Both the position numbers and the translations under genes were made by a program. This document shows, piece by piece, positions 1 through 64,000 of a stretch of 64,000 bases of DNA; positions within the stretch are counted from its first letter, which is position 1, and each line of letters opens with the position of its first letter. The DNA is from Escherichia coli (GTDB lineage Bacteria > Pseudomonadota > Gammaproteobacteria > Enterobacterales > Enterobacteriaceae): assembly GCF_050320075.1 (NCBI RefSeq), contig NZ_CP190018.1; one strand, given 5' to 3'. Below the pieces are notes generated by a model. That model was not told the origin of the DNA, did not search any database, and worked only from the letters and a program-made list of their open reading frames with translations.

Positions 1-256
1 ACATTTTTATATCTGTCAGGTTACTTCATTATGAAAACTGATCATCATCGTTGTTTTTGTTGCAATAGTAGAATACGCGTATTTATTCCTCCATCTCTAT
101 TAATAACGGCAATAAACTGTTCACTTCACTGATATTTAAAATATGTATCCTTTTCAAGCTGTTCAGCGGCGTAAGAAAAAGTATTAATTATGAATTCGAT
201 GATTTAACCATATCTGTCTGATTGGTAATCATCCGTGATTAATGCTGGTCTATTGA

Positions 257-1177
257 TTACGCCAGAACCCTCTCTAGCTTATTCACCGCCGCCACATACT
301 TCGCCGGATTTTTATCTTTAAGCACCGCCAGATTGCGTTGCTTCCAGCGAATAGCCGGAAGATGCTGAATTTCAGGATAGCGATACCGCGACCAGTCAGG
401 GCTGTTTTGCTTAAAACTGAGCAAGAACTCGCGATCCAGATCCGTAAGATGTGACTTCAACGCCTGCGGCAGCAAAGTCGTTACTGACAGAAGCGATTCC
501 AGCGACGTTTCCTGTTGCGTCATCCCTGAAAATTCCTGCGCGTACAACGTGGCGATCCGCTCTGTATCCCAGTTTGGAGCCAGCAACTCGGCGATGGGGC
601 GGGGATGGCCTGCCAGATAACAAAGAAAACCGTCAAAGATCTCCCGCATCAGTCCCGGTTTCTCCAGCATATTCAGCACATCAAACAGATCGCGCGGGTG
701 CTGACGATCAAGCGCAGCGCAGATTTTACCGCCATAAAGATCCGCCAGCGAGACGACACTCATGGTGGTGAAGCCATACTCCATTTCCACACGTTCGCAC
801 ACAGGCATTTCTGCCGGAGGCAACAACAGCCCGCGCCAGACCGGGCTAACCTCGATCTTAATCTTTGCATCAGCGGTATTCACAATGATGCGCTTTTCAT
901 CCGCTTTATTTTCCTGCCGAATCGCGGTGATCCCCGGTCTGCCGTTCAGCGATGCAGTAATCCTCTTCAAAGCGTCGTTGATAGCCGCCAAATCAGTATC
1001 GCGATCCGCAAAGCTCTTGTACGCCAGATCAATATCCACCGACAGACGGGGAAAATCCTGCACAAACAAATTGATTGCGGTGCCGCCTTTCAACGCGAAA
1101 CAGGACTCCTTCGCCACATACGGCAGAGCGGCCATCAACAGTTTGACCTGCCGGGCATAGCTATCACGCAGATCCAT
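257..1177 (-). CDS. abiEii: AbiEii-like nucleotidyltransferase toxin (type IV TA / abortive infection)
   Basis: 306-aa ORF; N-terminal 'KGGTAINLF...DIDL' nucleotidyltransferase-type motif typical of AbiEii/DUF1814; 14-nt overlap with upstream partner gene. Confidence 0.65.
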   Translation of the reverse strand: MDLRDSYARQVKLLMAALPYVAKESCFALKGGTAINLFVQDFPRLSVDIDLAYKSFADRDTDLAAINDALKRITASLNGRPGITAIRQENKADEKRIIVNTADAKIKIEVSPVWRGLLLPPAEMPVCERVEMEYGFTTMSVVSLADLYGGKICAALDRQHPRDLFDVLNMLEKPGLMREIFDGFLCYLAGHPRPIAELLAPNWDTERIATLYAQEFSGMTQQETSLESLLSVTTLLPQALKSHLTDLDREFLLSFKQNSPDWSRYRYPEIQHLPAIRWKQRNLAVLKDKNPAKYVAAVNKLERVLA

Positions 1178-1967
1178 CTTCGACTCCTTCCGGTTTAAAT
1201 GCGCGTGGAACAGTAATTTGATAATCCGGCTCCAGCCAGCCGCCGGGTATGATTTGCCGCTTTCCCGTACCTGTTTCTATACCGCTTTGATCAATATACT
1301 GAAAATAAGGGTGTCCATTACGCCGGGCAAGGTAAAGCATCACCCGGTTGGTTTTAACCGAATGGCTGGCGCGAAGCAGTGCCTGCAATTTGCGTGGGCT
1401 GAGAAGATTCAACCCCTGAAACAGAGCATCGGCATGTTCGAACGAGATTAACGAAGGAACGCCGCAGGCGATCTCATACGCGGCCAGTTCCGGAACACTG
1501 CCTGCTAACTGGCGGTCGCCAATTTTCAGTTCCGTAGTAAATGGCGTTACATCAGCGGTAAGGCCTGACGTATACAGCGTGACAAACGTTGCGGATTGTT
1601 CAAAGGCAGAAAACCATCCCGGCAGTTTGACGTAAGCCGGAAGCGCGAGCCAGACCTGCGGCTTACCCTGTTCGGTATAGTGCGCATGACCCTGAAGCGC
1701 AAGGCTGGTTAGCCCCGCCACCCGAACAGGCTTTTCCCACTGCGATTGCAGGCAGTAAACCGCATCCACCCAATCCGGTTCACGACCCGTCCGGCAGTAT
1801 ACGCCGTGAGCGATCCGCCTGAGCCAGCCATTCTTCACATAGAGATAAGAGAGCTTACGATCTATGCCGTTGCGGGTAAGCCATGACTGGAGCAGCACCT
1901 GGCCGGGTAGCGTGTGCTGCATCAGCCAGTTTAGATAGTTTGGCAACTGTCGCCTCTGAATAGACAT
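1164..1967 (-). CDS. abiEi: AbiEi-like antitoxin/transcriptional regulator
   Basis: 267-aa ORF immediately upstream of and overlapping abiEii; size and operon position typical of AbiEi; assignment rests mainly on context. Confidence 0.5.
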   Translation of the reverse strand: MSIQRRQLPNYLNWLMQHTLPGQVLLQSWLTRNGIDRKLSYLYVKNGWLRRIAHGVYCRTGREPDWVDAVYCLQSQWEKPVRVAGLTSLALQGHAHYTEQGKPQVWLALPAYVKLPGWFSAFEQSATFVTLYTSGLTADVTPFTTELKIGDRQLAGSVPELAAYEIACGVPSLISFEHADALFQGLNLLSPRKLQALLRASHSVKTNRVMLYLARRNGHPYFQYIDQSGIETGTGKRQIIPGGWLEPDYQITVPRAFKPEGVEDGSA

Positions 1968-2261
1968 TAGTACAAATATTTAAACCAGTGTAGATTCAGG
2001 GATACGCCACAGCAAGAAATAGTTTACTTATTCCTCATTTTGTCGACTAAAAATCGACATTAAACAAAAAATTCAAACTTAATCACTTTCGGGAAAAATG
2101 TGACAAATATATGCTCGGACTGGTTGCGGGGAGCGTGTAACATGGATACAAATCAAAATTATTGCCAGCCTCACTGATGGATTACTGGTGTCAAGAGCCC
2201 CCCTTCGGGCATGAAACGGCTGGCTAATTCTGTACAGACTGTAATCTAAGGACGATAACGC

Positions 2262-5200
2262 ATGACATATCAGGCAATTTTCACTGGCTGGGATGATCTG
2301 ACGATTGAAGACCTTCTGGTCGCTTACCGGAAAGCAAAAGCCGATAGCTTCTTTGAGAATACATTTCCTGTTGCTATCAAATTTGCCGAGTATGAGCAGG
2401 AATTACTTGAAAACCTGCAAAAACTCTTAGATCTTTTGCAGAGCGAAGATGGATTCAGTAGCAATAAGAAGTTGATTGGCAAATTTCGATTGTTACCGAA
2501 AAAATTAACCACAAAGAAAAAACATGAATCCCAAAATGGACACGTCCACTTTTCTAATCCTAAACGAGCAGCCGACCATTTATTTAATAATTTTGATCTG
2601 ATACCAGAGTTTCGTATTATTGGTGACTTCCCGGTTGATAGTCACATTATCTCTGCACTATGGATTAACATGGTCGGGCATAAATTTGATGCCAGCTTAG
2701 ATAACTGTTGCTATGGCGCGCGGCTAAAGCGTATTCGTAATGATGAATTATTTAGCAATGAGCAGGATAATCCATTCCATATCAGTGCCGTGGGTTCTTT
2801 TAGCCCCTACTTCCAGCCCTACCAAAAATGGCGTGGTGATGGCTTAAAAGCTATACGTGACGAGTTGGAAAAAGATCGTGACATTATCGCCGCCTCACTG
2901 GATTTAAAAAGTTACTATCATTTTATTGATCCACTGGCTATAACCTCTGATGATCTCTATAACACACTAAACATAAAACTGACTGAGGATGAAAAAGCGT
3001 TTACTGCACAGTTAGCAGTATTCTTAAAGCACTGGTCTGACGGCGCAGCGGCATTTGGAAAGAAAATAGCGTACAAAACACCTGTTATTAATGGTGGTCT
3101 GGTCATTGGATTAACAGCCAGTCGGATCATTTCAAATATATTGCTACACCATTGGGATAAATTAGTCATTGAAAAACTATCACCAATTCACTACGGTCGT
3201 TATGTCGATGATATGTTCCTTGTAATACGCGATACAGGGACAATTACTAATAATCACGAATTTATGTTATTGCTGCAAGATAGGCTTGGCAATGATTGCG
3301 TTTATTTGAAAAACGAGCAAAAACAAATATGGCAAATACAGCAGGGCGAGCATTTCCAGGGTAAGACCACCATCCAGTTACAATCCGATAAGCAAAAACT
3401 TTTCGTGCTTCAAGGGAGGGCTGGAATAGACCTGCTCGACAGTATCGAAAAGGAGATCTACGAGCTTTCTAGTGAACACCGCTTGATGCCTTCACCGGAT
3501 CAACTGGAACACTCCACCGCAGCTAAAGTCCTTTCCGCTGCCGGTAGTGTAGGTGAAAATGCCGATACTCTGCGCCGTGCGGATGGATTAACCATTCGTC
3601 GTTTGGGCTGGTCACTGCAATTACGCTACGTTGAAACACTGGCACGAGATCTGCCTCCAAGTGAATGGAAAGAACAGCGGGAAGAGTTTTATCAGTTTGC
3701 CTACAACCATATTCTTAGGGCTGATAATCTATTTGCACATTTTAGTTATCTGCCAAGGCTGCTTGGCTTTGCTATCAGTATGAATGAATGGCAGCACGCG
3801 GAAAAAATTGTACTTAAAGCTTACGAATCCATCAACCTGTTGGCATCGGTGATTACTTCAGGTAAGGAAGTGAATATAAATGGTTGCAAAACTCGAGCAG
3901 TAAATGATCTTTGGCGCTGTATAAAAGGCACATTAAGCTGGCTATTTGTTGATGCAGCGACACGATATTACAGTCCTGACAGATTATTTCTTGATAAACG
4001 TTCAAAGAAAGAAGAGTGCCTTGCGGATACATTTTTTAATCATATTTCACAAAGTCTGACGAATCTAAAGGATTTACTGGATCTTCGCTTTGATTCAGCA
4101 GATTTTTATTTAAAAGCGCCATTGGTAGCTCGAGCTGATTTAGCAAAGGAACCTTATAAACAGATCGTAAAGAGTCAGTCGGCAGAAAAACTTGTTAATC
4201 AGCGTGATAGTAAAAAAGAAGTTAAAATACTGAAATTAATGAGCGACTCATCGCTTATTGATATTGACGTTATTAAGCTATTTTTGAAATCAACCAAGAA
4301 TACCCGACTGGAAAAAGTGGCTAAAGGAAATCGTAAGAACGAAAGTTACCTACCTTACATTTTCCCTACACGTCCTTTAACACCCGCTGAAATATCAGAA
4401 CTGGCCCCCGAATGTGTTGGATTACCCTCCACATCCGACAAAAAACCAGATGAGAGACCGTCCACCATTTGGGCAAAATATACTCAAGCATTACGCGGAG
4501 TATGGATCAAACCGACGTTGCTAGCATCGGAGCAGGACTCAGATGAAGCGACAAAAAAAGCTCGGCCTAAGAAATTCATTCATATTGGCACAGACAGGAA
4601 ACATAAAGTTGTCGTTGCGCTAACCAGCATTAAAACAGAGGAGGACGACTGGGCTAAAATGGCCTGCAATAAATCTAACTTGTCCCGTTCAAGGTACCAG
4701 CGGATTTCTGAACTGGTTAATGCAACATTGAAACTATCTCCTAAACCTGATTATGTTTTATTCCCTGAGCTTTCAATCCCGTTACGCTGGGTTAACAGTA
4801 TTGCTGATCGTTTGAGTTCGGCGGGTATCAGTCTAATTGCGGGAACAGAATACCGCCACTTAGACGATAATCAACTGAAGAGTGAGGCCGTACTTGTCCT
4901 TTCAGATAACAGACTCGGCTATCCAGCGAGTGTCAAAATATGGCAACCCAAGCTGGAACCCGCCGTAGGTGAAGATGAGGCATTATTTTCAATTTATGGT
5001 AAGTCTTGGGATTCGACACTTAATGTTAAACAACGTAAGCCGGTATATATTCATCACGGCGTCAATTTTGGCGTTATGATTTGCTCTGAACTCCAGAATA
5101 GTAAAGCGAGGATCCGTTTTCAGGGCGCACTCGATGCATTAATGGTATTGAGCTGGAATAAAGATCTAGATACGTTTGCATCGTTGATTGAATCAGCAGC

Positions 5201-5471
5201 GCTGGATATTCATGCCTATACTATTTTAGTGAATAACCGAAAATACGGCGATAGTCGCGTACGTTCCCCGGCAAAAGAACCCTTTATGCGTGATATTGCT
5301 CGTGTGAAGGGCGGTGATAATGACTTTGTGGTCGCTGCAACGCTGGATATCGACTCGTTAAGGGCATTTCAGAGCAGGGCAAAACGCTGGCCTAAAGGCG
5401 GCGATAAATTCAAACCGTTACCTGAAGGATTCCAGTTGGCAAAGAACCGCAAAAAGCTACCGCCAAAATAA
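2262..5471 (+). CDS. Reverse transcriptase-nitrilase fusion protein (defence-associated RT, DRT type 1 / UG1-like)
   Basis: 1069-aa ORF; RT motifs A 'SLDLKSYYHF' (aa ~211-220), B 'NGGLVIGLTASRIISNILL' (aa ~277-295), C 'YVDD' (aa 314-317, nt 3201-3212); C-terminal carbon-nitrogen hydrolase signature 'FPELSIP' (E836) and 'GVMICSE' (C941); divergent from AbiE pair. Confidence 0.7.
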   Translation: MTYQAIFTGWDDLTIEDLLVAYRKAKADSFFENTFPVAIKFAEYEQELLENLQKLLDLLQSEDGFSSNKKLIGKFRLLPKKLTTKKKHESQNGHVHFSNPKRAADHLFNNFDLIPEFRIIGDFPVDSHIISALWINMVGHKFDASLDNCCYGARLKRIRNDELFSNEQDNPFHISAVGSFSPYFQPYQKWRGDGLKAIRDELEKDRDIIAASLDLKSYYHFIDPLAITSDDLYNTLNIKLTEDEKAFTAQLAVFLKHWSDGAAAFGKKIAYKTPVINGGLVIGLTASRIISNILLHHWDKLVIEKLSPIHYGRYVDDMFLVIRDTGTITNNHEFMLLLQDRLGNDCVYLKNEQKQIWQIQQGEHFQGKTTIQLQSDKQKLFVLQGRAGIDLLDSIEKEIYELSSEHRLMPSPDQLEHSTAAKVLSAAGSVGENADTLRRADGLTIRRLGWSLQLRYVETLARDLPPSEWKEQREEFYQFAYNHILRADNLFAHFSYLPRLLGFAISMNEWQHAEKIVLKAYESINLLASVITSGKEVNINGCKTRAVNDLWRCIKGTLSWLFVDAATRYYSPDRLFLDKRSKKEECLADTFFNHISQSLTNLKDLLDLRFDSADFYLKAPLVARADLAKEPYKQIVKSQSAEKLVNQRDSKKEVKILKLMSDSSLIDIDVIKLFLKSTKNTRLEKVAKGNRKNESYLPYIFPTRPLTPAEISELAPECVGLPSTSDKKPDERPSTIWAKYTQALRGVWIKPTLLASEQDSDEATKKARPKKFIHIGTDRKHKVVVALTSIKTEEDDWAKMACNKSNLSRSRYQRISELVNATLKLSPKPDYVLFPELSIPLRWVNSIADRLSSAGISLIAGTEYRHLDDNQLKSEAVLVLSDNRLGYPASVKIWQPKLEPAVGEDEALFSIYGKSWDSTLNVKQRKPVYIHHGVNFGVMICSELQNSKARIRFQGALDALMVLSWNKDLDTFASLIESAALDIHAYTILVNNRKYGDSRVRSPAKEPFMRDIARVKGGDNDFVVAATLDIDSLRAFQSRAKRWPKGGDKFKPLPEGFQLAKNRKKLPPK

Positions 5472-5633
5472 GAAACTGATTTTCGCTATTAATAATCAGG
5501 GTATTTTTGCGTGAGATGTTGGTAAACATGATGTAGCCCTTGCCACTCATGACCAATCGCAGTATCTTTCTCCCGCGCCTGCAAAATCAGGCGTCGGGAT
5601 TAGCCTCCTGAAGAAATCTTATCGGCGACACAT

Positions 5634-5654
5634 GACGCGCCAGCGTCTTTTTTT
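5634..5654 (+). terminator. Rho-independent terminator downstream of RT-nitrilase gene
   Basis: Hairpin gacgc-gcca-gcgtc followed by a run of 7 T. Confidence 0.5.
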
Positions 5655-5817
5655 GTGTTGTTCGCACGGTTACATCTCAATGGTGGGCCGGGCGGGGGCG
5701 TCGCAAGACGCGCCAGTGTCCGATAAGGCTGGTAAGGCTAACCCTGCCCGGTTCCACCACCCGCGAGATTAGCCTCTCCGGTGGTGGCTTGAACACCCAC
5801 TTATCGGAGGTTGCCCT

Positions 5818-6288
5818 ATGGCTACAATCCTCACCACTGACAGCGATTTACTCGATCTATTGACCGTCCCCTTCAATGCCACCACGGATTTCACTGTCCT
5901 TGCTGACTACTGCGCCCGCTTTGCCGAAACCCTGATTGAAACCGACGATCCAGCGCTACGACTGGCGCTCTGCGGGCGGCTTCACGCGGCTCTTGCGCTA
6001 CTGCAACCCACACTACACGACCCCATCCCACCGCATCTTACCGAAAGCCTGACCGTGGATACCCTTCCCGCCACACCAGAGCACTTTATTTCCGAACCTG
6101 ATTCCTTGTGCGAATACTGCCTCGCACTACTCCAGCTTCTGCTGGAACGTCCGGCGGAACCAAAAATGGAGCAAACCCTGACCGGGCTGCTGTGTGAGCT
6201 GGTCTGGTATTTCACGGAAGGACTCAAAGCCCCACGCTGGCTGCGTACCGCCGACGGCGTAAAATTTATCAGCGAGGTGGCCGCATGA
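5818..6288 (+). CDS. Hypothetical protein (156 aa), no family recognised
   Basis: Clean ORF preceded by GGAGG-like SD; Leu/Ala/Thr-rich acidic protein; preceded by a GC-rich repeat-structured leader. Confidence 0.4.
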
Positions 6289-6425
6289 TGCAACAGGACT
6301 GGCATTCCGCCGACATTATTGCGGTGCTGAAAAAGCGGGGAACGCCTCTGGCGGCACAGAGAAAAACTCATTGCGGAAGCGCTGTAAATATCGCCAGAAA
6401 TCATCTGGCCTTCAAGGTACTTTGA
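6285..6425 (+). pseudogene. Ner/Nlp-like HTH regulator, N-terminal fragment
   Basis: ATGA-coupled to previous ORF; first ~24 aa '[24 protein letters not shown]' match Ner/Nlp family N-terminus, then diverges and terminates after 46 aa. Confidence 0.35.
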
Positions 6426-6637
6426 TAGCAAAGGCAAGCAGGCTGGTTCAGTCCAGTGTTTCTCTTCTTGCATTTTCAGAAATGGGAGGCTGGGAGTCTA
6501 TCGAAATGGTTCGTCGATATGCTCACCTCGCGCCTAATCACCTTACCGAACACGCACGGCAAATAGACTCAGTCCTGAACCCATCGGTCCCAAATTTGTC
6601 CCAGTCAAAAAATAAGGAAGGTACTAATGATGTGTAA
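6371..6637 (+). pseudogene. Tyrosine integrase 3' fragment (C-terminal catalytic-Tyr region only)
   Basis: Translation '[31 protein letters not shown]' parallels the C-terminus of the intact lambdoid integrase at 54542-55702 ('[31 protein letters not shown]'); no N-terminal or core domains present. Confidence 0.6.
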
Positions 6638-6667
6638 CTTATTGATTTTAATGGTGCGATAAGAGGA
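6638..6667. repeat. Degenerate att-like sequence (relic of tRNA-Thr 3' end junction)
   Basis: 'cttattgattttaatggtgcgataagagga' vs 'ctacttgatttaaatggtgccgataatagga' at the int-tRNA junction 55703-55733; ~85% identity, same position relative to integrase stop. Confidence 0.5.
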
Positions 6668-6789
6668 ATGAATATTGCAAGTTAACGCATTGATTTATAA
6701 TAGATTATTATATTCAAAAAATATAACTATACACATATCTATACACACTGCGCGCATCGCTTGTTTTTCGCACAATTAAAAATAAGAAA

Positions 6790-7092
6790 AAAGTTTTTTT
6801 TCGAAAGAACTGTTCACACTGTTCACCTTTCTGTTTTCTCCTTTTATTTCAGTTTGATAGGTGGTGAATAATGGGTGAATGGTGAACATTCGATTCTTCA
6901 CCTCCGGCATTCTGCCGGTGTGACTCATACCGGTGATTAATCCCCCGTACTGAAATCACACAGGGAGAAAAAAAGTTTTTTTTGATTTGATTGTTCACAC
7001 TGTTCACCTTTCATTTTTCTCTTTTAATTTCAGTGTGATAACGGGTGAATATACGGTGAAGGGTGAACAGTGGATTGTTCACCTTCGGGGAA
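6790..7092. repeat. P4 crr-like cis replication region: two ~120-bp direct repeats with TGTTCACC/GGTGAACA octamers
   Basis: Unit 1 ~6790-6900 and unit 2 ~6970-7092 share 'aaagtttttttt...ttgttcacactgttcaccttt...ttcagt(t/g)tgata...gggtgaa...ggtgaaca'; octamer is the P4 alpha-binding iteron. Confidence 0.65.
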
Positions 7093-7100
7093 TTCAGGGA

Positions 7101-7126
7101 TAAAAAAAGACCGGCAGATGCCGGTC
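7101..7126 (-). terminator. Rho-independent terminator after alpha
   Basis: Hairpin gaccggca-gatg-ccggtc followed by T-run on minus strand, just downstream of alpha stop. Confidence 0.6.
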
Positions 7127-7142
7127 AGATGAGTCATGATGG

Positions 7143-9476
7143 TCAGGTTGTTGCAGGGTCGTCACATTTTGGCAGCCAGTCGCCGTAGCTTTCCTCTTTC
7201 AGCGTCAGGTTGGTCTGTATCCCCTGTTTGGTATGGCGCTTCTCGTAATTCAGTCCGTATTCCTTCAGCATCACCGGCAGCCCCAGCCCGAACATTTTCA
7301 GACTGAGTACATTCCGGTAGCCGTTTGCCTCCATGTAGGCCAGATAGGCGTGATAGAGGTATTTACGGTAATTACGCGGGATGATACTGGCGTTCCCCAT
7401 ATACATGCCGCTGGTCTGCGGCAGGGTTTCCAGATAGCCGATAAAATCAAACGTCGGGTCGGCATCCCGTTTGATGTTCAGCGCCTCGTCTGAGTTCTGC
7501 TGGGACTGAAGCAGTGACCGGGCGAGCATCGGGTCGCTGAACTTCTGCATCAGGTGACGCACGATGACCGCCAGCTCGCGGGTGATTTTGTCCTTAAGCT
7601 GCGGGTCGCGCTCCTGCGGGGCTATCTGTTCCGGGAAGTGAATAATCACCCGCCGGCGTGACACGCCGCCGCTGCGGTCGGTGAAGCGCATCGGGTTATT
7701 GTTCACGGCCAGAATTACCGCCGGGATATGCGTGGAGTATGCATCCCGGTATTTCGGGTCAACGGACACCGCATCGCCGCCGGTGATGGCCTTGAGTCCG
7801 GCACCGTCGCCGCTCCATTTTTCCTGGTCCGGCAGGCGTATCAGTGAGAAGCCAGTTAACGCGGCACGTTCACGCGGGGATTCCAGCGTCTCGATGGTGG
7901 CCGACGTGGCGTTATCCTCCCCGGCCAGCAGGGTGGCTATTTCGGCCATGATACTTTTGCCGCTGCCGCCGGGACCGGTCACCTCCAGAAAGAGCTGCCA
8001 GTCGTAGCGGTTTGCCAGCACCATAAACAGTGCGGCCAGAATCACGTCGCGTTTTTCCGCACGGCCACCGGCGGCACGGTCAAGCCAGCGCCAGAACGCG
8101 GGGGCGTGGGTCTCCAGCGTTTCACCGTCCACCGGCGGGGTGAAATCCACATCGCACAGGGTGCGCATCCAGTGTGACGGACTGTGCGGGTGGAACGTGC
8201 CGTTCTGCGTGTCGAGCACGCCGTTACGAAAGCCAATCAGGCGGCGGGAGGGGGCTTCCTGCTGCGGAATAATCAGCTTCAGGGTGTCCACCACGGAGGC
8301 CACCTTCCCGGAGGAGAACGGCGCGCGCAGACGCTGAAACAGCCCGGCCACATCCCGGGCAAAGTCCTGTGGTGGCAGCACCTTCCAGACACCATTTTCA
8401 TAACGGGACAGAAGCTGGCCGTTGGCATCGACCGCGAGCGCCTCGCCGTAATGCTCATAGATACGCATGGCCTTTTCGCTGGTACTCATGGCGGAAAACT
8501 CCGCTTCGCTCATGGTGTCGAACGGGCTTTCAGCCGGTGGCCGGATGGCATCATAAATGGCCTTACGGGTGGCTTCCCCGCCGTACTGCGTGAAGGCATC
8601 ATTCCAGTCACCGAAGACCGGCGGCAGGGCAACAACGCCCTCACACGCATCTGCGGCTGCGGCGGCTTTTTTCTGGCCGTCACCGCTGAGGTCACGGTCT
8701 GCGGCAAGGACAATCTGACAGGCCGGATGCTTCTGCCGGGCAAGGCTGGCCAGAGAAAGGAGGTTCACGGAAGAAAGCGCCACCATCACCGTTTCACCGG
8801 TCAGGTGATGTACGGTAAGTGCGGTCGCGTATCCCTCCGCTATCCACAGACGTTTTCCGGCCTGATTCTGTCCTTCAAGGGTGTGACAGGTGCCCCTGAC
8901 CTGTCCGCCTTTCAGGGTGCGCTTACGGCCGTCAGCACTGATTAACTGAAGGTTAACCAGTTCGCCGCTGTCGTCATACAGTGGCACCACAAGGTCACCG
9001 GCACGCCAGCTCACGCCACCGGCTCTGTGTGTGCCGGTCAGCATCCGGCATTCCCGGCCGGGAAAGCCCTTGCGGGTCAGGTAGGCGTTACCGGTTCCGG
9101 GACGGGTTTTCGCCATCAGGGTTTGTGCCAGTGCGGCGGCGTTCTTCCGGGCAGCGTCTGTTTCAGCACCGGCGGCAGCCGTCACTGCCGGGTCAGCCGG
9201 GGGCAGGCTGCCGGTCACGGCAGCCACCTTTGCTGCCGCGTCGGACGGGGAAACACCAAACACCTTTTCAACCAGTTTCAGGCCGTCACCGGCACCACAC
9301 TGATTGCAGTACCAGGTGCCGCGCCCCTCCCTGTCATCAAAACGGAAGCGGTCACTCCCGCCACAGACCGGACAGGGCTGATGACGGTTTTTCAGCACCT
9401 GAATCCCCAGCGCCGGGAGAATACGCGGCCAGTGGCCGAGCGCATGGCTGACGGTGGCGGTTACGTTCATTTTCAT
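7143..9476 (-). CDS. P4 alpha-type primase/helicase replication protein
   Basis: 777 aa; N-terminal zinc-binding 'CPVCGG...CNQCG' primase region; Walker A 'GPGGSGKS'. Confidence 0.85.
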   Translation of the reverse strand: MKMNVTATVSHALGHWPRILPALGIQVLKNRHQPCPVCGGSDRFRFDDREGRGTWYCNQCGAGDGLKLVEKVFGVSPSDAAAKVAAVTGSLPPADPAVTAAAGAETDAARKNAAALAQTLMAKTRPGTGNAYLTRKGFPGRECRMLTGTHRAGGVSWRAGDLVVPLYDDSGELVNLQLISADGRKRTLKGGQVRGTCHTLEGQNQAGKRLWIAEGYATALTVHHLTGETVMVALSSVNLLSLASLARQKHPACQIVLAADRDLSGDGQKKAAAAADACEGVVALPPVFGDWNDAFTQYGGEATRKAIYDAIRPPAESPFDTMSEAEFSAMSTSEKAMRIYEHYGEALAVDANGQLLSRYENGVWKVLPPQDFARDVAGLFQRLRAPFSSGKVASVVDTLKLIIPQQEAPSRRLIGFRNGVLDTQNGTFHPHSPSHWMRTLCDVDFTPPVDGETLETHAPAFWRWLDRAAGGRAEKRDVILAALFMVLANRYDWQLFLEVTGPGGSGKSIMAEIATLLAGEDNATSATIETLESPRERAALTGFSLIRLPDQEKWSGDGAGLKAITGGDAVSVDPKYRDAYSTHIPAVILAVNNNPMRFTDRSGGVSRRRVIIHFPEQIAPQERDPQLKDKITRELAVIVRHLMQKFSDPMLARSLLQSQQNSDEALNIKRDADPTFDFIGYLETLPQTSGMYMGNASIIPRNYRKYLYHAYLAYMEANGYRNVLSLKMFGLGLPVMLKEYGLNYEKRHTKQGIQTNLTLKEESYGDWLPKCDDPATT

Positions 9477-9490
9477 GGTGTTGTTCTCCT

Positions 9491-9811
9491 TCAGTGCAGT
9501 ACCGGCGCTTTTATGTGACGGGCACAGAGTTCATCCATCACAACCAGCCCGAGAAAGGACAGCGACGGCGCGGCCTTCAGGGGGCCGGATTCCATTAAAT
9601 CTTCCAGCAGGGCACAGGCTATCTGACGCCCTTTTTCCTCACCGTGCTGGCGCAGATAAAAGCCTTCCAGCTCAGCGGCGATGGCCGCCTCCAGTGATTC
9701 AAGGGTGAGATGCGGGTAGCGGTGCTGACGTTCGCACACGGTCAGCCAGGCACAGGCGACAGCGCGACGGTAAAGGGCTGCGCGTAAGACGGGCGGTAAG
9801 GGTGTTTTCAT
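9491..9811 (-). CDS. P4 orf106-like hypothetical protein
   Basis: 106-aa ORF between alpha and orf151-like gene, matching P4 gene order and size. Confidence 0.5.
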
Positions 9812-19013: not shown

Positions 19014-20929
19014 CCTGCCTTGGTGTATGTCCAGTTAAATGTTGTTGTTCCCTGGCTTGTGATGGTTACAATCCTTCCTGTCACTGTAAATGATATCAAC
19101 CCTCCTGACTTAAGCGGAGTTAAAGTAAGTGTTGTTCCGTCCCACATGGCAAGCTGAAGCGAAGAGAAATTTGTTCCACTGCTTTCTGCCCAAACGCTTA
19201 TCAGGTACATCCCTTGGCTATTTGGCAGTTCAAACAACGTAGTTGCTACGTTAGCTGCAACAGCCTGAGTTCCTTTCGCTGTGTACACTGCTGGCAACTG
19301 ATTACCTGCAGAGCTTCGTGATTCAACATATGAGCCTGAAGTTTGCGTCCCAGTTAATGAGCAGTCAGTAAATACTCCATTCCCTGTGCTGTAAGTTGAT
19401 ATTACAGGAGTCCCACCAGTCGGAGCCTTAAACCGGCATCCCTCAGCAATTATTTTTGCTGTTGAGTCTGTCAGCAATGTGTTTGGGTATCCAGAGCCAG
19501 TGTAGGTTATTGATTCGCTATCAAGGAAGCTATCGGTACTTGATTTTATGTTAACAATGCTTGTGCCTGTTGCAAAGATAAATGCTGCTGTCCCACTCCC
19601 CGTTGTTTGCATTGAGTTTCCATGCCCGGCCAATCCTGATATATGGGCAATAGTATCATTAAGTTTTATATACGACGCAGTAATTCCATTTGTATTTTTT
19701 ATTATATTAGACTCACCATCATACCCTGTAATAGTAAGACACTTACATCCAGAAAAATATAACCCTGAGGAATCAAATGTATATTGCGACCCGTCAACTG
19801 TGATCTGGTCTCCTGCACAGTTTATTAGCTGAGGAGACAGGCAATTTACAACATACCATGCCTGTGCTGCATCCAGCACATAACATGTATCCCACTGTAT
19901 TGTCGTTCCGTTCGCCTTATAGAAACCATGCGCAACTCTCCTCGCCCATACCTGGGTATACTTTGTTAGGTAATTTCCAGAGTCATCATATATGGCCCAC
20001 CATGCACCATCAACCTCAACATTTTTAATGTGCATAACGCCTGGTGAAGTAGTTCCTCCATCAATTAGAATGCCAATTTTACCATCATTGCCAGTAGGTG
20101 ATGTAGGGCGTCCTCCATCGTAAAAAATATAGACATTTTCAATATTTATTGTATTAAACGCTGCGTGGTAATGGAAACAAGCTATATTTCCTATTACTGC
20201 TATGAAAGTTTCCGGCCTATTTATGTTGCTGTTTGTTTCGCCATTTATTGTGCAGTTTGAATTCATCTCTATCGTTGCATTTACGAAGTAAGTTCCAGAT
20301 GTCAATAATACATTCCGCCCTGTATTAATTGCGGCCTGTATGCCTGCATAGTCAAGAGACTGAGTTAGTGATGTTACGAATGGATAAACAGCCTGCGCCG
20401 CTGATAGTGTGGAGAATTTCTCGCTGAGTGGATGCAGAGTTCCGTCAGCTGTTGCACCGAAATCCTTGGCTGAAATGAAGTTGGTATTTTTATCATGTTG
20501 AGTTAAAGCTATTGAGCCGATATATGGCTGCTTAACTGCAACTAGTGCATCTCCCATTCCATCAGCATCGCTTTCTAACTGCTGCTTAAACTGATCAGGG
20601 TCATACTTCAGCACATTAGGAAAATAGAACTGCTGTGCACCATACGCATCATATACAGCCATAGAATGGCCTTGCACAGTTACGAACTTGGCAATCTGTC
20701 CGTTATATACAGGGTAACCAGCGGCGTTAATGATGATTGGTTGCGAAACAGGAACGTGAGAGCCGTCTTCGTTCTCTACATAAACCTGAATCTGGTTTTC
20801 TGGATTTACTGGGTCCGTGTCAATTTTACCGATATAAATTTTGCCATTGGCAACCGCTTTAAAAGAACGCGCCATAGTGAAGAGTTGCGAAGGCATGCTT
20901 ACCACAACATTTGCGGTGATATCTGACAT
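19010..20929 (-). CDS. Tailspike protein (P22 gp9-like head-binding domain, divergent receptor-binding domain)
   Basis: From internal Met: '[43 protein letters not shown]...VTVQGHSMA' matches P22 tailspike N-terminus; remainder differs. Confidence 0.8.
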
Positions 20930-21050
20930 TTCATTGCTCCAGACGAATGATATGATGCAACCATGATGTGATTGCATACCGAAATGGTACTATTGAGTAT
21001 TTATCCAGTAGGTTACGATGCCATTCCACCCAACTGGTGAGGCATCAAGG

Positions 21051-21311
21051 ATGTACAGCAAATACGACGAGGCGCAGTTTCACTTGAGACTTCCGCATGA
21101 ACTCCACGCGAAAATTAAGCAGCGTGCGAAGATGAATAACAGGTCGCTGAACTCAGAGATAATTGCAGCGATTGAGGAATCATTGGATAAACAAAGCTCT
21201 GCATCAGTTTACATTGACGATGCAGAGCGTATGGCAGAACAACAATCTGATATGGTTAAGAAAATTGTCTTTGATACGCTCAAGAAGCTATATAAAAAAG
21301 ACAGCAGATAA
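21051..21311 (+). CDS. mnt: Mnt-like ribbon-helix-helix repressor
   Basis: N-terminal Arc/Mnt RHH 'FHLRLPHELHAKIKQRAKMNNRSLNSEI', C-terminal 'AERMAEQQSDMVKKIVFDTLKKLYKK' matches P22 Mnt tail; antisense to late operon between gp16-like and tailspike. Confidence 0.7.
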   Translation: MYSKYDEAQFHLRLPHELHAKIKQRAKMNNRSLNSEIIAAIEESLDKQSSASVYIDDAERMAEQQSDMVKKIVFDTLKKLYKKDSR

Positions 21312-21400
21312 CCATCCGTTACGGAGGATTTATGCACAGAGATATGCTGAATATTGCGTTCTACATATTTGGTTTTTGCACGTTCCTGGTGTTTGCGAAG

Positions 21401-23794
21401 CTATTCTGACAGCGCATCAGACTTAGCCCCCTGAGTCAGGGCGTTAATGGCCTTTTGTGCCTGCTGCATGGCTTTCTCGAACGCTGTTGATCCGCGTGGG
21501 GTGTTTGCCATTCGGAGCATTGCATTTCTGAATGGCTCGCTCTCATAGGCGCGAGTAAGAAGTCCGTAGCTTACCGCTGCGCCAGTTGTCGCAGGGTTCA
21601 TTGCTGTCCCATATCCGATAATGAACGGGATGGTTTGCTGCCCTGTTGGTGTTGTTACTGCCGCTTTTGCAGCCTGCTGCGTGGATTGCAGGTAGTTTTT
21701 CAATCCTTTCAGATAAGCGGCTTCCTGACCTTTAAATGTGATGCCAGTCTGGTTTTGCAGGATGTTAAGCTGTCGAAGGAACTGGTCAGGGGAACCACCT
21801 GATTTCTCCATCGCCTTTCCAATGATGCCATTGCGCATTTGCGCCCTGCCAACACGACCAACTGAGTTATACAGCGTCTTAATTTCCGATTTGTTCTTGC
21901 TGAATAGCATGTTGTTGACAACTTCCGGCGTCAGGTCGCCTTTCATGAGAACATTCTTCAGCCTGGTATTCTTTAGTTTCGCCGCTTCGTCAGCGTAGAC
22001 GGCATTGGCCTGCTGATATTTACGGAGAGTATCGTTGCCAAGATTCTGACCAATGGCACCATTGATATCGTCGGTCATTGCCTTGTAAACGCGCTGAATG
22101 GCAGCATCGGAACGGTTTGGTAACACTGGTCGCTCCCCCTTCACGTCCATTCTGAACTGGCTGCGCAGATCGCTTAATTGCTTCAAATCCAGATTTACCG
22201 GACCATCAGGACCAGCATTGCGAACAAGCTCATCACGATAGGACTGAAGTTTTGAAATAGTCTCGTTATCAGCAACCTTACCAAGCTTCTGCAGGTTAGA
22301 TATTTCTGTATCAATCTGCTGAATTGCTCTTGCAGGCTGAATGTTTATTCCCGCCATAGCATTCTGAACCTGCTCCAGTCGATTTCCTGCAGCGCGACGA
22401 ATTCCTGATGTTTTCGCTTTAAGGCTGTCAATAACAACCGCTGGATCATACTCACCGAATTTATCAGCAAATCTCTGCACCAACTGGCTTCTCGCTTCCT
22501 GTTGCGTTGCTCTCATTCCGCTTGTGCCAGCCAGAGGGATATTTTCTGCTGTAGTCTGCGCCATTTTTCCGACGCGGGAAGTTGGTTGTAACAGGTCTGT
22601 GGTGTGCAGAGGAACTCCTTCACGCTCTGCAAATCTGATAGCCTGCTGCGCTTCTGGCGCGATAGCACCACGAACGCCACGATAAGCAGCACCTAACCCA
22701 CGTCCGGCAGCGTTAATAGCACCGCCAGTAAGTACACCAACGCCTAAATCGGTGGCGAGTGCTTCCGCATCATCTTTCGCACTATTTGCAGCAAGTGATC
22801 CAACTGCGTTTTCTGCGAGAAGTCGTGTTGCCCCCTGAGCAATTCGACCAGCAAGTGTTGGTGCCTGTGCCGCCGCTCTCTCAACGCCAGCAGGAGTGAG
22901 GTAAGGCAATGATTCAGCAAATACCCTTCCCTCTGTCGTTTGTGGAGTCAGCGCGCCTTGCTGAAGGCCAAAGTCCTGCTCTAATCCCTGCGTTGTTACT
23001 CGTGGCGCTGGTTGATATGTCCCATCGCCAATGCCGAGTTTACCTCCAGCCCAAGCCGCCGCGCTTGTTACAGCATCAGTGAGTTCAGCAGGTATGTTCG
23101 CTACGTTGATTCCTGCCTGTAGTAAGCCGCGCCCGGTTTCAGCAAGTCCATTACCAAGGTCAGACATTATTCCGCCTTGCTGCTGAACAGGTTTCGGTGC
23201 GACAGAACTTACGGGTTGAGGTGGCTGCTGACTGGCTGCCTGCTGCTCAATCTGAGCAAATGGATTATTTGGGTCTGACTGCACGCCTGATGCCGATACT
23301 TGTTCGGATGACTGTGCTTCCAGTTGTGCAAACGGGTTGTTAGGGTCTTGCTGAGGATGTACCTTTGCAGAGGTGGCGCGCTGTTCGACTGTTGAGTCTG
23401 TCACCGGGTCACCCGCCCATTGAGCAAAGCGATCATCAACGTAACCGCGGCCTTCAGGTCCTGGCGTATATTCACCACGCTTTGCCTTCATAACGTTGCC
23501 GGGACCGTCGTGATAAGCCTGAAGAGCGTCACGCCAGTTACCAAACTGCTGGTACATCTTTGCCAGATAGCGCGCGCCAGCGTCAGCCTGATATTCGGGG
23601 TTTTGCATTTGCTCATCGGTATAACCCATATCACGCCATGTCCCAGGCATGACCTGAGTCAATCCTACAGCCCCGGCGGAGCTTACTGCGGCAGGGTTGT
23701 AAGAAGACTCCTTGGCACCCAGTGCAGTCATCAACCCTTCTGGCACACCGTAACGTGCGCCAGCCTGCTCTAACAAATCACGGTAATTAGCCAT
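21401..23794 (-). CDS. Ejection/internal virion protein (P22 gp16 position) with N-terminal lytic transglycosylase domain
   Basis: 797 aa; SLT signature 'AKESSYNPAAVSSAGAVGLTQVMP...YLAKMYQQFGNW'; gene order. Confidence 0.7.
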   Translation of the reverse strand: MANYRDLLEQAGARYGVPEGLMTALGAKESSYNPAAVSSAGAVGLTQVMPGTWRDMGYTDEQMQNPEYQADAGARYLAKMYQQFGNWRDALQAYHDGPGNVMKAKRGEYTPGPEGRGYVDDRFAQWAGDPVTDSTVEQRATSAKVHPQQDPNNPFAQLEAQSSEQVSASGVQSDPNNPFAQIEQQAASQQPPQPVSSVAPKPVQQQGGIMSDLGNGLAETGRGLLQAGINVANIPAELTDAVTSAAAWAGGKLGIGDGTYQPAPRVTTQGLEQDFGLQQGALTPQTTEGRVFAESLPYLTPAGVERAAAQAPTLAGRIAQGATRLLAENAVGSLAANSAKDDAEALATDLGVGVLTGGAINAAGRGLGAAYRGVRGAIAPEAQQAIRFAEREGVPLHTTDLLQPTSRVGKMAQTTAENIPLAGTSGMRATQQEARSQLVQRFADKFGEYDPAVVIDSLKAKTSGIRRAAGNRLEQVQNAMAGINIQPARAIQQIDTEISNLQKLGKVADNETISKLQSYRDELVRNAGPDGPVNLDLKQLSDLRSQFRMDVKGERPVLPNRSDAAIQRVYKAMTDDINGAIGQNLGNDTLRKYQQANAVYADEAAKLKNTRLKNVLMKGDLTPEVVNNMLFSKNKSEIKTLYNSVGRVGRAQMRNGIIGKAMEKSGGSPDQFLRQLNILQNQTGITFKGQEAAYLKGLKNYLQSTQQAAKAAVTTPTGQQTIPFIIGYGTAMNPATTGAAVSYGLLTRAYESEPFRNAMLRMANTPRGSTAFEKAMQQAQKAINALTQGAKSDALSE

Positions 23795-25126
23795 TTACTG
23801 CCCCAAAGATGGAAGATATCCGTAGCGATTAATGAAGTCGATTGACAGTTCGGGGTGCTGCTTCAGGTAATCTATAGAAGCCTGAGGCGCTTCCACTCGC
23901 TTGATACCGTTTTGCTGAACGTACTTACCAACCGCCTCATTACGCTTCTGGTTGAGCGTGTTCAGGATGACGCCAGCGTTGCGACGAAAGGACTCCTCGC
24001 TCTGCGAGTTCTGCAGCGAACCAACAGCCTGGTCGAGCTTTTTGCCCTCGGCATCAGAAAGTGCGCCCATGCCTCGCATGGCCTGAACCGCTGTCAGGTA
24101 TGCTTGTGATTTAAAGGTATCAAGTCGTGCCTGAGTGTCTGCAGCCTGTGAGCCTGGAACGTTGGGGATTACTCCACGTAAGCCTGTAATGCTCTTAAGT
24201 GAAGGAGAACTAACGATATCGTTCAGAGTGAACATGCTGGTTGTGAGGGTGTTGATGCCGTCTTTGTAGCCATCATTTAGCGCTTGCTGCTTCTGCTGCA
24301 ACTGCTGGTTGTTGGCTGCTATGCGGCTCTGTATTTCCTGGCGCTTCAGGTCGTTAGTTTCTGCTGATAGCATCCGGTCAAGGCGCTTATTTTCGTTGTT
24401 AATGCGGTTTGTTTCTGCGTCCAGATTAATGCGCTGCTGACCTAAATTCGCCTGGATATCTTGCCCGCGCATTGTGATTGCTTGATTCCGAGCGGCGGTT
24501 TGCGAATCCAGGTCCTGACCGCGCATGGCAACCTGGCGACCCTGCATTTTATCCTGTAGGTCAAAGTATTTTTCGGGTCCGAGACTGTTCATCCCCAGGT
24601 GATCGACAAATTCTCCGAACTGCCGCGGGTTCTGTTGGTACATCTGAGCGACGTCCTGAGGATTAACGCCAACACGAGCTAACTCACCGGCGTTGTTTTG
24701 CAGCCATGATTGCATTGCTTCTGGAGACGATGACGCAAGGCGTGCGCCAGCCGCTAAGGTGCCGATAGAATTACGCTGGTCTTCATCAATGAATCCCATG
24801 CCTTTACGAACGGATTCAATCTGGTCTGGATATTGAGTAGCCAACTGACGCAAAGCACCGCGATCACCAGAAGCATAAGCATTAGCGTATGCCTGCTGAA
24901 ATTCTTTCTGCCGCTGAGCCTGCTTTTCCTGCTGAAACACCCCCGCAATACCTGAAAGGCCTTGCAAAGCAGTCAGCCCAACATTGTTAGCTCCTGAACG
25001 CTCAATATCATTGTTCTGCCTGATAAGCTGAAGCGTATTGCCGATGTCATTTACGCTCGGAGCGTTTGAGTTGACGCCGCCGATACCAGCCAACAATCCG
25101 CCATTTGATCCTTGCCAAGTAGCCAT
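23795..25126 (-). CDS. Ejection protein (P22 gp20-like)
   Basis: 443 aa, Gln/Asn-rich, position between gp7-like and gp16-like. Confidence 0.55.
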   Translation of the reverse strand: MATWQGSNGGLLAGIGGVNSNAPSVNDIGNTLQLIRQNNDIERSGANNVGLTALQGLSGIAGVFQQEKQAQRQKEFQQAYANAYASGDRGALRQLATQYPDQIESVRKGMGFIDEDQRNSIGTLAAGARLASSSPEAMQSWLQNNAGELARVGVNPQDVAQMYQQNPRQFGEFVDHLGMNSLGPEKYFDLQDKMQGRQVAMRGQDLDSQTAARNQAITMRGQDIQANLGQQRINLDAETNRINNENKRLDRMLSAETNDLKRQEIQSRIAANNQQLQQKQQALNDGYKDGINTLTTSMFTLNDIVSSPSLKSITGLRGVIPNVPGSQAADTQARLDTFKSQAYLTAVQAMRGMGALSDAEGKKLDQAVGSLQNSQSEESFRRNAGVILNTLNQKRNEAVGKYVQQNGIKRVEAPQASIDYLKQHPELSIDFINRYGYLPSLGQ

Positions 25127-25135
25127 GATTACCCC

Positions 25136-25828
25136 TTAAAACAACGAGCCAAGCAATCCGATACCAGCACCAATGCCAGCGCCCCAAGGTGTTGATGTTC
25201 CCAAAAGGCTGGCAAGACCTGCACCGGTAATCGCACCAGACGTGCCACCGCTAATTGCAGTCTGAAGACTTGATGGTTTATTGGCATTAGCAGCGGCAAG
25301 AGCTGCGCTTTGCTGTGCAATGCTGCTCATGTTGTTGGCGTACGTCTGCCCGGCGTTTGCCTGACCTTGCAGCGCACCAAGCCCAACGTTTGCCAGATTG
25401 TTGTAATTGCTCATCTGATTTGATAACCAAGACTGACCGAGTGTCGGCGCGATCGTAGCCAGTTGATTGCTTGTGGCTGTCGAACCAAGTCCACCCGTCG
25501 CCTCCGCAGCAGCAAGACTCTGGTAACGCGCCTGCCCTGCAAGGTCTTTATACTGCTGAGAGTTGTAATACTGATTAAGTGCCTGCCCCTGACCTTCTAA
25601 ACTGGAAAGGTTCTGAAGCTGGTTAACATACTGCTCCGCAAGAGGCGTGAACGGAGCAAGGTTTTTCATGATCGTCTGCCACTGCTGATTTTGCAGATCT
25701 GCAGCATACTTCTGAGCTTCTGCTGCATACTTTGCGCTTTTATCAGAACTGCCACCTTTCCCGCCTTTTTCAGGGCAATAAGGTTCCTCGCCGCGCAGTT
25801 TTCTGCCCAGCTTAAATGCATATAACAT
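25136..25828 (-). CDS. Ejection protein (P22 gp7-like)
   Basis: 230 aa, Gly/Ala/Ser-rich C-terminus, position in late operon. Confidence 0.55.
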   Translation of the reverse strand: MLYAFKLGRKLRGEEPYCPEKGGKGGSSDKSAKYAAEAQKYAADLQNQQWQTIMKNLAPFTPLAEQYVNQLQNLSSLEGQGQALNQYYNSQQYKDLAGQARYQSLAAAEATGGLGSTATSNQLATIAPTLGQSWLSNQMSNYNNLANVGLGALQGQANAGQTYANNMSSIAQQSAALAAANANKPSSLQTAISGGTSGAITGAGLASLLGTSTPWGAGIGAGIGLLGSLF

Positions 25829-25830
25829 GG

Positions 25831-26289
25831 CTATCTCCCGTGATTCAGGAAGTCGATTAGTTCTTCGCGTGTGGCGCTGTAAAAAGTCACGTCATCCACG
25901 CCTTTAAAGTATTTCTTGATGGTTCCGACACGCTTAAGGCCAATCATTGCGCAGTACATCTGACCGTGGCGGAATTTGCGTGCAGCGAACGATGTTACGC
26001 ACTGAACGGTGGTGTTAGTCAGAATGTATCTCCAGAACGCCAGCCCGATTTCCTTGCTGAAGCCGCGAATCTCTGGCAGGTACATGGCGTGGCAATCGAA
26101 TGTCAGCGGCTGAATCTCTTGATAGTAAACAATGCCGCCAAACTGACCGTGCACGTTAACCTCAAAGTAACGGCATTCAGGCTTGTAGTCGTATCCATCA
26201 CCGTTGTTGCTTCCGGCAATAATGTCAGGGTGATTTCCGACTGCTTCGATCAGGTCGATGTTTCGCGTTGGTTTGAACTGAATCATCAC
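25831..26289 (-). CDS. Virion protein (P22 gp14 position)
   Basis: 152 aa, between tail needle and gp7-like. Confidence 0.45.
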
Positions 26290-27134
26290 TGCTCCGCGAT
26301 TATCTTGATGGTTGTGGCAGTAAACGCCGCACCATTCGACTGAATGGTTAACGTACTGCCATTTGTGGCAAGAAATCCGTCTTTATCCACGCTGAAGAAC
26401 GTAGCTAACAAGATGTTATCGGTTGTTGTCGCCGAGTTGCGACTGCTTACCAGTGTGTCAGGAACAGAACCGGAAAAGGTTAGCTGCATTGACCTGTTGG
26501 CTGTTCCGCTGGGCCACGTCCCGACAATCGACAGCTTGAAGAACAGGGTTTTGTTCTCGTTGAACACAACCATCTTGTTGTTAACGGTGTCGAAGAATGG
26601 CGCCAACGCGCCGGATGACGGCGTGAGCGTTTTCAGCAGGCTAACAAGGTTGGTCGGCGCTGTCGGGATGGTTACAGATACGCCAGAGTAAACAACCTCT
26701 GACTTTTTGCGAGTAGTGGCATACTCCAGAGCATCGATGCGCGTTTCATGGTCTGAAACCTGCGATTCCAGCGACTGAACTCTGGTATCAAGCGACGCAA
26801 TATCGCTTTCATTCTGAGCTATTCGTGTTTCATGTTCCTGAAGAGTTGATTCTGCCTGGCTGATTCGCTCCTCATGATTAACAAGCGTTGCTTCCGCAGC
26901 AGAAATTCGCTGCTCATGGTCAGCGAGAATCACATCCTGCTCATCGTTCCTGACCTGTGCATCATAAGCGCCCTGTCCGGCCTCGTTGGCCTTGTTAGCC
27001 ACGTTACCAACATCAGTGCCCTGTGCGATAACGTAAAGCAGATACGACTGCGAGAAGATATTGCGTGGAAGGACTGATGTGTCGAGCCGCGTAGCCTGGA
27101 TGATTACCGGCACATTGAGATTCGAATCCGCCAT
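26286..27134 (-). CDS. Tail needle protein (P22 gp26-like N-terminus with C-terminal knob extension)
   Basis: '[43 protein letters not shown]' matches gp26 N-terminus; 282 aa vs 233 in P22. Confidence 0.75.
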
Positions 27135-28552
27135 TACTCAATCCTTATCTGGCAGCCAGACAGAGTGACAGGTGACTTCGTGATAACGCGCAATTTGAAG
27201 CCGACATTTTTCCTGATGCGCCCTACTCGCTTCCACAAAACGCGTTTGTCGTAAACGAACGGTTCATTCTGCTCAATCATCTGCTCACGCCCGTAATTGA
27301 TGCCGTCAGTGGTTGCAGAGAGAAAAAGGCGGTCAGCATACTGCGCAACGCCAGTTGACGATTCAACCTCAAGGTCGAACACTCTGGCGTTATCCGCTTT
27401 GAACAGTGGAGTAAACAGCAGGTGTTCCTGTTGCTTGTCGTACTGGCTGCTGATGTCGAATTGCAATTTCCCGGTCACGGACTCCAGCTTATCGCCACAC
27501 GTTATCTGATTGCCTTCGTAAATGAAGTCGATAGCGCGGTACACATCGTCATACAGGCCTGTTTTCAGCACACACCATTGCGGACCATTGGCACTTGAAG
27601 ATGCGTCGTACACGAGGACGTGACGCGGAAGATGGATAATCAGCAACTCATGAGCATCAAACCGCAGCGATTCCATCACACCATCAGCCAGTTCATCAGC
27701 AGTGTAGGAGCGTAGTATTTTCTCAATGCTCGCGCTGGCGATTGGTGACACCTGACCGGAGCCGATGATGTATACAGACGGCGCACCTGTTGCCGGATTG
27801 CTGATAAACGCATAGGAATCAGCAAACGGCGTTTTGCAGTAAGTCCCGGCGATTCCTTTTTGCACCATCAGTGATGGCTGTGCGACATACAAAGCGGCAC
27901 CAACGGTGGTTGCGCCAGTCAGGGAGAAATATTCAATCGTCGATGAACCAAAGCAGACGATGAAGTCTCGCCATGTTCCGATGCCGATGATGCCGTCCGG
28001 CTGCGATTCTGCGCGATATTGTGCACTGTATCGGTCAGGGTGCGATTCGTCTTCAAGGTCAGTGATAAACCATGAATCAGTTCCGTCTTTTGACCACGCA
28101 TAACGCCCACGTAAGCGCGTAATGTCGCGAACTGAACCTAACTCGTACTGTGTGAATCCGCTGTCTGTAGGCCAGTTTGAGACGGTTTTAACCGTGCCAT
28201 CATAGCGATACTCGACCAGTTGACCATTAACGCCTACCGCCTGTGATGTTCGACCATGCGCCATTGATACTCTACCACTTCCGGCAACATCACCGACTTC
28301 ACTTTCTCCTTTGTACAGCTTGCCACCACACACGCGATAAACAGCACTCTGCGCCATGTTGTACTCGACGCCGCGAGATACACCGTTCACATCAGAACGT
28401 TTGGCAATGCCCGGGAATGAGCGAAGATATCCGCTGCTGTTGAGTATTTCTTTGGGTGTAGCCAGCATATTCACTGGCATATAGTCGATATAGTCAGCGT
28501 TTCTAAAGTCTTTGCCGACACCTTTCATAAGCGGAAGTTGCTGAATCGGCAT
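27134..28552 (-). CDS. Tail hub protein (P22 gp10-like)
   Basis: 472 aa (same as P22 gp10); position. Confidence 0.7.
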
Positions 28553-28560
28553 TTATTCAC

Positions 28561-29043
28561 CTATGCGTTTGGGATATCGCCATCAATCAGAGGGAGATCG
28601 CCTGGGTAATATCGGTCAGATGTGAACACGTCATATTTATTACCCTGCCCTACAGGAAAATCTCCACGTCGTCGCATTGAAGGAACAACCAGAGTGTCGG
28701 TCATCAAGGCATCATATGAGCGTTGGGCGTTACTGAGAACTTGCGGAGTTGGCTCAAGGCTGTAATCAGATAGCATTCTCAACAATAACTGATAGCCTAC
28801 TGCGTGTTTGTATTTTCTTGGAAGACCTGACTCATCATCTGGTAATGGCTGCTCATCTCCAGTTGCGAAAGCGTAACCAATGTCGCCGGGGTTAATCATC
28901 CACTCTGACATCATATCTTCCAGATCATTTACACCATCTTCAATTGATTGCGGCTCAACATCAGTCAGCGATGCATTAGAAGCAATAGCAAACTTACGAA
29001 GCGCAAAAAGGACGATCTCACCCTTTGTCAGTGCTGTTGCCAT
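28561..29043 (-). CDS. Head-to-tail adaptor (P22 gp4-like)
   Basis: 'LRKFAIASNASLTDVEPQSIEDGVNDLEDMMSEW' resembles P22 gp4. Confidence 0.7.
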   Translation of the reverse strand: MATALTKGEIVLFALRKFAIASNASLTDVEPQSIEDGVNDLEDMMSEWMINPGDIGYAFATGDEQPLPDDESGLPRKYKHAVGYQLLLRMLSDYSLEPTPQVLSNAQRSYDALMTDTLVVPSMRRRGDFPVGQGNKYDVFTSDRYYPGDLPLIDGDIPNA

Positions 29044-29203
29044 TGTCCGCCGCCTTACGACCTCGCTTACTGGTCGGTTTCAATTCATCAACTGAGGCAA
29101 CAAAGCCCAACCTTTCGAAAAACTGGAAGTCTTTTTCTGCGATAACGGCCTGTACATGCCCGGATTCGTTATCTGCGGCAAGGAATACACTCATCCGATC
29201 CAT
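29018..29203 (-). CDS. Small hypothetical protein (61 aa)
   Basis: ORF between coat and gp4-like genes; weak support. Confidence 0.3.
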   Translation of the reverse strand: MDRMSVFLAADNESGHVQAVIAEKDFQFFERLGFVASVDELKPTSKRGRKAADNGNSTDKG

Positions 29204-29245
29204 ATTGTTTCCTTAAAACATAAAAGGGGCGTAAGCCCCTTGTTA

Positions 29246-30517
29246 TTACGGATTACCGAAGAACTGACCGCCCATGTGAGGGTTAAAGCACACATATGCA
29301 GGAAGTAAGTCGAAGCGCATTTTTTGCACGTTGGCATCGCCATCTGCGTATTTATGTACGCGGATGGAGAAACCTTCATATGTTGCAACAGCAGAATCAA
29401 TACTGTGCAGTTTCGGCAGTGGGATAGAGCCAAGTCCACAGAAGAACTTGTTATAGAACAGGTTTGGCTTCATTGTCTGGCTAGCAGTGCCTACTACAGA
29501 TACGGCATCGCCTGCCTCTACCTGACGACTTACAGAGTTGTACTGCGGGTTTGTAGTGTCATAAATCGGAACACCAGAAAGCGTAACCGTCACATCGCCA
29601 CTGCTGTCTGAATTAGCATCAGCAGTAACCGTTGCAGTGAAGCTAATTGGTGTGGCTCCGTTATACAACGCCTGTTTGGTCTGCTGTTGCAGCCAGTAGG
29701 TATTGGTGAATTTAACCTGATCACCAGCTTTCAGAAAACCTGTAACGCTGGCTGTCGCTCCGGTCAATGTTACAGTGAACTGGTATGAGTCTTTAACTGC
29801 GTTATAGGTAACAGTTGGCTGTGTTTTGACTGTCAGTGTTCCGCCAAATGCCCCCTGCGTACGAGAGGCAAGCCCATTAGACATCAGTGCGCGAATGCCG
29901 CCAAAATTGGTTGGAATCTGCGCATTCTCCCATGCAGTACGAACCAATTGATCTGAAGCGTGCAAACCAGTCTGCGCATCAGCAAGTCGCTGTGCAGACC
30001 ATGGATCCATTACAGCATAGTTTTCACCTTCATTAACGCCGAGGTCTTTCAGGAAAGATGCCGTCTGCGCAACATCAGACCATTTGGTGATTGGAGTATT
30101 GGGGCTACCAAGTGACAACGCACCGTTATTCATCATGAAGTGAGCAAGCTCTGTTTCAAGGTCGGTAACGATTCGCTGGCGAACCGGCGCGAGAATTTCT
30201 TCCAGTTGGTTAAGCTTGATCGCTTCCTCCAGTTGCTGATATTCAACAGCAACAGTGATGTAGTTACCTACACGCCCCGTAGCTTTACCTGAGATCAGGT
30301 TGTTTTTATTTTGCCCTGAAATATCACCAGTGGGAGTACGGAGGGATGAGAATTGATGCGGACGTTTAAAGCTAACGCTATCGCCAGTGCTGGAGTTGAT
30401 TTCACCTGCCAGCAACTGACGGTCTACGGTTTTCGCCAGAACTAAATCTGACATAAAACCCGGAAGGAATTTTTTCAGAACGATTTGACTGACGTTACTG
30501 TCGAGATTGTTAGGCAT
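29246..30517 (-). CDS. Major coat protein (Sf6/P22-like module)
   Basis: 423 aa downstream of scaffold gene; size and position match Sf6-type coat. Confidence 0.75.
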   Translation of the reverse strand: MPNNLDSNVSQIVLKKFLPGFMSDLVLAKTVDRQLLAGEINSSTGDSVSFKRPHQFSSLRTPTGDISGQNKNNLISGKATGRVGNYITVAVEYQQLEEAIKLNQLEEILAPVRQRIVTDLETELAHFMMNNGALSLGSPNTPITKWSDVAQTASFLKDLGVNEGENYAVMDPWSAQRLADAQTGLHASDQLVRTAWENAQIPTNFGGIRALMSNGLASRTQGAFGGTLTVKTQPTVTYNAVKDSYQFTVTLTGATASVTGFLKAGDQVKFTNTYWLQQQTKQALYNGATPISFTATVTADANSDSSGDVTVTLSGVPIYDTTNPQYNSVSRQVEAGDAVSVVGTASQTMKPNLFYNKFFCGLGSIPLPKLHSIDSAVATYEGFSIRVHKYADGDANVQKMRFDLLPAYVCFNPHMGGQFFGNP

Positions 30518-30528
30518 TTATCTTTTCC

Positions 30529-31413
30529 TTATTCGATTTTTGCGCCGGGGCATAATTTGTTGAATTCGTCTTGTTTCGCATCAGCACCGCCACCACGTAC
30601 TTCCGGCTCTGGCTTGATGGCTTTCTTTGGTTTTGGAGCAAGGCTTACCTGTTTGCTAATCTGCCCCAAGAGGAATGCTGCGCGAATTGGATCTGTCTCA
30701 GCGGCTACACGCTGGCGTAATTGCTGGCTCTTACCTAAGCCATAGGCGAGTAGTTCAGAGCCTTCGTCTGCACAGTGAATGATGATTTCCTGCTGAATTG
30801 GTGGTAGCTCACTAAGAACAATGGCCTCCATTTCCTGATAATCTTTCACAGGAAGTTTGGCTGCCCGTTGTTTATGCGCTTCTACCCTTTGCTGGAAACG
30901 CTGTTGGTATTCCTGTTGCTGACGTAGTTTTTGTTGCTGCTGCTGTTCGACACGGCCTTTTTTCTCATGCCAATCAGTCAATGCCTGTTCAAACGCCTGT
31001 TCGTCATAATCACACGACTCAAGAGTCGGTTTTGGTGGAATAGCGTCTGGTTGTGGTTGCTGATGTTCCGCAGGCTTGGCTAATGCTTCCTCAAGCTGGC
31101 GGCGCAACTCACGGTTTTCTTTCTGTGTTTCTTTGAAGCCTTTGCGAAGATCTTTCACCCATTGCGGTGCAGGTTGCCCGTCAATGTGATCATCATCGTC
31201 AGCGTTAAGCTGAATTTCTTCATCACCAATACGCAAGGCGTAATCTTCTGGTGTCTCTTCGGTTTTTTCAGGATCAGTTGCCATCTCTTTTCCGTTGTCA
31301 TCCTGGCTTTCATTCTCAGGCTGTGACTCTGTTTGGATGATGGTTTCTTCTGCATTTTCCTGTGTTTCAGACAGGTCAATAACCTGACCGTCGATGATCA
31401 GTTCGTTTTCCAT
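30529..31413 (-). CDS. Scaffolding protein
   Basis: 294 aa, highly acidic N-terminus, Gln/Glu-rich coiled-coil middle; between portal and coat. Confidence 0.7.
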   Translation of the reverse strand: MENELIIDGQVIDLSETQENAEETIIQTESQPENESQDDNGKEMATDPEKTEETPEDYALRIGDEEIQLNADDDDHIDGQPAPQWVKDLRKGFKETQKENRELRRQLEEALAKPAEHQQPQPDAIPPKPTLESCDYDEQAFEQALTDWHEKKGRVEQQQQQKLRQQQEYQQRFQQRVEAHKQRAAKLPVKDYQEMEAIVLSELPPIQQEIIIHCADEGSELLAYGLGKSQQLRQRVAAETDPIRAAFLLGQISKQVSLAPKPKKAIKPEPEVRGGGADAKQDEFNKLCPGAKIE

Positions 31414-31426
31414 TGATTACTCCTGG

Positions 31427-33553
31427 TTAACTCGGCATTAAGTCTGCCGGTGACTGTGGTGGTGACTGGAATTGCTGTTGTTGTGACTCGGCGACATCTT
31501 TCAGAAGGCGTATTGCCTCCATCACTGCTTTGTCATCGATGTTTCTGGCTTGAGCCAGTTTATAGACAGTGTTTGCCTGACTCTCCATCGCATCCTGCTG
31601 GGCAGTAAATGCTTTGATTTGAGTTTGAGCGGTTTCGTTAGTTGCTTTTTGCGCTTCTGCCTGCGCTGCTACCATTTGCGCCTGAGCGAGAACCATTTCA
31701 GGATTTGGCTGGCTTTGTGCTGCCATTTGCGCCTGTTGAACAATCTGCTGCTCTTTCTCATTGCGTGGTTTTGCAATACCAGATATCAGCAGTTGGTTTC
31801 GGTTGTACTCTTTGAAGTCATCAAGGCCTTCGCCATCGATATTGTCCAGAATAATACCCTGAATTGCCGGGCGCATTGGGTCTGTTGGAAGCATAGAGCT
31901 AAGGACATTTGTCAGTACAGAAACCGTTGCATCACGTCGTGCTGTGTAGCTTGGTCCAACATCAACCGTCACATCGTATCGACCGACAGAAAGGTCATTT
32001 AACGCAACAACAGCCCCTGTTTGCCTGTCAACAACCTGTGCGCTCAGGACAGCGATATCATCACTTCCATCTTCGTTAACGATGCGCACTTCACGTTCTG
32101 AACCGTACACTTCACGCGCCATTGACAGCCATACTTCACCAGCGCGTTTAAGACTTTTCGCCATATTGTCCAGATAGATAAACGAAGCCATATCTGCTCT
32201 GTTCATCAAGTTGTTAACCGTTTCCTGAGCAATATTACTTGGCATCTGCTGCATGGCCTGACTGCCGCCTGTAACCTCCTGAATATCTGCACTGGTTTGC
32301 TGTAGTAATGCAGCCAATGCCTGATTCATAACCGCAGGCTGTGTATATCCTGCCGGGGTAGCTCCAGCGATAATGTTGCCAGATTTATCTCTCACTTCGC
32401 GCAACGGCAAGAACGCTGGGCGTTTCTTGTTGCGAGCCTCCCAGTGCTTCTCAAGTCCACGAATTTGCTCCATGCCAACTATAGGGATCTGACCGGGGTC
32501 TTGCGCTGCAGTATCAGCCAGCATTGAAACCTGAAGGTTGTACAAACGCTGTGGATCCATTGCTTTTGCAATGTGCCCTTCGACACGCTCAATGTCATCA
32601 ATGAACCAGCGTTTTCCATAAACCGGGATGAGGGGGATATGCTCACCAGGAATACGTCGAGGTTTCTCAAGGAAACCATCACCATCCACTACGGATACAT
32701 ACACACGACGGCGCTTCACTGAGCGCCTTGCCACTTCCTGAAATCCAGATATTGCCAGTTCATCTTCAATATCTTCAACCTGATCACTGTCGTATGTTGC
32801 AATCTCTCCAGTGATTGGATGTCGATAACTGATGACGTCAACAGACTCTTTACGAACTTCGTAATACTTCGCTATGTAAATAACATCTGCATCAAACCAG
32901 TCATATTCCCAACTGGTCATAGACGTTACATCCAGAGAAGCAGGAGGTTTCTTTCCGTATTCAGCCTCATATTTTTCAGGTGACAACGAATACATGCAGA
33001 ACGCCCACAACGCGTCAGATTTGTCGTACTTCTTAGCGTCAGGGTCAAACCACACAGAGCGCGACGGGTCGTATATTGGTTCAATAGCAATGCGCTGACG
33101 ATCGTCCATGGGGTCGTATTCATTGACCAGCATCGACGTCAAACGGAAGCAACCGAAACCACCAGTAGCAGCGTCGTCAAATGCATTATCGCAAGCCTCA
33201 CCGCCATCAGTTTCTTCGTAGTCAGCACGGAACAGACCATTTAATTTATTGGCTAACTCTTCGCTTGCCTCTCTGTCACCAGGACGAAACTTAACGGTGA
33301 TTCTATTATTGCGGTATTCTGCAATGATGCGGTTAAGTTCAGTTGCTACCTTATTGATTTCAAACTTAGGATACTTCTCGAACTGCTCATCAAGCTTAGT
33401 TCCAGCCGCCGTTGCTCCTTCCCATTGACCTCCGGGGACACGAGCAAACCTCGTAGCTTCAATGCACTTTTCGCGCACTTCCTTCTGTGGAGAATAGGCG
33501 CGGTCAAACCTGAGCATGATCCGCTCATGTTTTTTCTCTAATGTCTCTGCCAT
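31427..33553 (-). CDS. Portal protein (P22 gp1-like)
   Basis: 'KRRRVYVSV...GEHIPLIPVYG' match P22 portal motifs; 708 aa from Met 3 bp downstream of TerL stop. Confidence 0.85.
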   Translation of the reverse strand: MAETLEKKHERIMLRFDRAYSPQKEVREKCIEATRFARVPGGQWEGATAAGTKLDEQFEKYPKFEINKVATELNRIIAEYRNNRITVKFRPGDREASEELANKLNGLFRADYEETDGGEACDNAFDDAATGGFGCFRLTSMLVNEYDPMDDRQRIAIEPIYDPSRSVWFDPDAKKYDKSDALWAFCMYSLSPEKYEAEYGKKPPASLDVTSMTSWEYDWFDADVIYIAKYYEVRKESVDVISYRHPITGEIATYDSDQVEDIEDELAISGFQEVARRSVKRRRVYVSVVDGDGFLEKPRRIPGEHIPLIPVYGKRWFIDDIERVEGHIAKAMDPQRLYNLQVSMLADTAAQDPGQIPIVGMEQIRGLEKHWEARNKKRPAFLPLREVRDKSGNIIAGATPAGYTQPAVMNQALAALLQQTSADIQEVTGGSQAMQQMPSNIAQETVNNLMNRADMASFIYLDNMAKSLKRAGEVWLSMAREVYGSEREVRIVNEDGSDDIAVLSAQVVDRQTGAVVALNDLSVGRYDVTVDVGPSYTARRDATVSVLTNVLSSMLPTDPMRPAIQGIILDNIDGEGLDDFKEYNRNQLLISGIAKPRNEKEQQIVQQAQMAAQSQPNPEMVLAQAQMVAAQAEAQKATNETAQTQIKAFTAQQDAMESQANTVYKLAQARNIDDKAVMEAIRLLKDVAESQQQQFQSPPQSPADLMPS

Positions 33554-33555
33554 GT

Positions 33556-34968
33556 TTACCAACCGGAGGATGAGGGAACGTATATTTCTGTTTCTTCGCG
33601 GACCAATGCCGGGCAATGCATACACATCATCAGCGCATCAGCCAGGTTAGGAGATGGAATACCGAGCTTCTGCTTCATTTCGACCTTAGTCATTAGCTCA
33701 AGCTTCCCGTTGTTATTGAATTTGCGCTGAATCTGCGTCAGTTCTGCAAACAGCTTCTCCAGCATCTTCTCGCCTATCGCTTCTTTGTCGAAGCTCAGCA
33801 TGTCGTCGGGGTCTGCATACTCACCGTGGACAACCGCCCGATATGTCAGATACAGCCTGTCAGCCAGCGCGTAATAGAATTGCGCTCGCTTATTGCGGAA
33901 TACATCGCCAATAGTGCGAACGTTGTCGCCCTGTACGACTTCATCAGCCCATGCTCCGGCCTGATAAGGCCCATCTTCATCGAATGGCGATTCGCTGCCC
34001 TTGAACATCGTGGCGGTAATTTTCTTGCCGGAGAATGCTTCCGTTGTCTGTCTGCGTAGCCCTGCACCGACACCATCGCCATCCCACAGGTAATGGTCAG
34101 CGCCGTCTTCAATCGCCAGCGAAGTAGCCCAGTCAGCACCCTCGTTGATGTCCATCAGCAGACCTTCGGCAATGCGCTTAACCACCGAACCGTGACGCGA
34201 TGCGTAACCTTTAGCATCTGGCCCTGTATCTGATGGATCATGTGCAGAGACAACAGCGCCTTTCGCTTTCCATCCGAGTTTCTTGTGCGCATCGGTTGCG
34301 GCTTCAAGCCATTCACGTTTGATGATTGCCATATCACTTGCGCTTACTGGCTCACCAAGCCAGATGTGACGATACAGTGTCGGGTTTCTGCGTTTACACT
34401 CTTCCATCTCCAGACGGAGAACTTCAGGAAAGTGCGGGTTGTCGGTGTAGTTCACCGTCAGCAGGCAAATATCATCTGGAGGATTTATGACGAATCGCTG
34501 ATAGGTATCGTCGAGAATGTTTTTCGGGTTAAAGCTCACCCATATTTCGGAAAACGGCTTGCGGATGGTTGGTATCAGGATATCCCATGATTCCTTCGTT
34601 ACCGCTTCCGCTTCCTCCACCCAGCAAATATCAATACCTTCTAGCGATTTAATCTTCGTCGGGTTGTTTTTGATGCCGTAGAACATGAATTCAGCATTCG
34701 TTCCGAGATGACGAATCATGGAACGCTGAATTTCAAACTCAGCCGAATAGCCTTCCCGCTCTATGGTGTCTTCAAGCAACCGGATTACCGAATCGCTGAT
34801 ACTGTTTTGCAGTTCACGAGCGCAGAGAATACGCACTGGCTGCCGACGCGCCGCTTCAACAAGCAGCCTCGCAATTGCCCATGACTTACCGCTACCTCGA
34901 CCGCCTTTGGCGACTTTGTAGCGATGCGCCTCAATGAACGGTTCAAAGATAGGATTAATCGAGGTCAT
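33556..34968 (-). CDS. Terminase large subunit
   Basis: 470 aa; Walker A 'GGRGSGKS'; follows small subunit. Confidence 0.9.
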   Translation of the reverse strand: MTSINPIFEPFIEAHRYKVAKGGRGSGKSWAIARLLVEAARRQPVRILCARELQNSISDSVIRLLEDTIEREGYSAEFEIQRSMIRHLGTNAEFMFYGIKNNPTKIKSLEGIDICWVEEAEAVTKESWDILIPTIRKPFSEIWVSFNPKNILDDTYQRFVINPPDDICLLTVNYTDNPHFPEVLRLEMEECKRRNPTLYRHIWLGEPVSASDMAIIKREWLEAATDAHKKLGWKAKGAVVSAHDPSDTGPDAKGYASRHGSVVKRIAEGLLMDINEGADWATSLAIEDGADHYLWDGDGVGAGLRRQTTEAFSGKKITATMFKGSESPFDEDGPYQAGAWADEVVQGDNVRTIGDVFRNKRAQFYYALADRLYLTYRAVVHGEYADPDDMLSFDKEAIGEKMLEKLFAELTQIQRKFNNNGKLELMTKVEMKQKLGIPSPNLADALMMCMHCPALVREETEIYVPSSSGW

Positions 34969-35405
34969 TTTCCGAATAGAGTGCTCATCGGTGATGTTTC
35001 AATCTGAATTGCGCCGCCGTCTTTGCCTGTTAGCTCGTGATCAACCTTGTCGCGCCATTTATCCTTCTGTCGGTTCTTAAGCCAGAAAATGGCAGCGGTT
35101 GTATCAGGCGGGTAATACTTCTCAAGCGGAGTTTCGACAATTCTGTTTTCAATAACACGAATATCGATATCTGGAGCCACGAAGCCCATAGCGCGTTGAT
35201 AAAGACGATCACTAACTTCTGCATCAGCGACGGCCTTACCCTTTTTTATGGACTCCGAAAACTTAGGATAATCAAGCTTCCACTTGTTAATAGTTGACTC
35301 ACTGACTTCAAAGAAATCAGCAAGTTCTGCATCGGTGTAGCCCAGCAAGCACAGTTTGCGTGCCTGTTCGGCATACGCCTCTTGATACTTTGTTGGGCGC
35401 GCCAT
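34965..35405 (-). CDS. Terminase small subunit
   Basis: 146 aa; HTH-like N-terminus; overlaps TerL start. Confidence 0.7.
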   Translation of the reverse strand: MARPTKYQEAYAEQARKLCLLGYTDAELADFFEVSESTINKWKLDYPKFSESIKKGKAVADAEVSDRLYQRAMGFVAPDIDIRVIENRIVETPLEKYYPPDTTAAIFWLKNRQKDKWRDKVDHELTGKDGGAIQIETSPMSTLFGK

Positions 35406-35407
35406 GT

Positions 35408-35650
35408 TTATGCTCCGGTGGTGAACAGGTCTAACGCTTCCTTCGATTTACGCACCGCTTCGATAGTGCGGGTCGTGATATCCGAATTAGCGCCGCCTGA
35501 CTGGAAGTGAATTTTGAATAGCTCAAGCTTCAGCTCGTCAGTGCCAATGAACTGAAATGCTTCTTCTGCGGCTGCGTTCTGGTTCATGACCAGCTTGTAA
35601 ATCTCTAACTGGAATTTCTGTTCTTCAGTCATGGGAATAATCTCTGCCAT
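35408..35650 (-). CDS. Hypothetical phage protein (80 aa)
   Basis: ORF immediately upstream of terminase small subunit. Confidence 0.45.
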   Translation of the reverse strand: MAEIIPMTEEQKFQLEIYKLVMNQNAAAEEAFQFIGTDELKLELFKIHFQSGGANSDITTRTIEAVRKSKEALDLFTTGA

Positions 35651-35890
35651 TATTGGCTCCGTTTATCCGTTAAAAGGGATATCAGTTAAGTTATCCCGTG
35701 CAGGGTATAAGCCATTATCAAAGCCACTCTGTAGGGAATGGATTTTGTGATGGCAATAAAAAACCGCCCGTAGGCGGCAAAATTAATGTTTCGTAATTGC
35801 GTCAGATCATTAACCATAGTTATTGTGTAGCTGCTTTGTGTCGTTGGGGTGAACGACGAAAAAGCGAACAACATAATTAATGAGGTGACT

Positions 35891-36421
35891 ATGGAAGTCG
35901 AAAAAATGCTGGTCAAGGACCGGAAGTGTGGCTCTTGCTCAGTTTGCTGTGTTTCTTTGGCAATAGATGAGCCCGAATTGAAAAAAAAGCATGCGGTACC
36001 GTGTACCTATCTCAGGCCTCAGGGTGGTTGCTCGATCTATGCTGATCGACCGTCATTGTGCAAAACATGGCACTGCGGATGGCGGATGATGCCTTTCATG
36101 GGGCCTGCGTTAAGACCAGATCGGTCCAATCTCCTAGTGCGCTTCACGGGAGAATGTTGGATTTTCGGTGATGCTGACGACCAAAGGGAATCTGCATTAA
36201 TGAATAATGATACTTTAAACGCAATGAGCGCTCTGGTCTCGCGTAATATGAAAGTTTCAGTATCAGTTCCAACTAAGCCGGGTTATTGCGACGCTGAACA
36301 TGTCATCAATGATGATATTATGGAGGCGGTAAAAGAACGGTCTTTGTCAAAAGTTAAAGAAATAATTTGGACAGTAATTTGCCGGTGCAAAGTCTCCGCG
36401 ACCAACCCGCGAAAGCAATAA
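35891..36421 (+). CDS. YkgJ-family cysteine-cluster protein (CxxCxxCC zinc/iron-binding) - opposite-strand moron
   Basis: 'CGSCSVCC...VPCTYLRPQGGCSIYADRPSLCKTWHCGW' fits the YkgJ/UPF0153 pattern; SD 'gaggtg' before ATG; AT-rich upstream. Confidence 0.55.
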   Translation: MEVEKMLVKDRKCGSCSVCCVSLAIDEPELKKKHAVPCTYLRPQGGCSIYADRPSLCKTWHCGWRMMPFMGPALRPDRSNLLVRFTGECWIFGDADDQRESALMNNDTLNAMSALVSRNMKVSVSVPTKPGYCDAEHVINDDIMEAVKERSLSKVKEIIWTVICRCKVSATNPRKQ

Positions 36422-36457
36422 ATTAAGCTGAACGCCAAATTTATCCGAAATTTGGCG

Positions 36458-36646
36458 TTACATTAATTCAAATGTCGGCATAGCCAACCAATCATCTGGT
36501 AAGCATGTGTTTTCGACAGACTGCATTAACCGCTCATCACTTCGACATGTGAAAGTTTCTTTGTGACCGAGCGAGCCCTGTGAAGAATTAGGGCAATCCA
36601 TATCTTCACCTGTTTTTTTCACTAGAGCGTTATTAATCTCAATCAT
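36458..36646 (-). CDS. Small hypothetical protein (62 aa)
   Basis: ORF between Rz and terminase region. Confidence 0.3.
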   Translation of the reverse strand: MIEINNALVKKTGEDMDCPNSSQGSLGHKETFTCRSDERLMQSVENTCLPDDWLAMPTFELM

Positions 36647-36871
36647 TGTGAGTTCCAGACCTCAGACTAATTAATTTCAACCCCACTATTGCGAGGCTAA
36701 ATCCTGGTATTTGTAATGACTGGCTCTTATCTCAACGCAGCCCCTTACCGCGCGCAAGATGCTCAATATCAAGCATCAGCAATGAGATGTTTAATCTGGA
36801 TTCACTCCAGAAGTGATCACCACCCTGTCTACAGAGCCAGATGTGAAGGATGATGAGTAAAATTATCGCTA

Positions 36872-37309
36872 TCATCGAAGGCATTGCGTCCTGATGTACT
36901 CCTGCAGGTAGTTAACCTGCGCGGTTATCCTGTCGATTCCACTTCGGAGACGGTAATAATTGAGTTCAGCATCTGCTGTAAGTCTTGGGCTTTCTCCATC
37001 GCCCATGCTGCTGGCTCCGGTCGTTGACTTTGCACAGGTGGCGGCGACTTGCAGGCGTTTACGACCAGCAGAAACATCAGCACGGAGACTTTCGATAGTC
37101 GCGTTAGCATCAGCAAGCTCCTTTGTGTATCTGGCGTCGAGTTCTGCTACATCATGTTGCCGCTTCTGCATATCAGCGATAATAGATGTGGCTTTATCGC
37201 GCTGTTCTTTATAGGTAATGGCGTTATCACGGTAATGATTAACAGCCCATGACAGGCAGACGATGATGCAGATAACCAGAGCGGAGATAATCGCGGTTAC
37301 TCTGCTCAT
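36872..37309 (-). CDS. Rz: i-spanin Rz
   Basis: '[34 protein letters not shown]' near-identical to lambda Rz N-terminus. Confidence 0.9.
36925..37116 (-). CDS. Rz1: o-spanin Rz1 (embedded in +1 frame of Rz)
   Basis: Signal peptide + lipobox Cys + proline-rich '[17 protein letters not shown]' embedded in Rz. Confidence 0.7.
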
Positions 37310-37782
37310 ACCTCAATCTCTCTGACCGTTCCGCCAGCCTCTTTGAATTTTGCAATCAGGCTGTCAGCCTTATGCTCGAACTGACCATAACCAGCCCCCG
37401 GCAGTGAAGCCCAGATATTGCTGCAACGGTCGATAGCCTGACGGATATCACCGCGATCAATCATCGGCAAAGCGCCACGCTCCTTAATCTGCTGCAGCGC
37501 AACAGCGTCCTGGCTTTTGGGAGAGAAGTCTTTCAGTCCAAGCTGCTTGCGGTAAGCATCCCACCAACGGGAAAGAAGCTGGTAACGTCCGGCTGCTGTT
37601 GATTTGAGTTTTGGGTTTAGCGTGACAAGTTTGCGAGGGTGATCGGAGTAATCAGTGAATAGCTCTCCTCCTACAATGACGTCATAACCATGATTTCTGG
37701 TTTTCTGACGTCCGTTATCAGTTCCCTCTGACCACGCCAGCATATCGAGGAACGCCTTACGTTGATTATTGATTTCCACCAT
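37306..37782 (-). CDS. R: Endolysin R (lambda-type transglycosylase)
   Basis: 158 aa, near-identical to lambda R. Confidence 0.95.
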
Positions 37783-38089
37783 CTTCTACTCCGGCTTTTT
37801 TAGCAGCGAAGCGTTTGAGAAGCGAACCAATCGAGTCAGTACCGATGTAGCCGATGAACACGCTCGTTATATAAGCGAGATTGCTACTTAGTCCGGCGAA
37901 GTCGAGAAGGTCACGAATGAACCAGGCGATAATGGCGCACATCGTTGCGTCGATTACTGTTTTTGTAAACGCACCGCCATTATATCTGCCGCGAAGGTAC
38001 GCCATTGCAAACGCAAGGATTGCCCCGATGCCTTGTTCCTTTGCCGCGAGAATGGCGGCTAACAGGTCATGTTTTTCTGGCATCTTCAT
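37766..38089 (-). CDS. S: Holin S
   Basis: 107 aa '[41 protein letters not shown]' near-identical to lambda S. Confidence 0.95.
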
Positions 38090-38488
38090 GTCTTACCCCC
38101 AATAAGGGGATTTGCTCTATTTAATTAGGAATAAGGTCGATTACTGATAGAACAAATCCAGGCTACTGTGTTTAGTAATCAGATTTGTTCGTGACCGATA
38201 TGCACGGGCAAAACGGCAGGAGGTTGTTAGCGCGACCTCCTGCCACCCGCTTTCACGAAGATCATGTGTAGAAGGCCGCAGCGTAACTATCACTGATGAA
38301 TTCAGGATAGCCAGTGGCTACGGCTCAGTTTTGGTTGTGCTGTTGCTGGGCGGCGATGACGCCTGTACGCATTTGGTGATCCGGTTCTGCTTCCGGCATT
38401 CGCTTAATTCAGCACAACGATAAGAGCACTCGGTGCATTTAAGCCAAGCCCCATAAGGGAGAATGCTCTTACCTGTTGCACAGGTATA

Positions 38489-38513
38489 AAAAATCCCGAA
38501 ACCGTTATGCAGG
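38489..38513 (-). terminator. tR'-like terminator of pR' leader (6S RNA)
   Basis: Minus-strand 'gcctgcataacggtttcgggatttttta' matches lambda tR'. Confidence 0.75.
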
Positions 38514-38730
38514 CTCTAACTATTACCTGCGAACTGTTTCGGGATTGCATTTTGCAGACCTCTCAGCCTGCGATGGTTGGAGTTCCAGACGATACGTCGA
38601 AGTGACCAACTAGGCGGAATCGGTAGTAAGCGCCGCCTCTTTTTATCTCACTACCACAACGAGCGAATTAACCCATCGTTGGGTCAAATTTACCCAAGTT
38701 TATTCAAAAAGTCAATATTATGCCGTTAAT
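38514..38730 (-). promoter_or_regulatory. Late promoter pR' with qut site and 6S leader
   Basis: Minus-strand 'ttgactttttgaataaacttgggtaaatttgacccaacgatgggttaattcgctcgttgtggtagtgag' closely matches lambda pR'/qut. Confidence 0.7.
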
Positions 38731-38757
38731 ATGTTGCCATCCGTGGCAATCATGCTG

Positions 38758-39381
38758 CTAACGTGTGACCGTATTCAAAATGTTGTCTGCGATTGACTCT
38801 TCTTTGTGGCATTGCACCACCAGAGCGTCATACAGCGGCTTAACAGTGCGTGACCAGGTGGGTTGAGTAAGGTTTGGGATTAGCATCGTTACAGCGCGAT
38901 ATGCGGCGCTTGCTGGCATTCTTGAATAGCCGACACCTTTGCATCTTCCGCATTCTTTCTCAACAACTATCCCCCACAGCTCTGTTTTTGATATATCAAC
39001 CGCACGGCCTGTACCGTGGCAATCTCTGCATCTTGCGCCCGGCGTCGCGGCACTACGGCAATAATCCGCATAAGCGAATGTTGCGAGCACTTGCAGTACC
39101 TTTGCCTTAGTATTTCCTTCAAGCTTTGCAACGCCACGGTATTTCCCCGATACCTTGTGTGCAAACTGCATCAGATAGTTGATAGCCTTTTGTTTGTCGT
39201 TCTGGCTGAGTTCGTGCTTACCGCAAAATGCAGCCATTCCGAATCCGGCTTGTGATTGCGCCATCCCCATAGCAGCCATCACATCAGTACCGGAAAGAGA
39301 GTCAGAAGCCGTAGCCCGTGGTGAGTCACTCATCATCGGGCTTTTTGGCGAATGAAATTTAGCTACGCTTTCGAGTCTCAT
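38758..39381 (-). CDS. Q: Late antiterminator Q (lambda-type)
   Basis: 207 aa, near-identical to lambda Q including 'CRDCHGTGR...CGRCKG' zinc finger. Confidence 0.9.
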   Translation of the reverse strand: MRLESVAKFHSPKSPMMSDSPRATASDSLSGTDVMAAMGMAQSQAGFGMAAFCGKHELSQNDKQKAINYLMQFAHKVSGKYRGVAKLEGNTKAKVLQVLATFAYADYCRSAATPGARCRDCHGTGRAVDISKTELWGIVVEKECGRCKGVGYSRMPASAAYRAVTMLIPNLTQPTWSRTVKPLYDALVVQCHKEESIADNILNTVTR

Positions 39382-39566
39382 GGCCTTCCCCTTTTGCCCT
39401 GCTTGACCATCAGGACGCCGTTAACTATTACGTGACGCTCGCCTTTGCTGTCTCGGTTGTACTTGAGCACTGTTCCTCTTGCGCAGGAAAGCATCCTTGC
39501 CACTTCGGTCTGATTGCCTCGTGTCTGGATAAGAAGCTCTGGTATCGTTTGAATTGTGGCGTTCAT
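39378..39566 (-). CDS. Small hypothetical nin-region protein (62 aa)
   Basis: Overlaps rusA stop and Q start. Confidence 0.45.
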   Translation of the reverse strand: MNATIQTIPELLIQTRGNQTEVARMLSCARGTVLKYNRDSKGERHVIVNGVLMVKQGKRGRP

Positions 39567-39925
39567 GCGTTCTCCAGTTCGGTGATTTTTATTCCAAGCC
39601 TTCCGCCTGGTACTTTCACGCCACGAATTACGCGAATGTCATCGAATTGCTCGTCGTCTTCCGCAAATCCGGCGTGGATAAGGGAGTCGAGTAAACCTTT
39701 CAGGATGTTGTCGAGGTCGCGACGGCGGGAGTCCGGAACATCTACGATGACTTTGATGCGGAGTCGTGATTTGGTGAAAATGTCTAACTTAAGTTGGCGG
39801 ATGATTTGCTGAACGTCTTTTCGGTATTTCTGGCCTTTATCGCTGATGTAGTATTGGCTTCCCCGTCTTCGCCAGTAGGTGTTCAGCGACGGCGGGTATG
39901 GAAGCACAAACTGATATTCGTTCAT
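39563..39925 (-). CDS. rusA: Holliday junction resolvase RusA
   Basis: 120 aa 'MNEYQFVLPYPPSLNTYW...' RusA signature. Confidence 0.85.
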   Translation of the reverse strand: MNEYQFVLPYPPSLNTYWRRRGSQYYISDKGQKYRKDVQQIIRQLKLDIFTKSRLRIKVIVDVPDSRRRDLDNILKGLLDSLIHAGFAEDDEQFDDIRVIRGVKVPGGRLGIKITELENA

Positions 39926-40212
39926 GACTTAATCTTCCCCTCCTTCAGCAGTATCGCCTGCGTCCTGATAACGCCTTCGAGGTGGTAAAGTCTGGTGTCT
40001 TTGTTGTCGAGGTTATGGGTGCGTCGGTCGATTTCATCGTGACACGCGCTACAAGCCCATGCGCCGATCAGGTCGTCAGGCTTCATTCCCGTTCCGCAAA
40101 TTCCAGCCATCCGGTAATGTGCCAGAACTGTAGTTTCAGGATTGCCATTGCATATGCCGTAAATACGTACCTGGCATTCTCTGCCGCGCGCTTCTTTGCG
40201 TAGATTAGCCAT
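39922..40212 (-). CDS. DUF1364/YbcO-like Cys-rich nin-region protein (putative nuclease)
   Basis: 96 aa with multiple Cys/His 'CQVRIYGICNG...CSACHDE'. Confidence 0.55.
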   Translation of the reverse strand: MANLRKEARGRECQVRIYGICNGNPETTVLAHYRMAGICGTGMKPDDLIGAWACSACHDEIDRRTHNLDNKDTRLYHLEGVIRTQAILLKEGKIKS

Positions 40213-40934
40213 TAAGCAGCCTCACCTGTTACTTTCAGCATTCCGTTATCGAGCAGCTTTCTGGTCAGCCACTGTTGACCACGCCCGGTGATTTTTGTGG
40301 TGAACGATATCTGTATTCCGTGATTTGTGTTGACCGCTGTTTCTTTCACTGTGAAATAGCCGCGATCCATATATTCCTGCATTGGCACATTGCGCCGGGA
40401 ACCTGAAGCAATAAGGATTTTGTGATCGCGCATCCACGCAAACAGTTTGTTTGGACCAATACCGACAACTTTTGCAAAGTTTCCAATCAAAATTCCGCTG
40501 GCCTCGCCAACGCGATCGGCAAACTCAACTTTAGGTGCGGCAATTGCGAGCTGGTTTTCCAGTTGCATTTTCTGCTCAGCAAGATCAGCAGCAAGGCGCA
40601 ACGCTTCTGGTAGCGTTTTGGGGATATTAACCGCAGCTTCTTCAAGCTCTCGCCAACGGTCAACAAGGCGAGCGGTGAACTCTGGCGACAACTGGGCAAC
40701 AACGACAATACTATCTCGCTTACCTTGTTCGCCTTCGAAGACGTAATGCTCGTACTGAACATTGAACCCTAAGTTATTGATTCTTTCGAAAACCTCAATT
40801 TGAGGAAGCCGGATAACACCATTTTTAGCCAGCGTTTCGATGGTACGCTTCACATTGTCATGACGCTTACCAACCAACTCAGCGATTTCAATGCTTGTCA
40901 TTTTGATGGCATTGCCATTTATTAACTCATTCAT
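40212..40934 (-). CDS. Rha-family phage regulatory/antirepressor-like protein
   Basis: 240 aa; N-terminal 'MTSIEIAELVGKRHDNVKRTIETL' Rha-type motif. Confidence 0.6.
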   Translation of the reverse strand: MNELINGNAIKMTSIEIAELVGKRHDNVKRTIETLAKNGVIRLPQIEVFERINNLGFNVQYEHYVFEGEQGKRDSIVVVAQLSPEFTARLVDRWRELEEAAVNIPKTLPEALRLAADLAEQKMQLENQLAIAAPKVEFADRVGEASGILIGNFAKVVGIGPNKLFAWMRDHKILIASGSRRNVPMQEYMDRGYFTVKETAVNTNHGIQISFTTKITGRGQQWLTRKLLDNGMLKVTGEAA

Positions 40935-41097
40935 CGTCTTCTTCCTCGTACATTGAACTATTCGGATCGCTCATCAGTTCTGCGCAGCAATCGGAGCACA
41001 CGTGAACTTCCAGCACATGCAGCTTCTGACCGCAGTTAGCGCACGTTAAAGCCCGCTCGACGCTTTCTTGTTCGTAACTTCGATTTGGGTCAATCAC
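40927..41097 (-). CDS. ninF: NinF-like protein (GTG start, not in ORF track)
   Basis: 56-aa frame '[56 protein letters not shown]' nearly identical to lambda NinF; GTGA overlap with ninE stop. Confidence 0.55.
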
Positions 41098-41276
41098 CTT
41101 GTTTTCCTCGCACGTTCTCTAAGCCACCGGATATCCCACAGGTGAGCCGTGTAGTTGAAGGTTTTTACGTCAGATTCTTTTGGGATTGGCTTGCGTTTAT
41201 TTCTGGAGCGTTTCGTTGGAAGGTATTTGCAGTTTTCGCAGATTATGTCGGTGATGCTTCGTCGCTGTCGTCTCAT
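41094..41276 (-). CDS. ninE: NinE-like protein
   Basis: 60 aa basic protein in ninE position. Confidence 0.5.
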
Positions 41277-41683
41277 TCGTACCTCCTGTCGGTAAATCTG
41301 ACACCCTTACCAATAGCCCATGCTGTCGTGTACTCAATCAGACTTGCCATACGCTTCACGCTCATCTGTGCGCTGCTCTCACGAATGTTGACGTATTCGC
41401 CTTCAAGCCCGGGCAAAACATCAGCTTCCTGCTTTGTCGCCACTGCATGACCGCTTATCAACAAAACCTTCCATTGTTCTGGTTTTAACCATTTATCGCA
41501 CCATTGAACCTGACGTGCGATATCCGCCAGCATCGCGTGAAATTTTGCGTTCTGGTCAAGGTTGCGCTTGTAGTCAGTAATGCGGATGGTGACTGGCTTG
41601 TCTTTATCGAGTGGTGTTGCGAGGATGGCATTTATTGCAGCTTGCTGTTGTTGCTTAGTTCGGAGGAAGATTGTTTGCTTCAC
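41273..41683 (-). CDS. ninB: NinB recombination protein
   Basis: 136 aa '[21 protein letters not shown]...' NinB/Orf family. Confidence 0.75.
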
Positions 41684-41694
41684 TGAATACTCCT

Positions 41695-41886
41695 TTATTT
41701 TTTATGCCTGTAACCCCATTCTTCCAGCAACCTTGCGGCGTACCACCCAAGAAACAAAGGAAAGAACATTACAATGAGATATTCCCCGCCACGGTCAATG
41801 TTCGAAATTGACCAGATTACGATGTAACCAGTGCAGGACAGGAATATTACAAACCCCAAAAAGCTACTTCGTCGACTCATGCTCAC
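41695..41886 (-). CDS. Small membrane protein (63 aa), hypothetical
   Basis: Hydrophobic ORF between replication and nin genes. Confidence 0.4.
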   Translation of the reverse strand: MSMSRRSSFLGFVIFLSCTGYIVIWSISNIDRGGEYLIVMFFPLFLGWYAARLLEEWGYRHKK

Positions 41887-42158
41887 TCCTTCACTTTTAT
41901 TCCAGCAGCGCGGATGTTTTCCTCATAAGCATCCATTGCATCACCGAAGCCATTGGAATAATCAACAGTAAACCCTTTGGCTAATGCTTCTCTGCTGTCG
42001 ATAAACTTTGGCGCGGTTATTTCAATAGCTGCGCGAGATGCCTGCCATGCCCTCCATGCCATTTCCGTGGATGAATAAACATACCCGCAATCACCATATG
42101 CAAGGCTTAAATTTTGCTTTTTCGCGAACTCCAAAAACTGCTTTCTTGATTCGTCCAT
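41883..42158 (-). CDS. Hypothetical protein (91 aa)
   Basis: ORF overlapping neighbours by 4 nt. Confidence 0.45.
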   Translation of the reverse strand: MDESRKQFLEFAKKQNLSLAYGDCGYVYSSTEMAWRAWQASRAAIEITAPKFIDSREALAKGFTVDYSNGFGDAMDAYEENIRAAGIKVKE

Positions 42159-42175
42159 CGATACTTACCCTCAGT

Positions 42176-42382
42176 TCAACTAACAAAACGCCACGCCATT
42201 TTTGCTACGACAACAGGCATAACACCGATAATCACCCAGACAAATGCAGCGCCAAACAACGTATACCATGGGTCTTTACCGTCATTCACAAGACGAATGT
42301 AGCTATGCAGAACAATAAAAAACGTCAGAAGAATCCATCCAACGCCAACGCATTTGCATGCGACGAGCATAAACTCAGCCAC
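42176..42382 (-). CDS. Small membrane protein (68 aa), hypothetical
   Basis: Two predicted TM helices. Confidence 0.4.
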   Translation of the reverse strand: MAEFMLVACKCVGVGWILLTFFIVLHSYIRLVNDGKDPWYTLFGAAFVWVIIGVMPVVVAKMAWRFVS

Positions 42383-42399
42383 GATTTACTCTCCCCCAA

Positions 42400-42429
42400 A
42401 TAAAAAGGCCTGCGATTACCAGCAGGCCT
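42400..42429 (-). terminator. Rho-independent terminator after primase/helicase gene
   Basis: Stem aggcctgc/gcaggcct with T-run on minus strand. Confidence 0.55.
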
Positions 42430-42458
42430 GTTATTAGCTCAGTGATGTAGATGGTCAT

Positions 42459-44339
42459 TTAATACTCCGTCACGTTTTCCTGTCGCCACGCCTCGTCATA
42501 TTCCGATTTCGGCATATTGGCGATGTAGCTATATGGCGATCCTGATTCAAGTTGCAGGAACTGGTGCGATTGCTCGTCAAGGAACAACGGGACACCACCT
42601 TCCCAACCTTCGCCGTTACGTTGCTTTTCAAGCATCAAAACAGATGCCGGAGATGCCAGTAGCTGTTCGTCCTTCTCTGACATCCTTTCACCACTCTGAA
42701 CTCTCTGTAACGCTCTCTCGCGAGCCTTGTTACGCCAGATGATGAAAAGGTTGTCTGTCAGGTCTGTTATCGCTCCAGAGCCTTTTACGTCCATTTTCCC
42801 GGTTGGTTTTTCTTCGCTGTCACCTTTTCGCGAGTGAGTAACGAGAATGACGTGGGAGTTTGTTTTGTTTTTGAAATCGCAAATCGAGTCAACAAACGCC
42901 TTCTGCCCGTTATAGTCATCGTCGCCTATGCCACATTTCATCAGGCTGTCGATGATGAATAACTGGATGCCGTATCGGCGGCGAGCGTAGTCGAATATTT
43001 CGATCAGCCTGTCGGCTTTCGCCGTTCCGGTCAGACCAAACACCCAAAGTCTTTCGTCATAAAATTTAAATGCAGAGTCAATTTCCAGCACTGGCGGCAT
43101 CTTGCAGCACGTCGCCTGACGGGTAAGTCGTTTAAGGAGAATGCCTGGCTTCAGCTCAAGTGACGCGATGCACGTCTTCACACCCTGACGCATTGCCTCA
43201 AGTGCCATATGCCCGACAACCTCCGTTTTTCCGTGACCGTTCACACCATTGACCAGCGTCAACTCGGCCTCACGGAACTGGAATTTATCTGCCAGAGATT
43301 CCCACGGTGGATTAAACAGATACTGCTGCTTGCCGTAGAAAGCGTTGATAGTGTCCTGGTAAAACTCTCGCGCGCTGTAGAGTTCTTCAGGATCGAAGTA
43401 GGATGCCGTGCCGATGTACTGCCAGATTTCATCCTCGGTAACACCGTTCATCAGGCATTCGTTGATGTCTTTGTACGGCAGAGTAACAAGACGGCAACGA
43501 TGTTCACCGAGTCGGCTTGCGATTTCCCTTGCGGCTTCACGACCAACATCATCAACGTCCATCGAGATGAATATTTCCTCAAACCTGTCGAGGTTGTGAT
43601 ACTCAAACTCAATCCACTGTTGCTTAGCGCCTTTCCCGCCACCAAACGGCACGGATAACGCCGAGATGCCGTATTGCGCATAGCTCATACAATCAATTTC
43701 GCCTTCGCAAAGTACAACCGCCCTCACGCCAGCGTCCAGAGCCTGCCATCCGAACAGACAAGGTTCGCAATCACCCTCTGCCATAATGACTTTCTTCCCG
43801 TCCGGGCGCTCAGTGCTGATTCGCTTGACCTGCAACAACTCACCATCGCGTTTGTACGGAAGCACCAGTGCATCAAGTTCTCGTTCTCCATTCCACACCT
43901 TGCCGCTGACAACCTCGTAGCGCTTTACGACTTCTGGCGATATGCCACGCGATTGCAGGTACTCAAGATGGGATTCTGTTCTGGTAACGTAGCGGGCGAT
44001 TTTCTTGCGGTCAGGTCTGGAGAATTTCTTCTCACGTTTGGCATCGAAATGGTGATCGTCATCCTTGATTCCGAGAAAGGCTTTCGCTTCCTGCATAGCC
44101 TGATGCAGGTTAATTCCACGACATGCCATCCACAAATCAAGCATGTCACCGCCGTCTCCCTCAGCGAAATCAGCCCATTTTTTCTTGCCGCTAAGGTTGA
44201 CCTTAAGGCTGTTTCCCTTGTCACCGTTGACGTTACCGGCAACCCACTCATGCCCCTCTTTCTTGCCGTTTGGCAACAGGTGCGGAGCCACCCTGTCAAC
44301 CTGCGCCCAAAGCAGGTCGCTAAGTTCACTTGGCGTCAT
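42459..44339 (-). CDS. Replicative primase/helicase (Toprim-like N-region + DnaB/RepA-type ATPase)
   Basis: 626 aa; Walker A 'GVNGHGKT'; occupies the lambda P position after O-like gene. Confidence 0.7.
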   Translation of the reverse strand: MTPSELSDLLWAQVDRVAPHLLPNGKKEGHEWVAGNVNGDKGNSLKVNLSGKKKWADFAEGDGGDMLDLWMACRGINLHQAMQEAKAFLGIKDDDHHFDAKREKKFSRPDRKKIARYVTRTESHLEYLQSRGISPEVVKRYEVVSGKVWNGERELDALVLPYKRDGELLQVKRISTERPDGKKVIMAEGDCEPCLFGWQALDAGVRAVVLCEGEIDCMSYAQYGISALSVPFGGGKGAKQQWIEFEYHNLDRFEEIFISMDVDDVGREAAREIASRLGEHRCRLVTLPYKDINECLMNGVTEDEIWQYIGTASYFDPEELYSAREFYQDTINAFYGKQQYLFNPPWESLADKFQFREAELTLVNGVNGHGKTEVVGHMALEAMRQGVKTCIASLELKPGILLKRLTRQATCCKMPPVLEIDSAFKFYDERLWVFGLTGTAKADRLIEIFDYARRRYGIQLFIIDSLMKCGIGDDDYNGQKAFVDSICDFKNKTNSHVILVTHSRKGDSEEKPTGKMDVKGSGAITDLTDNLFIIWRNKARERALQRVQSGERMSEKDEQLLASPASVLMLEKQRNGEGWEGGVPLFLDEQSHQFLQLESGSPYSYIANMPKSEYDEAWRQENVTEY

Positions 44340-44446
44340 GATTCCCTCAGATTGAGATTTTTAAACCAGAAATCGACAAACGAAATACTTAACCAGCCGT
44401 GGTTATAACCAGCGACCAGTAGCGATTTGATTTTTGATTTCATGGT

Positions 44447-45307
44447 TCACCTGTCGAAAAACACGTAGCCAGTTTTCGATACGGTGATTGCGGATGGTGG
44501 TTTGGATTGTGGTTGAATGGTTTCTGGCTTTTCGTCGTTCCAGCGCTGACCGTTCAGGTAGCTCGATGGTAACAACCTGTCGAATCCGAACTGCTTACCA
44601 TTCCTGCATGCGATGTCTTCTGCCAGCATCGTGGCAAACTCGCTTGCCGTACCCCTTGTAGTTTTACGCCATTCCCTGAACTGTGTTCTGAATGCCGAAG
44701 CCGCGTTTTTCTTCCCGGCTTTCCGCATGCCTGCACACCAGAATATTTCCTCGAATGCCTTGTCGGTTTCTTCGTGACGGTCAGGTGATTTTTCACACTC
44801 CGTCCGAACACTTTCGGACATAGTGTTTTTATTATTTCTTTTTTCTTTTGTAATAGTTTCTTTTGTGTGTCCCTGTTTTGGTGACAGCGCTGTCACCGTT
44901 TTGGTGACACTTTTTGTCACCAATGCAGTGACATTATCACCAGAGTAGTGACACCCTTCGATTTGCCATTCCTCGATGTTCTTGTTAGGCCCGATTTGCT
45001 GGCCTTCGCGAAGGATTACCTTCATCGCGATAAGCTCATTCTTGGCCTTGTTTACCTTCTGTCTTGGCAGCCTGGTAATTTGAGCTAACTGACTATCAGA
45101 GATGCGATCCATCTTTTTACCGTAGCCGTATGTTTTACGGCATATGGCGTGGGCAACCTTGCTCTGATTTTTCGTTAAATCTGCGCCGATAAGCTCTTCA
45201 TACAGGGCATTTGCAAGACGGGTATAACCATCTTCAACTTCTGCCACACGACGCTCCACAGGCCGTTGTGAAGACCTTAAATGTGTTACGGTTGCAAGAT
45301 TACTCAT
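44447..45307 (-). CDS. Replication initiator (lambda O-like N-terminal domain)
   Basis: '[21 protein letters not shown]...[18 protein letters not shown]...GPNKNI' parallels lambda O N-domain; iterons inside gene. Confidence 0.65.
44876..44956. repeat. Origin iterons (GGTGACA/TGTCACC repeats) inside O-like gene with adjacent AT-rich tract
   Basis: 'ggtgacagcgctgtcaccgttttggtgacactttttgtcaccaatgcagtgacattatcacc' preceded by T-rich 44830-44870. Confidence 0.6.
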
Positions 45308-45480
45308 GACCTTTCTCCTTCTGCATCAGCTTCACTTTTTCCAACTCAGCCCGGAATCGACCAGGCTGCTTGAAGCTGGACAGGAAGCGATCACGTAGTA
45401 TGTGTTTGTGAATTTTGTCCTGGTAAGGACTGAGTTGTTTTGTCATAATTACTTCTGTGGATTGATCCAGTCTTTCTACA

Positions 45481-45762
45481 TCAGGCCTCGAAGAATTCGC
45501 CGTTCTTCGGGGCTTTTTCTTTTGTCAGGTAATCGGCAAGCCGCTTAGTCAATTCAGCCATTTCATCGTCTTCGATTCCGTATTCCAGAACAGCAAGCAT
45601 CATGCTTACCTGCGAGAAGAAACCATTCTTCCATCGGCTTACCTGATATTCAGGAACCCCCATTGCTCGAGCGAATGTCTTCTGCCCCATCAGTGCCAGT
45701 TTGTTCAGCAAGGCTGACTCGATGCGAGCCGCTTTCTTGCTTTTAGTTGCAATAGTACCCAT
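45481..45762 (-). CDS. cII: CII-like transcriptional activator
   Basis: '[14 protein letters not shown]...VSRWK...MLAVLEYGI' parallels lambda CII. Confidence 0.7.
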
Positions 45763-45838
45763 AGATAATTTCCTTAATGATTAGATAGAGTTGGCTTCGC
45801 AAAGAAACGCAAAACCATAGAGATTTGTTTCTGGTAAT

Positions 45839-45853
45839 GCCCTTTTTCAGGGC
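45839..45853 (-). promoter_or_regulatory. nutR boxB hairpin
   Basis: Minus-strand 'gccctgaaaaagggc' identical to lambda nutR boxB, between cro and cII. Confidence 0.75.
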
Positions 45854-45878
45854 TGTGATGTGTAAGAGCTAGAATGTC

Positions 45879-46094
45879 TTAAGCGGCTTTGCGTTCCGGC
45901 GGGAACACGTCATCAAGACTGACTTTTGCGCCTAACTTGTTTAGGCACTCAACAAGAGCACGGCATGTTTTAAGGTCTGGGAAGCGACGACCAGATTCCC
46001 AATGTCCGATAGCTCCCTGTGTGCATCCAACTGCCTTAGCAAGTGTTGTTTGAGAGATATTCAGTGACTCTCGATATTTTCGTAGGTTGCTCAT
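45879..46094 (-). CDS. cro: Cro-like HTH repressor
   Basis: 71 aa from internal ATG with SD 'ggaggg'; XRE-type HTH 'ISQTTLAKAVGCTQGAIGHWESG'; divergent from cI. Confidence 0.65.
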   Translation of the reverse strand: MSNLRKYRESLNISQTTLAKAVGCTQGAIGHWESGRRFPDLKTCRALVECLNKLGAKVSLDDVFPPERKAA

Positions 46095-46205
46095 ATGCCC
46101 TCCATAGTAACCATGAAACAATAATACGATATGTACTTTTAGAATGCAAACAAAAAATACATCTTGTGCGTGGATGATTTTAGTACAGAGCGTAATAATA
46201 AGGGT
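46095..46205. promoter_or_regulatory. Divergent immunity control region (oR/pR/pRM equivalent)
   Basis: 110-bp AT-rich spacer between divergent cro and cI starts. Confidence 0.5.
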
Positions 46206-46865
46206 ATGAAAATGAAATGGTATGAACTGGCTAGATCCAGAATGAAAGAGCTCGGCATAACTCAAGAGAAGTTAGCTGAAGAGCTTGGTATGACGCAGGG
46301 TGGAATTGGTCACTGGTTGCGCGGATCTCGTCATCCATCTCTTGACGAGATTGGTGTGGTGTTTAAATACCTTGGTATTGATAACGTCTCATTCAACCAC
46401 GACGGTACATTTTCACCTGTTGGCGAATACTCATCTGCCCCCGTTAAAAAACAATATGAGTACCCTGTTTTTTCTCATGTTCAGGCCGGGATGTTCTCGC
46501 CTGAGCTTAGAACCTTTACCAAAGGTGATGCGGAGAGATGGGTCAGCACAACCAAAAAAGCCAGTGATTGTGCGTTCTGGCTTGAAGTTGAAGGTAATTC
46601 CATGACCGCGCCAACAGGATCCAAGCCAAGCTTTCCTGACGGGATGTTAATTCTCGTTGACCCTGAGCAGGCTGTTGAGCCAGGTGATTTCTGCATAGCC
46701 AGACTTGGTGGTGACGAGTTTACCTTCAAGAAGCTGATCAGGGATAGCGGGCAGGTGTTCCTACAGCCACTAAACCCGCAATATCCAATGATTCCATGCA
46801 ATGATAGCTGTTCCGTAGTAGGGAAAGTTATCGCCAGCCAGTGGCCTGAAGAGACATTTAGTTAA
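46206..46865 (+). CDS. cI: CI-type prophage repressor (HTH + S24 LexA-like autopeptidase)
   Basis: XRE HTH '[23 protein letters not shown]'; C-terminal 'GNSM...FKKL' Ser/Lys dyad context. Confidence 0.8.
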
Positions 46866-46990
46866 CAGCCTCACAACTCTAAAACACACATCAATAACCC
46901 GACCTTAGCGTCGGGTTTTCTTTTTCCAAAATATAAACCCATTAAATACAAAGCGTTATAAAAAACTAATTATATTTAGAACATTTTGTA

Positions 46991-47019
46991 TTGACTCGAT
47001 AAAGTACAAATCGTACTAT
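46991..47019 (+). promoter_or_regulatory. pL-like promoter with overlapping palindromic operator
   Basis: -35 'ttgact', 17-bp spacer with palindrome 'agtacaaatcgtact', -10 'tactat'. Confidence 0.55.
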
Positions 47020-47057
47020 TTAGCCATCAGCAGGACGCACTAACCACCATGAAGGTG

Positions 47058-47089
47058 ATGCTCTTAAAAATTTAGCCCTGAAGAAGGGC
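47058..47089 (+). promoter_or_regulatory. nutL (boxA + boxB)
   Basis: 'gctcttaaaaatttagccctgaagaagggc' matches lambda nutL; boxB 47075-47089. Confidence 0.8.
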
Positions 47090-47199
47090 AGCATTCAAAG
47101 CAGAAAGCTTTGAGTAGCGCGAAATGCAGCTGCAAGACAGCAACCGTGGAGATAAGCATCACGGCGCGTTACTCAAAGCTAACTGACAGGAGAATCCAG

Positions 47200-47526
47200 A
47201 TGAATGCACAAACACGCCGCCGCGAACGTCGCGCAGAGAAACAGGCTCAATGGAAAGCAGCAAATCCCCTGTTGGTTGGGGTAAGCGCAAAACCAGTTAA
47301 CCGCCCAATTCTCTCGCTGAATCGCAAACCGAAATCACGAGTAGAAAGCGCACTGAATCCGATAGACCTTACGGTGCTGGCTGAATACCACGAACAGATT
47401 GAAAGCAACCTGCAACGTATTGAGCGCAAGAATCAGCGCACATGGTACAGCAAGCCACGCAGTGAAATGGGTGTGACTTGTGTTGGTCGCCAGAAAATGA
47501 AATTAGGCAGCAAACCACTTATTTGA
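47200..47526 (+). CDS. N: Antitermination protein N (lambda-type)
   Basis: 'MNAQTRRRERRAEKQAQWKAANPLLVGVSAKPVNRP...' near-identical to lambda N. Confidence 0.9.
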   Translation: MNAQTRRRERRAEKQAQWKAANPLLVGVSAKPVNRPILSLNRKPKSRVESALNPIDLTVLAEYHEQIESNLQRIERKNQRTWYSKPRSEMGVTCVGRQKMKLGSKPLI

Positions 47527-47534
47527 GGTGAGAT

Positions 47535-47786
47535 ATGGAGTTTCATGAAAGTGCGATTTGTGATTTTCGCGCTAACGCAAATTCAGTAAAACCACAGCCA
47601 ATTGCAGTTCTTTTTAAAACAATGGGGGCGTGGGCTGTTTTATGCTTCGCCGCTGACGACACTGACGCAAGAATGGCAATAGGCCAAGAGATGGAGATGG
47701 ACCCGACAAACGATGAATTCATAATTTATGGCGCTCCATCTAATTACTTACTTGATACCTGCAACATTTACAACAAGGCTGCCTGA
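47535..47786 (+). CDS. Hypothetical early-left protein (83 aa)
   Basis: ORF immediately after N. Confidence 0.45.
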   Translation: MEFHESAICDFRANANSVKPQPIAVLFKTMGAWAVLCFAADDTDARMAIGQEMEMDPTNDEFIIYGAPSNYLLDTCNIYNKAA

Positions 47787-48012
47787 TGGTGGCCTTTATT
47801 TTTGGCATAAACAACAGAATAAACACTGCACTGTGTATTCATTCCAACGAGTGAATACACGGAGCAATGTCGCTCGTAACTAAACAGGAGCCGACTTGTT
47901 CTGATTATTGGAAATCTTCTTTGCCCTCCAGTGTGGGGGCTTTTTTATATGCATACCAATAACGCTTCACTCGAGGCGTTTTCGTTATGCAATCAAACAG
48001 AAGGAGCATCCT

Positions 48013-48183
48013 ATGCAACAGTTCGCTATTGCAGGGGCGGCATCGGTTCGCCCTTTCAACCCGATTTTATCGGTACAGCATTCACGAAAAAATATTTTAA
48101 CCGGAGCAGACTTTAAACAACCAAGAATGAAAAGTTTGCTCGAAAAGCTTTGGGATATTTTGAAACAACAAGGCCGTCCATGA
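48013..48183 (+). CDS. cIII: CIII-like protein
   Basis: 56 aa from ATG with SD 'aaggag'; 'MQQFAIAG...SLLEKLWDILKQ' parallels lambda CIII. Confidence 0.6.
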   Translation: MQQFAIAGAASVRPFNPILSVQHSRKNILTGADFKQPRMKSLLEKLWDILKQQGRP

Positions 48184-48338
48184 GTTTTACGGATAACTGG
48201 TCAGACGAAGAATTCATTCGTCAGATGAAAGAATTAATCGGTAACGAAGGAGATATTCATGTCACTTGCAACCACAGTGAAGGAGAGCAAGTTACAGAGA
48301 CGCATGTACACGCAGAAAGCTCTCTGGTATCGCCATAA
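48180..48338 (+). CDS. Small early protein (52 aa; kil position), hypothetical
   Basis: ATGA overlap with cIII stop. Confidence 0.4.
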   Translation: MSFTDNWSDEEFIRQMKELIGNEGDIHVTCNHSEGEQVTETHVHAESSLVSP

Positions 48339-48439
48339 TGGCGACCGCGAAGGAATGCGGGTATGCCTTAATTTGTCCCGAGTCGAAGTATTAAATCAGC
48401 GTTATTTCCTTGGGCCATGTCCATTCTGAGAACAATCAT

Positions 48440-49045
48440 ATGAGCAAAGAATTTTACGCAAGACTGGCAGCTATTCAGGAGAATCTGAACGCGCCAAAGA
48501 ATCAGTACAACTCATTCGGTAAATATAAATACAGAAGCTGCGAAGACATTCTTGAAGGCGTTAAGCCGTTACTGAATGGCCTGTTTTTATCAATCAGCGA
48601 TGAAGTTGTGTTGATTGGTGATCGGTATTATGTGAAAGCCACGGCAACTATTACCGATGGCGAAAACAGTCATACGGCAACCGCACTAGCACGAGAGGAA
48701 GAAAGCAAGAAAGGAATGGATTCTGCACAAGTTACGGGGGCTACAAGCTCTTATGCACGCAAGTATTGCCTCAATGGTTTGTTCGGCATTGATGATGCGA
48801 AAGATGCAGATACCGACGAGCATAAACATCAGCAGAACGCAGCAGCAAAGCAATCAAAACCATCACCTACACCTGAACAGGTTCTAAAAGCATTCACTGA
48901 CGCAGCAATGCAGAAAAACACCGTAGAAGAGCTTAAACAGGCGTTCGCCAAAGCGTGGAAGATGCTCGAAGGGACGCCGGAGCAGCACAAAGCGCAGGAC
49001 GTTTACAACATCAGACGAGGCGAATTAGAAGGGGCAACTGCTTAA
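48440..49045 (+). CDS. Erf-like single-strand annealing recombinase (tentative)
   Basis: 201 aa from internal ATG; position upstream of ssb in recombination module; family recall only. Confidence 0.45.
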   Translation: MSKEFYARLAAIQENLNAPKNQYNSFGKYKYRSCEDILEGVKPLLNGLFLSISDEVVLIGDRYYVKATATITDGENSHTATALAREEESKKGMDSAQVTGATSSYARKYCLNGLFGIDDAKDADTDEHKHQQNAAAKQSKPSPTPEQVLKAFTDAAMQKNTVEELKQAFAKAWKMLEGTPEQHKAQDVYNIRRGELEGATA

Positions 49046-49428
49046 TGGCACATTCGATTACAGTAAGACTAAACAAGCCCGCAAGAGAGTTTCAGGCCGG
49101 GGAAAATATCGGATTCAACATCCGTGCTGGCGTTCAGTATTACGATCGCCAGACAAAAAAGAAAGAATGGACAAACTACAGCGCCGTTGTATTTGCCAAG
49201 CCGGGGGCGCAAGCGGATTACTACCGTAGTGTTCTTGTTGAAGGTGGCATTGTTGAAGTTACCGGAGAAAACATCAGGGTTGATGTTTATCAGGGGCAAA
49301 ATGGTCAATCAATCACTCTTGAATTACTGAATGCAAAGATTGGATTTGCAGCTTCAGGAAACAGCCAACAGCAGCAAAGTAGCAATCATCAAAATAATCC
49401 TGAATACGACGATTCAATTCCCTTCTAA
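49045..49428 (+). CDS. ssb: Phage single-stranded DNA-binding protein
   Basis: 127 aa; C-terminal acidic tip 'DDSIPF' characteristic of SSB. Confidence 0.6.
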   Translation: MAHSITVRLNKPAREFQAGENIGFNIRAGVQYYDRQTKKKEWTNYSAVVFAKPGAQADYYRSVLVEGGIVEVTGENIRVDVYQGQNGQSITLELLNAKIGFAASGNSQQQQSSNHQNNPEYDDSIPF

Positions 49429-49451
49429 ATTAGCAAAATAAGGATTCCATT

Positions 49452-49748
49452 ATGCCAGCGCCTCTGTATGGTGCGGATGACCCGCGCCGCTGTTCCGGCA
49501 ATTCCGTATCGGAGGTGCTGGATAAATTCAGAAAAAACTACGATCGGATAATGTCGCTACCGCAGGAAACGAAAAAGGAAAAGGAATTTCGCCACTGTAT
49601 ATGGCTTGCAGAGAAAGAAGAACGCGAGCTAATTTACCAGACATCAATCCGACCATTCCGCAAAGCCACATATACCCACTTCCCTGAATATATCGACCCG
49701 CGCCTGCGTAATTACCGCTCACGCTATGGCGCTATCAGTAATGACTGA
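49452..49748 (+). CDS. Hypothetical early protein (98 aa)
   Basis: ORF in early-left operon. Confidence 0.45.
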   Translation: MPAPLYGADDPRRCSGNSVSEVLDKFRKNYDRIMSLPQETKKEKEFRHCIWLAEKEERELIYQTSIRPFRKATYTHFPEYIDPRLRNYRSRYGAISND

Positions 49749-50049
49749 GGAATTAACAATGAAAACAATGAAGATAAACATCGACCTCGGAAAATACGTT
49801 ATTACCGGAACCAAACACGATCTGATTCTTAGTGAAAGAGGAATTATCAAAGAAGGCGAGAATGCAGGGAAAGAAACACTAAGCCGTATCGGTTATTACA
49901 GCAAGTTTGAGCATCTGGTTAAAGAATTATGCAACCGTGAAATCCTGTTATCTCAGGCGCAGACGCTACAGGATATTCAGCAACATATCGAGAATTTAGG
50001 TGTGTCACTTAGCATGGCTATTGACCAGTTCGTGGAGAGTAAATCATGA
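49726..50049 (+). CDS. Hypothetical early protein (107 aa)
   Basis: ORF in early-left operon. Confidence 0.45.
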
Positions 50050-50210
50050 GAGGACTTGCATACAATCCCGGCATTCTTCCGGCAGAAATGATTATTCGCC
50101 AACGCGTAAAGCCAATGCCATCGAGAGAGGAATTGCTCAAGAGAAATTCTTTTCCGTCAGTAAATCAAAACAAATATCTGAATGCGATGTGGCGGAGTGG
50201 GAAGAAATGA
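50046..50210 (+). CDS. Hypothetical small protein (54 aa), translationally coupled
   Basis: ATGA overlaps at both ends (50046 and 50207); not in ORF track. Confidence 0.35.
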
Positions 50211-50647
50211 AACAAATGTCACTAATTGAGATGGATGGTTTTCTGAAAGGTAAATGCATCCCAAGTGATTTAAAGGTTAACGAAACAAACGCTGAATATC
50301 TTGTCCGTAAGTTCGGTGAACTTGAATCAAAACTCAACGAGCAGCGTGAGTATTACGAAGGTGTTATCTCGGATGGGAGTAAGCGTATTGCAGAACTGGA
50401 AAGCAACGAAGTCCATGAAGACGGAAATCAGTTTCTTGTTGTTCGCCACCCCGGGAAATCTCCGGTAATCAAGCACTGCACTGGTGACCTGGAAGAGTTT
50501 CTGCGGAAGTTAATCGAACAAGACCCGTTAGTAACTATCGACATCATTACGCATCGCTATTACGGGATTGGCGGTCAATGGGTTCAGGATGCAGTTGAGT
50601 ATCTGCATATGATGTCTGAAGCTGGCATTCGCATCAAAGGAGAGTGA
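50207..50647 (+). CDS. Hypothetical early protein (146 aa)
   Basis: Internal ATG of the 215-aa track ORF, coupled to upstream small ORF. Confidence 0.45.
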
Positions 50648-50648
50648 T

Positions 50649-51728
50649 ATGAGCACTATCACTAAAGAACGTATCGAATTGTTCATTAAATCCCCGCTTG
50701 AAAACGGGCTTACCCGTGGCGAACAAATGGAACTGGCACGAATTGCACTGGCATCACTGGAACGCGAACAGATTCGCCACGAGCATGCCAAATGGTCTGA
50801 CTCCACATTTGGCTGCGTTGGCCCCATTGGTCCACTGAAACACCTCTCAAAAGAGGCACTGGAAGCCGCAGCCGAACCAGACGATCTTAGCGAGTGGGCT
50901 GATATGCAGTTTCTGTTGTGGGATGCACAGCGCCGTGCTGGCATCAGCGATGCTGAAATTACCGCTGCTATGGAAGATAAATTGAAGATCAACATGGAGC
51001 GCCAGTGGCCTGAACCAAAAGATGGTGAGCCTCGCTTGCACATTAAAGAACCCGGCAACTCTCCGGTAATTCCGGATGGTTTATCCACGGTATGCGCTGA
51101 GGCTTATCAGGTTGTAGGAGTTATGGCAGATGCGCTTGGTGTATTCGGTGATGCAGCAGTACAGAAAGTTCTGGATAACCTGTCACAGCAAAAACTTGTT
51201 CACAGAGATGTGCTGCCGTTCTCGCTTCCGGTGACTCCGGATGGTTGGATAAGCTGTAGTGAGCGAATGCCTGTAATTGGCGAGCTAAATTGGAGAACTA
51301 GTTTTCCTTTACTGGTTACGTGTGAGATCGGCGTTATACCTGCTTATTACGGCTTTGTGAGCGTTAATGGTGATAGGCATTATGGCTTTATGGAGAGTCT
51401 TAAATACGGAGACGATAACGGCAACCATCCTCAAACTAATGAATATGGTCTGATTAGCAATGTCACACACTGGATGCCACTACCAGAACGCCGCAGGAGT
51501 CGAACAGTGAATAATGCAGAGTTATTTCAGAAAATTTCGGCTCTCGCGACTGAATGCCACGCTATAGCATCTGAGCTTGATGTTGGCGATGAACGAACCG
51601 AGATGTTCGAAATATACAGTGTGCTGCGCAATCTCTGTCGGCGTGGCTACGCCACTCAAGTAGGGCGAATGACTAACCCACTACTCTCATTCTGTGATGA
51701 GGATGACTCGGATGAGGATGACGAATGA
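50649..51728 (+). CDS. Hypothetical early protein (359 aa), acidic C-terminal tail
   Basis: Large ea-region-type ORF; possible DUF550/DUF551-like prophage domains (unverified recall). Confidence 0.5.
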   Translation: MSTITKERIELFIKSPLENGLTRGEQMELARIALASLEREQIRHEHAKWSDSTFGCVGPIGPLKHLSKEALEAAAEPDDLSEWADMQFLLWDAQRRAGISDAEITAAMEDKLKINMERQWPEPKDGEPRLHIKEPGNSPVIPDGLSTVCAEAYQVVGVMADALGVFGDAAVQKVLDNLSQQKLVHRDVLPFSLPVTPDGWISCSERMPVIGELNWRTSFPLLVTCEIGVIPAYYGFVSVNGDRHYGFMESLKYGDDNGNHPQTNEYGLISNVTHWMPLPERRRSRTVNNAELFQKISALATECHAIASELDVGDERTEMFEIYSVLRNLCRRGYATQVGRMTNPLLSFCDEDDSDEDDE

Positions 51729-52108
51729 TGCATAAATCAGTAGCCGGTGAGTTTCAGAAGGAAGTCGATAATACCACTGATCTATTGGACGATATTTTAA
51801 GCATTCTCGCGCTGCTTGAGGCTGGCGATTGGTCAGAACATTGCACTAAAACAGAGCTAGGCGGTCGGCTTGAAAGAGAGATTACACGACTGATTAGCGA
51901 TGCCCAAAATGATTTGTCACCTGAGCATCTCCCCTGCGATGTAGTTCTTGTGCCAGGGATGAGGATACACGAAGGCGTCAGAACGAAAACATTATTAACC
52001 GCATTACAGAGGAGAGCCGAACTAAGCTCGCGGATAAAGTTGATGCCATCCAAAATATTTGATGTCGTCAAATTTACGCCATCGCAACATACTGAGAGAG
52101 ATAAATGA
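51725..52108 (+). CDS. Hypothetical early protein (127 aa)
   Basis: ATGA-coupled ORF. Confidence 0.45.
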   Translation: MMHKSVAGEFQKEVDNTTDLLDDILSILALLEAGDWSEHCTKTELGGRLEREITRLISDAQNDLSPEHLPCDVVLVPGMRIHEGVRTKTLLTALQRRAELSSRIKLMPSKIFDVVKFTPSQHTERDK

Positions 52109-52731
52109 GCACGGTAGCGAACGATCTCACAGAAGATATTCTCAATGAAATTATTGCTGGTGCAAATACCTCGCTTGAGCAACTTCTTGCGTTAGCACTG
52201 AGAGCCGAACGTCGAGACAGAAATCGTTTTTATGAGCGATTACCAGGGAAGCGACCAGATAGATCGGATGAAGAAGGTTGCGATATAGACTACATGGAGC
52301 CTTCAGAGATTTATCAACTTGGTAAAGATGACGGCTGGAACGCTTATCACGATGCTGTGATGAAGTTGGATGAAAAAGTTAAACCTCTTTCTCGACCGGT
52401 AGATCACGGTTTCCGCGATAACTGCGAATGCTCTAGTTGCCAGACCACGACCCGTATTTGTTCCGAATTGACAGATAAGTCCAGCCTAATCTACGAAGTT
52501 AATGTAGGCGGTAATACATGGGTCGAATGCACAAGAGCTGCATACGTAAGAGCAAAAGACAAGGGTGAATTAACCAGAGTTGTTACCAATCACCCAAATA
52601 ATGAGCTTAAAGATCACCAGATTCGAGAACTGGTGAACGAGTTGAGAGATATTGCGGTTCAGTACCACGGAACGCAGCAATTGCGGGAGAAGATTGCCAG
52701 AGCAGTGAACAACTCAGTCCGTAAAAAATAA
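52105..52731 (+). CDS. Hypothetical early protein (208 aa) with Cys cluster
   Basis: 'CECSSCQ...C...C' cluster; last gene before hairpin. Confidence 0.45.
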   Translation: MSTVANDLTEDILNEIIAGANTSLEQLLALALRAERRDRNRFYERLPGKRPDRSDEEGCDIDYMEPSEIYQLGKDDGWNAYHDAVMKLDEKVKPLSRPVDHGFRDNCECSSCQTTTRICSELTDKSSLIYEVNVGGNTWVECTRAAYVRAKDKGELTRVVTNHPNNELKDHQIRELVNELRDIAVQYHGTQQLREKIARAVNNSVRKK

Positions 52732-52748
52732 GCAATAGTACGATAAAG

Positions 52749-52773
52749 AGGCCCCATGCTCTTGATGGGGCCT
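52749..52773. terminator. Hairpin (candidate bidirectional terminator)
   Basis: Stem aggcccca/tggggcct with 9-nt loop after 208-aa gene. Confidence 0.4.
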
Positions 52774-53170
52774 GTAGCAACTAGCGTTATGGACGCTGGT
52801 TTACGTACTCAATGATCGCTTTGATAATCGCGAACATCGGCGGCACGATTTTGAACAGTAAGTTAACCATAACAGGCCTCACTTAGTTTTATCGCGCCTA
52901 GCTGCAAATACCTTTGGGCTTGCCTTTGCAGTTGCAATATCTGTAGTCGCCAGATACTTACGGCACGATTTCGAGTTAAGGTAAGGTTTTAGAGTCACCA
53001 AAAACCTGGACTTAAATCTTCTTTGAGAACAACGATGTTTAGTAAATGGTCATTATTACCTGGTATGACCACTCAACGTTTCTTGATGAATCCAGTACAT
53101 TCGGTTAATCTTAATTCAGTCGCCAGATACTTATGGCTCAGGAACAGAGCCGCAAACTCTGTTTCCTTTT

Positions 53171-53201
53171 AAAAAGCCCAGCCTAGTCAACTGGGCTTTT
53201 T
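53171..53201. terminator. Bidirectional rho-independent terminator in intergenic region
   Basis: 'aaaaagcccag-cctagtcaa-ctgggcttttt' hairpin with A-run and T-run. Confidence 0.6.
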
Positions 53202-53496
53202 AATGTCTATTTTTAACCCAATGAACCTTCAATACCGTAACATCAGTGTCTTGCGAATTAAGATAGTGTGTATAGGTTATGCATGCAAGTACATAACTCT
53301 GTGGATAACTCAGGAAGGAAAAAGTAGCTCCCGCGCAATTTAGGCCAGACAAGGCTTTCGCAAAAGTCAACAGAGAGAAAAAATTTGTTAAAAATAACGT
53401 TTGTTGGAATTGTATATATTTATGCCTTTCAATAGTTAGCATCTTATTAACATCTTTTTTAAGAGATAGAGTTCAAAAATATATAGCTTCAACATA

Positions 53497-53516
53497 TACT
53501 GTATGTGTATACAGTA
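53497..53516 (+). promoter_or_regulatory. LexA (SOS) box
   Basis: 'tactgtatgtgtatacagta' = CTGT-N8-ACAG palindrome 17 bp upstream of humD-like start. Confidence 0.75.
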
Positions 53517-53532
53517 TTAAGAGGCGAGTATT

Positions 53533-53922
53533 ATGGGCTTCCCTTCTCCTGCGGCGGATTATGCTGAGAGCCGTATTTCTCTTGATCAGCAGATAATTAG
53601 ACATCCTTCAGCGACCTACTTCATGAGGGCAGCTGATAGTCATCATCGTGAGGGAATATTACAGGGTGCATTGCTGGTGGTCGATTCCTCACTTACCCCG
53701 GTTGATGGTTCTCTGCTTGTATGCGCTCTGGATGGGGAATATCGCGTAAAAAGATACCGGAAGTATCCACGTCAGCATCTGGAGGATTTAAGAACCGGTA
53801 AGAAGGAAGCATTGCCAAAGGATGACGATGGATGCACGGGCAGCAATGCCGTGTTTGGTGTGATCACTCACATTATCAACGACGCAAGAAGTGGCGAGTT
53901 TGATGATTGTCCCGTGATGTAG
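53533..53922 (+). CDS. humD: UmuD'-like protein (HumD-type; begins at the UmuD cleavage site)
   Basis: 'MGFPSPAADYAESRISLDQQIIRHPSATYF' aligns with UmuD from Gly25; conserved Ser/Lys positions; LexA box upstream. Confidence 0.65.
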   Translation: MGFPSPAADYAESRISLDQQIIRHPSATYFMRAADSHHREGILQGALLVVDSSLTPVDGSLLVCALDGEYRVKRYRKYPRQHLEDLRTGKKEALPKDDDGCTGSNAVFGVITHIINDARSGEFDDCPVM

Positions 53923-54227
53923 GAGAACTGATTAGGCGGTGCAATGCACCGCCTTTTTATCACACTGCGCGGAATGCGATTTCGCCAGGTATTACTTCAC
54001 CTTGCCAATACATTTGGACAGCAGACTTTCGGCGATGCGTTGCACTTGTTGAGCAGATTCCAGAAATCAGAGATTCATTCGACAAGGTTGCAAAGCGCGT
54101 TCCGGCATTCAAAGGAATCCTCAACGAATGGGATTCCCTCGTTGATCTGTTGAAGTCTGAAATGAAGATACACGGAAACAAAGCACCAGAGACTTACAGA
54201 AGAATTAGCGAGTTACGCAAGGACTAA
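53907..54227 (+). pseudogene. Possible umuC-like (Y-family polymerase) N-terminal remnant
   Basis: Overlaps humD stop as umuC does; weak matches 'CNAPPFY' and 'DFRRCVALV' to UmuC N-terminus; only 106 codons. Confidence 0.3.
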
Positions 54228-54317
54228 CCACAGCCTCATACTCGATGAGGCCTGTTCATTGCTCAATGATATCCAGACCTACCGCAATAATACCAATCCA
54301 ATAAATGGAGATTCCAG

Positions 54318-54665
54318 GTGGAAGAAGAAATCTTCACTCGTGAAGAGGCAGCGTCGTATCTGAAGGTAGACAAAGGCACTATCACGCAGTGGATACGAAG
54401 TGGACGACTTCAGGCCGCAAAGATAAATCCAGATAAACCTAAAAGCCCATATCGCATTTGCAAGTCAGACTGCATTGCGGCGCTTAAGTCTGTGAGACAC
54501 AATAGCGCGGTGAATGCGGTTGATGTGCAGGAGGTTAAAGCATGTCAATCAAACTACGCGGTGGCACGTGGCACTGCGATTTCGTCGCGCCAGATGGATC
54601 AAGAGTTAGACGCTCTCTTGAAACATCGGACAAAAGGCAAGCGCAAGAACTTCACGATCGTCTGA
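54318..54665 (+). CDS. xis: Excisionase (Xis)
   Basis: HTH 'FTREEAASYLKVDKGTITQWIRSGRL' typical of excisionases; upstream of and overlapping int; true 3' end uncertain. Confidence 0.55.
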   Translation: MEEEIFTREEAASYLKVDKGTITQWIRSGRLQAAKINPDKPKSPYRICKSDCIAALKSVRHNSAVNAVDVQEVKACQSNYAVARGTAISSRQMDQELDALLKHRTKGKRKNFTIV

Positions 54666-55702
54666 AAGCAGAAGCGTGGAGAGTAAAAAATCTCGGGGAA
54701 TCACCGAAAAAGCTATTCAAGGAAGCCTGCATACGGTGGCTGCGTGAGAAATCGGATAAGAAGTCCATTGATGATGACAAGAGCATTATATCGTTCTGGA
54801 TGTTGCACTTCAGAGAAGCCATTCTCTCTGACATAACAACAGAAAAAATAATGGAGGCGGTAGATGGGATGGAAAACCGCCGCCATCGCCTGAACTGGGA
54901 GATGAGCCGGGACAGGTGTTTGCGACTTGGCAATCCGGTGCCGGAGTATAAACCAAAGCTTGCAAGCAAAGGAACGAAGACGAGGCATCTGGCAATACTT
55001 CGCGCCATTCTCAATATGGCTGTTGAATGGGGATGGCTTGACAGGGCACCCAAAATATCAACACCACGCGTTAAGAATGGACGCATCAGATGGCTTACAG
55101 AGGAGGAATCGAAGCGCCTGTTTGCAGAAATTGCTCCTCACTTCTTCCCTGTGGTCATGTTTGCAATCACGACAGGCCTTCGCCGTTCCAACGTTACAGA
55201 CCTTGAGTGGTCACAGGTCGATCTGGATAAGAAAATGGCATGGATACACCCTGATGAAACAAAAGCTGGCAATGCGATCGGAGTTCCTCTTAACGAAACC
55301 GCATGCCAGATATTAAGAAAACAGCAGGGGCTCCATAAGAGATGGGTATTTGTCCACACCAAACCTGCCTACCGAAGCGACGGAACAAAAACAGCAGCGG
55401 TAAGGAAGATGAGAACCGACAGCAACAAGGCATGGAAGGGAGCGTTAAAGCGGGCAGGCATTAGTAACTTCCGCTTCCATGATCTGAGGCATACCTGGGC
55501 AAGCTGGCTGGTTCAGTCCGGTGTCTCTCTTCTTGCACTTAAAGAGATGGGAGGATGGGAAACTCTCGAAATGGTTCAAAGATACGCCCACCTTTCAGCC
55601 GGGCATCTCACCGAGCACGCAAGCAAAATCGATGCGATTATAAGTCGCAATGGCACAAATACGGCACAAGAGGAGAACGTGGTGTATTTAAATATGGGGT
55701 AA
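54542..55702 (+). CDS. int: Lambdoid tyrosine integrase
   Basis: 386 aa; catalytic 'HDLRHT' and 'RYAHL' motifs; stop 14 bp from att core. Confidence 0.85.
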   Translation: MSIKLRGGTWHCDFVAPDGSRVRRSLETSDKRQAQELHDRLKAEAWRVKNLGESPKKLFKEACIRWLREKSDKKSIDDDKSIISFWMLHFREAILSDITTEKIMEAVDGMENRRHRLNWEMSRDRCLRLGNPVPEYKPKLASKGTKTRHLAILRAILNMAVEWGWLDRAPKISTPRVKNGRIRWLTEEESKRLFAEIAPHFFPVVMFAITTGLRRSNVTDLEWSQVDLDKKMAWIHPDETKAGNAIGVPLNETACQILRKQQGLHKRWVFVHTKPAYRSDGTKTAAVRKMRTDSNKAWKGALKRAGISNFRFHDLRHTWASWLVQSGVSLLALKEMGGWETLEMVQRYAHLSAGHLTEHASKIDAIISRNGTNTAQEENVVYLNMG

Positions 55703-55715
55703 CTACTTGATTTAA

Positions 55716-55762
55716 ATGGTGCCGATAATAGGAGTCGAACCTACGACCTTCGCATTACGAAT
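55716..55762. repeat. attL core: 47-bp identical to 16849-16895 (within tRNA-Thr 3' half)
   Basis: Exact 47-bp direct repeat. Confidence 0.85.
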
Positions 55763-55792
55763 GCGCTGCTCTACCAACTGAGCTATATCGGC
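55717..55792 (-). tRNA. thrW: tRNA-Thr
   Basis: Reverse complement reads 'GCCGATATAGCTCAGTTGGTAGAGCAGCGCATTCGTAATGCGAAGGTCGTAGGTTCGACTCCTATTATCGGCACCA' with CGT anticodon context. Confidence 0.85.
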
Positions 55793-55906
55793 CCTGAAAG
55801 GACATGTTCACGAACGTGAATCACGGTGGACAAGGTTAAAACTAACCGGGCGATGCGTCAATGGCCTTGTGAATCAAATGGCTACTTTTGCATCACCCGG
55901 TTTTAT

Positions 55907-57160
55907 TTACGCACGAATGGTGTAATCACCAATGCCGATCCACTTGTAAGTGGTCAGTGCTTCCAGCCCCATTGGGCCACGCGCGTGGAGTTTTTGTGTG
56001 CTTACCGCCACTTCCGCACCCAGACCAAACTGGCCGCCATCGGTAAAACGCGTAGAGGCGTTAACGTAAACAGCGGACGAATCCACTTCGTTAACAAAAC
56101 GCTGGGCGTTGCGCATATCGCGGGTCAGGATCGCATCGGAGTGTTGTGTGCCGTGTTCACGAATATGGGCGATGGCATCGTCAAGATCGCTGACGATTTT
56201 AACGTTCAAATCTAATGACAGAAACTCATCGTCATACTCTTCGGCTTTAACAGCCACCACCTTCGCGGGGCCTGCCTGCAACTGCGCCAGCGCAGCTACA
56301 TCTGCGTGTAATGCCACGCTGCTTTCCGCCATTTGCTTGCTTAATGCGGGCAGGAAGCTATCGGCGATGTTTTTATTTACCAGCAACGTTTCTACCGTAT
56401 TACATGTGCTCGGACGCTGAGTTTTTGCGTTGACGATTACTTTCAGGGCTTCAGCGATCTCTGCACTTTCATCAACGTAAATATGGCATACGCCTATACC
56501 GCCTGTGATCACCGGGATTGTCGACTGTTCGCGGCACAGCTTATGCAGGCCAGCGCCTCCACGCGGGATCAGCATGTCGATGTATTTATCCATACGCAGC
56601 ATTTCACTGACCAGCGCACGGTCAGGATTATCAATCGCCTGCACGGCACCCGCCGGTAAGCCGCAGGATTTCAGGGCGTCCTGAATCACCGCTACCGTTG
56701 CAGCGTTAGTGCGACAGGTTTCTTTGCCACCACGCAGGATCACCGCGTTACCGGTTTTCAGGCACAGCGAAGCGACATCAACCGTCACGTTCGGGCGCGC
56801 TTCATAAATCACGCCAATAACCCCCAGCGGTACGCGACGACGCTCAAGACGCAGGCCGCTGTCCAGTACGCCGCCATCGATTACCTGCCCCACCGGATCG
56901 GCGAGATTACACACCTGACGCACATCGTCGGCGATGCCTTTCAGCCGTGCGGGCGTCAGTGCCAGACGGTCAAGCATCGCTTCGCTAAGGCCATTGGCAC
57001 GCGCGTCAGCAACATCCTGGGCGTTAGCGTTGAGGATGATTTCGCTTTGTGCTTCCAGTTCATCGGCGATTTTTTCCAGCACGCGATTTTTTTCGCGGCT
57101 GGAGAGTTGCGCTAATTTATACGAGGCTTGCTTCGCGGCAATGCCCATTTGTTCCAGCAT
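55907..57160 (-). CDS. proA: Gamma-glutamyl phosphate reductase
   Basis: 417 aa, recognised as ProA by sequence. Confidence 0.95.
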
Positions 57161-57171
57161 CAGCCTGCTCC

Positions 57172-58275
57172 TTAACGGGTAATCATGTCATCACGGTGAA
57201 CGGCAACCGGGCCATATTCATATCCCAGTATTGCATCAATTTCTTGCGAGTGGTGTCCGGCAATGCGGCGTAATGCATCGCTGTTGTAACGACTGACGCC
57301 GTGAGCGATATCGCGACCTTCGAGGTTGCAAATGCGGATGACTTCACCACGCGAGAAATTGCCAGTCACGCTTTTAATGCCTTTCGGCAACAGGGAACTG
57401 CCGCGTTCAAGAATGGCGGCAGTTGCCCCTTCATCTACCGTGATTTCACCCGCCGGCGGCGCACCGAAAATCCAGCGTTTACGGTTTTCAAGCGGAGTCG
57501 CCTGGGCATGGAACAGCGTACCGACGGAAATGCCTTCCATCACATCACCAATAACGCCCGGCTTGCTGCCCGCGGCAATAATGGTGTCGATACCCGCACG
57601 GCAAGCCACGTCCGCGGCCTGCAATTTGGTACTCATGCCGCCAGTTCCGAGGCCTGAAACGCTGTCACCGGCAATCGCGCGCAGTGCGTCATCAATGCCG
57701 TAAACATCTTTAATCAGTTCTGCCTGCGGATTGCTGCGCGGGTCAGCGGTATACAAACCTTTTTGATCGGTCAGCAGCAACAGTTTATCGGCACCCGCCA
57801 GAATCGCCGCCAGCGCAGAAAGGTTATCGTTATCGCCGACCTTAATCTCTGCCGTAGCGACAGCATCGTTCTCATTGATTACCGGAACGATATTGTTATC
57901 GAGCAACGCACGCAGGGTGTCGCGGGCGTTCAGGAAGCGTTCACGGTCTTCCATATCAGCACGAGTCAGCAGCATTTGCCCGACGTGAATGCCATAAATC
58001 GAAAACAGCTGTTCCCACAGTTGAATCAGTCGACTCTGCCCTACCGCCGCCAGCAGTTGTTTCGAGGCGATAGTCGCTGGCAGTTCCGGGTAACCCAGGT
58101 GCTCACGTCCGGCGGCGATCGCGCCCGACGTCACAATAACAATCCGATGCCCGGCGGCATGTAACTGCGCGCACTGGCGAACAAGTTCAACGATATGGGC
58201 ACGGTTCAGGCGGCGCGATCCGCCTGTTAGCACACTGGTGCCGAGTTTTACCACCAGCGTCTGGCTGTCACTCAT
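57172..58275 (-). CDS. proB: Glutamate 5-kinase
   Basis: 367 aa from '[19 protein letters not shown]'; proBA operon arrangement. Confidence 0.95.
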
Positions 58276-58562
58276 GATTCTCTGCCATTCAATTTTAGGA
58301 AAAATGATATCAAACGAACGTTTTAGCAGGACTGTCGTCGGTTGCCAACCATCTGCGAGCAAAGCATGGCGTTTTGTTGCGCGGGATCAGCAAGCGTAGC
58401 GGCAGTTGTTTACGCTTTTATTACAGATTTAATAAATTACCACATTTTAAGAATATTATTAATCTGTAATATATCTTTAACAATCTCAGGTTAAAAACTT
58501 TCCTGTTTTCAACGGGACTCTCCCGCTGAATATTCGCGCGTTAATTAAAATCAGGAATGAAA

Positions 58563-59618
58563 ATGAAAAAGAGCACTCTGGCATTAGTGGTGATGGGCAT
58601 TGTGGCATCTGCATCCGTACAGGCCGCAGAAATATATAACAAAGACGGTAATAAACTGGATGTCTATGGCAAAGTTAAAGCCATGCATTATATGAGTGAT
58701 AACGACAGTAAAGATGGCGACCAGAGTTATATCCGTTTTGGTTTTAAAGGCGAAACACAAATTAACGATCAACTGACGGGTTATGGTCGTTGGGAAGCAG
58801 AGTTTGCCGGTAATAAAGCGGAGAGTGATACTGCACAGCAAAAAACGCGTCTCGCTTTTGCCGGGTTGAAATATAAAGATTTGGGTTCTTTCGATTATGG
58901 TCGTAACCTGGGCGCGCTGTATGACGTGGAAGCCTGGACCGATATGTTCCCGGAATTTGGTGGCGACTCCTCGGCGCAGACCGACAACTTTATGACCAAA
59001 CGCGCCAGCGGTCTGGCGACGTATCGGAACACCGACTTCTTCGGCGTTATCGATGGCCTGAACTTAACCCTGCAATATCAAGGGAAAAACGAAAACCGCG
59101 ACGTTAAAAAGCAAAACGGCGATGGCTTCGGTACGTCATTGACATATGACTTTGGTGGCAGCGATTTCGCCATCAGTGGGGCCTATACCAACTCCGATCG
59201 CACTAACGAGCAGAACCTGCAAAGCCGTGGCACAGGCAAGCGTGCAGAAGCATGGGCAACAGGTCTGAAATACGATGCCAATAATATTTATCTGGCAACT
59301 TTCTATTCTGAAACACGCAAAATGACGCCAATAACTGGCGGCTTTGCCAATAAGACACAGAACTTTGAAGCGGTCGCCCAATACCAGTTTGACTTTGGTC
59401 TGCGTCCGTCGCTGGGTTATGTCTTATCGAAAGGGAAAGATATTGAAGGCATCGGTGATGAAGATCTGGTCAATTATATCGACGTCGGTGCTACATATTA
59501 TTTCAACAAAAATATGTCAGCGTTTGTTGATTATAAAATCAACCAACTGGATAGCGATAATAAGCTGAACATCAATAATGATGATATTGTCGCGGTTGGC
59601 ATGACCTATCAGTTTTAA
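58563..59618 (+). CDS. phoE: Outer membrane phosphoporin PhoE
   Basis: '[38 protein letters not shown]...' PhoE signal peptide and beta-barrel, C-terminal 'YQF'. Confidence 0.95.
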
Positions 59619-59625
59619 TGGATAT

Positions 59626-59647
59626 TGCCGGATGTGATGCATCCGGC
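59626..59647. terminator. Hairpin between convergent phoE and crl
   Basis: 'tgccggatg-tgatg-catccggca' stem-loop. Confidence 0.4.
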
Positions 59648-59656
59648 ACATTTCAC

Positions 59657-60115
<459 letters not shown>

Positions 60116-61360
60116 TTAACACAATCGTTTTTCAATCCAGTCTGTTATTTCCTGAAGACCTTTGTCAAAATTCCGATACACCGGGTTAAATGGGATCTCT
60201 AACAATTTACCGTCAGCAGATGATGAGGTGATTAAGCGTGAGTCCTCTTCCGGGCTGAACGGATCGTTCTTCCAGTAGCCTGATAACATTGGCGTTGGGC
60301 AGCGACGTCCCAGCAATCCTTGCACTTTTAATGAATAGCGATTCAGCTCCACGCGCAACGCTTCGTCGGAAGCATCATGCATCCCCAAACGGCTCGCCAG
60401 AACGTCAAGATACATTTCCGGCACCTGTTGCTGGCACTTAAAATCACTCAACAGGGTATGAACTACCGGACCAAGACAGGCAACCGCTTTCAGACGCGGC
60501 GATTCAAGGTATGCCAGACGCACGGCAACGTTAGCGCCGAAACGGAAACCAAAGGCCGCGACGCGAGTGTGATCTACCCACGGTACGTTAGGCAGCGCCT
60601 TTAAGACGTGCTGATGCAACAGGCTGGAGTCCTGGGTGAGCTTCCATTTTGAAGAAAAGCCCACCGACGGCATATCAATAGTCAGCATCGCAATGCCGCG
60701 CGGCGCAAAATAACGTTCATACAGGCTGTAATAGTCCGTCTGCATCGCATCCAGACCACCACACATTAATACTGTCGGGAACGGGCCATCGCCTTTCGGC
60801 ATATGCAAAAAGCCGGTGATGGGCGCACCGCCGGGTACGGTAAACTCCATCTGCCGCATGGTGCCCGGCAGACGCTGAGCGGCCTCTTCATAGGCGCGGT
60901 TTGACAAAGCCTGCGCTTGCTCGGCCAGGTCATCTCCTTTCAGATGAGGATAGGCGGCAATGTTGTACAACGTAGCCGCATGCAGCCAGTGACGACCACT
61001 GAGTTGCGGATCTTCTTCCGCACAGGCTTTTTGTTGCCACACCATCGCCTGGGTGGCCCACTCATAAATCCAGTTGCCACCACGGTAGCCAATCACCGTA
61101 TCGTATAAATCATCGTCGGTACGTTCGGCATCGCTCATCACAATACGTGCCTGGACGTCGAGGATTTCACGTGGGTCAATGCCGCGCCAGATCCACATCA
61201 GACGGTTAATCATGCGATACCAGTGAGGGATGGTTTTACCATCAAGGGCCGACTGCACAGGCGGTTGTGCGCCGTGATTAAAGCGGCGGACTAGCGTCGA
61301 GGTTTCAGGATGTTTAAAGCGGGGTTTGAACAGGGTTTCGCTCAGGTTTGCCTGTGTCAT
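60116..61360 (-). CDS. frsA: Esterase FrsA
   Basis: 414-aa alpha/beta hydrolase recognised as FrsA; conserved synteny. Confidence 0.9.
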
Positions 61361-61451
61361 GGATGCAGCCTCCAGAATACTTACTGGAAACTATTGTAAC
61401 CCGCCTGAAGTTAAAAAGAACAACGCCCGGCAGTGCCAGGCGTTGAAAAGA

Positions 61452-61910
61452 TTAGCGACCGGAGATTGGCGGGACGAATACGACGCCCATATCCCACGGT
61501 TGTTCGATCCAGGTATCTTGCGGGATATCAACAACATAGTCATCAACCAGCGGACGACCAGCCGGTTTTGCGAAGATGGTGACAAAGTGCGCTTTTGGAT
61601 ACATTTCACGAATCGCAACCGCAGTGCCACCGGTATCCACCAGGTCATCAATAACGATGAAGCCTTCGCCATCGCCTTCTGCGCGTTTCAGCACTTTAAG
61701 CTCGCGCTGGTTGTCGTGATCGTAGCTGGAAATACAAACGGTATCGACATGACGAATACCCAGTTCACGCGCCAGTAACGCACCCGGTACCAGACCGCCA
61801 CGGCTTACGGCAATAATGCCTTTCCATTGTTCAGAAGGCATCAGTCGGCTTGCGAGTTTACGTGCATGGATCTGCAACATGTCCCAGGTGACGATGTATT
61901 TTTCGCTCAT
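61452..61910 (-). CDS. gpt: Xanthine-guanine phosphoribosyltransferase
   Basis: 152 aa '[23 protein letters not shown]...' recognised as Gpt. Confidence 0.95.
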
Positions 61911-62170
61911 GTGAAGTGTCCCAGCCTGTTTATCTACGGCTTAAAAAGTGTTCGAGGGGAAAATAGGTTGCGCGAGATTATAGAGATCTGGCGCACTAAA
62001 AACCAGTATTTCACATGAGTCCGCGTCTTTTTACGCACTGCCTCTCCCTGACGCGGGATAAAGTGGTATTCTCAAACATATCTCGCAAGCCTGTCTTGTG
62101 TTGACAACATTTTCTGCTAACCCTGTGACCTGCAATACTGTTTTGCGGGTGATCGACAAGGAGACTTAAC

Positions 62171-64000: not shown

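Follow-up and report, generated by a model that had tools for sequence, protein, structure and literature searches.

Prophage at thrW and its virion genes

The window, a 64,000-nucleotide stretch of an Escherichia coli genome (GCF_050320075.1, NZ_CP190018.1), contains one P22-like prophage of 38.8 kb (16896-55715), bracketed by a 47-bp att repeat at thrW (Table 1). The attL copy, beside int, is the 3′ part of thrW, which proA adjoins in the RefSeq annotation, and the attP of phage HK542 is annotated as thrW-like; the attR repeat is also common to an adjoining P4-like satellite. In the window, thrW holds tandem elements, namely the prophage, the P4-like satellite and an older island. The ORF map, RefSeq annotation and Pfam gave the order int-xis...N-cI-cro-cII-O-helicase/loader-nin-Q-S R Rz-virion with divergent pL and pR around the repressor, and by this gene order the prophage is a lambdoid temperate phage. 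Erf and Abc2 are also encoded.

Table 1 Features of the prophage and its ends, in window coordinates
Feature	Position	Strand	Evidence
attR, virion end of prophage	16849..16895		exact 47-bp direct repeat of 55716-55762
Sf6-type virion assembly block: gp16, 20, 7, 14, 26, 10, 4, coat, scaffold, portal, TerL	21401..34968	-	nt and aa identity to Sf6
Small terminase (TerS), type other than Sf6/HK620	34965..35405	-	33% aa to Sf6/HK620 TerS
Rz i-spanin, hybrid gene	36872..37309	-	informative-site run, aa identities
Rz1 o-spanin, 61 aa, P22/Sf6-type	36925..37110	-	aa identity: 100% Sf6, 93% P22, 39% lambda
R endolysin, lambda-type transglycosylase	37306..37782	-	98.7% aa to lambda, 100% to HK620
S holin/antiholin	37766..38089	-	98.1% aa to lambda, 99.1% to Sf6
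Late control region	38486..38715	-	alignment with lambda, HK620, P22; string positions; promoter scan
tR' 6S terminator	38486-38543	-	alignment, exact string position
qut/pause element	38654-38680	-	alignment, exact string position
pR', TTGACT-17-TAAATT	38687-38715	-	promoter scan
Q late antiterminator, predicted lambda specificity type	38758..39381	-	Pfam Antiterm 3.8e-58, aa identity
nin region: ninH, rusA, ybcO, roi/ant, ninF, ninE, short ninB	39378..41683	-	nt/aa identity, Pfam
ninA/tR2 linker, terminator hairpin 42406-42429	42375..42458	-	alignment, terminator scan
Bifunctional primase-helicase, T7 gp4/Twinkle-like, lambda P position	42459..44339	-	Pfam, T7 gp4, phrog_239
O-type initiator with internal origin	44447..45307	-	Pfam Phage_rep_O, residues 20-114
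DUF2740 small ORF and conserved linker upstream of O	45300..45480	-	89-100% to HK620, P22, Sf6, mEp043, 720R6
cII-type activator, mEp043 allele	45481..45762	-	Pfam Phage_CII; 98-100% nt to mEp043
nutR, boxA AGCTCTTA, boxB GCCCTGAAAAAGGGC	45839..45870	-	exact lambda boxB 45839-45853
Cro, Nil2/VT2-Sakai immunity type	45879..46094	-	HTH_3; 97.2% aa to Nil2 Cro
CI repressor, hybrid	46212..46865	+	Pfam HTH_3 and Peptidase_S24; 96.8% aa to Nil2 CI
cI terminator	46896-46917	+	terminator scan
OL/pL, TTGACT-17-TACTAT	46991-47019	+	promoter scan, dyads
nutL, boxA TGCTCTTA, boxB GCCCTGAAGAAGGGC	47059..47089	+	exact lambda boxB 47075-47089; alignment
Short N-leader variant, 61 nt, between nutL and N ribosome-binding site	47113..47173	+	alignment
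N early antiterminator, predicted lambda specificity type	47200..47526	+	Pfam N36 1.7e-25
Integrase, SfX/HK542 type, thrW specificity	54542..55702	+	96-98% nt to HK542 int region
tRNA-Thr thrW, CGT anticodon	55716..55792	-	ARAGORN; Rfam tRNA 71.8 bits; repeat; RefSeq annotation

The 10.2-kb segment at 37306-47526 was identical in three complete RefSeq E. coli genomes, and at least 80% of it was found in 12 complete E. coli genomes. An assembly chimera, or adjacent lambda-like and P22-like prophage remnants, might be read as a single element, and the satellite and the older island do adjoin the prophage at thrW. However, the three genomes with the 100% identical, collinear segment were assembled independently, a single att pair surrounds the 38.8 kb, the canonical gene order is complete with no duplicated functions, and the isolated phages 720R6, mEp043 and Sf101 are collinear with the prophage over long parts that span the supposed joints. 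We therefore give this explanation practically no credence and treat the prophage as one element.

The virion genes form the P22-like collinear cluster (3, 2, 1, 8, 5, 4, 10, 26, 14, 7, 20, 16, 9) with coat, portal and terminase of the Sf6 subtype. The block is 97.4% identical to Sf6 in nucleotides over 24590-35053 (10.5 kb); its coat and TerL are 100% and its portal 99% identical to those of Sf6 in amino acids, whereas the same proteins share 20-33% with P22 (coat, only 21%). A preliminary description of this DNA had called the block a P22/Sf6 virion module, of which the Sf6 part is right and the P22 part is not. Mosaicism also occurs within the block, at TerS, gp20/gp16 and the tailspike: gp20 and gp16 are 61% and 76% identical to Sf6 in amino acids, and TerS is 94-98% identical to 611R6/720R6 in nucleotides.

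Early antitermination, immunity and replication

N is identical to the 107-aa lambda N at 97/108 residues (90%) with a divergent C-terminus, and its residues 1-22, the arginine-rich motif, are the same as in lambda but for D2N. The exact lambda boxB was found twice, against 0.02 matches expected by chance, each time with a boxA before it. Together with the arginine-rich motif, these sites point to lambda specificity of N/nut antitermination. The lambda boxB hairpins of nutL and nutR and the lambda character of N were thus correctly recognized in the preliminary description. The surroundings of nutR are only 59% identical to lambda, and nutR is a junction at which a 720R6-type immunity module gives way, directly 3′ of boxB, to a mEp043-type cII/replication module. 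The N leader, 61 nt here compared with 109 nt in lambda and ~220 nt in Sf6, mEp043 and 720R6, occurs in this short form in 170/5426 E. coli genomes.

The immunity region, judged by the cI DNA-binding domain, Cro and OR/OL, is not of lambda type but of Nil2/VT2-Sakai type (97% aa). Cro shares 28% of its residues with lambda Cro. The N-domain of CI carries a Nil2-type HTH that cannot be aligned with lambda, whereas its S24 C-domain (46452-46865) is lambda-type (~97% aa, 92% nt), and identity switches at the hinge of the gene, at 46455. Repressor and Cro had been assigned to a non-lambda immunity, which is correct for Cro and the DNA-binding domain of CI but not for the lambda-like C-domain. The stretch from the cI terminator to OL/pL (46896..47019) is identical to 720R6. 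CII is only 44% identical to lambda CII in amino acids, and a TTGCN6TTGC site lies at 45799-45812.

In the replication module, residues 1-157 of O are 49% identical to lambda O and the C-domain is unrelated. Inside the O gene are four iterons of 19-20 nt (44868-44953) and an AT-rich tract (44820-44866) nearly identical to that of the lambda ori. The protein at the position of P (626 aa) has Pfam Toprim_2 (residues 209-296) and AAA_25/DnaB_C (355-594) domains, matches T7 gp4 chains over residues 191-539 (E=2.7e-23) and falls into phrog_239 “DNA primase/helicase”; this combination of Toprim and DnaB-family helicase domains suggests a T7 gp4/Twinkle-like SF4 enzyme. Its gene is 98.7% identical to mEp043 in nucleotides. 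By Pfam and the T7 gp4 comparison no P homologue was found in the module, which is thus not a lambda-type O+P pair but, as had been proposed, an O-like N-domain with in-gene iterons and a primase/helicase replacing P.

The linkers on both sides of this module correspond to boundary sequences of Sf6, bsq5 at the DUF2740 ORF and bsq6 at tR2/ninA. The tR2/ninA patch (70-84 nt) was present in all panel phages between unrelated flanks, and it is 92-98% identical to lambda, P22, Sf6, HK620, mEp043, 720R6 and Nil2. Beyond it lies a nin region of HK620 type (96.1% nt over 38658-41682), which lambda matches only at 40932-41269 (ninE-ninF).

Late control and lysis genes

Q is 98.6% identical to lambda Q in amino acids (96.6% nt) and 95.7% to P22 Q, but 19% to Sf6 Q. 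The −35 and −10 hexamers of pR', the AACGAT pause element and the tR' hairpin are all identical to lambda, and the two substitutions in the pR' spacer fall where HK620 and P22 likewise depart from lambda. The Q-S intergenic region is 92.8% identical to lambda overall, with a 40-nt patch replaced. Judged from Q, pR', the Q-binding element, the pause element and tR', late antitermination would have lambda Q/qut specificity.

The lambda character ascribed earlier to Q, pR'/tR', S and R is confirmed and extends to qut. For Rz/Rz1, also described as almost identical to lambda, it is wrong, as both are mainly P22/Sf6-type: Rz is 58% identical to lambda, 90% to P22 and 99% to Sf6 in amino acids. The 5′ end of Rz (~39 codons) is lambda-type and the remainder P22/Sf6-type; the informative sites change parent once (LLLL...PPPP, lambda to P22), with the crossover between 37217 and 37206 at a place corresponding to bsq7 of Sf6. 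Rz1 lies wholly within Rz in the +1 frame, as in an embedded two-component spanin. The lysis cassette, hybrid Rz/Rz1 included, is 96.9% identical to Sf6 in nucleotides.

Several unassigned accessory ORFs were also observed at module junctions: a Cys-rich ORF of 176-190 aa on the opposite strand (35849-36421), two small ORFs in the interval from ninB to tR2 (41883-42382) and an 83-aa ORF after N. All of them, and the 61-nt N leader, recur in other E. coli prophages. These junction ORFs might represent morons that serve a new function in superinfection exclusion or anti-defence and, separately, the leader might alter RNase III/N autoregulation as known in lambda, but we regard these proposals as unlikely.

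Junctions and nearest relatives

Segment-wise comparison with nine references showed sharp identity switches, and the nin region, immunity region, cII and replication module each had different nearest relatives. Of 25 junctions (which include 37206-37217 in Rz, 39381, 42458 and 45838), 13 lie no more than 10 nt from the end of a CDS, compared with a background of 6.6%, although these statistics are indicative only, as the list was hand-curated from a panel of only nine references, three of which were partial loci. The other junctions coincide with regulatory sites or with hinges between domains, as in cI. The Sf6 record annotates boundary sequences bsq4-bsq7 at corresponding places. The module junctions, previously named as candidate breakpoints, are sharp and fall where genes end or on short conserved elements, namely nutR, tR2/ninA and the patch inside Rz.

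Unequal selective constraint on vertically inherited genes could mimic such patches without recombination, since boxB, tR2 and the pL transcript start are kept in all lambdoid phages. This is extremely improbable, however: at gene ends, a few bases separate identity of >95% from no detectable identity, neighbouring segments differ in their nearest relatives, the informative sites of Rz switch parent a single time, and non-homologous proteins fill the same slot (a primase-helicase or P, an HTH domain of Nil2 or of lambda type, an Sf6 coat or the P22 coat, which share 21%). Recombination accounts better for the pattern.

No reference among 50,697 phage records covered at least 80% of 37306-47526, and the best full-genome reference reached ≥90% identity over 43% of the prophage, bearing out the proposed mosaic without a uniform match to any one phage. 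At the same threshold lambda covers only 8%. HK542, mEp043, Sf6 and 720R6 are equal to lambda or closer for nearly every “lambda” segment, and HK620 is also among such matches. “Almost identical to lambda” was thus an overstatement: Q, S and R do reach 98-99% in amino acids, but the segments range over 88-99% in nucleotides and other lambdoid phages match them as well or better. The lambda-centred, three-parent picture keeps its mosaic core, but is too simple and partly wrong (Rz/Rz1, the hybrid repressor, the nearest relatives).

A recent direct cross between lambda and an Sf6-like phage, with lambda itself supplying the regulatory and lysis cassettes, would fit the amino-acid identities of Q, S and R, the exact boxB pair, and ~320 bp between tR' and S that matched lambda alone in a first six-phage panel. 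However, per-feature nucleotide identities are 88-97% rather than near 100%, HK542, mEp043, Sf6 and 720R6 match the same segments equally or better, Sf6 already has both this lysis cassette and the breakpoint in Rz, and lambda accounts for so little of the prophage, making such a cross very unlikely.

Each known relative shares part of the prophage. Sf6 and HK620 (Lederbergvirus) share the gene order and virion assembly genes (97-100%), Sf6 the lysis cassette and boundary sequences, and HK620 the nin region (96% nt); the prophage differs from them in its Nil2-type immunity, its O, a primase-helicase instead of a DnaB-like P, its TerS, parts of gp20/gp16, the tailspike body and its thrW/SfX-type integrase and att, and from Sf6 also in Q, which in Sf6 is phage-21-type with tRNA genes. 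With phage vB_EcoP-720R6 the prophage has in common cro-cI-OL (99-100% nt), N, the lysis genes and the replication module, but that phage has a phage-21/Sf6-type Q with tRNAs, another cII and another nin middle. In mEp043 c-1 the common parts are cII-O-primase/helicase (98.7% nt over 42389-45887), N, Q and the lysis genes, but this phage differs in its immunity region and has the virion of a siphovirus (Aguilavirus); 720R6 and mEp043 each cover ≤75% of 37306-47526. The likeness to Nil2/VT2-Sakai (Stx phages), whose CI has the same lambda-like C-domain, is limited to cro-cI; they have O with a DnaB analogue and a different virion, and the prophage has no stx. Lambda shares the predicted N/nut and Q/qut specificity types, S/R, the CI C-terminal (RecA-cleavage/oligomerisation) domain, ninE, ninF and the ori layout, but differs in iteron sequence, the rest of O, the absence of P from the prophage, operators, CI N-domain, Cro, cII, Rz1, integrase, att and all virion genes.

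Origin of the patchwork

The prophage is very probably a complete Lederbergvirus, as far as is apparent, of Sf6 virion type at thrW, whose early, regulatory and lysis genes were assembled from alleles of the lambdoid pool by recombination; no observation runs counter to reading it as a mosaic P22-like prophage. The alleles drawn from this pool comprise cI, cro and operators of Nil2/VT2-Sakai type, N of predicted lambda specificity with nutL/nutR, mEp043/ES18-type cII-O-primase-helicase, HK620-type nin, Q of predicted lambda specificity with pR'/qut/tR', lambda-type S/R and Sf6-type hybrid Rz/Rz1. Most of the patchwork probably long predates this lineage and would have arisen as lambdoid phages and prophages residing in the same cell recombined. 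Some exchanges may have been homologous, at short conserved linkers (nutR, tR2/ninA, pL-nutL, the Rz patch, the ninE-ninF island), with probable help from phage-encoded single-strand annealing proteins, of which the prophage has one in Erf. Other joins, judging from junction positions and the published model, would be non-homologous and survive only at gene or domain boundaries.

Previous work calls the early regions of the P22-like phages “highly mosaic”; in epsilon34, Q has 99% identity to lambda Q and the replication genes are ES18-type (PMC2629481). Mosaics of temperate lambdoid phages number 2.4 per genome pair on average, with a median of 404 bp and 96% identity, and the Red-beta and Erf recombinases act on diverged sequence (PMC3945230).

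Trans-acting proteins appear to be co-inherited with their own cis site or partner. N carries its arginine-rich motif alongside both boxB, Q occurs with pR'/qut, and Rz1 and the C-terminus of Rz are both of Sf6 type. Further pairs are probably formed by the iterons and the O N-domain, by the helicase and the O C-domain, and by the operators and the cI N-domain/Cro. With each protein beside its own site or partner, the prophage is predicted to function like any ordinary lambdoid circuit, and its inducibility, immunity specificity and N and Q specificity are likewise predicted. The patchwork is real, but it is the ordinary, well-documented and already known mosaicism of lambdoid phages.

Segment-wise similarity of the prophage

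The prophage was compared in 100-bp bins with lambda, P22, Sf6, HK620, 720R6, mEp043 and Nil2, and in 500-bp bins with the same seven phages plus 611R6 and HK542. Similarity switched abruptly between >95% identity and no detectable match, and neighbouring segments differed in their nearest relative. At ≥90% identity, lambda accounted for 8% of the prophage, P22 for 6%, Sf6 for 40%, HK620 for 36%, 611R6 for 43% and HK542 for 20%, and all nine references together for 80%. Among 50,697 phage records none spanned 80% of the region 37306-47526 (best, 720R6 with 75%); therefore a uniform match to a single phage was not found, and the mosaic reading of this region in the preliminary description stands. 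A reading in which segments differ only in constraint was also considered and rejected.

For the lambda-like segments, HK542, mEp043, Sf6 and 720R6 were equally close or closer than lambda, on which ground lambda was rejected as the donor. Lambda is thus not a privileged relative. What the preliminary description observed is real but only partly accurate in detail, and its interpretation, though correct in its main lines, gives lambda too central a place.

The same 37306-47526 region occurs with 100% identity on the chromosome in three complete genomes of E. coli, YZLc1-3, Ec-U3 and SB0258h1, and at least 80% of it was found in twelve genomes. RefSeq annotation of the identical locus, our ORF map and Pfam gave a complete lambdoid gene order: virion genes, Rz/Rz1, R, S, Q, nin region, toprim/DnaB-type protein, O, cII and cro on the minus strand, and cI, N, early-left genes, xis and int on the plus strand. 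An assembly chimera or a pair of remnants was considered as an explanation and rejected. Because an exact 47-bp direct repeat overlaps the 3' part of tRNA-Thr, with proA adjoining, the prophage is a thrW-integrated element of ~38.8 kb; with Rfam at gathering thresholds, the tRNA was the sole match in 16000-56500. It encodes Erf and Abc2, and is probably a new recombinant within Lederbergvirus, which would be routine. The int/att module was 96-98% identical to its counterpart in HK542. The attP of that siphovirus is annotated as thrW-like and its virion is of the HK022/HK97 type, so that different virion types have this integration module in common.

Positions of features in the window
Feature	Position	Remark
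Island remnant	257-6637	older, upstream of satellite
AbiEii/AbiEi toxin-antitoxin pair	257-1946	in island remnant
Reverse transcriptase	2262-5471	1069 aa, defence-associated, UG5-nitrilase class (PADLOC PDLC03780, 1034 bits)
Integrase fragment	6434-6637	in island remnant
Match to P22 int 3' end through attP	6479-6667	79% DNA identity; includes integrase fragment
P4-like satellite	6700-16895	
Satellite alpha primase-helicase	7143-9476	
Satellite ogr/delta	12775-13275	
Satellite psu	13349-13921	
Satellite HEPN-domain protein (RefSeq name)	14123-15508	461 aa, between psu and int
Satellite integrase	15480-16685	
47-bp direct repeat	16849-16895 = 55716-55762	
Prophage	16896-55715	
Lambda-like pieces	17024-17092, 17643-17818	
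Virion block, Sf6 match	24590-35053	97.4% identity
Virion block, HK620 match	26914-35053	97.4% identity
Stretch without reference match	35752-36680	none of nine phages
Cys-rich ORF	35849-36421	plus strand; 35891-36421 in the Pfam, PADLOC and NCBIfam searches
Rz1	36925-37110	
Crossover in Rz	37217/37206	lambda state down to 37217, P22 state from 37206 onward
ninA/tR2 patch	42375-42458	70-84 nt
cII-O-helicase stretch	42389-45887	98.7% identity to mEp043
Four iterons	44868-44953	inside O gene
boxB of nutR	45839-45853	
CI S24 C-domain	46452-46865	
cI hinge junction	46455	
boxB of nutL	47075-47089	
N leader	47113-47173	nutL to N ribosome-binding site
Match to ~108-kb records	51240-54024	2.8 kb
Unannotated gap	52731-53533	~800 bp
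S24 peptidase without HTH	53533-53922	plus strand, 129 aa
int/att module	54542-55702	
tRNA-Thr	55717-55792	

Lambda-like regulatory and lysis genes

Near-identity to lambda, as proposed for the regulatory and lysis genes, held for the proteins Q (98.6%), S (98.1%) and R (98.7%) but did not extend to the nucleotide level, at which values ranged from 88.4% to 98.8% (Q 96.6%, S 98.8%, R 95.4%, Q-S intergenic region 92.8%, N 88.4%). N matched lambda N (107 aa) at 97 of its 108 residues; its arginine-rich motif is that of lambda save for D2N, and its C-terminus is divergent. The exact lambda boxB sequence was found at nutR and nutL (two matches against a chance expectation of 0.02), in surroundings that at nutR were 59% identical to lambda; ahead of each lies a boxA that has one change at most. 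No difference from lambda was seen in the pR' hexamers, pause element or tR' hairpin. Q, S, R, pR'/tR' and both boxB elements are confirmed as lambda-type. Two substitutions in the pR' spacer both fall where HK620 and P22 depart from lambda as well, and a patch of about 40 nt downstream of tR' is replaced. The N leader, with both flanks conserved, is a 61-nt variant present in 170 of 5426 complete E. coli genomes, whereas the leader measures 109 nt in lambda and ~220 nt in Sf6, mEp043 and 720R6.

The spanins had been counted among the lambda-identical genes, but Rz and Rz1 were only 58% and 39% identical to lambda in amino acids and turned out to be P22/Sf6-type (Rz: P22 90%, Sf6 99%; Rz1: P22 93%, Sf6 100%). 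The sites that distinguish lambda from P22 place one clean crossover within Rz. Sf6 already carries this hybrid Rz/Rz1, as it does the entire lysis cassette.

Immunity and replication modules

The non-lambda immunity ascribed to repressor and cro was borne out for the CI HTH domain and Cro, which are unrelated to lambda's, but not for the S24 C-domain of CI (92% nucleotide and ~97% amino-acid identity to lambda cI). Full-length CI and Cro were 96.8% and 97.2% identical to those of phage Nil2, and the cro-OR-cI 5' region reached 94% identity with VT2-Sakai and numerous Stx phages, and 99% with three P22-like isolates (683R2, Dewey and 720R6). This immunity type (Nil2/VT2-Sakai) is already known; a literature search on the Nil2 repressor gave no directly useful match.

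The replication module agreed with the combination first noticed, an O-like N-domain, in-gene iterons and a primase/helicase. O has a Phage_rep_O N-domain; over residues 1-157 it is 49% identical to lambda O, whereas its C-domain is unrelated. Its gene contains dyad iterons of 19-20 nt (TGTCACC...GGTGACA type), which differ in sequence from lambda's and are followed by an AT-rich tract almost the same as that of the lambda ori. The product of the next gene, 626 aa long, combines Toprim_2 with DnaB_C/AAA_25; it is a member of phrog_239 and matched T7 gp4 primase-helicase chains (E=2.7e-23) and Twinkle (6.6e-14). Epsilon34 was reported to have an ES18-like replication region that encodes a putative helicase and an origin-binding protein homologous to O (PMC2629481), and its genome also matched the replication region of the window.

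Virion module

Of the two types named for the morphogenesis block, P22 and Sf6, only Sf6 was upheld: coat and TerL were 100% identical to Sf6 (P22, 21% and 20%) and portal 99% (P22, 33%). The edges of the block are mosaic in their own right. TerS was 33% identical to Sf6/HK620, gp20 and gp16 were 61% and 76% identical to Sf6, and the tailspike was 31-36% identical to all three references, its DNA being 100% identical to 611R6.

On the strand opposite the late operon, a Cys-rich ORF (176-190 aa) separates the lysis genes from the DUF2560/TerS genes. Pfam, PADLOC and NCBIfam gave no match for it; its sole match was phrog_9155 (unknown function).

Positions of the junctions

Within 36700-47600, 13 of 25 junctions in a hand-curated list lay ≤10 nt from a CDS end, against a background of 6.6% (binomial P about 1e-9). 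Such junctions occur at the Q start, the ninH stop, ybcO/roi, roi/ninF, ninE/ninB, the primase-helicase stop, the O start, the cro stop and the cI stop. The remainder fall at domain hinges, such as that of cI, or in short elements conserved between otherwise unrelated phages: the nutR boxB at its 3' edge, where 720R6/Sf6-like sequence switches to mEp043-like within a few bases; the ninA/tR2 patch, which every reference has although the flanks are unrelated; the stretch from the pL transcript start through nutL; and a conserved patch in Rz. In the RefSeq record of Sf6, four corresponding positions already carry annotated 'boundary sequences' (bsq4-bsq7), namely tL2A, the cII/orf42 junction, ninA/tR2 and a site within Rz; a full-text literature search found no paper that combines this term with the rest of the query, and the basis for the term is the Sf6 annotation.

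Neighbouring elements at thrW and side observations

A P4-like satellite with icd-like and ash genes (GC 0.55-0.61 at 7-13 kb) shares the thrW att repeat with the prophage and forms a tandem with it. Its HEPN-annotated protein, without a match in Pfam, PADLOC or NCBIfam, may be encoded by an uncharacterised gene carried as cargo, and a role in defence is possible. Prophage, satellite and island remnant thus make thrW a triple integration hotspot here.

Inside the prophage, between attR and an O-acetyltransferase gene, two lambda-like pieces were 85% identical to lambda 27473-27708, a region that lies just left of the attP core and contains the annotated int 1 and int 2 binding sites; they resemble the remnant of a lambda-type att arm. 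The ~550 bp between them hold a fragment of a tail-fibre gene and a small ORF, and matches to 611R6, Gally and Sf101 were also found in this part of the window.

The S24 peptidase of the int-proximal 'ea' region belongs to the HumD family (NCBIfam NF051876, 219.8 bits; cutoff 120), a UmuD'-like subunit as in phage P1. The surrounding stretch, including the unannotated gap, was 97-99% identical to the ~108-kb records Cyrano, CMS-2020a and PhiR41_1. An exchange with phage-plasmids was dropped as an explanation because those records annotate ordinary lambdoid ea genes there, adjoining chromosomal mrp and metG.

Discussion

The patchwork of this prophage is the published picture of lambdoid mosaicism, a textbook phenomenon, and annotated public genomes already contain the identical sequence. 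P22-like phages have been described as 'highly mosaic' in their early operons, including a lambda-type Q 99% identical to lambda Q (PMC2629481), and Sf101 likewise as mosaic (PMC4159516). Temperate lambdoid phages share on average 2.4 mosaics for each pair of genomes (median 404 bp, 96% identity), with traces of flanking homology at about a third, and short, diverged sequence is a substrate for Red-beta- and Erf-type recombinases (PMC3945230).

N was inherited with both boxB hairpins, though a heterologous immunity region separates the two, and Q with pR'/qut/tR'. In O, likewise, the N-domain goes with the iterons and the C-domain with the primase-helicase; OR and OL accompany Cro and the cI N-domain, and Rz1 accompanies the periplasmic C-terminus of Rz. 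The circuit would work like that of any lambdoid phage: CI, its lambda-type S24 domain intact, should be RecA-cleavable, early antitermination would depend on N and late transcription on Q, lysis would proceed by holin, endolysin and spanin, and replication may need no P-type DnaB loader. The junctions are probably fossils of many separate exchanges and would not derive from a single lambda x P22-like cross; most would predate this lineage, because Sf6, HK620, Nil2 and others have them too.

The prophage has little significance beyond correct annotation, for which we advise Nil2/VT2-Sakai immunity for the repressor, P22/Sf6-type for the spanins and Sf6-type for the virion. It is a clean and well-resolved case of lambdoid mosaicism: cis sites and trans factors are inherited jointly, and junctions lie at gene ends or short conserved linkers. 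It also shows that the label 'lambda-like' on a prophage gene means a shared allele from a common pool, not descent from lambda.

Follow-up and report, generated by a model that had tools for sequence, protein, structure and literature searches.

An abc2 and ea accessory block in the early-left arm of a P22-like Escherichia coli prophage is a mosaic of separately exchanged modules

The seven consecutive genes found at positions 49452-52731 on the + strand of the Escherichia coli sequence analysed here (64,000 nucleotides, referred to as the window) are a mosaic of separately exchanged modules and not a co-evolved machine or coherent operon unit. We are highly confident that they make up the delayed-early, promoter-distal portion of the PL operon in a complete P22-like prophage located at thrW, with gene identities, mosaic structure and operon context each demonstrated by the evidence below (Table 1). 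Of 5426 E. coli genomes, 3 contain the full block and 3207 contain pieces of it, and among the phage records listed none spans more than 47% of it.

The early-left (PL) arm, and more precisely the ea-like region of a lambdoid prophage, was where a first-pass annotation of the window had placed the block, and this was borne out by a PL-like promoter, nutL, N and a P22-like gene order. The promoter (TTGACT-17-TACTAT) would presumably serve as PL; we note that it sits downstream of a LexA-family repressor gene. A boxA-like TGCTCTTAA precedes a hairpin, GCCCTGAAGAAGGGC, whose sequence we take to be that of the lambda nutL boxB. Between the N gene and the block, and on the same strand as the block, lie erf, which opens the Rec module (its product shares 76% identity with P22 Erf), and an SSB-like gene which occupies the position of P22 abc1 and encodes a protein ending in a C-terminal DDSIPF tail. 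As both are found 5' of the block, with xis and int downstream, the block lies downstream of the recombination genes and not upstream as had been claimed. The wider prophage context is provided by tRNA-Thr (thrW, 55717-55792) with proA adjoining, int, xis, a repressor, N and P22-type virion genes. The abc2 and ea region is already annotated in RefSeq.

Table 1. Coordinates of the block and associated features in the window.
Feature	Coordinates	Strand	Evidence or description
PL-like promoter	46991..47019	+	Consensus scan, sequence, RefSeq annotation of identical region
nutL boxB hairpin	47075..47089	+	Sequence
N gene	47200-47526		Annotated 'antitermination protein N'
erf, single-strand annealing protein	48440..49045	+	Pfam ERF 2.5e-44; P22 Erf
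SSB-like gene	49045..49428	+	PHROG 44 'single strand DNA binding protein' 1.9e-28; weak TIGR00621 match
ORF1, abc2, anti-RecBCD protein 2 (98 aa)	49452..49748	+	PF11043, PDB 8B1T, P22 Abc2
ORF2, DUF5405 protein (96 aa; start likely here or at 49768)	49759..50049	+	PF17399, phrog_154, SD analysis
ORF3, DUF2737 protein (54 aa), P22 orf56 homologue	50046..50210	+	PF10930; P22 identity
ORF4, Ea22 variant (146 aa)	50207..50647	+	BLASTP, PDB 8DSX, N7 ORF27
ORF5, EaA-like multi-module protein (359 aa)	50649..51728	+	PF04447, PF04448, PHROG pieces, P22 EaA
ORF5 leader	50649-50774	+	
ORF5 DUF550 domain	50772-51059	+	PF04447 9.8e-42
ORF5 linker GNSPVIPDG	51054-51079	+	
ORF5 insert	51080-51226	+	
ORF5 DUF551 domain	51243-51488	+	PF04448 2.2e-9
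ORF5 in-frame phrog_4220 module	from GTG 51507	+	AGGAG SD before GTG
ORF6, two-module protein (127 aa)	51725..52108	+	phrog_19524 2.7e-88, full length
ORF7, modular protein (208 aa)	52105..52731	+	phrog_21749 6.7e-148; homologues, alignment
Phage-plasmid-like segment (2785 nt)	51239..54023		blastn vs pAVS0223-B
Hairpin, 9-bp, GC-rich, directly 3' of ORF7	52749..52773		Terminator scan, sequence

All seven ORFs were confirmed in coordinates and length apart from the start of ORF2. They had been described as coupled through ATGA overlaps or gaps of 1–4 nt, and reading the junctions from the sequence upheld this for ORF2/3, ORF3/4, ORF5/6 and ORF6/7 (ATGA overlaps) and for ORF4/5 (a 1-nt gap), but not for the ORF1/ORF2 junction, which does not fit the pattern. 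The coding density of the block is 99.7%. We regard the seven as real genes rather than chance ORFs because each has a family match in the profile searches that had been suggested (Pfam and/or PHROG E-values of 1e-26 to 1e-148), and because the substitutions separating ORF1 and ORF3–7 from their relatives show a third-position bias in every ORF compared (15/13/50 by codon position for ORF5 and 12/2/23 for ORF3, both compared with P22); the two long antisense ORFs matched no family. The earlier description of the genes as unknown and without assignable function does not hold for ORF1 (Abc2), ORF4 (an Ea22 variant) and ORF5 (EaA-like), all of which match named and partly characterised proteins. 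Two of the ORFs were also said to be uncalled in the ORF track, for which the causes are mechanical: ORF3 is missing since it falls under the default limit of 60 aa, and ORF4 is there as part of a 215-aa ORF with a GTG start. Simple consensus scans found neither a promoter-like site nor a convincing + strand terminator inside the block. The hairpin directly 3' of ORF7 is probably the terminator of a convergent 80-aa gene (53200-53442, - strand, with a match to phrog_28987), as its T-run is present on the - strand only.

ORF1 matches PF11043 over its full length (2.3e-60, residues 1–98 against profile positions 1–97) and is 91% identical to P22 Abc2. The match to PDB 8B1T (4.7e-55) has few substitutions over aa 1–66, with the RecC-contacting helical region (aa 3–66) conserved, and Pro68, which in Abc2 engages the host PpiB (PMC9836394, our source for the Abc2 mechanism), is kept within ...SIRPFRK.... 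The erf and ssb genes are immediately 5' of ORF1, and Erf–SSB–Abc2 is a recognised type of lambdoid Rec module (PMC12315714); no exo-like gene was found in the annotated early-left operon using Pfam, PHROG and annotation. Judged by sequence, ORF1 belongs functionally to the Rec module, with RecBCD/RecC binding predicted.

ORF2 and ORF3 are small phage proteins which are widely conserved. Starting ORF2 at 49726 (107 aa) would produce a 23-nt overlap with ORF1 without a Shine-Dalgarno (SD) sequence, and the N-termini of relatives align later, at residues 4–7 of the 96-aa form (139 cluster representatives), so we rejected this start as over-extended. The likely alternatives are ATG 49759, which has AGGA 7 nt upstream and leaves a 10-nt gap, and ATG 49768, the PGAP choice (93 aa). 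The protein matches PF17399 (1.9e-5, 25.5 bits versus a cutoff of 21.6), as do 68 of 99 relatives, and phrog_154 (5e-33, with the alignment beginning at residue 12 when the 107-aa form is used). Its AF2 model (pLDDT 91) has a beta4-alpha2 fold which superposes on BFVD DUF5405 proteins (TM 0.76–0.86), and structure comparison found no informative structural neighbour for this fold. It should be noted that the label 'replication initiation protein' (phrog_154, phiKT) is a putative annotation only. ORF3 matches PF10930 (DUF2737) at 2.6e-31 (107.7 bits, 1–52 of 53), and the short coupled ORFs, whose conservation the first-pass annotation had left in question, are conserved. ORF3 also shares 75% identity with the P22 orf56 locus, and its position is that expected of DUF2737, which follows abc2 either immediately or with DUF5405 in between, with the same order seen in Sf6 and HK446.

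ORF4 is a variant of Ea22, an oligomeric (tetrameric) early protein which favours lysogeny in lambda and Stx phages (PMC10834534). It combines an N7-type N-terminus (aa 1–43, 95% identical to phage N7 ORF27) with a coiled-coil end and C-terminal domain of the lambda type (aa 41–146, sharing 93% identity over 106 aa with lambda Ea22 aa 77–182 by BLASTP), and aa 66–146 match 8DSX, the mixed alpha-beta dimer of the C-terminal domain (E = 3.7e-48). The score against PF13935 (Ead_Ea22), at 22 bits, is below the cutoff of 27, with only profile positions 113–139 matched. Lambda Ea22 is 36 aa longer than ORF4, in which only some 25 residues of the coiled coil common to both are left, and because the N-terminal and coiled-coil part of ORF4 is shorter, its oligomeric state and activity may differ from those of the lambda protein.

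ORF5 is 45% identical to P22 EaA over aa 1–280. The DUF550 match scores 141.6 bits versus a Pfam cutoff of 23 (aa 42–137 against profile positions 1–96 of 97), and the DUF551 match 38.5 bits versus a gathering cutoff of 22 (aa 199–280). PMC12884076 cites dATP/dGTP pyrophosphohydrolase activity for DUF550, and ORF5 residues E69/E72/E82/D85 align with the Mn2+ ligands E35/E38/E50/D53 of MazZ in what is a weak match (phmmer to 7ODY, E = 0.88). The DUF550 domain is predicted to be an all-alpha NTP pyrophosphohydrolase which would convert dATP and dGTP to dAMP and dGMP plus PPi; as purZ and datZ are absent from the annotated prophage, it would lie outside the Z-DNA pathway. ORF5 is split by PGAP, which flags a partial gene, and the module from GTG 51507 is a separate 73-aa CDS in a relative. 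ORF5 may therefore be more than one unit, and its 359-aa frame may reflect a recent read-through fusion and not a single functional protein.

ORF6 homologues are mostly from Escherichia/Shigella, and its two halves are shared separately. ORF7 carries a conserved motif, KDHQIRELVNELRDIAVQYHGTQQLREKIAR, at aa 169–199 and gave a poor AF2 model (pLDDT 55); its translation probably depends on coupling to ORF6 because SD analysis found no recognisable SD for it. Both genes lie in the segment that is 98.6% identical to E. coli phage-plasmids of ~108 kb, which further includes an 800-nt spacer, humD, the portion of ORF5 comprising DUF551 and the tail, and, from apbC, the terminator plus the last 19 codons. 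The sequence match indicates that ORF6 and ORF7 were imported from these phage-plasmids together with humD and the apbC scrap, and it is mainly on phage-plasmids that ORF6–ORF7 are found.

We suggest that transcription would start at PL and proceed rightward along the + strand, crossing nutL, N, erf, ssb and the seven genes in the direction of xis and int, with N-dependent co-transcription of the block. Because the block would be transcribed from PL through nutL and N, expression of the seven genes would require infection or induction. Spacing this close to zero points to termination–reinitiation coupling, and ORF2, ORF3, ORF6 and ORF7 may act on the host during lytic development. The block would then behave as a string of separately exchangeable accessory genes and not as one seven-part machine.

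The rival explanation that survives best overlaps with this one and does not exclude it, and takes the block as an anti-defence island in which ORF2, ORF3, ORF6, ORF7 and perhaps the DUF550 enzyme would each disarm a host immune system (restriction, nucleotide-depletion or signalling), with the mosaic structure reflecting an arms race. The neighbouring abc2 is a proven anti-RecBCD gene, accessory regions with known counter-defence genes are enriched for more of them (Silas et al. preprint), modules are exchanged rapidly between phages and phage-plasmids, and a dNTP pyrophosphohydrolase could change nucleotide pools. However, Abc2 aside, none of the seven ORFs could be linked by sequence or profile to a known anti-restriction or anti-defence family in Pfam, PHROGs, NCBIfam or PADLOC, and nothing similar to Ral, ArdA, Ocr, SieA/B or PADLOC systems was found in them (the lone PADLOC line, PtuA at E = 0.024, is at chance level), and of the anti-RecBCD, anti-restriction and exclusion functions the first-pass annotation had associated with this arm, it is the first that is represented here. 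Structural neighbours of the DUF5405 fold were uninformative, and lambda Ea22 is tied to the lysis–lysogeny choice and not to counter-defence. That at least one of ORF2, ORF3, ORF6 and ORF7 is a true counter-defence factor is a tentative possibility, with the balance somewhat against it.

Similarity blocks to N7, P22, lambda and the phage-plasmids begin or end inside ORF4 and ORF5, with breakpoints at the coiled coil (ORF4) and at the GNSPVIPDG/VTPDGW linkers. On a wider reading, which we consider unlikely, the Ea22/EaA/DUF551-type proteins (ORF4–7 and relatives) would be a combinatorial domain-shuffling system common to lambdoid prophages and phage-plasmids, in which conserved coding joints serve as homologous-recombination sites for swapping effector domains, and at least one of ORF2, ORF3, ORF6, ORF7 or the DUF550 enzyme is an unrecognised host-takeover or counter-defence effector. 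The joints may include the MSTITKE...ARIALASLE leader, the GNSPVIPDGW linker (with partly palindromic DNA), the KDHQIRELVNELRD... helix and the SD junctions at stop/start sites. The breakpoints coincide with these proposed joints, though selection for the joints is a candidate reading only.

It is improbable that the distal part of the block (the ORF5 tail, ORF6 and ORF7) is cargo without function here, hitch-hiking or decaying after a recent illegitimate import. The segment did come with a truncated host fragment (the apbC 3' end), showing a non-selective joint, the gene at 53907-54227 is truncated, and ORF5, with its PGAP flag, resembles a read-through fusion; but neither ORF6 nor ORF7 is disrupted, both share 99% identity with their phage-plasmid counterparts, 77 plasmids carry the pair intact, and the divergence of ORF6–7 from PhiR41_1 shows a third-position bias. 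Very improbable is the superinfection exclusion or prophage defence proposed by the first-pass annotation, in which the lysogen would express the block and thereby be shielded against other phages. [quoted passage not shown] The lysogen expression needed for exclusion is not indicated, because there is no promoter-like site inside the block, which sits behind PL, nutL and several terminators, and no ea-region gene is among those highlighted as highly expressed in Kapi1 lysogens (the cI–cro–cII module, a Tad2-like gene, scaffold and capsid alone in the Kapi1 paper). A single multi-protein machine encoded by one co-evolved operon, with coupling to set stoichiometry, is suggested by the four ATGA overlaps and the coding density but is scarcely credible and already largely refuted by distribution, as the genes travel apart in the genomes described above, P22 has homologues of ORF1, ORF3 and ORF5 only and N7 those of ORF1, ORF3, part of ORF4 and ORF5, ORF6–7 are mainly on phage-plasmids, and such overlaps are the norm across the P22 ea region.

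The mosaic reading mostly settles the question of what this block is, namely a standard abc2 plus ea accessory region of a P22-like prophage. It is a clear example of how accessory regions are assembled by exchange at conserved linkers inside genes, and of how such a prophage acquired from a phage-plasmid lineage a 2.8-kb accessory segment that includes humD and a scrap of a host gene. ORF2, ORF3, ORF6 and ORF7 are reasonable low-priority candidates for accessory-gene screens.

The P22 early-left order is erf–abc1–abc2–orf56–eaE–orf45–eaF–eaD–eaI–eaA–eaG–eaC–xis–int, and the block resembles it in operon position, orientation and overlapping-gene style, with abc2–orf56–ea...–xis–int found in both and the identities given above for Erf, Abc2, orf56 and EaA (DUF550 and DUF551). 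P22 differs in having abc1 where there is an SSB-like gene here, eaE, eaF, eaD, eaI, eaG and eaC have no homologues in this prophage region, and the comparison with P22 ea/abc genes that had been suggested found no P22 counterparts of ORF2, ORF4 (lambda-type Ea22), ORF6 and ORF7. Lambda Ea22 occupies the same slot between the recombination genes and xis as ORF4, but is 182 aa long with a coiled coil that is mostly absent from ORF4, the first ~40 residues of which are of the phage N7/HK620 type. In HK620 (hkaE–hkaJ), Sf6 (gp23–25), HK446, N7 and Kapi1, the abc2, DUF5405 and DUF2737 genes are in the same order with 96–98% DNA identity, together with an Ea22-like N-terminus and a DUF550/DUF551 gene 95–97% identical in pieces, but none carries ORF6–ORF7. 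The MazZ / DUF550 enzymes (S-2L MazZ, PDB 7ODY, and the DUF550 proteins of phiVC8 and SH-Ab 15497) share PF04447 and the acidic metal ligands with ORF5, which unlike the MazZ of Z-genome phages is fused to a leader, DUF551 and an extra module, is without purZ/datZ partners, and has a predicted activity. Finally, the phage-plasmids PhiR41_1, CMS-2020a, Cyrano and pAVS0223-B have ORF6, ORF7 and humD in the same order; there the ea-like cluster is on a circular replicon beside complete apbC and metG, whereas in this prophage it has been spliced into a P22-like PL operon with only the end of apbC remaining.

The window is E. coli chromosomal DNA, and in a strain identical to it over 43452-58731 the RefSeq annotation places a P22-type virion set (tailspike, ejection proteins, gp10/gp4, P22-type capsid, portal and terminase) to the left of our block of seven tightly packed genes (ORF1–ORF7), with nin genes and a lambda-like immunity region also in the prophage. 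Together with the integrase gene at tRNA-Thr, these genes identify the element as a complete prophage of ~38.7 kb, P22-like (Lederbergvirus-type) and inserted at thrW. An Rfam search of 46000-56000 found nothing besides tRNA, and Chi sites are not enriched in the window (3 versus about 2 expected). We note that, in 17886-20929 (-), the tailspike gene ('head-binding domain' protein) is followed at the prophage end by an acyltransferase-family gene which may be an O-antigen-modifying lysogenic-conversion gene.

Elsewhere in the window, a 10.2-kb P4-like satellite prophage (6668-16848) is missing from SB0258h1, an otherwise identical strain whose colinearity with the window fails upstream of 16849. 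An 18-bp direct repeat (6650-6667 = 16849-16866) brackets this satellite, which carries an alpha primase-helicase, an epsilon-type derepression protein, Ogr/Delta, Psu and an integrase, as well as an AT-rich 464-aa ORF in the psu-int hotspot (14123-15517, -) which has no Pfam or PADLOC match and could be a defence gene not described before. The adjacent 257-6637 appears to be left over from an older P4-like element that carried defence cargo; it also holds an ash gene and an integrase fragment.

The block runs on the same strand as the repressor gene and N. A promoter-like site (TTGACT-17-TACTAT) is followed 3' by TGCTCTTAA and then by the hairpin GCCCTGAAGAAGGGC (47075-47089), which we take to be the lambda nutL boxB sequence, and several terminator-like hairpins lie between the N gene and erf. 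The first-pass annotation had placed the block upstream of the recombination genes, but erf and the SSB-like gene precede it in the PL transcript and it is in fact downstream of them. The SSB-like OB-fold protein, with an acidic DDSIPF tail like that of E. coli SSB, sits where P22 has abc1, between erf and abc2, and the module is therefore Erf–SSB–Abc2 rather than Erf–Abc1–Abc2. As a consensus scan found neither a promoter-like site nor a convincing + strand terminator within the block, we infer that the seven genes would be co-transcribed from PL under N antitermination, solely after infection or induction. In the related phage Kapi1, the only genes highlighted as highly expressed in lysogens are the cI-cro-cII module, a Tad2-like gene, scaffold and capsid, and the ea-region genes are absent from these (PMC12922286).

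Features of the prophage and neighbouring elements in window coordinates
Feature	Coordinates	Strand	Remarks
AbiEii/AbiEi pair	257-1946	-	Within the 257-6637 remnant
Defence reverse transcriptase, 1069 aa	2262-5471	+	RT_UG5-nitrilase type; PADLOC E = 0
Promoter-like site	46991-47019	+	Consensus scan
N	47200-47526	+	After the GCCCTGAAGAAGGGC hairpin
erf	48440-49045	+	Pfam ERF 2.5e-44
SSB-like gene	49045-49428	+	PHROG 44; DDSIPF tail
ORF1	49452-49748	+	abc2
ORF2	49759-50049	+	DUF5405
ORF3	50046-50210	+	DUF2737
ORF4	50207-50647	+	Ea22 variant
ORF5	50649-51728	+	EaA-like, 359 aa
ORF6	51725-52108	+	127 aa
ORF7	52105-52731	+	208 aa
S24 peptidase, 129 aa	53533-53922	+	Stand-alone; promoter-like site 53472-53500, strong terminator 53934-53954
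xis-like HTH gene			Left of integrase, with the block further leftward
Tyrosine integrase, 386 aa	54542-55702		Left of tRNA-Thr
tRNA-Thr(CGT)	55717-55792	-	Directly before proA
proA	55907-57160	-	Adjoins tRNA-Thr(CGT)

The first-pass annotation was essentially right about the block as a whole, and we recovered the same seven ORFs with the same lengths. Of the coupled junctions it described, four ATGA overlaps and one 1-nt gap stand, but the ORF1/ORF2 junction does not fit: read from 49726 (107 aa), ORF2 overlaps ORF1 by 23 nt and lacks a Shine-Dalgarno (SD) sequence, ATG 49759 has AGGA 7 nt upstream, and ATG 49768 is the PGAP start at which the PHROG profile and most relatives begin. The seven genes are real and conserved, because all seven have family-level matches in Pfam/PHROG profile searches and because differences from relatives pile up at the third codon position in pairwise comparisons of ORF1 and ORF3–7 (positions 1/2/3 against P22: ORF1 7/3/16, ORF3 12/2/23 and ORF5 15/13/50; against lambda: ORF4 4/2/9; against the circular phage PhiR41_1: ORF6 4/4/10 and ORF7 7/1/9). 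The long antisense ORFs 50528-51088(-) and 51754-52182(-) have no PHROG match and were rejected as spurious. It had been allowed that the short coupled ORFs might not be conserved; they are, and even the 54-aa ORF3 matches DUF2737 at 2.6e-31. The overlaps would imply termination–reinitiation between genes, most clearly for ORF7 as this has no recognisable SD.

The description of all seven genes as unknown needs revision, with ORF1 assigned to Abc2, ORF4 of Ea22 type and ORF5 EaA-like, leaving four uncharacterised members. By sequence, ORF1 is Abc2, with a full-length match to PF11043 (2.3e-60), 91% identity to P22 Abc2, and a match to the cryo-EM chain 8B1T (4.7e-55) with Pro68 conserved. Abc2 is thought to pass RecBCD's products to the phage recombinase, and its Pro68 occupies the active site of co-purifying PpiB (PMC9836394). 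Since Erf, SSB and Abc2 make up one recognised lambdoid 'Rec module' combination (PMC12315714), we group ORF1 functionally with the two upstream genes, and Abc2 would act with Erf/SSB on RecBCD. ORF3 is a homologue of P22 orf56 (75% identity), which likewise comes after abc2 in P22. ORF2 is a DUF5405 protein whose AF2 model, built from a 99-sequence alignment (pLDDT 91), has four strands then two helices; its neighbours in BFVD are all uncharacterised phage proteins as well, and a structure search found no informative PDB neighbour. PDB sequence searches returned no match for ORF2 or ORF6, and a marginal match between the ORF2-family profile and PcfF in the PDB (E = 0.0035) was not relied on.

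The match of ORF4 to Pfam Ead/Ea22 is weak, while its residues 41-146 are 93% identical to lambda Ea22 residues 77-182, residues 66-146 align with 8DSX, the solved structure of the Ea22 C-terminal domain (3.7e-48), and the first 43 residues are instead those of phage N7 ORF27 at 95% identity. Encoded in the lambda exo-xis region, Ea22 is an early, tetrameric protein which favours lysogeny (PMC10834534), and ORF4 would act on the lysis-lysogeny balance. Over residues 1-280, ORF5 shares 45% identity with P22 EaA; it carries PF04447 (DUF550, 'dATP/dGTP pyrophosphohydrolase', 9.8e-42) and PF04448 (DUF551). In a weak pairwise alignment with S-2L MazZ (7ODY), ORF5 E69, E72, E82 and D85 align with E35, E38, E50 and D53, the MazZ Mn2+ ligands. 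The DUF550 proteins of Z-genome phages convert dATP/dGTP to dNMP and PPi (cited in PMC12884076), and the predicted ORF5 enzyme would act on purine dNTPs; as neither purZ nor datZ is found in the prophage annotation, the domain would have some other role here. The ORF5 frame is open from ATG 50649, yet PGAP (RefSeq) cuts it in two: 42 codons marked 'partial', then a 300-aa CDS read from an ATT at 50826. For the C-terminal 73 codons there is a separate GTG (51507) with an AGGAG SD; they form a CDS of their own on the phage-plasmid, and ORF5 may have more than one product.

ORF6 and ORF7 have full-length matches to PHROG 19524 and PHROG 21749, respectively, and their full-length homologues are mostly Escherichia/Shigella-type sequences. 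Halves of both turn up separately in other proteins, some fused to each other or to DUF551, and an ORF7 helix motif of roughly 35 aa (KDHQIRELVNELRDIAV.YHGTQQLRE.IAR) is nearly invariant in 40 otherwise different proteins. The ORF7 AF2 model (40-sequence alignment) was unusable (pLDDT 55, pTM 0.30, confident at aa ~125-160 only).

The distal segment 51239-54023 (2785 nt) shares 98.6% identity with the 108.5-kb plasmid pAVS0223-B and is also similar to PhiR41_1, CMS-2020a and Cyrano, all phage-plasmids. It runs from the DUF551 part of ORF5 through the ORF5 tail, ORF6, ORF7 and an 800-nt spacer to the S24 peptidase gene, and terminates 19 codons within the apbC 3' end. In the phage-plasmids apbC is complete and followed by metG, whereas the prophage keeps the last 19 codons, and this scrap set against an intact plasmid gene indicates transfer from a phage-plasmid lineage to the P22-like prophage. 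On the left the joint falls in DUF551 and is homologous; on the right it is illegitimate. The scar of this illegitimate import (53934-54017) consists of the last 19 codons of a chromosomal-type apbC (QMYWQGEVIPGEIAFRAV*, -, 53960-54017) plus terminator, and sits between humD and xis exactly where identity to the phage-plasmid stops. A truncated gene at 53907-54227 (C-terminal two thirds of phrog_1229; PGAP 'missing N-terminus') starts right at the end of the imported segment and so marks the right-hand recombination joint. The ORF6–ORF7 pair is found in 77 PLSDB plasmids (at least 80% coverage) which are mostly non-mobilizable, with sizes of 109-115 kb among the matches listed.

The S24 peptidase gene looks like an autonomous moron; its protein is 100% identical to the pAVS0223-B copy and is annotated as HumD/UmuD-like in other records. 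The sequence presumably resembles UmuD', and as its start, GFPSPAADY, corresponds to what we take to be the UmuD cleavage-site position, we regard it as a pre-processed UmuD'-like protein of the HumD type (P1 HumD being an analogue of UmuD'); the flanking 15 kb has no annotated umuC. The 800-nt spacer holds a hydrophobic-rich 80-aa ORF (53200-53442, -) which is absent from the PGAP annotation and matches phrog_28987 over its full length (E = 1e-55), and a hairpin at 52749-52773 with a T-run on the - strand could be its terminator.

The complete 3280-nt block occurs at 100% identity in three of 5426 complete E. coli genomes, with parts in 3207, and coverage by any one phage record stays at or below 47%. 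Matches to phage N7 span 49449-49762, 50045-50334, 50622-51081 and 51227-51499, lambda similarity begins at ~50325 and phage-plasmid similarity at 51239, with similarity blocks beginning and ending within genes. Breakpoints lie at the Ea22 coiled coil and at two linker copies, GNSPVIPDG (51054-51079) and VTPDGW (about 51233). These copies (51057-51079 and 51230-51250) bracket a 147-nt insert, and the N7, P22 and phage-plasmid breakpoints fall at the copies themselves. In P22 eaA the equivalent position has one linker. At the ORF4/ORF5 boundary, N7 and PhiR41_1 carry the last 26 nt of ORF4 together with the SD and the ORF5 start at 100% identity, although the upstream sequence differs. The GNSPVIPDG linker DNA contains an inverted repeat (TCCGG-TAATT-CCGGA) and the motif occurs once in the window; at 5 bp, the palindrome is too short a basis for proposing a function of the DNA itself.

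We suggest that the block products would act separately, with ORF2, ORF3, ORF6 and ORF7 most plausibly aimed at host targets. Some of these four may have a counter-defence role, as an accessory region that includes known counter-defence genes tends to be enriched in others of that kind (Silas et al. preprint), but Pfam, PHROGs, NCBIfam, PADLOC and structure searches provided no sequence, profile or structural evidence of this, with NCBIfam and PADLOC giving no match for any of the seven ORFs. Superinfection exclusion by the block is poorly supported, as is a single machine of seven proteins, and a literature search on the RefSeq protein accessions of the block found no paper. The alignments present the structure of the block as familiar lambdoid module exchange at conserved boundary sequences, operating within genes. 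Ea22 variants show the same mosaic behaviour and DUF551 has been called a portable domain (PMC10834534), and we regard the block as a new example of a well-known type of region, built from known modules.

Follow-up and report, generated by a model that had tools for sequence, protein, structure and literature searches.

A predicted type I toxin-antitoxin-like module in the spacer upstream of humD in Escherichia coli

The spacer that precedes humD in the window (the 64-kb stretch of E. coli DNA analysed here) probably harbors a type I toxin-antitoxin-like module at 52745-53205, in which the gene of a small RNA (sRNA) lies upstream of the putative toxin gene, on the opposite strand and without overlapping it. 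The mRNA expected from the minus strand would have a long, structured leader, encode a 27-aa hydrophobic peptide predicted to form a single helix, and end at its own terminator (Table 1). This family, unnamed in databases and in the searchable literature, is read here as new, though its kind is known. Three elements expected in divergent-sRNA type I systems (the ShoB/OhsC, TisB/IstR-1, Zor/Orz and DinQ/AgrB class) were found: a hydrophobic coding ORF within the expected ~20-60 aa, a predicted sRNA gene located 5' of it on the opposite strand with its own promoter and terminator, and an sRNA:toxin mRNA complementarity of 20 nt, above the 15-nt criterion used for this type.

An earlier reading made from the sequence alone had described the region as an AT-rich, non-coding spacer with a terminator, a hairpin, a pair of direct repeats and possibly an sRNA. 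It is partly confirmed: the features are real, and the spacer, from its pattern of substitutions, is not non-coding. The bounds stand, with the upstream ORF ending at 52731, humD starting at 53533 and a perfect LexA box (TACTGTATGTGTATACAGTA, 53497-53516) in front of it, as does the AT-richness (GC 39.1% vs 48.1% in the whole window). The terminator at 53171-53201 corresponds to a perfect 13-nt inverted repeat (53169-53181/53191-53203) flanked by T/A runs on both sides, and the hairpin at 52749-52773 exists and is terminator-like on the minus strand. The direct repeat is genuine, with a length of 20 nt rather than 18 and positions shifted by 1-2 nt. Its two copies had been described as bracketing a unit, an idea that is abandoned here: copy 2 is the predicted 5' end of the sRNA, and copy 1 is the complement of the sRNA target in the ORF leader. 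The statement that the spacer holds no convincing ORF does not hold either, given a 27-codon minus-strand ORF (52870 to 52787) with GAGG 6 nt 5' of its ATG and coding-type substitutions. A small protein gene and an antisense regulator, the direct repeat being the sRNA/target pair, thus explain the layout for which a non-coding spacer had been assumed. The segment is not a remnant of a longer gene.

Table 1. Features of the spacer and its right border (window positions)
Feature	Position	Strand	Basis
Toxin mRNA terminator hairpin, stem AGGCCCCAT/ATGGGGCCT, starting 14 nt past the stop codon	52749..52773	-	terminator scan
Putative type I toxin ORF ("type b"), MVNLLFKIVPPMFAIIKAIIEYVNQRP, 27 aa, hydrophobic	52787..52870 (ATG 52870-52868, TAA 52789-52787)	-	coding-type substitution
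Element E3, AUCGUGCC, inside the ORF, codons 8-10	52849-52842	-	RNAduplex in 11 lineages
Shine-Dalgarno GTGAGG, 6 nt 5' of the ATG	52877..52882	-	sequence inspection
Element E2, GGCGCGAU, alternative pairing with E1 or E3	52891..52898	-	RNAduplex in 11 lineages; direct repeat D3
Leader hairpin CUGCAAA...UUUGCAG, most conserved block of the family	52902..52931	-	leader alignment
Predicted sRNA-binding site: minus-strand reading of repeat copy 1 (52945-52964), including target hairpin	52937..52964	-	repeat D1
Element E1, AUCGUGCC, abutting/overlapping the sRNA-binding site, pairs with E2	52962..52969	-	RNAduplex, pair counts
5' leader hairpin AGGUUUU...AAAACCU	52984..53007	-	89% paired, compensatory changes at 3 pairs
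sRNA promoter: -35 TTGATG (53083-88), 17-bp spacer, -10 TAATCT (53106-11)	53083..53111	+	conserved in 11 lineages
84-nt sRNA, putative antitoxin: seed 53118-53137, stem-loop 53141-53166, intrinsic terminator 53169-53203	53118..53201	+	fold, covariation, covariance model
Possible ~83-nt RNA, from nrdAB-like promoter to shared terminator	53171..53253	-	promoter/terminator positions
Host nrdAB promoter copy: -10 TATCTT (53265-60), -35 TTGCAT (53288-83), DnaA box TTATCCACA (53308-00), second weaker box	53260..53398	-	homology
humD promoter TTCAAA-17-TATACT, LexA box 53497-53516	53472..53516	+	promoter scan, sequence
humD (S24 peptidase / HumD family), right neighbour, outside the module	53533..53922	+	RefSeq annotation

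A small protein gene on the minus strand

Among E. coli relatives the 27-aa ORF shows seven synonymous changes, two amino-acid changes and one exchange of the ATG start for GTG, and differences counted by codon position amount to 204/86/383 for this peptide type (type b) and 94/38/134 for a paralogous type a. Both types occur in tandem in Klebsiella and Citrobacter, on one leader in some relatives, and have in common the motif M..LL.K...P...II...(E/D)(Y/F)...R. These substitution patterns indicate that the ORF is under protein-level selection. Every homologous ORF is preceded by GAGG, GGAGG or AAGG at 6-9 nt, and the position of the terminator hairpin is taken in homologues by GGCCC/GGGCC hairpins and T runs; in the window the hairpin has a fold z-score of -3.6, and its stem is kept among family members while its loop varies.

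The remaining ORFs fared less well. An 80-aa minus-strand ORF (53200-53442) had rightly been dismissed beforehand, being interrupted by stops in 4/9 aligned family sequences and by a frameshift in one more, and a 46-aa plus-strand ORF (a ypaB-like frame) has stops or frameshifts in relatives. Two others were open in an E. coli set too uniform to discriminate: a 49-aa plus-strand ORF that overlaps the sRNA, and a 40-aa minus-strand ORF whose start and stop are not conserved in distant relatives. None of the spacer ORFs of 26-80 aa, all scanned, matched Pfam, NCBIfam or PHROGs. Having no ORF longer than 60 aa and no Shine-Dalgarno sequence on the long one is not the same as being non-coding.

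Is the peptide a toxin? Its best 19-residue hydropathy window scores 1.85 (1.85-2.13 across the family vs 2.27-2.56 for known type I toxins), and it has central prolines (Pro-Pro) and a polar C-terminus. None of the toxin models of NCBIfam, Pfam and PHROGs recognises it, RefSeq has no feature annotated at the ORF, and an exact look-up of the peptide returned only unnamed or hypothetical protein entries. Literature searches with peptide and DNA strings gave nothing relevant, an entry in the supplements of Fozo 2010 or Kristiansen 2016 being still possible. By analogy with DqlB/agrB, synthesis of the peptide would be toxic and the sRNA would hold it back.

A predicted divergent small RNA and its target in the leader

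The sequence-only reading had anticipated a discrete transcript ending at 53171-53201 on either strand. On the plus strand such an sRNA is well supported by a conserved promoter, a start at repeat copy 2 and helix covariation; its minus-strand counterpart, considered in the last section, is plausible but weak. TTGA(A/T)G and TAA(G/T)(C/A)T, separated by 17 bp of variable sequence, stand at a constant distance from the repeat in 11/11 lineages, and the predicted +1 coincides with the initial base of repeat copy 2. The sRNA has a fold z-score of -5.76; its helices are 94.4% paired (alifold, pair counts) vs 32-59% in slid controls, and its covariation score was reached by 0/500 shuffles, a figure uncorrected for relatedness and obtained with a structure derived from the E. 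coli sequence. The sRNA covariance model R1 finds a single copy in the window (94.7 bits), and places the sRNA upstream of and divergent from the ORF in 20/20 further toxin-homologue loci tested. Conservation in these comparisons covers sRNA promoter, RNA helices and terminator alike, and both the sRNA and the toxin mRNA would be expected to be transcribed.

The two copies of the repeat (52945-52964 and 53118-53137, spacing 173 nt; 0 matches in 100 shuffles) provide the seed and its target. The first 20 nt of the predicted sRNA can form 19 Watson-Crick pairs and one G·U pair with the leader, at a site whose end lies 75 nt before the ATG. In 10 lineages the core (positions 2-20) contains nothing but Watson-Crick and G·U pairs, and eight repeat columns change identically in both copies. 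Differences between copies comprise 20 wobble-compatible transitions, two incompatible transitions and seven transversions, the latter two classes being confined to the edges, and further lineages show the same concerted, wobble-directed pattern. The alignments thus indicate that sRNA seed and leader target co-evolve. A shuffle control with whole-sRNA RNAduplex was uninformative, the energy being dominated by the terminator.

A structured leader with predicted alternative pairings

The leader contains several helices of its own. In the target hairpin (stem 52937-43/52951-57) the loop at 52944-50, GCGACUA, is complementary to the sRNA 5' end, and the stem is 95% paired with compensatory changes, for example GUUAAC/GUUAAC in Klebsiella. 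Downstream, 7/7 stem pairs of the CUGCAAA...UUUGCAG hairpin are the same throughout the leader alignment (12/12 sequences). Pairing reaches 92.7% in the E1:E2 helix, which also shows compensatory changes, and both alternatives, E1:E2 and E2:E3, were found by RNAduplex across 11 lineages. Overall the leader is 94.2% paired, with six compensatory pairs and a score reached by 0/500 shuffles, again uncorrected for relatedness and with a structure derived from the E. coli sequence; the fold z-score of the whole leader (-1.06) is not significant.

The toxin mRNA probably begins just upstream of the hairpin at 52984-53007. A promoter scan and alignments inspected by hand gave no convincing sigma-70 promoter on the minus strand, the best candidates matching 8/12 positions. 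TTTACT-17-TTTAGT in Citrobacter and (G/A)A(A/T)TTT, conserved 6 nt before the 5' hairpin, are both weak and cannot be carried over to the E. coli copy. In some lineages a mok-like leader ORF stays open through the invariant block and has an AUG within the target site; it was rejected as a general feature because its starts and stops are not conserved.

Distribution of the module

The module (~460 bp) is self-contained: copies on Citrobacter and Klebsiella plasmids come without humD and without the nrd-like segment. The relatives compared came from E. coli, from plasmids of Citrobacter and Klebsiella, and from IMG/VR contigs, where the invariant leader hairpin used as a search pattern recovered 28 loci; a leader-block scan of one genome per species gave a single Citrobacter contig. 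Within the spacer, conservation is highest in leader and sRNA (95% invariant columns vs 59-78% in the flanks). Among complete E. coli genomes the module is present in 113/5426 (~2%), at 105 plasmid and nine chromosomal places, the host plasmids being mostly of ~92-120 kb and of the pLF82/phage Cyrano type, which we take to be SSU5-like phage-plasmids. Putative toxin gene and predicted sRNA always occurred together in the loci examined. RefSeq annotates no part of the module among the E. coli matches listed or in the RefSeq plasmid loci examined. An overlooked family, recognised by no family library, would thus be carried by about 2% of complete E. coli genomes and by Citrobacter and Klebsiella plasmids.

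A proposed mechanism

How might such a module work? The single-stranded 5' end of the sRNA (AGUCGC) would first contact the loop of the target hairpin (GCGACU), and the duplex would then extend into leader element E1 (AUCGUGCC). E2 (GGCGCGAU), freed in this way, could pair with E3 (AUCGUGCC, codons 8-10) and close the ribosome-binding region; RNase III may also cleave the duplex. In both cases no peptide would be made as long as the unstable sRNA keeps being produced. Since the pairing would take place far upstream of the ribosome-binding site, repression would have to act indirectly, by way of either a standby site or a structural switch. On plasmids of ~92-120 kb of the pLF82/Cyrano type, the outcome would be post-segregational killing, and in the window the module may, along with humD, have moved into a P22-like prophage at thrW. 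Both the E1/E2/E3 switch and addiction are inferred. Should the module prove to be an addiction system, the stable carriage of its host elements would be easier to understand. With seed, target hairpin and three-element leader switch all predicted, the module offers a compact system for compensatory-mutation tests.

Known type I systems and alternative explanations

The closest parallels are DinQ/AgrB, from the arsR-gor region of E. coli K-12, and DqlB/agrB of pOXA-48, which has been shown experimentally to be a plasmid addiction module (PMC12365149). As in the window, both combine the gene of a single-helix peptide of ~27-31 aa and a long leader with an upstream, divergent and non-overlapping sRNA gene, whose 5' part repeats the antisense of the leader site. 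Mutually exclusive leader helices have been proposed for dinQ (PMC5066626), and are analogous to the E1/E2/E3 arrangement. Nevertheless, peptide, leader and promoter of these systems have no detectable sequence similarity to the module. An AgrA counterpart is missing here, the sRNA being in single copy, the peptide differs from DinQ and DqlB by its central Pro-Pro and polar C-terminus, and some relatives have two tandem paralogous ORFs on one leader.

The module may then be a highly diverged member of the DinQ/AgrB-Dql group rather than a separate family, a doubtful though not negligible reading that is compatible with the proposed mechanism. It draws on the identical gene order, on the distance from the end of the target to the start codon (75 nt in the window, 75 in K-12 dinQ and 74 in pOXA-48 dqlB), and on an N-terminus (MVNLL) similar to that of DqlB (MINLL). 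RNA models give it some further support, with limits. An Rfam search over 51500-55000, one of the checks proposed by the sequence-only reading, gave only sub-threshold matches driven mainly by the terminator: AgrB (RF02891) came first with 27.6 bits (E 0.096), below its gathering score of 40, via a common GAGCC.C.AACUC hairpin, followed by RNAI (23.1) and Thr_leader (21.4). The AgrB model found no match at E<=1 in relatives L013-L016 and likewise missed the validated pOXA-48 agrB (L047), so that this test has low power. Conversely, R1 weakly finds pOXA-48 agrB (25.6 bits) but misses K-12 agrA and agrB.

Protein and nucleotide comparisons speak against this descent. The DinQ and DqlB models of NCBIfam (NF041472/NF041473) detected their controls (54 bits for DinQ, 73.5 for DqlB) and none of four family peptides at E<=10, and hhalign of the peptide family against DinQ/DqlB returned probabilities of 4.8% and 0.2%. 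Nucleotide similarity of the 5'UTR to dinQ is what defines dql genes (Kristiansen et al. 2016), and the module was compared with both dinQ and dqlB. With blastn (word size 7) its similarity to them stayed at chance level (E>=0.5), whereas dinQ and dqlB find each other collinearly, down to E 8e-6. SOS-controlled type I toxin genes such as dinQ and tisB have a LexA box at their promoter; no such box (CTGT-N8-ACAG, up to one mismatch) was found in 52740-53210, the only nearby one being that of humD (53499-53514). A common 75-nt geometry without detectable sequence similarity bears on whether type I leaders arose by convergence or by common descent.

Other type I systems resemble the module in part. 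ZorO/OrzO and TisB/IstR-1 have trans-encoded divergent sRNAs that pair over ~18-20 nt with a long leader, at a site well ahead of the ribosome-binding site (T1TAdb, PMC8594479; for the zorO leader, PMC5397157). Their pairing geometry is like that of the module, with unrelated sequences; both are chromosomal, in contrast to a family found mostly on plasmids and phage-plasmids, and tisB is LexA-controlled, unlike the module. Hok/Sok of plasmid R1 exemplifies what is proposed here, a plasmid-stabilising small membrane toxin curbed by an unstable antisense RNA. A possible upstream frame even ends at the Shine-Dalgarno sequence of the putative toxin, like mok, but is not conserved across the family, and Sok overlaps its target in cis, whereas the sRNA considered here is trans-encoded; the peptide is half the size of Hok.

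The same genes may also encode no toxin-antitoxin system at all, but a benign small membrane protein (for example a transporter modulator or an exclusion factor) tuned by the sRNA. A hydrophobicity below that of DinQ, TisB, ZorO and ShoB, the central PP motif and the lack of a match to toxin models are in line with this, and it is nonetheless judged unlikely. A divergent sRNA, a target ~75 nt before the AUG and a long structured leader form an architecture so far known from type I systems (T1TAdb), and the strict linkage of toxin gene and sRNA, the extreme conservation of the RNA parts, the tandem paralogous ORFs and the plasmid or phage-plasmid habitat beside replication and stability genes all point away from a benign protein.

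Much less probable is the view taken initially, of a non-coding spacer with a free-standing prophage sRNA, from either strand, acting on host targets, the repeats being incidental. The sRNA features on which it was built are real and host targets are possible, but it is at odds with the coding signature of the 27-aa ORF, with the co-evolution of seed and cis-target and with the strict linkage of sRNA and ORF. It is scarcely tenable that the 20-bp repeats act at the DNA level, for example as iterons or as operators bound by a protein, and not as RNA partners. Two direct copies with a 173-bp spacing, in a region carried by plasmids, would suit such a role, and gene conversion could also cause concerted evolution, but core differences (positions 2-20) are only C->T or A->G, the direction that preserves G·U pairs, a third segment covaries with copy 1 and keeps its hairpin, and copy 2, which has a terminator after it, starts precisely where +1 is predicted from a conserved promoter.

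A captured nrdAB promoter next to the module

To the right of the type I-like module, 53205-53532 is a divergent promoter region, in which the humD promoter, under LexA control, lies with a copy of the host nrdAB promoter that points leftward. The copy is identical to the region upstream of E. coli nrdA at 114/140 positions (81%, E 2e-35); the P7 copy is identical to it at 123/130. The -10, -35 and DnaA box are invariant in nine aligned sequences while the 17-bp spacer varies. Collinear with the E. coli promoter, the copy keeps the pair of DnaA boxes, the -35 and, after a spacing of 17 bp, the -10 together with 'box 0', the last at ~12/16 positions. Homology stops at the -10, however, leaving out the nrdA leader and the functional NrdR boxes 1 and 2; this pair is the functional repressor site and 'box 0' is non-functional (PMC12176259).

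Whereas the E. coli promoter reads into its gene, the copy points at the sRNA gene and reads into the shared terminator after ~83 nt. A short minus-strand RNA from this nrdAB-like promoter is plausible but weak: its first ~16 nt are invariant and its middle is variable, and the family alignment contains no conserved helix in it besides the terminator. Over the final ~31 nt of the sRNA, complementarity with this RNA would be complete, and the terminator is bidirectional only in E. coli-type modules, i.e. those with the nrdAB copy as a neighbour. One speculative and rather improbable scenario is that the captured promoter acts as an 'anti-antitoxin' input, DnaA relief (through replication stress or a change in ATP-DnaA) lowering the antitoxin by convergent transcription or by a duplex at its 3' end, and thereby releasing the toxin. 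Killing or dormancy would, if this were true, be tied to the replication state of the host, beside the LexA-controlled humD. The copy with its DnaA boxes represents host regulatory DNA captured by phage-plasmids, and the adjacent segment 53401-53532 (93% invariant in the family) is common to P7/P1-like phages.

A small gene and a putative antisense RNA in the spacer

The spacer between the upstream ORF and humD contains a gene for a small protein together with a putative antisense RNA regulating it. [quoted passage not shown] The flanking genes are as described in the sequence-only reading, which was also right that the spacer is AT-rich (39.1% GC vs 48.1% for the window); RefSeq annotates nothing inside it, either in the window source or in the relatives examined. 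That reading had taken the spacer to lack a convincing ORF, which must be revised: a 27-codon minus-strand ORF (product MVNLLFKIVPPMFAIIKAIIEYVNQRP) with a Shine-Dalgarno sequence (SD) and the codon-position bias of translated sequence lies between the hairpin at 52749-52773, present as reported, and a conserved interval. The comparison with relatives that it proposed, made here with a nine-member family alignment and distant copies, finds both the small gene and the small RNA (sRNA) conserved.

In the nine-member alignment, 52871-53201 is 95% invariant, and the flanks 59-78%. Differences within the ORF across the E. coli set comprise seven synonymous changes, K17E, V2L and a start exchange from ATG to GTG. 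At 68-76% DNA identity, further copies turned up on plasmids of Citrobacter and Klebsiella and on IMG/VR contigs. Their peptides belong to the type of the window ORF (type b, MVNLLMKLLPPLVSIIVMVVDYFNKR among others) or to a paralogous one (type a; MQMLLLFLKLAHPVTVIIMTLLGFWKNR and MFLLLLKLAHPVAVIIMTLLEYWKDR), some loci encode a and b in tandem, and every ORF of either type is preceded by its own SD. Counted over codon positions 1/2/3, pairwise differences are 204/86/383 in type b and 94/38/134 in type a, the signature expected of translated sequence. The 80-aa minus-strand ORF, previously set aside, is indeed no gene: it is interrupted by stops in four of the nine family members aligned and by a frameshift in a fifth. 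The hairpin 3' of the 27-codon ORF's stop codon is kept in relatives while its loop sequence changes, and is the predicted terminator of the small-ORF mRNA. Promoter scanning and alignment inspection did not locate a promoter for this mRNA, and the module has no LexA box.

Features of the module, its surroundings and its relatives (window positions unless a relative is named)
Feature	Position	Strand	Details
Shared block	51239-54023		~2.8 kb; two ea-type ORFs, module, nrd-like segment, humD and its terminator
27-codon ORF	52870->52787	minus	putative type I toxin, type b
SD of 27-codon ORF		minus	GTGAGG, 6 nt 5' of ATG
CU-rich element	52974-52982	minus	just 3' of leader 5' hairpin
Repeat copy 1	52945-52964		75 nt 5' of ATG
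Repeat copy 2	53118-53137		sRNA 5' end
sRNA promoter	53083-88; 53106-11	plus	-35 TTGATG, 17-bp spacer, -10 TAATCT
Putative sRNA	from 53118, 84 nt	plus	5' mini-hairpin GCCA...UGGC; 9-10-bp stem-loop 53141-53166; terminator
nrd-like segment	53398-53260	minus	DnaA box TTATCCACA, weaker second box, -35 TTGCAT, 17-bp spacer, -10 TATCTT
nrd counterparts	L002 (phage P7) 2990-3120; L004 (E. coli nrdA upstream region) 3001-3144
humD promoter	LexA box 53497-53516	plus	TTCAAA-17-TATACT; drives humD
P7 ORFs	L002 2579-2716; 2847-2912	minus
~150-bp element	L013 ~1815-1935; L014 ~1880-1975; L015 ~1860-1960; L016 ~1830-1950		Citrobacter/Klebsiella plasmids
Tandem GAACGG-type repeats	L018 ~390-420; L026 ~390-430		family relatives; positions in extracted modules
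AUG-frame leaders	L018, L026, L019, L013, L014, L035	minus	relatives; aligned to window 52955-52880

A discrete small transcript ending at the terminator had been proposed from either strand. The terminator itself is confirmed as a perfect 13-nt inverted repeat (53169-53181/53191-53203) with A/T runs on both sides, and the proposal stands for the plus strand, where a promoter and covarying helices define a putative sRNA. The predicted leftward RNA of ~83 nt showed no conserved structure beyond the terminator. Across 11 lineages the sRNA promoter keeps its hexamers, TTGA(A/T)G and TAA(G/T)(C/A)T, and their 17-bp spacing, while the sequence between them differs. The sRNA folds with a z-score of -5.76; in 12 sequences 94.4% of the cells in its helices are paired vs 32-59% with partners slid, compensatory changes occur in the terminator (GC<->AU) and in the stem (UA<->GU, AU<->UA), and the covariation score was reached by none of 500 shuffles. 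With a covariance model built from family sequences, the window gives a single match (94.7 bits), and each of the 20 further IMG/VR loci tested gives one, upstream and divergent; these loci had all been retrieved through the peptide only and not through the sRNA.

Two elements absent from the window were seen in relatives. Citrobacter and Klebsiella plasmid copies carry a conserved ~150-bp non-coding element just 3' of the sRNA terminator (ACTACATrTAGGGG ... GCTATATGGTGAGTATTCTAGTA ... AAGAGTTGATTTT ... GTTAAATTGAGGTTG), and in some relatives tandem GGTTTAGAAC / GAACGG repeats, which could be an operator for a regulator, lie between the divergent promoters, from toxin leader to sRNA promoter.

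The direct repeat as a probable sRNA-target pair

The direct repeat noticed earlier is real, but it measures 20 nt rather than 18 bp, and its coordinates shift by 1-2 nt; the copies lie 173 nt apart with a single C/T difference, and none of 100 window shuffles gave any match. Copy 2 starts exactly 7 nt past the sRNA -10 element and copy 1 lies, on the minus strand, in the ORF leader, so that a 20-bp duplex is possible between both RNAs. Across 10 lineages the repeat sequence varies: E. coli has GATACTTA, Citrobacter GATACATT and Klebsiella GTTAACAA. The two copies always change alike, at eight concerted columns, and the core of the repeat (positions 2-20) is Watson-Crick or G·U throughout. Differences between copies amount to 20 transitions that keep G·U pairing, two transitions of the opposite type and seven transversions, the latter two classes all at the repeat edges; additional lineages follow the same pattern. 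This directionality is what RNA-RNA pairing would predict, and is not predicted by protein-binding DNA repeats.

Leader architecture and proposed mechanism

Half of the sRNA site folds with a downstream segment into a target hairpin (stem 52937-43/52951-57). The loop of this hairpin, GCGACUA, complements the 5' end of the sRNA, and the hairpin covaries with the sRNA site (GUUAAC/GUUAAC in Klebsiella). Four leader helices (the long-range pairing E1:E2 and three hairpins, namely the 5' one, the target one and one that is invariant) were tested in 12 sequences: 94.2% of positions are paired vs 30-46% in slid controls, six pairs are changed on both sides, and none of 500 shuffles did as well. The whole-leader fold is not significant (z -1.06). 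E2 (GGCGCGAU) lies just 5' of the SD and has two alternative partners: E1 (AUCGUGCC), which adjoins the sRNA site, and an identical E3 inside the ORF at codons 8-10. The same choice of partners recurs in loci that begin with type a and in those that begin with type b, each with sequences of their own.

The duplex formed with the sRNA extends into E1 (by 3 nt in E. coli, by 7-8 nt in other lineages), so that E2 would be expected to be released on sRNA binding. The freed E2 would then pair with E3 and close the ribosome-binding region, a step that we infer by analogy with dinQ (PMC5066626). Cleavage of the sRNA-leader duplex by RNase III would be an alternative or additional route.

The CU-rich element (CCUUACCUU) is complementary to the SD region (52877-52884), perfectly so in two relatives, L016 and L017 (CCUUACU:AGUAAGG), a match that hints at an mRNA locked at its 5' end and activated by processing, like dinQ or zorO. 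Most relatives outside E. coli also have an AUG within the sRNA-binding site. It opens the frame MYLATTD..TAKASPRVFAARR.., which ends in or near the toxin SD and recalls the coupling of mok and hok; neither start nor stop of this frame is conserved, and the window has AAG in place of the AUG.

Comparison with known type I systems

The module is organised like the ShoB/OhsC, TisB/IstR-1, Zor/Orz and DinQ/AgrB class, in which a divergent sRNA gene sits 5' of the target gene without overlapping it (T1TAdb, PMC8594479). The closest known system is DinQ/AgrB with its plasmid relative DqlB/agrB, which work from 2025 established as an addiction module of pOXA-48 (PMC12365149): the distance from repeat start to start codon is 75 nt in K-12 DinQ/AgrB, 74 nt in pOXA-48 DqlB/agrB and 75 nt in the window. 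The Rfam search suggested earlier gave AgrB as the best match of the sRNA, at 27.6 bits, under the gathering score of 40. The NCBIfam DinQ/DqlB models found nothing in four family peptides (controls, 54 and 73.5 bits), hhalign gave probabilities of 4.8% and 0.2%, and blastn detected no similarity between the module and dinQ/dqlB, whereas dinQ and dqlB find each other. The family sRNA model matches pOXA-48 agrB weakly, mostly via the terminator, and does not find K-12 agrA or agrB. In a large protein collection the peptide is listed only without a name or as hypothetical, and neither its sequence nor the RNA motifs had a match in the searchable literature. As every sequence-based test of DinQ/AgrB membership failed and the peptide is unnamed and without literature match, the module is filed as a new family. 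On this comparison, which covered DinQ/AgrB and DqlB/agrB, it would work like DinQ/AgrB without joining that family by sequence.

A captured nrdAB-like promoter

To the right of the module, in the rest of the spacer (53205-53532), the minus strand carries a captured host promoter: it matches the DNA 5' of E. coli nrdA at 81% identity (114/140, E 2e-35), and RefSeq labels the chromosomal counterpart 'ypaB'. This host segment also occurs in P7 and P1-like phages, as a copy with 95% identity that is again joined to the humD-type LexA promoter. Its -10, -35 and DnaA box do not vary among the nine aligned family members while the spacer between them does, which points to a working promoter. Boxes 1 and 2, the functional NrdR boxes of the nrdAB promoter (PMC12176259), are missing because the homology stops at the -10. 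The promoter faces left and reads through ~83 nt into the shared terminator, and the A-tract that makes this terminator bidirectional occurs only in E. coli-type modules, which have the nrd-like neighbour, and not in Citrobacter/Klebsiella copies. Insulation of the module from this promoter is the simplest reading of the bidirectional terminator; a regulatory link through an anti-antitoxin is possible but unsupported.

In P7 the promoter reads into two unannotated ORFs of 21 aa, with a strong SD, and 45 aa, very hydrophobic (MNAFFQFLSAFLDAPIISQILAIILIIVLILLLRSVKNGIMHWLT) and followed by a hairpin. The latter, with only a weak match to PHROG 1184 (E 0.058), may be another small membrane protein or toxin.

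Genomic setting and distribution

The chromosome of E. coli SB0258h1 matches window 52700-53560 at 100% identity, in a P22-like prophage (ERF, anti-RecBCD, Ead/Ea22 and xis/int genes) at tRNA-Thr, adjoining proA. The shared block matches E. coli plasmids of ~92-120 kb, those of the pLF82/phage Cyrano type, at 96-99% identity. It is a mosaic exchanged between temperate elements of different kinds, an integrated P22-like prophage and these plasmids; the spacer has many natural relatives (90-100% identity) because the block is common to the latter. A strong plus-strand terminator lies 3' of humD (53934-53954). Homology to the phage-plasmids stops at 54023. In this stretch (54021-54227) RefSeq has a pseudogene, truncated at its N-terminus, immediately ahead of xis/int, and the mosaic was probably joined here by recombination.

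Among 5426 complete E. coli genomes, 113 carry the module, in 105 cases on a plasmid and in 9 on the chromosome, with no annotated feature under it among the E. coli genome matches listed. With the exact leader block as query, only one of ~100,000 species-representative genomes carries it. It is further present in 40 IMG/VR loci and 98 PLSDB plasmids, whose hosts include Citrobacter, Klebsiella, Enterobacter and Kosakonia, and plasmid copies stand in maintenance-type neighbourhoods, e.g., beside a gene for RepB or close to one for the antitoxin Phd.

Follow-up and report, generated by a model that had tools for sequence, protein, structure and literature searches.

A candidate type I toxin–antitoxin-like module with a leader-pairing small RNA in mobile elements of enteric bacteria

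In the tisB/istR-1 system, a divergently transcribed small RNA (sRNA) uses its 5′ end to pair far upstream of a sequestered ribosome binding site, an arrangement that follows standby-site logic. The duplex is ∼21 bp long, and the TisB peptide is small, hydrophobic, and cationic. The tisB gene is chromosomal and is controlled by LexA. T1TAdb lists the divergent-sRNA layout for ShoB/OhsC, TisB/IstR-1, Zor/Orz, and DinQ/AgrB (PMC8594479). In zorO/orzO, the long 5′ UTR itself inhibits translation, and an antisense RNA seed of ∼18–20 nt pairs there (PMC5397157). The dinQ leader forms mutually exclusive helices, and leader similarity to dinQ mRNA has been used as the criterion for membership in its family (Kristiansen et al. 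2016; PMC5066626). The dqlB/agrB system of plasmid pOXA-48 is a proven addiction module (PMC12365149).

The window examined here is a 64,000-nucleotide stretch of Escherichia coli DNA (contig NZ_CP190018.1), and all positions are counted from its first letter. Between 52740 and 53203 it carries a compact module of ∼460 bp. Because a hydrophobic gene and a divergent sRNA that pairs with its leader occur there together in a conserved cassette, the module looks like an undescribed type I toxin–antitoxin family. We consider it probable that the short ORF is the toxin-like half of this type I toxin–antitoxin-like module, and the most likely interpretation of the whole is a new family built like dinQ/agrB and tisB/istR-1.

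The initial annotation had reported a hydrophobic 27-aa ORF on the minus strand, and this ORF is indeed present at 52787–52870 (ATG at 52870, stop at 52787), where it reads MVNLLFKIVPPMFAIIKAIIEYVNQRP and represents the “B-type” peptide of the family. The Shine–Dalgarno (SD) region GTGAGG lies on the same strand at 52877–52882. Between its GAGG core (52877–52880) and the ATG lie 6 nt, a spacing typical of SD elements, so the earlier placement of this element 8 nt upstream was approximately right. A 31-aa version that begins at the in-frame GTG at 52882, as extended by the ORF lister, was dropped because this GTG belongs to the SD region and because the tandem second ORFs at other loci have no such upstream codon.

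By length alone, a 27-codon ORF is at chance level (in the surrounding 5 kb, 83 overlapping ORFs reach 20 aa or more), and the significance of this one comes from its conservation. The initial annotation had made its proposal depend on conservation in related prophages, and the ORF, the SD, and the start codon are in fact kept at every related locus, with a purine-rich SD at the equivalent spacing in all of them. At locus L004, the ATG is replaced by GTG at the same codon. Variable columns are concentrated at third codon positions (14/4/21 for the three positions of the ORF at 52787–52870, for which pN/pS is 0.07–0.49; also 11/5/20), pN/pS values overall range from 0.06 to 0.49, and synonymous divergence is as high as 0.9. 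The ORF evolves under purifying selection as a coding sequence. Peptides of the family are 25–30 aa long, hydrophobic, and net-positive, and the one encoded in the window has a best 15-residue hydropathy of 1.88 and a net charge of +2. Its GRAVY score is 0.86, compared with 1.4–2.4 for DinQ, TisB, ShoB, ZorO, and Ibs. A Pro-Pro pair sits in the middle of the peptide helix, and a [PH]-P kink is conserved across the family. Most family members encode a tandem pair of paralogous peptides, and the two peptide types keep their length and the motif M..LL.K...[PH]P....I....[ED]Y while the DNA diverges.

A hairpin at 52749–52773 that had been noted downstream from the ORF was confirmed, with 9 pairs of which 6 are G-C. 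It is followed by CTTTATCGTA, and the scanner calls it a minus-strand terminator-like element 13 nt past the stop codon. With its U-rich tail, it forms the predicted intrinsic terminator of the toxin mRNA (52740–52773, minus strand). A different yet equivalent GC-rich hairpin follows the last ORF at every related locus.

A search for an antisense RNA, which the initial annotation had recommended, yields a partner RNA gene, although not in the form of a cis-antisense transcript. Instead, a divergent, non-overlapping sRNA gene lies ∼250 nt upstream of the ORF on the plus strand (53118–53203), and its predicted product pairs through its 5′ end with the toxin mRNA leader. The ∼84-nt antitoxin-like sRNA consists of a seed (53118–53137), a hairpin (53141–53166), an A/U linker, and a terminator (53171–53201). 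The gene is preceded by a well-conserved, constitutive-looking promoter of apparent sigma-70 type at 53083–53111, with a −35 element TTGATG (53083–53088), a 17-nt spacer, and a −10 element TAATCT (53106–53111), from which transcription would begin at the A at 53118. This promoter is found in all loci with the pattern TTGAWG-like/17–18 nt/TAAKCT/6 nt/A, and in the window it lies 108 nt upstream of the putative 5′ end of the toxin mRNA. A generic scanner missed it because its elements score 4 + 4 of 12, whereas the threshold is 9. The sRNA has a predicted fold energy of −34 kcal/mol (z = −5.6), and its hairpin and terminator carry compensatory changes at six pairs. A covariance model built only from the sRNAs of other genera matches exactly 53118–53203, with 76 bits and E = 9e-17.

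The first 20 nt of the sRNA are complementary to leader positions 52945–52964. At the DNA level these segments form a direct repeat with one difference, and this single difference gives rise to a G:U pair. The target site, GCCGUAAGUAUCUGGCGACU, is located on the minus strand 75 nt upstream of the ATG. The 20-mer AGTCGCCAGATACTTAYGGC has exactly two copies in the 64 kb, where 0 are expected by chance; one opens the promoter–hairpin–terminator unit and the other resides in the ORF leader. Seed and target were then compared in Escherichia, Citrobacter, Enterobacter, Klebsiella, Kosakonia, Atlantibacter, and Cronobacter, seven genera that together supply 13 distinct variants. Across these variants, sRNA positions 2–20 form 237 Watson–Crick pairs and 10 G:U pairs with no mismatches, and 11 of the 19 positions have changed in seed and target alike. 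The two DNA copies differ in 10 cases, each time in one of the two ways that leave a G:U pair; C:A and A:C combinations, which would be just as likely, do not occur. This bias suggests that the two copies form an RNA–RNA duplex rather than serving as a DNA repeat. Gene conversion could account in part for the parallel change in both DNA repeats. The distance from the target to the first AUG is 69–75 nt at all loci. Natural seeds fall into at least four or five classes that are partly to strongly mismatched and mutually incompatible.

The leader is predicted to adopt a covarying three-helix fold in which the target is placed in a hairpin. In the alignment, 97.8% of cells are paired and 9 pairs have changed on both sides. 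None of 500 shuffles reaches the observed value, and controls with slid positions are 29–49% paired. The consensus was derived by RNAalifold and by pair counts. Helix P1 joins element S1 (UCGUGCC, 52962–52968), which overlaps the 5′ end of the target, to element S2 (GGCGCGA, 52892–52898), both on the minus strand; 4 of its 7 pairs have changed on both sides, and 96.4% of cells are paired. Hairpin P2 (AGUAUC/GAUAUU, 52936–52958, minus strand) would expose, in its loop UGGCGACUACA, those target nucleotides to which the 5′ end of the sRNA binds. This second helix shows changes on both sides at 4 of 7 pairs, with 99.1% of cells paired, and its stem tracks the change of seed (GUGUC/GACAC in L043, GUUAAC/GUUAAC in L047). 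Hairpin P3 (CUGCAAA...UUUGCAG, 52902–52931, minus strand) is the most conserved block of the family. A pattern search with P3 picked out 27 viral and 2 genome contigs, and loci L043 and L044 carry the compensatory version CUGUAAA/UUUACAG. A further hairpin near the 5′ end of the toxin mRNA (AGGUUU.../...AAACCU, 52984–53007, minus strand) is marked by UA-to-CG and AU-to-GC pair changes.

The conserved block begins near 53010, and the leader has changed less among loci than the ORF has. The toxin mRNA probably starts at about 53005–53012. A generic scan of the window returned no promoter for this transcript, and a PWM scan gave a weak but positionally recurrent candidate just upstream of the 5′ hairpin, with a poor −35 element and low scores.

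The initiation region itself appears to be structured. Element S3 (AUCGUGCC, codons Ile-Val-Pro; 52842–52849, minus strand) repeats a leader element and is complementary to S2, such that pairing between them encloses the SD and AUG in a hairpin. Minimum free energy folds pair S3 with 52891–52898, and the SD of the window is largely base-paired in predicted local folds (P(paired) = 0.98). An SD/AUG hairpin is predicted at most loci, and pairings equivalent to S2:S3 appear in several A-type-first and B-type-first loci. S3 may thus have a functional role. When the target was blocked or forced to be unpaired in a thermodynamic test for a structural switch, SD accessibility was unchanged in 10 of 12 loci, rising in L016 and falling in L008. 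A switch among S1, S2, and S3 would thus have to rest on co-transcriptional folding, and we treat it as hypothetical. We also considered an anti-SD arrangement in which a 5′ CCUUAC segment pairs with the SD. This pairing is only partly conserved on inspection by hand, and RNAalifold favors the 5′ hairpin.

These features can be assembled into a plausible mechanism. A weakly promoted mRNA of ∼265 nt with a structured leader of ∼135 nt would be made from the minus strand, and it would contain, in order, the 5′ hairpin, the P1/P2/P3 three-way junction, the local SD/AUG hairpin, the 27-codon ORF, and the terminator. The single-stranded 5′ end of the sRNA is expected to pair with the P2 loop and its 5′ flank to give a 20-bp duplex situated 75 nt ahead of the start codon. 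If the module works like tisB/istR-1, dinQ/agrB, and zorO/orzO, this duplex would keep ribosomes from loading or standing by in front of the structured initiation region. It may also be a substrate for RNase III, and the peptide would be kept off for as long as the sRNA is made. The natural covariation of seed and target supports such repression indirectly. In a further possible step, pairing would unzip P1, and the freed GGCGCGA segment would then pair with AUCGUGCC within the coding sequence and hold the SD/AUG hairpin closed. Were the element lost or sRNA synthesis halted, the peptide would be free to enter the inner membrane, and the cell would stop growing or die. The prophage or plasmid would in this way be stabilized.

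The module is present in 113 of 5426 complete E. coli genomes (∼2%), and RefSeq annotates nothing at its site in any of the 113 carriers. Most of the E. coli copies reside on phage-plasmids of ∼100–120 kb. Related modules are found on conjugative IncF plasmids of Klebsiella, Enterobacter, Citrobacter, Cronobacter, and others, and the carriers of the family include prophages, phage-plasmids, and conjugative plasmids of enteric bacteria. Phage-plasmids of ∼100–120 kb are also spreaders of resistance genes. The module travels as a unit while its neighbors vary, including genes for HumD, RepB, phd, vapBC, SIR2, and Hha, and some copies lie in plasmid maintenance or accessory regions beside vapBC, phd, and rep genes.

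The ORF had previously been placed near a LexA-controlled gene, and a LexA box, TACTGTATGTGTATACAGTA, does occur at 53498–53517, upstream of the HumD/S24 peptidase gene (53533–53922). Its association with the module is incidental, since the module travels without that gene in other replicons, and no box of the form CTG-N10-CAG was found within the module at any of 12 loci. LexA control of the toxin was ruled out because the module lacks a box and the nearby one belongs to humD.

The module matches no family in Pfam, NCBIfam, PHROGs, PADLOC, or Rfam, in agreement with the initial impression that no named family is represented. Rfam scans of window positions 50000–56000 and of eight further loci, related ones or ones used for comparison (including L005–L008, L016, and L029), gave nothing above the gathering score; sub-threshold matches were to AgrB and RNAI in the window and to OrzO-P and RNAI at other loci. 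An exact look-up of the peptide returned it only as a “hypothetical protein” in a Podoviridae metagenome assembly. Full-text literature searches with the peptide and seed strings, covering sources other than T1TAdb and the ∼2000 unnamed candidates of Fozo 2010, gave nothing relevant.

Two alternatives that deny a toxin–antitoxin arrangement altogether can be weighed against these data. One is that the ORF is a chance frame within a conserved noncoding RNA, such as an sRNA sponge or decoy, as might be suspected from the abundance of short ORFs in the 5-kb region and from a leader that is better conserved than the ORF. This is highly improbable given the codon-position pattern, the low pN/pS values at substantial synonymous divergence, the conserved SD spacing, the ATG-to-GTG change at the start codon, and the two peptide types that retain length and motif. 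Another is that the 20-mers are DNA sites, perhaps operators or iterons, and that the hairpins are ordinary terminators of neighboring genes with no RNA–RNA interaction. The repeats are direct, intergenic, and 173 bp apart, and some loci adjoin an annotated gene for a DNA-binding protein. We find this idea very hard to sustain when every copy difference preserves G:U pairing and none is C:A or A:C. Moreover, the start of one copy always follows a conserved −10 element at a distance of exactly 7 nt, as expected for the 5′ end of a transcript, while the other lies in a covarying RNA hairpin, and the neighboring genes differ among loci. A third possibility retains the sRNA and the peptide, and holds that the product is a small membrane protein tuned by the sRNA that acts as a benign modulator, for example of a transporter or of phage or plasmid entry or exclusion. 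In favor of this view, hydrophobicity falls below that of classical type I toxins, the [PH]-P kink is conserved, and many small membrane proteins are nontoxic regulators (reviewed in PMC12648545). Nevertheless, type I loci have as their signature the combination seen here, in which the sRNA promoter looks strong and constitutive, the toxin promoter is weak, the leader is long and structured, and the SD is sequestered (PMC8594479). Furthermore, some copies occupy plasmid maintenance or accessory regions near vapBC, phd, and rep genes, and mutually incompatible seed classes are expected of addiction modules. A benign function is therefore unlikely in our estimation.

It is similarly doubtful that the module is a highly diverged member of the DinQ/Dql–AgrB family rather than a family of its own, although the resemblance is considerable. 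Architecture and dimensions match (27-aa peptide, target 75 nt versus 77 nt upstream, sRNA of 82–86 nt), the logic of mutually exclusive leader helices is common to both (PMC5066626), and the N terminus MVNLL resembles the MINLL of DqlB. Alignment of the sRNA with agrB gives z = 4.3, and the Rfam AgrB model (RF02891) recognizes the window sRNA at 27.6 bits, with hairpin loop AGAGCCGCAAACUC compared with AGAGCCACCAACUC in AgrB. However, this value is below the gathering score of 40, whereas sRNAs linked to dqlB (from comparison loci fetched by BLAST) reach 47.8 and 57.9 bits, and the other family variants give no AgrB match. The NCBIfam models toxin_DinQ (NF041472) and DinQ_rel/DqlB (NF041473) match none of five family peptides at E ≤ 10 (54 bits for DinQ itself); a BLASTP comparison of the peptide with DqlB gives nothing at E ≤ 100; and a family peptide HMM places no known toxin above shuffled decoys. 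With dinQ mRNA as the nhmmer query, dqlB is found at E = 1e-32, but the best of 26 family loci has E = 0.076 and aligns off-register at a non-equivalent place. The reverse profile search gave no match, and the module lacks a LexA box. Motifs that appear by eye to be shared with dinQ/dql (AAGUCCNGG, GGUGNUGC, and loop GGCAGUGUAAGAG) were rejected as evidence of homology and are treated only as a lead, since global alignment gives z = −0.8 and nhmmer is nonsignificant in both directions.

The interpretation of the module as a new type I toxin–antitoxin family supports the earlier guess that the ORF is type I toxin-like, with a conserved coding ORF, a hydrophobic cationic peptide, and a partner RNA whose pairing covaries. 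A more comprehensive scenario is possible, although we advance it tentatively and with less than even confidence. It holds that this is an undescribed type I family of enterobacterial mobile elements whose specificity resides wholly in an evolvable 20-nt seed, and whose ancestral form encoded two paralogous membrane peptides on one sRNA-controlled mRNA. Related phage-plasmids, prophages, and IncF plasmids would use the module for addiction or to compete with one another, with seed divergence freeing co-resident elements from each other’s antitoxin. In the lambdoid prophage, N-antiterminated early-left transcription would cross the toxin gene in the antisense direction, and silencing of the toxin would thereby be tied to the lytic program.

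The cassette represents an annotation gap in ∼2% of complete E. coli genomes, and the peptide and RNA models described here add what annotation pipelines now lack. If it is an addiction module, it helps to explain the stable upkeep of phage-plasmids and plasmids and becomes a candidate for plasmid-curing strategies; such targeting has been shown for dqlB/agrB on pOXA-48 (PMC12365149). The natural series of matched seed/target pairs and the covarying leader fold also make a convenient system for studying translational shut-off by an sRNA that acts far upstream.

Among described systems, tisB/istR-1 resembles the module in its divergent sRNA that pairs by its 5′ end far upstream, in its small hydrophobic cationic peptide, and perhaps in the use of a standby site. 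It differs in that the module shows no sequence or family match to it and lacks the SOS LexA box that is found at the promoters of tisB and of dinQ proper. With zorO/orzO and shoB/ohsC, the module shares a non-overlapping RNA gene located on the 5′ side, a seed of ∼18–20 nt, and a long 5′ UTR (PMC8594479). Its peptides are unrelated to those of both systems, and the OrzO-P model scores 34.2 bits at L006, below the gathering score of 60, and gives no match in the window. The closest likeness in design is to dinQ/agrB and dqlB/agrB, which also encode a hydrophobic single-helix peptide of 27–31 aa and are likewise found on plasmids and chromosomes. Long, structured toxin mRNA leaders whose helices exclude one another are common to both, and in both the 5′ part of the sRNA is a direct DNA repeat of a leader segment ∼75 nt ahead of the AUG. 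As in K-12 dinQ/agrB, the sRNA is divergent and non-overlapping, with the same order of seed, hairpin, and terminator. In contrast, the peptide, leader, and sRNA of the module have no significant similarity to their dinQ/agrB counterparts, with the AgrB model below threshold. The duplex spans 20–25 bp rather than 31–35 bp, one sRNA copy is present instead of agrA plus agrB, and most members of the module family encode tandem paralogous peptides.

The window carries, on its minus strand, the 27-aa ORF described in the initial annotation (52870-52787), which encodes MVNLLFKIVPPMFAIIKAIIEYVNQRP. The Shine-Dalgarno (SD) hexamer GTGAGG is present at 52882-52877; the reported spacing of 8 nt is approximate, and the GAGG core ends 6 nt ahead of the ATG. 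The hairpin noted after the ORF, at 52749-52773, is terminator-like on the minus strand and is followed by CUUUAUCGU. The size of this ORF is by itself not significant, since 5 kb of sequence here is overlapped by 83 ORFs of 20 aa or more. The initial annotation had tied the standing of the ORF to its conservation, and the ORF is indeed kept in related loci. Pairwise pS values among these loci reach 0.9, whereas pN/pS is 0.06-0.49 throughout. The start codon of one locus (L004) is GTG at an unchanged position. The peptides fall into two paralogous types, with variable columns per codon position numbering 14/4/21 for the B type and 11/5/20 for the A type. These patterns of change provide comparative evidence that the ORF is translated.

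The two peptide types share the joint alignment M..LL.K..[PH]P....I....[ED]Y plus a polar tail. B-type peptides, including that of the window, begin M[VL][NST]LL[FL]K[IV][VL]PP, and A-type peptides read M(QM)[FL]LL..KLA[HYQ]P. Outside the E. coli group, A and then B are encoded in most loci on one mRNA that would be sRNA-controlled, each with its own SD (L006, for example at 1300-1500, and L007, L023, L029, L043, L044, L046, and L047). The window and its close relatives keep only B, which in the window is joined directly to the leader, whereas only A is left in L005 and L008. In protein cluster 2 (P0003/P0004), a 28-aa A-type peptide is grouped at 90% identity with a 454-aa protein, P0004, probably through a gene-calling fusion. 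Family peptides are 25-30 aa long and carry a net positive charge, and their best 15-residue hydropathy is 1.9-2.5. This hydrophobicity suffices for a membrane helix but is lower than that of DinQ, TisB, ShoB, ZorO, and Ibs.

A search for an antisense RNA, as the initial annotation had suggested, identified a putative divergent sRNA gene on the plus strand (53118-53203). A repeat finder located a 20-nt direct repeat with one copy in the ORF leader (52945-52964, AGTCGCCAGATACTTACGGC) and the other at the sRNA 5' end (53118-53137, AGTCGCCAGATACTTATGGC); even with three mismatches allowed, the 64 kb contain no other match, and the chance expectation is 0. The predicted sRNA promoter has a -35 element TTGATG (53083), a 17-nt spacer, a -10 element TAATCT (53106), and an A at 53118. 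The 20-nt seed starting at 53118 is unstructured or weakly structured, and is followed by a hairpin (53141-53166), an A/U linker, and a strong terminator (53171-53201). The unit has a folding energy of -34 kcal/mol (z = -5.6), with compensatory changes in six pairs of the hairpin and terminator. A covariance model trained on 13 sRNAs from other genera, with no window-type sequence, matches 53118-53203 end to end (76 bits, E = 9e-17) and finds no further copy in the window except the seed repeat. Since the terminator is symmetric (53169-53203, TTAAAAAGCCCAG...CTGGGCTTTTTAA), minus-strand transcripts arriving from the humD promoter region could end there too, which would insulate the putative toxin gene from upstream read-through.

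The window seed, AGUCGCCAGAUACUUAUGGC, is complementary to minus-strand RNA 52964-52945 in the ORF leader, 75 nt before the ATG, and the one difference between the two copies yields a U:G pair. Anchoring the sRNA of each locus at an A found 7 nt after the -10 element gave 13 distinct seed/target combinations. Other family seeds include AGUCGCCAGAUACAUUYGGC, AGCUGCCAGAUACAUUCGGC, AGCUGGCAGACACAUACGGCG (L043 and L044), and AGUCGCCGGUUAACAACGGCACG (L047). Over sRNA positions 2-20, these combinations comprise 237 Watson-Crick pairs, 10 G:U pairs, and no mismatches, whereas non-cognate combinations have up to eight mismatches. Five of these positions are invariant, three change on one side (always to G:U), and 11 change on both. 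All 10 DNA differences between copies are sRNA-U:mRNA-G or sRNA-G:mRNA-U; transitions of the C:A or A:C type, although equally likely, are absent among them. This G:U-preserving asymmetry is as expected from an RNA duplex and not from a repeated DNA site. The covariation is evidence that RNA-RNA pairing is under selection.

The consensus fold of the toxin leader (RNAalifold, 12 and then 16 sequences) comprises a 5' hairpin (52984-53007, minus strand) and a three-way junction of helices P1 (UCGUGCC/GGCGCGA), P2 (AGUAUC/GAUAUU), and P3 (CUGCAAA/UUUGCAG). The P2 loop, UGGCGACUACA, is the 3' half of the target, and P2 varies along with the seed (GUGUC/GACAC in L043, GUUAAC/GUUAAC in L047). Pairing covers 97.8% of cells in the junction, and both partners vary in nine of 23 pairs. 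On each of the five measures the junction exceeds all 500 shuffles, and pairing in slid controls is 29-49%. In most loci the initiation region is predicted to form a local hairpin (SD pairing probability 0.35-0.98, z -0.3 to -3.6). In many, it is predicted to be closed by GGCGCGA, the P1 3' arm, pairing with a complementary stretch that lies about 40 nt past the ORF start (52842-52849 in the window, AUCGUGCC; CUCGCGC in A-type ORFs).

In silico, the sRNA and mRNA form a predicted 20-25-bp duplex 69-75 nt ahead of the structured initiation region. By analogy with tisB/istR-1, dinQ/agrB, and zorO/orzO, this duplex would block upstream ribosome loading, supply an RNase III substrate, or both. The sRNA overlaps the 3' end of the 5' arm of P1 as well, so pairing should further release GGCGCGA and let it close the SD/AUG hairpin; mutually exclusive helices in dinQ follow the same logic (PMC5066626). 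However, blocking the target in an equilibrium test left SD accessibility unaltered in 10 of 12 loci, and the minimum free energy state already has this hairpin closed. If there is such a switch, it has to operate kinetically or during transcription.

In the window, the toxin promoter is weak or uncertain; the corresponding position in L044 carries a perfect TTGACA. No module contains a LexA box. In one subgroup (L013, L016, L006, L023, and L046), the interval that separates the sRNA promoter from the toxin leader contains two or three tandem AACGGTTTAG(AAC) copies, immediately upstream of the presumed toxin promoter. These copies, which the window lacks, could be a regulator binding site. The early-left N/pL operon of the prophage occupies the plus strand at about 47200-54500, where the hairpin at 52749-52773 has no T-run. 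N-antiterminated transcription would therefore cross the whole toxin gene in antisense and the sRNA in sense, possibly coupling toxin silencing to lytic development. A promoter-like TTTACG-17-GATAAT within the ORF on the opposite strand (52800-52828), poorly conserved in plasmid pTB212 (L003), could give a cis-antisense RNA; scanning found two promoter-like sites, with 2.3 expected by chance. An 80-aa minus-strand ORF between the sRNA terminator and the humD promoter (53200-53442) is probably spurious, as its sequence is low-complexity and unconvincing and RefSeq does not annotate it.

The window corresponds to a lambdoid (P22-like) E. coli prophage whose integration site is tRNA-Thr, beside proA. 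As the initial annotation stated, the ORF lies in a spacer near a LexA-controlled gene: the 800-bp stretch 52732-53532, which has no RefSeq annotation, separates a 208-aa hypothetical gene from a LexA-box-controlled HumD/S24 peptidase gene. This stretch also occurs on phage-plasmids of about 100-120 kb, such as phage Cyrano and pECOH89. In one phage-plasmid sharing the region (L002, NZ_CP117972.1, 7361-10652), chromosomal-type apbC and metG directly follow humD. Plasmid BLAST returned 98 records, including Citrobacter and Enterobacter versions at 68-83% identity, and scanning for the most conserved leader block returned 27 viral and two genome contigs. Additional relatives, identified by peptide tblastn, are carried by conjugative plasmids of the IncF type in Klebsiella, Kosakonia, Atlantibacter, Cronobacter, Leclercia, and Enterobacter. 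A 29.6-kb contig of a "Bacillota bacterium" MAG (L037, JAEWTL010000044.1), whose module is identical to the one on E. coli plasmid pTB212 over the approximately 550 nt compared, probably represents enterobacterial phage-plasmid DNA that was mis-binned. All of the loci inspected share one arrangement with matching spacing: sRNA terminator, hairpin, seed, sRNA promoter, a gap of about 100-130 nt, conserved toxin leader, SD, ORF(s), and terminator. The neighbors vary (HumD; RepB and phd; a DNA-binding protein; vapBC; SIR2; Hha; a DsbA-like protein), and the cassette of about 460 bp is therefore a conserved, mobile unit. It is carried by 113 of 5426 complete E. coli genomes (105 plasmid and nine chromosomal copies), and is annotated in none of these carriers.

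Membership in the DinQ/AgrB family fails every sequence test. The NCBIfam DinQ and DqlB models do not match the family peptides (control DinQ, 54 bits), BLASTP against DqlB gave nothing at E ≤ 100, and a family peptide HMM scored no known toxin above shuffled decoys. With dinQ mRNA as the nhmmer query, the best match among related loci was off-register (E = 0.076; control dqlB, 1e-32). The Rfam AgrB covariance model (gathering score 40) gave 27.6 bits for the window and no match to other variants, compared with 48-58 bits for control dqlB-linked sRNAs. This sub-threshold match, a similar hairpin loop, and an MxNLL N-terminus are compatible with a possible distant common ancestry. Across Pfam, NCBIfam, PHROGs, PADLOC, Rfam, and full-text literature, no name, matching family model, or paper was found for the peptide, sRNA, or seed, in agreement with the earlier statement that no named family is matched. 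For this reason, we regard the module as a putative new family of type I toxin-antitoxin-like systems, in which the peptide would act as the toxin. Its layout is that of the T1TAdb group in which a non-overlapping antisense RNA lies 5' of the mRNA: ShoB/OhsC, TisB/IstR-1, Zor/Orz, and DinQ/AgrB (PMC8594479). DinQ/AgrB is the closest known system. K-12 dinQ also encodes 27 aa, and its target for the 82-nt agrB lies 77 nt before the AUG, compared with 75 nt in the window; its plasmid homolog, dqlB/agrB, has been shown by experiment to be an addiction module (PMC12365149).

Follow-up and report, generated by a model that had tools for sequence, protein, structure and literature searches.

The window analysed here, 64,000 nucleotides from Escherichia coli, matches E. 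coli chromosomes exactly, for example that of strain SB0258h1 (NZ_CP071954.1), and carries a 38.9-kb prophage located beside proA/proB and flanked by a 45-bp thrW repeat (Table 1). In the PGAP annotation of the identical record, the structural genes include those for the P22 major capsid protein, gp4, gp10, the tail needle, the ejection proteins and a head-binding tailspike, and the early region is lambdoid, with a LexA-family repressor, N, erf, abc2, ea genes, xis and int. The prophage is P22-like and is integrated at thrW. The gene of interest, humD, is found at the distal end of the early-left arm, just 5' of xis-int. The first-pass annotation of this DNA had proposed a prophage-borne UmuD'-type gene behind a LexA box, and the thrW-bracketed P22-like prophage agrees with that proposal. 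The excisionase-type HTH ORF (115 codons from GTG) and the integrase ORF that close the prophage overlap by 124 nt in different frames, and the same arrangement is seen in mEp043. Immediately to the left of attL, positions 10455-16835 are occupied by an older, decayed thrW island, in which an AbiEi/AbiEii pair (10455-12144) and a gene for an RNA-directed DNA polymerase of 1069 aa (12460-15669) are accompanied by an ash-family gene and an integrase remnant (16632-16835). This region looks like a defence island.

Table 1. Position of the features at and around the humD locus in the window
Feature	Position	Strand	Basis or remark
attL	16850-16894		exact repeat of the 45-bp thrW 3' part (55717-55761)
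Phage-plasmid-like block, 1628 bp	52396..54023	+	99.4% identity to ~110-kb IncFIB phage-plasmids (Cyrano)
Hairpin (terminator) in the spacer	52749-52773
Hydrophobic ORF, 31 codons	52882->52787	-	ends just before the hairpin 52749-52773
Direct repeats	52945/53118 (20 nt), 52841/52961 (14 nt)
Terminated AgrB-like element	53123-53204	+	Rfam AgrB 27.6 bits, below GA 40
80-aa ORF divergent from humD, probably non-coding	53442->53200	-	start 55 bp from the LexA box
Sigma-70 promoter-like site, TTCAAA-17 nt-TATACT	53472..53500	+	9/12 consensus; matches of that grade not enriched in the region
LexA (SOS) box TACTGTATGTGTATACAGTA	53497-53516	.	2 mismatches to TACTG(TA)5CAGTA
Ribosome-binding site AAGAGG	53519..53524	+	8 nt 5' of the ATG, read from the sequence
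humD, 129-aa UmuD'-type protein	53533..53922	+	NF051876, PF00717, 92% identity to P1 HumD
Intrinsic terminator, 9-bp stem (7 GC pairs) then TTTTTA	53934..53959	+
apbC/minD-like 3' remnant, about the last 20 codons and stop	53960..54023	-	1 mismatch to Cyrano DNA
Recombination junction, microhomology CAGCA (5 bp)	54019..54023	.	three-way alignments, blastn segment ends
5'-truncated pseudogene, lambdoid ORF114 family	54021..54227	+	phrog_1229, PGAP pseudogene call
Excisionase-type HTH gene, intact	54318..54665	+	Pfam HTH_17, TIGR01764 excise domain
Tyrosine integrase, thrW-specific type (SfX / mEp043-like), intact	54542..55702	+	PF00589 E 1e-35; mEp043 annotation
tRNA-Thr (CGT) thrW	55717..55792	-	45-bp 3' part 55717-55761 = attR

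The humD reading frame offers no earlier in-frame start between the preceding stop and the ATG at 53533. Its product matched the NCBIfam HumD equivalog NF051876 with 219.8 bits (cutoff 120), residues 1-129 falling on profile positions 1-129 of 129, and Pfam PF00717 (Peptidase_S24) with 37.9 bits against a gathering score of 23.3. The protein is 92% identical to P1 HumD over 129 aa and 100% identical to CYRAN_98 of Cyrano. The exact sequence is already present in RefSeq as WP_000506720.1, named “HumD family translesion DNA polymerase,” and is also encoded on the IncFIB plasmid AR_0104. A blastp comparison with K-12 UmuD aligned residues 25-139 at 42% identity (E 5e-31), opening at Gly25, the first residue of UmuD', right after the Cys24-Gly25 site. 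The alignments and the lack of an in-frame start further upstream both indicate that HumD has neither the N-terminal arm nor the Cys-Gly cleavage site. The positions of the Ser-Lys dyad are kept, Ser36 and Lys73 of HumD corresponding in the alignment to Ser60 and Lys97 of UmuD; across the family alignment the Lys97 equivalent is invariant and the Ser60 equivalent is Ser or Thr. The tail SGEFDDCPVM (window residues 120-129) is nearly invariant among HumD proteins across genera and is missing from UmuD. The PDB chains 1UMU, 1I4V, and 8GMT matched the window protein at E ~1e-22. An AF2 model, whose core has pLDDT values of 83-89, retrieved the UmuD' structures 1UMU/1AY9/8GMT/1I4V as the top Foldseek matches in the PDB, followed by LexA C-terminal domains.

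As judged from these alignments, the window gene is a true HumD orthologue and not a mere analogue. The first-pass annotation had spoken of a UmuD' analogue, which was right yet too cautious, given the 92% identity to the P1 protein and a score above the NF051876 cutoff. Its further suggestion that the ORF encodes the pre-cut form of UmuD', like P1 HumD, holds, as the alignment with UmuD runs from Gly25. The comparison with the UmuD and HumD families, which it had proposed as a check, gave that same UmuD alignment and the full-length NF051876 match. The S24/UmuD fold that it had expected from structure prediction was recovered, the AF2 model matching UmuD' structures first. The gene is an ordinary, already catalogued member of its family and adds very little that is new. 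The HumD-specific tail SGEFDDCPVM might confer an activity that UmuD' does not have.

LexA boxes were scored as mismatch counts against the 20-bp consensus TACTG(TA)5CAGTA. The box upstream of humD is the only site within 3 mismatches of this consensus in the 64 kb, where 0 were expected (100 shuffles), and the near-consensus SOS box first described ahead of the 129-aa ORF, with 2 mismatches, is therefore a real and unique match in the window. Its distance to humD had been given as 17 bp; the box is indeed upstream, but we count 16 nt to the ATG at 53533. The site forms a CTGT-N8-ACAG palindrome near the 20-bp consensus and is placed over the only promoter-like site found 5' of humD, whose -10 hexamer TATACT (53495-53500) shares bases with it. 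In the phage-plasmid Cyrano, box and promoter-like site are placed in the same way with respect to each other. P1, Cyrano, SJC33 and MLI108K3 each have a box at the corresponding place 5' of humD, and another is found 5' of K-12 umuD; the box upstream of humD and that of umuDC are equally near the 20-bp consensus, with 2 mismatches each. Directly 3' of the humD stop lies the terminator hairpin, whose predicted RNA fold has -18.6 kcal/mol (z = -4.2; an equally good fold in 0 of 200 shuffles). As the predicted promoter/operator, the gene and the terminator are all present, the humD unit is a self-contained cassette.

The 800 bp that precede humD (52732-53532) form an AT-rich (36-45% GC), unannotated spacer that accompanies the gene in the prophage and in phage-plasmids. 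Given the direct repeats at 52841/52961 and 52945/53118, a plus-strand RNA would be complementary to the 31-codon minus-strand ORF. No Rfam family reached its gathering score in 52600-54400, the best being AgrB with 27.6 bits against 40. A blastn-short search of the spacer against the K-12 dinQ-agrAB locus returned 8-mers only, and the 31-codon ORF peptide has no sequence likeness to DinQ or TisB. It seems improbable that the spacer holds a small-RNA/small-peptide module, such as a type I toxin-antitoxin system like the SOS-linked dinQ-agrAB or tisB-istR, although the hydrophobic ORF with its hairpin, the AgrB-like element and the repeats are features that would suit one. The 80-aa ORF that diverges from humD was also considered as a divergent LexA-controlled gene comparable to P1 lxr, and rejected. 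It matches phrog_28987 end to end, maybe the same ORF called in related phages; it has no Pfam match and PGAP makes no call. Its differences from the relic of this region in P1 are mostly non-synonymous, so that, on this comparison, the ORF is probably non-coding.

Our analysis placed humD within a block of probable phage-plasmid origin (52396-54023) that contains the 3' end of a 208-aa hypothetical gene, the spacer, humD, the terminator and an apbC remnant. A non-mobilizable IncFIB plasmid of 111 kb, which also has apbC and metG, matches the block at 98.8% identity. The minus-strand translation of the remnant, which ends with QMYWQGEVIPGEIAFRAV and a stop, is the C-terminus of Cyrano CYRAN_99; in the phage-plasmids, apbC is complete and lies tail-to-tail with humD. 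In the blastn alignments, homology on the phage-plasmid side stops at 54023 and on the lambdoid side begins at 54019, the CAGCA between these limits being common to both parents. Because the 1.6-kb block is 99.4% identical to phage-plasmids, we infer that the cassette entered the prophage by illegitimate recombination at the microhomology. The prophage is the recipient, since it holds a 64-bp apbC stump and a truncated ORF114, each of which is a complete gene in the respective parent. In the simplest route, the left end of the capture would have been formed by homologous exchange in shared ea-region genes and the right end by illegitimate recombination at the 5-bp CAGCA. ORF55 and ~46 codons at the start of the lambdoid ORF114 would have been lost in this event, and 64 bp of plasmid apbC left in the prophage.

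The identical junction was found in a different lambdoid prophage, that of strain SJC33, whose excisionase is of the torI type and in which a theta (hot) gene lies 5' of humD. The shared junction suggests that the cassette was captured once and was then spread by recombination. Of 5426 complete E. coli genomes, only 4 carry the junction, and at least 80% of the cassette DNA was found in 130 plasmid records of PLSDB. The sister thrW prophage MLI108K3 (5064-5309) carries the same spacer, the LexA box TACTGTATGTATATACAGCA and a humD that is missing its 3' end; other genes follow, and then intact ORF55 and ORF114. The truncation suggests therefore that the cassette is decaying or being replaced in some lineages. 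The documented transfer from phage-plasmid to prophage is only a modest addition to the known biology of humD.

Like P1 HumD, the window protein has 129 residues and starts with M-G-F-P-S-P at the position of UmuD Gly25, and it ends in the same tail; the LexA box stands at the same upstream distance, and in neither case is a umuC linked to the gene. Whereas P1 is a plasmid prophage in which humD has lxr and phd-doc as its neighbours, the prophage of the window is integrated and P22-like, and its humD is flanked by ea-region genes and xis-int; the DNA upstream of humD differs between the two, the box excepted. P1 has a mere relic of the window spacer. This relic (MH422554 1308-1542; ~80% identity to window 53284-53534) is located roughly 1.45 kb 5' of P1 humD and has suffered deletion of the left half of the LexA box and of the first humD codons. 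The order in P1, where upf93.6-lxr separates the relic from humD, therefore seems to have arisen from a window-like one. A perfect DnaA-box 9-mer (TGTGGATAA) is present at ~53305, inside the stretch conserved with the P1 relic.

The ~100-125 kb IncFIB non-mobilizable E. coli phage-plasmids (Cyrano OV696614, CMS-2020a and NZ_CP020118) encode a 100% identical protein and share the 1628-bp stretch with spacer, operator, gene and terminator at 99.4% identity. In these, however, a complete apbC and metG come next, whereas in the window the 64-bp apbC end is fused to a lambdoid gene. Compared with E. coli UmuD' (1UMU, 1AY9 and 1I4V), HumD has the same S24 fold, 42-44% identity over the full length of UmuD', and the Ser/Lys pair; it differs by a 4-residue insertion, by the 10-residue conserved C-terminal tail and by the replacement of the GDSM motif by ADSH, with one residue fewer. 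Unlike UmuD, it would be made directly, without the 24-residue arm and without the need for RecA*-mediated cleavage, and unlike umuD, its gene has no co-transcribed umuC. The UmuD'-like genes of N15 (gp26), phiKO2, HK140, HK639, BTP1 and Huey, which span lambdoid, P22-like and linear-plasmid prophages, also encode the short form and match over the full length (61-71% identity), but they are more distant and occupy other genome positions, for example beside attP in HK140.

Short-form UmuD' homologues are also present in P1, P7, D6, RCS47 and SJ46, and a large protein search gave 561 relatives across Enterobacteriaceae, many of them already named HumD. Among the 5426 complete E. coli genomes, 764 contain humD-like DNA, mostly plasmid-borne. 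In chromosomes of Citrobacter and Salmonella, humD is located at prophage ends, with a dinI-family gene transcribed divergently from it. An 80-aa gene stops 3 bp 5' of humD in Citrobacter, and in E. coli SJC33 the homologue of the pol III theta subunit (hot) lies ~100 bp 5' of it; the two may be the same gene. The association of humD with dinI or theta neighbours looks like a recurring small cluster of SOS-related cargo.

Overlapping the end of humD is a TTG ORF of 106 codons (53907..54227). The first-pass annotation had noticed this ORF, which does exist, and had taken it for a degraded umuC with faint similarity to the UmuC N-terminus, cut short by xis/int, in which case the prophage would once have had a full umuD'C-type operon. 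The two genes of umuDC, mucAB and rumAB overlap or abut, which would fit such an operon. The one N-terminal match to UmuC, and the only identity speaking for such a likeness, is the 4-residue FRRC (ORF residues 41-44, UmuC residues 62-65). It sits, however, inside a stretch of lambdoid DNA: the last 68 codons of the ORF are 95-97% identical to ORF114 of phage 434, HK022 p30 and mEp043 gp29, and the ORF matches phrog_1229 over positions 47-113 of 116 (E 7e-28). The intact ORF114-type gene encodes a 114-aa lambdoid protein and is always found directly 5' of xis; the window copy occupies the same place, but it is missing its first ~46 codons and the preceding ORF55, and PGAP labels it a pseudogene with a missing N-terminus. 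The first 38 codons contain no gene and read through the tail of humD, its terminator and the antisense 3' end of apbC. A Pfam scan of the 106-aa ORF gave no IMS/Y-family match even at E<=1, and an NCBIfam scan gave no match. Searches with K-12 UmuC by blastp and tblastn returned only noise against 53800-54400 and against the whole window, so no UmuC similarity was found anywhere in the 64 kb. The best blastp match of the ORF to K-12 UmuC is at chance level (E 0.48) and falls at UmuC residues 371-400. The ORF belongs instead to another family, phrog_1229. Both xis and int are intact, and the 5' end of the ORF was lost on arrival of the humD cassette and not through these genes. Every HumD locus examined is without an adjacent umuC, the gene standing alone in the window and in the P1, Cyrano, SJC33, Citrobacter and Salmonella loci. 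With no Pfam, NCBIfam or UmuC signal, the umuC remnant was ruled out as a candidate, and we give practically no credence to a former umuD'C-type operon. By sequence, the content of the ORF is a truncated lambdoid gene of the ORF114 family, not umuC.

A polymerase partner for HumD would have to be sought in the host, and umuC is present in 5422 of the 5426 complete E. coli genomes. By its title, McLenigan 1999 (cited in PMC8460599) presents P1 HumD as functionally homologous to UmuD' and as facilitating SOS mutagenesis, and P1 humD has been called LexA-regulated (PMC9603915). Because the window protein is 92% identical to P1 HumD and the biology of pol V is established, we infer a function along these lines. 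Very probably, the humD cassette comes from an IncFIB phage-plasmid and HumD serves as an SOS-induced, cleavage-independent partner of host UmuC. In the lysogen, LexA would hold humD off. DNA damage would then lead through RecA* to LexA self-cleavage and to the production of HumD, and a HumD dimer together with host UmuC would form a pol V-like translesion polymerase. As this route would skip the slow RecA*-mediated cleavage of UmuD to UmuD', earlier or higher SOS mutagenesis and lesion bypass would be expected. After prophage induction, PL read-through into humD may also be possible.

Two other explanations for the gene can be weighed against a role as UmuC partner. HumD might mainly be a modulator and not a polymerase subunit, for example by forming heterodimers with host UmuD or by competing for RecA*, ClpXP/Lon or the beta clamp; the phage would then benefit from a changed UmuD2C replication checkpoint or from altered SOS timing. 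UmuD/UmuD' heterodimers form and are turned over by ClpXP, both of which are well established. The dimer-forming S24 core is kept in HumD, the conserved tail is family-specific, and in prophages of Citrobacter and Salmonella the gene forms a divergent pair with dinI, whose product modulates RecA*. The one experimental paper on the family, however, concerns SOS mutagenesis by a UmuD' homologue, as its title states (McLenigan 1999), and we consider it unlikely that modulation is the main role of HumD. The two roles are not mutually exclusive and can coexist.

A still less likely explanation, to which we would assign very little weight, is that the cassette is inert cargo from the phage-plasmid, silent or non-functional in the prophage. 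The illegitimate recombination that accompanied its arrival damaged a neighbouring gene, the related thrW prophage MLI108K3 carries a 3'-truncated humD, and humD is dispensable in P1, a CRISPRi screen having found it non-essential (PMC10695390). Against this, the ORF, ribosome-binding site, operator, promoter-like site and terminator are all intact in the window; the protein is the same, at 100%, as that of Cyrano and of AR_0104, and at least 80% of the cassette DNA is carried by the 130 PLSDB records; Lys73 is invariant, and the tail hardly varies between genera.

The locus offers a clean and datable example of gene transfer from an IncFIB phage-plasmid to integrated P22-like/lambdoid prophages, with a junction that can be identified. 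If a LexA-controlled, ready-made UmuD' acts in the lysogen, the delay to error-prone synthesis would be shorter and more stress-induced mutation would follow, and raised stress-induced mutation would bear on the evolution of antibiotic resistance.
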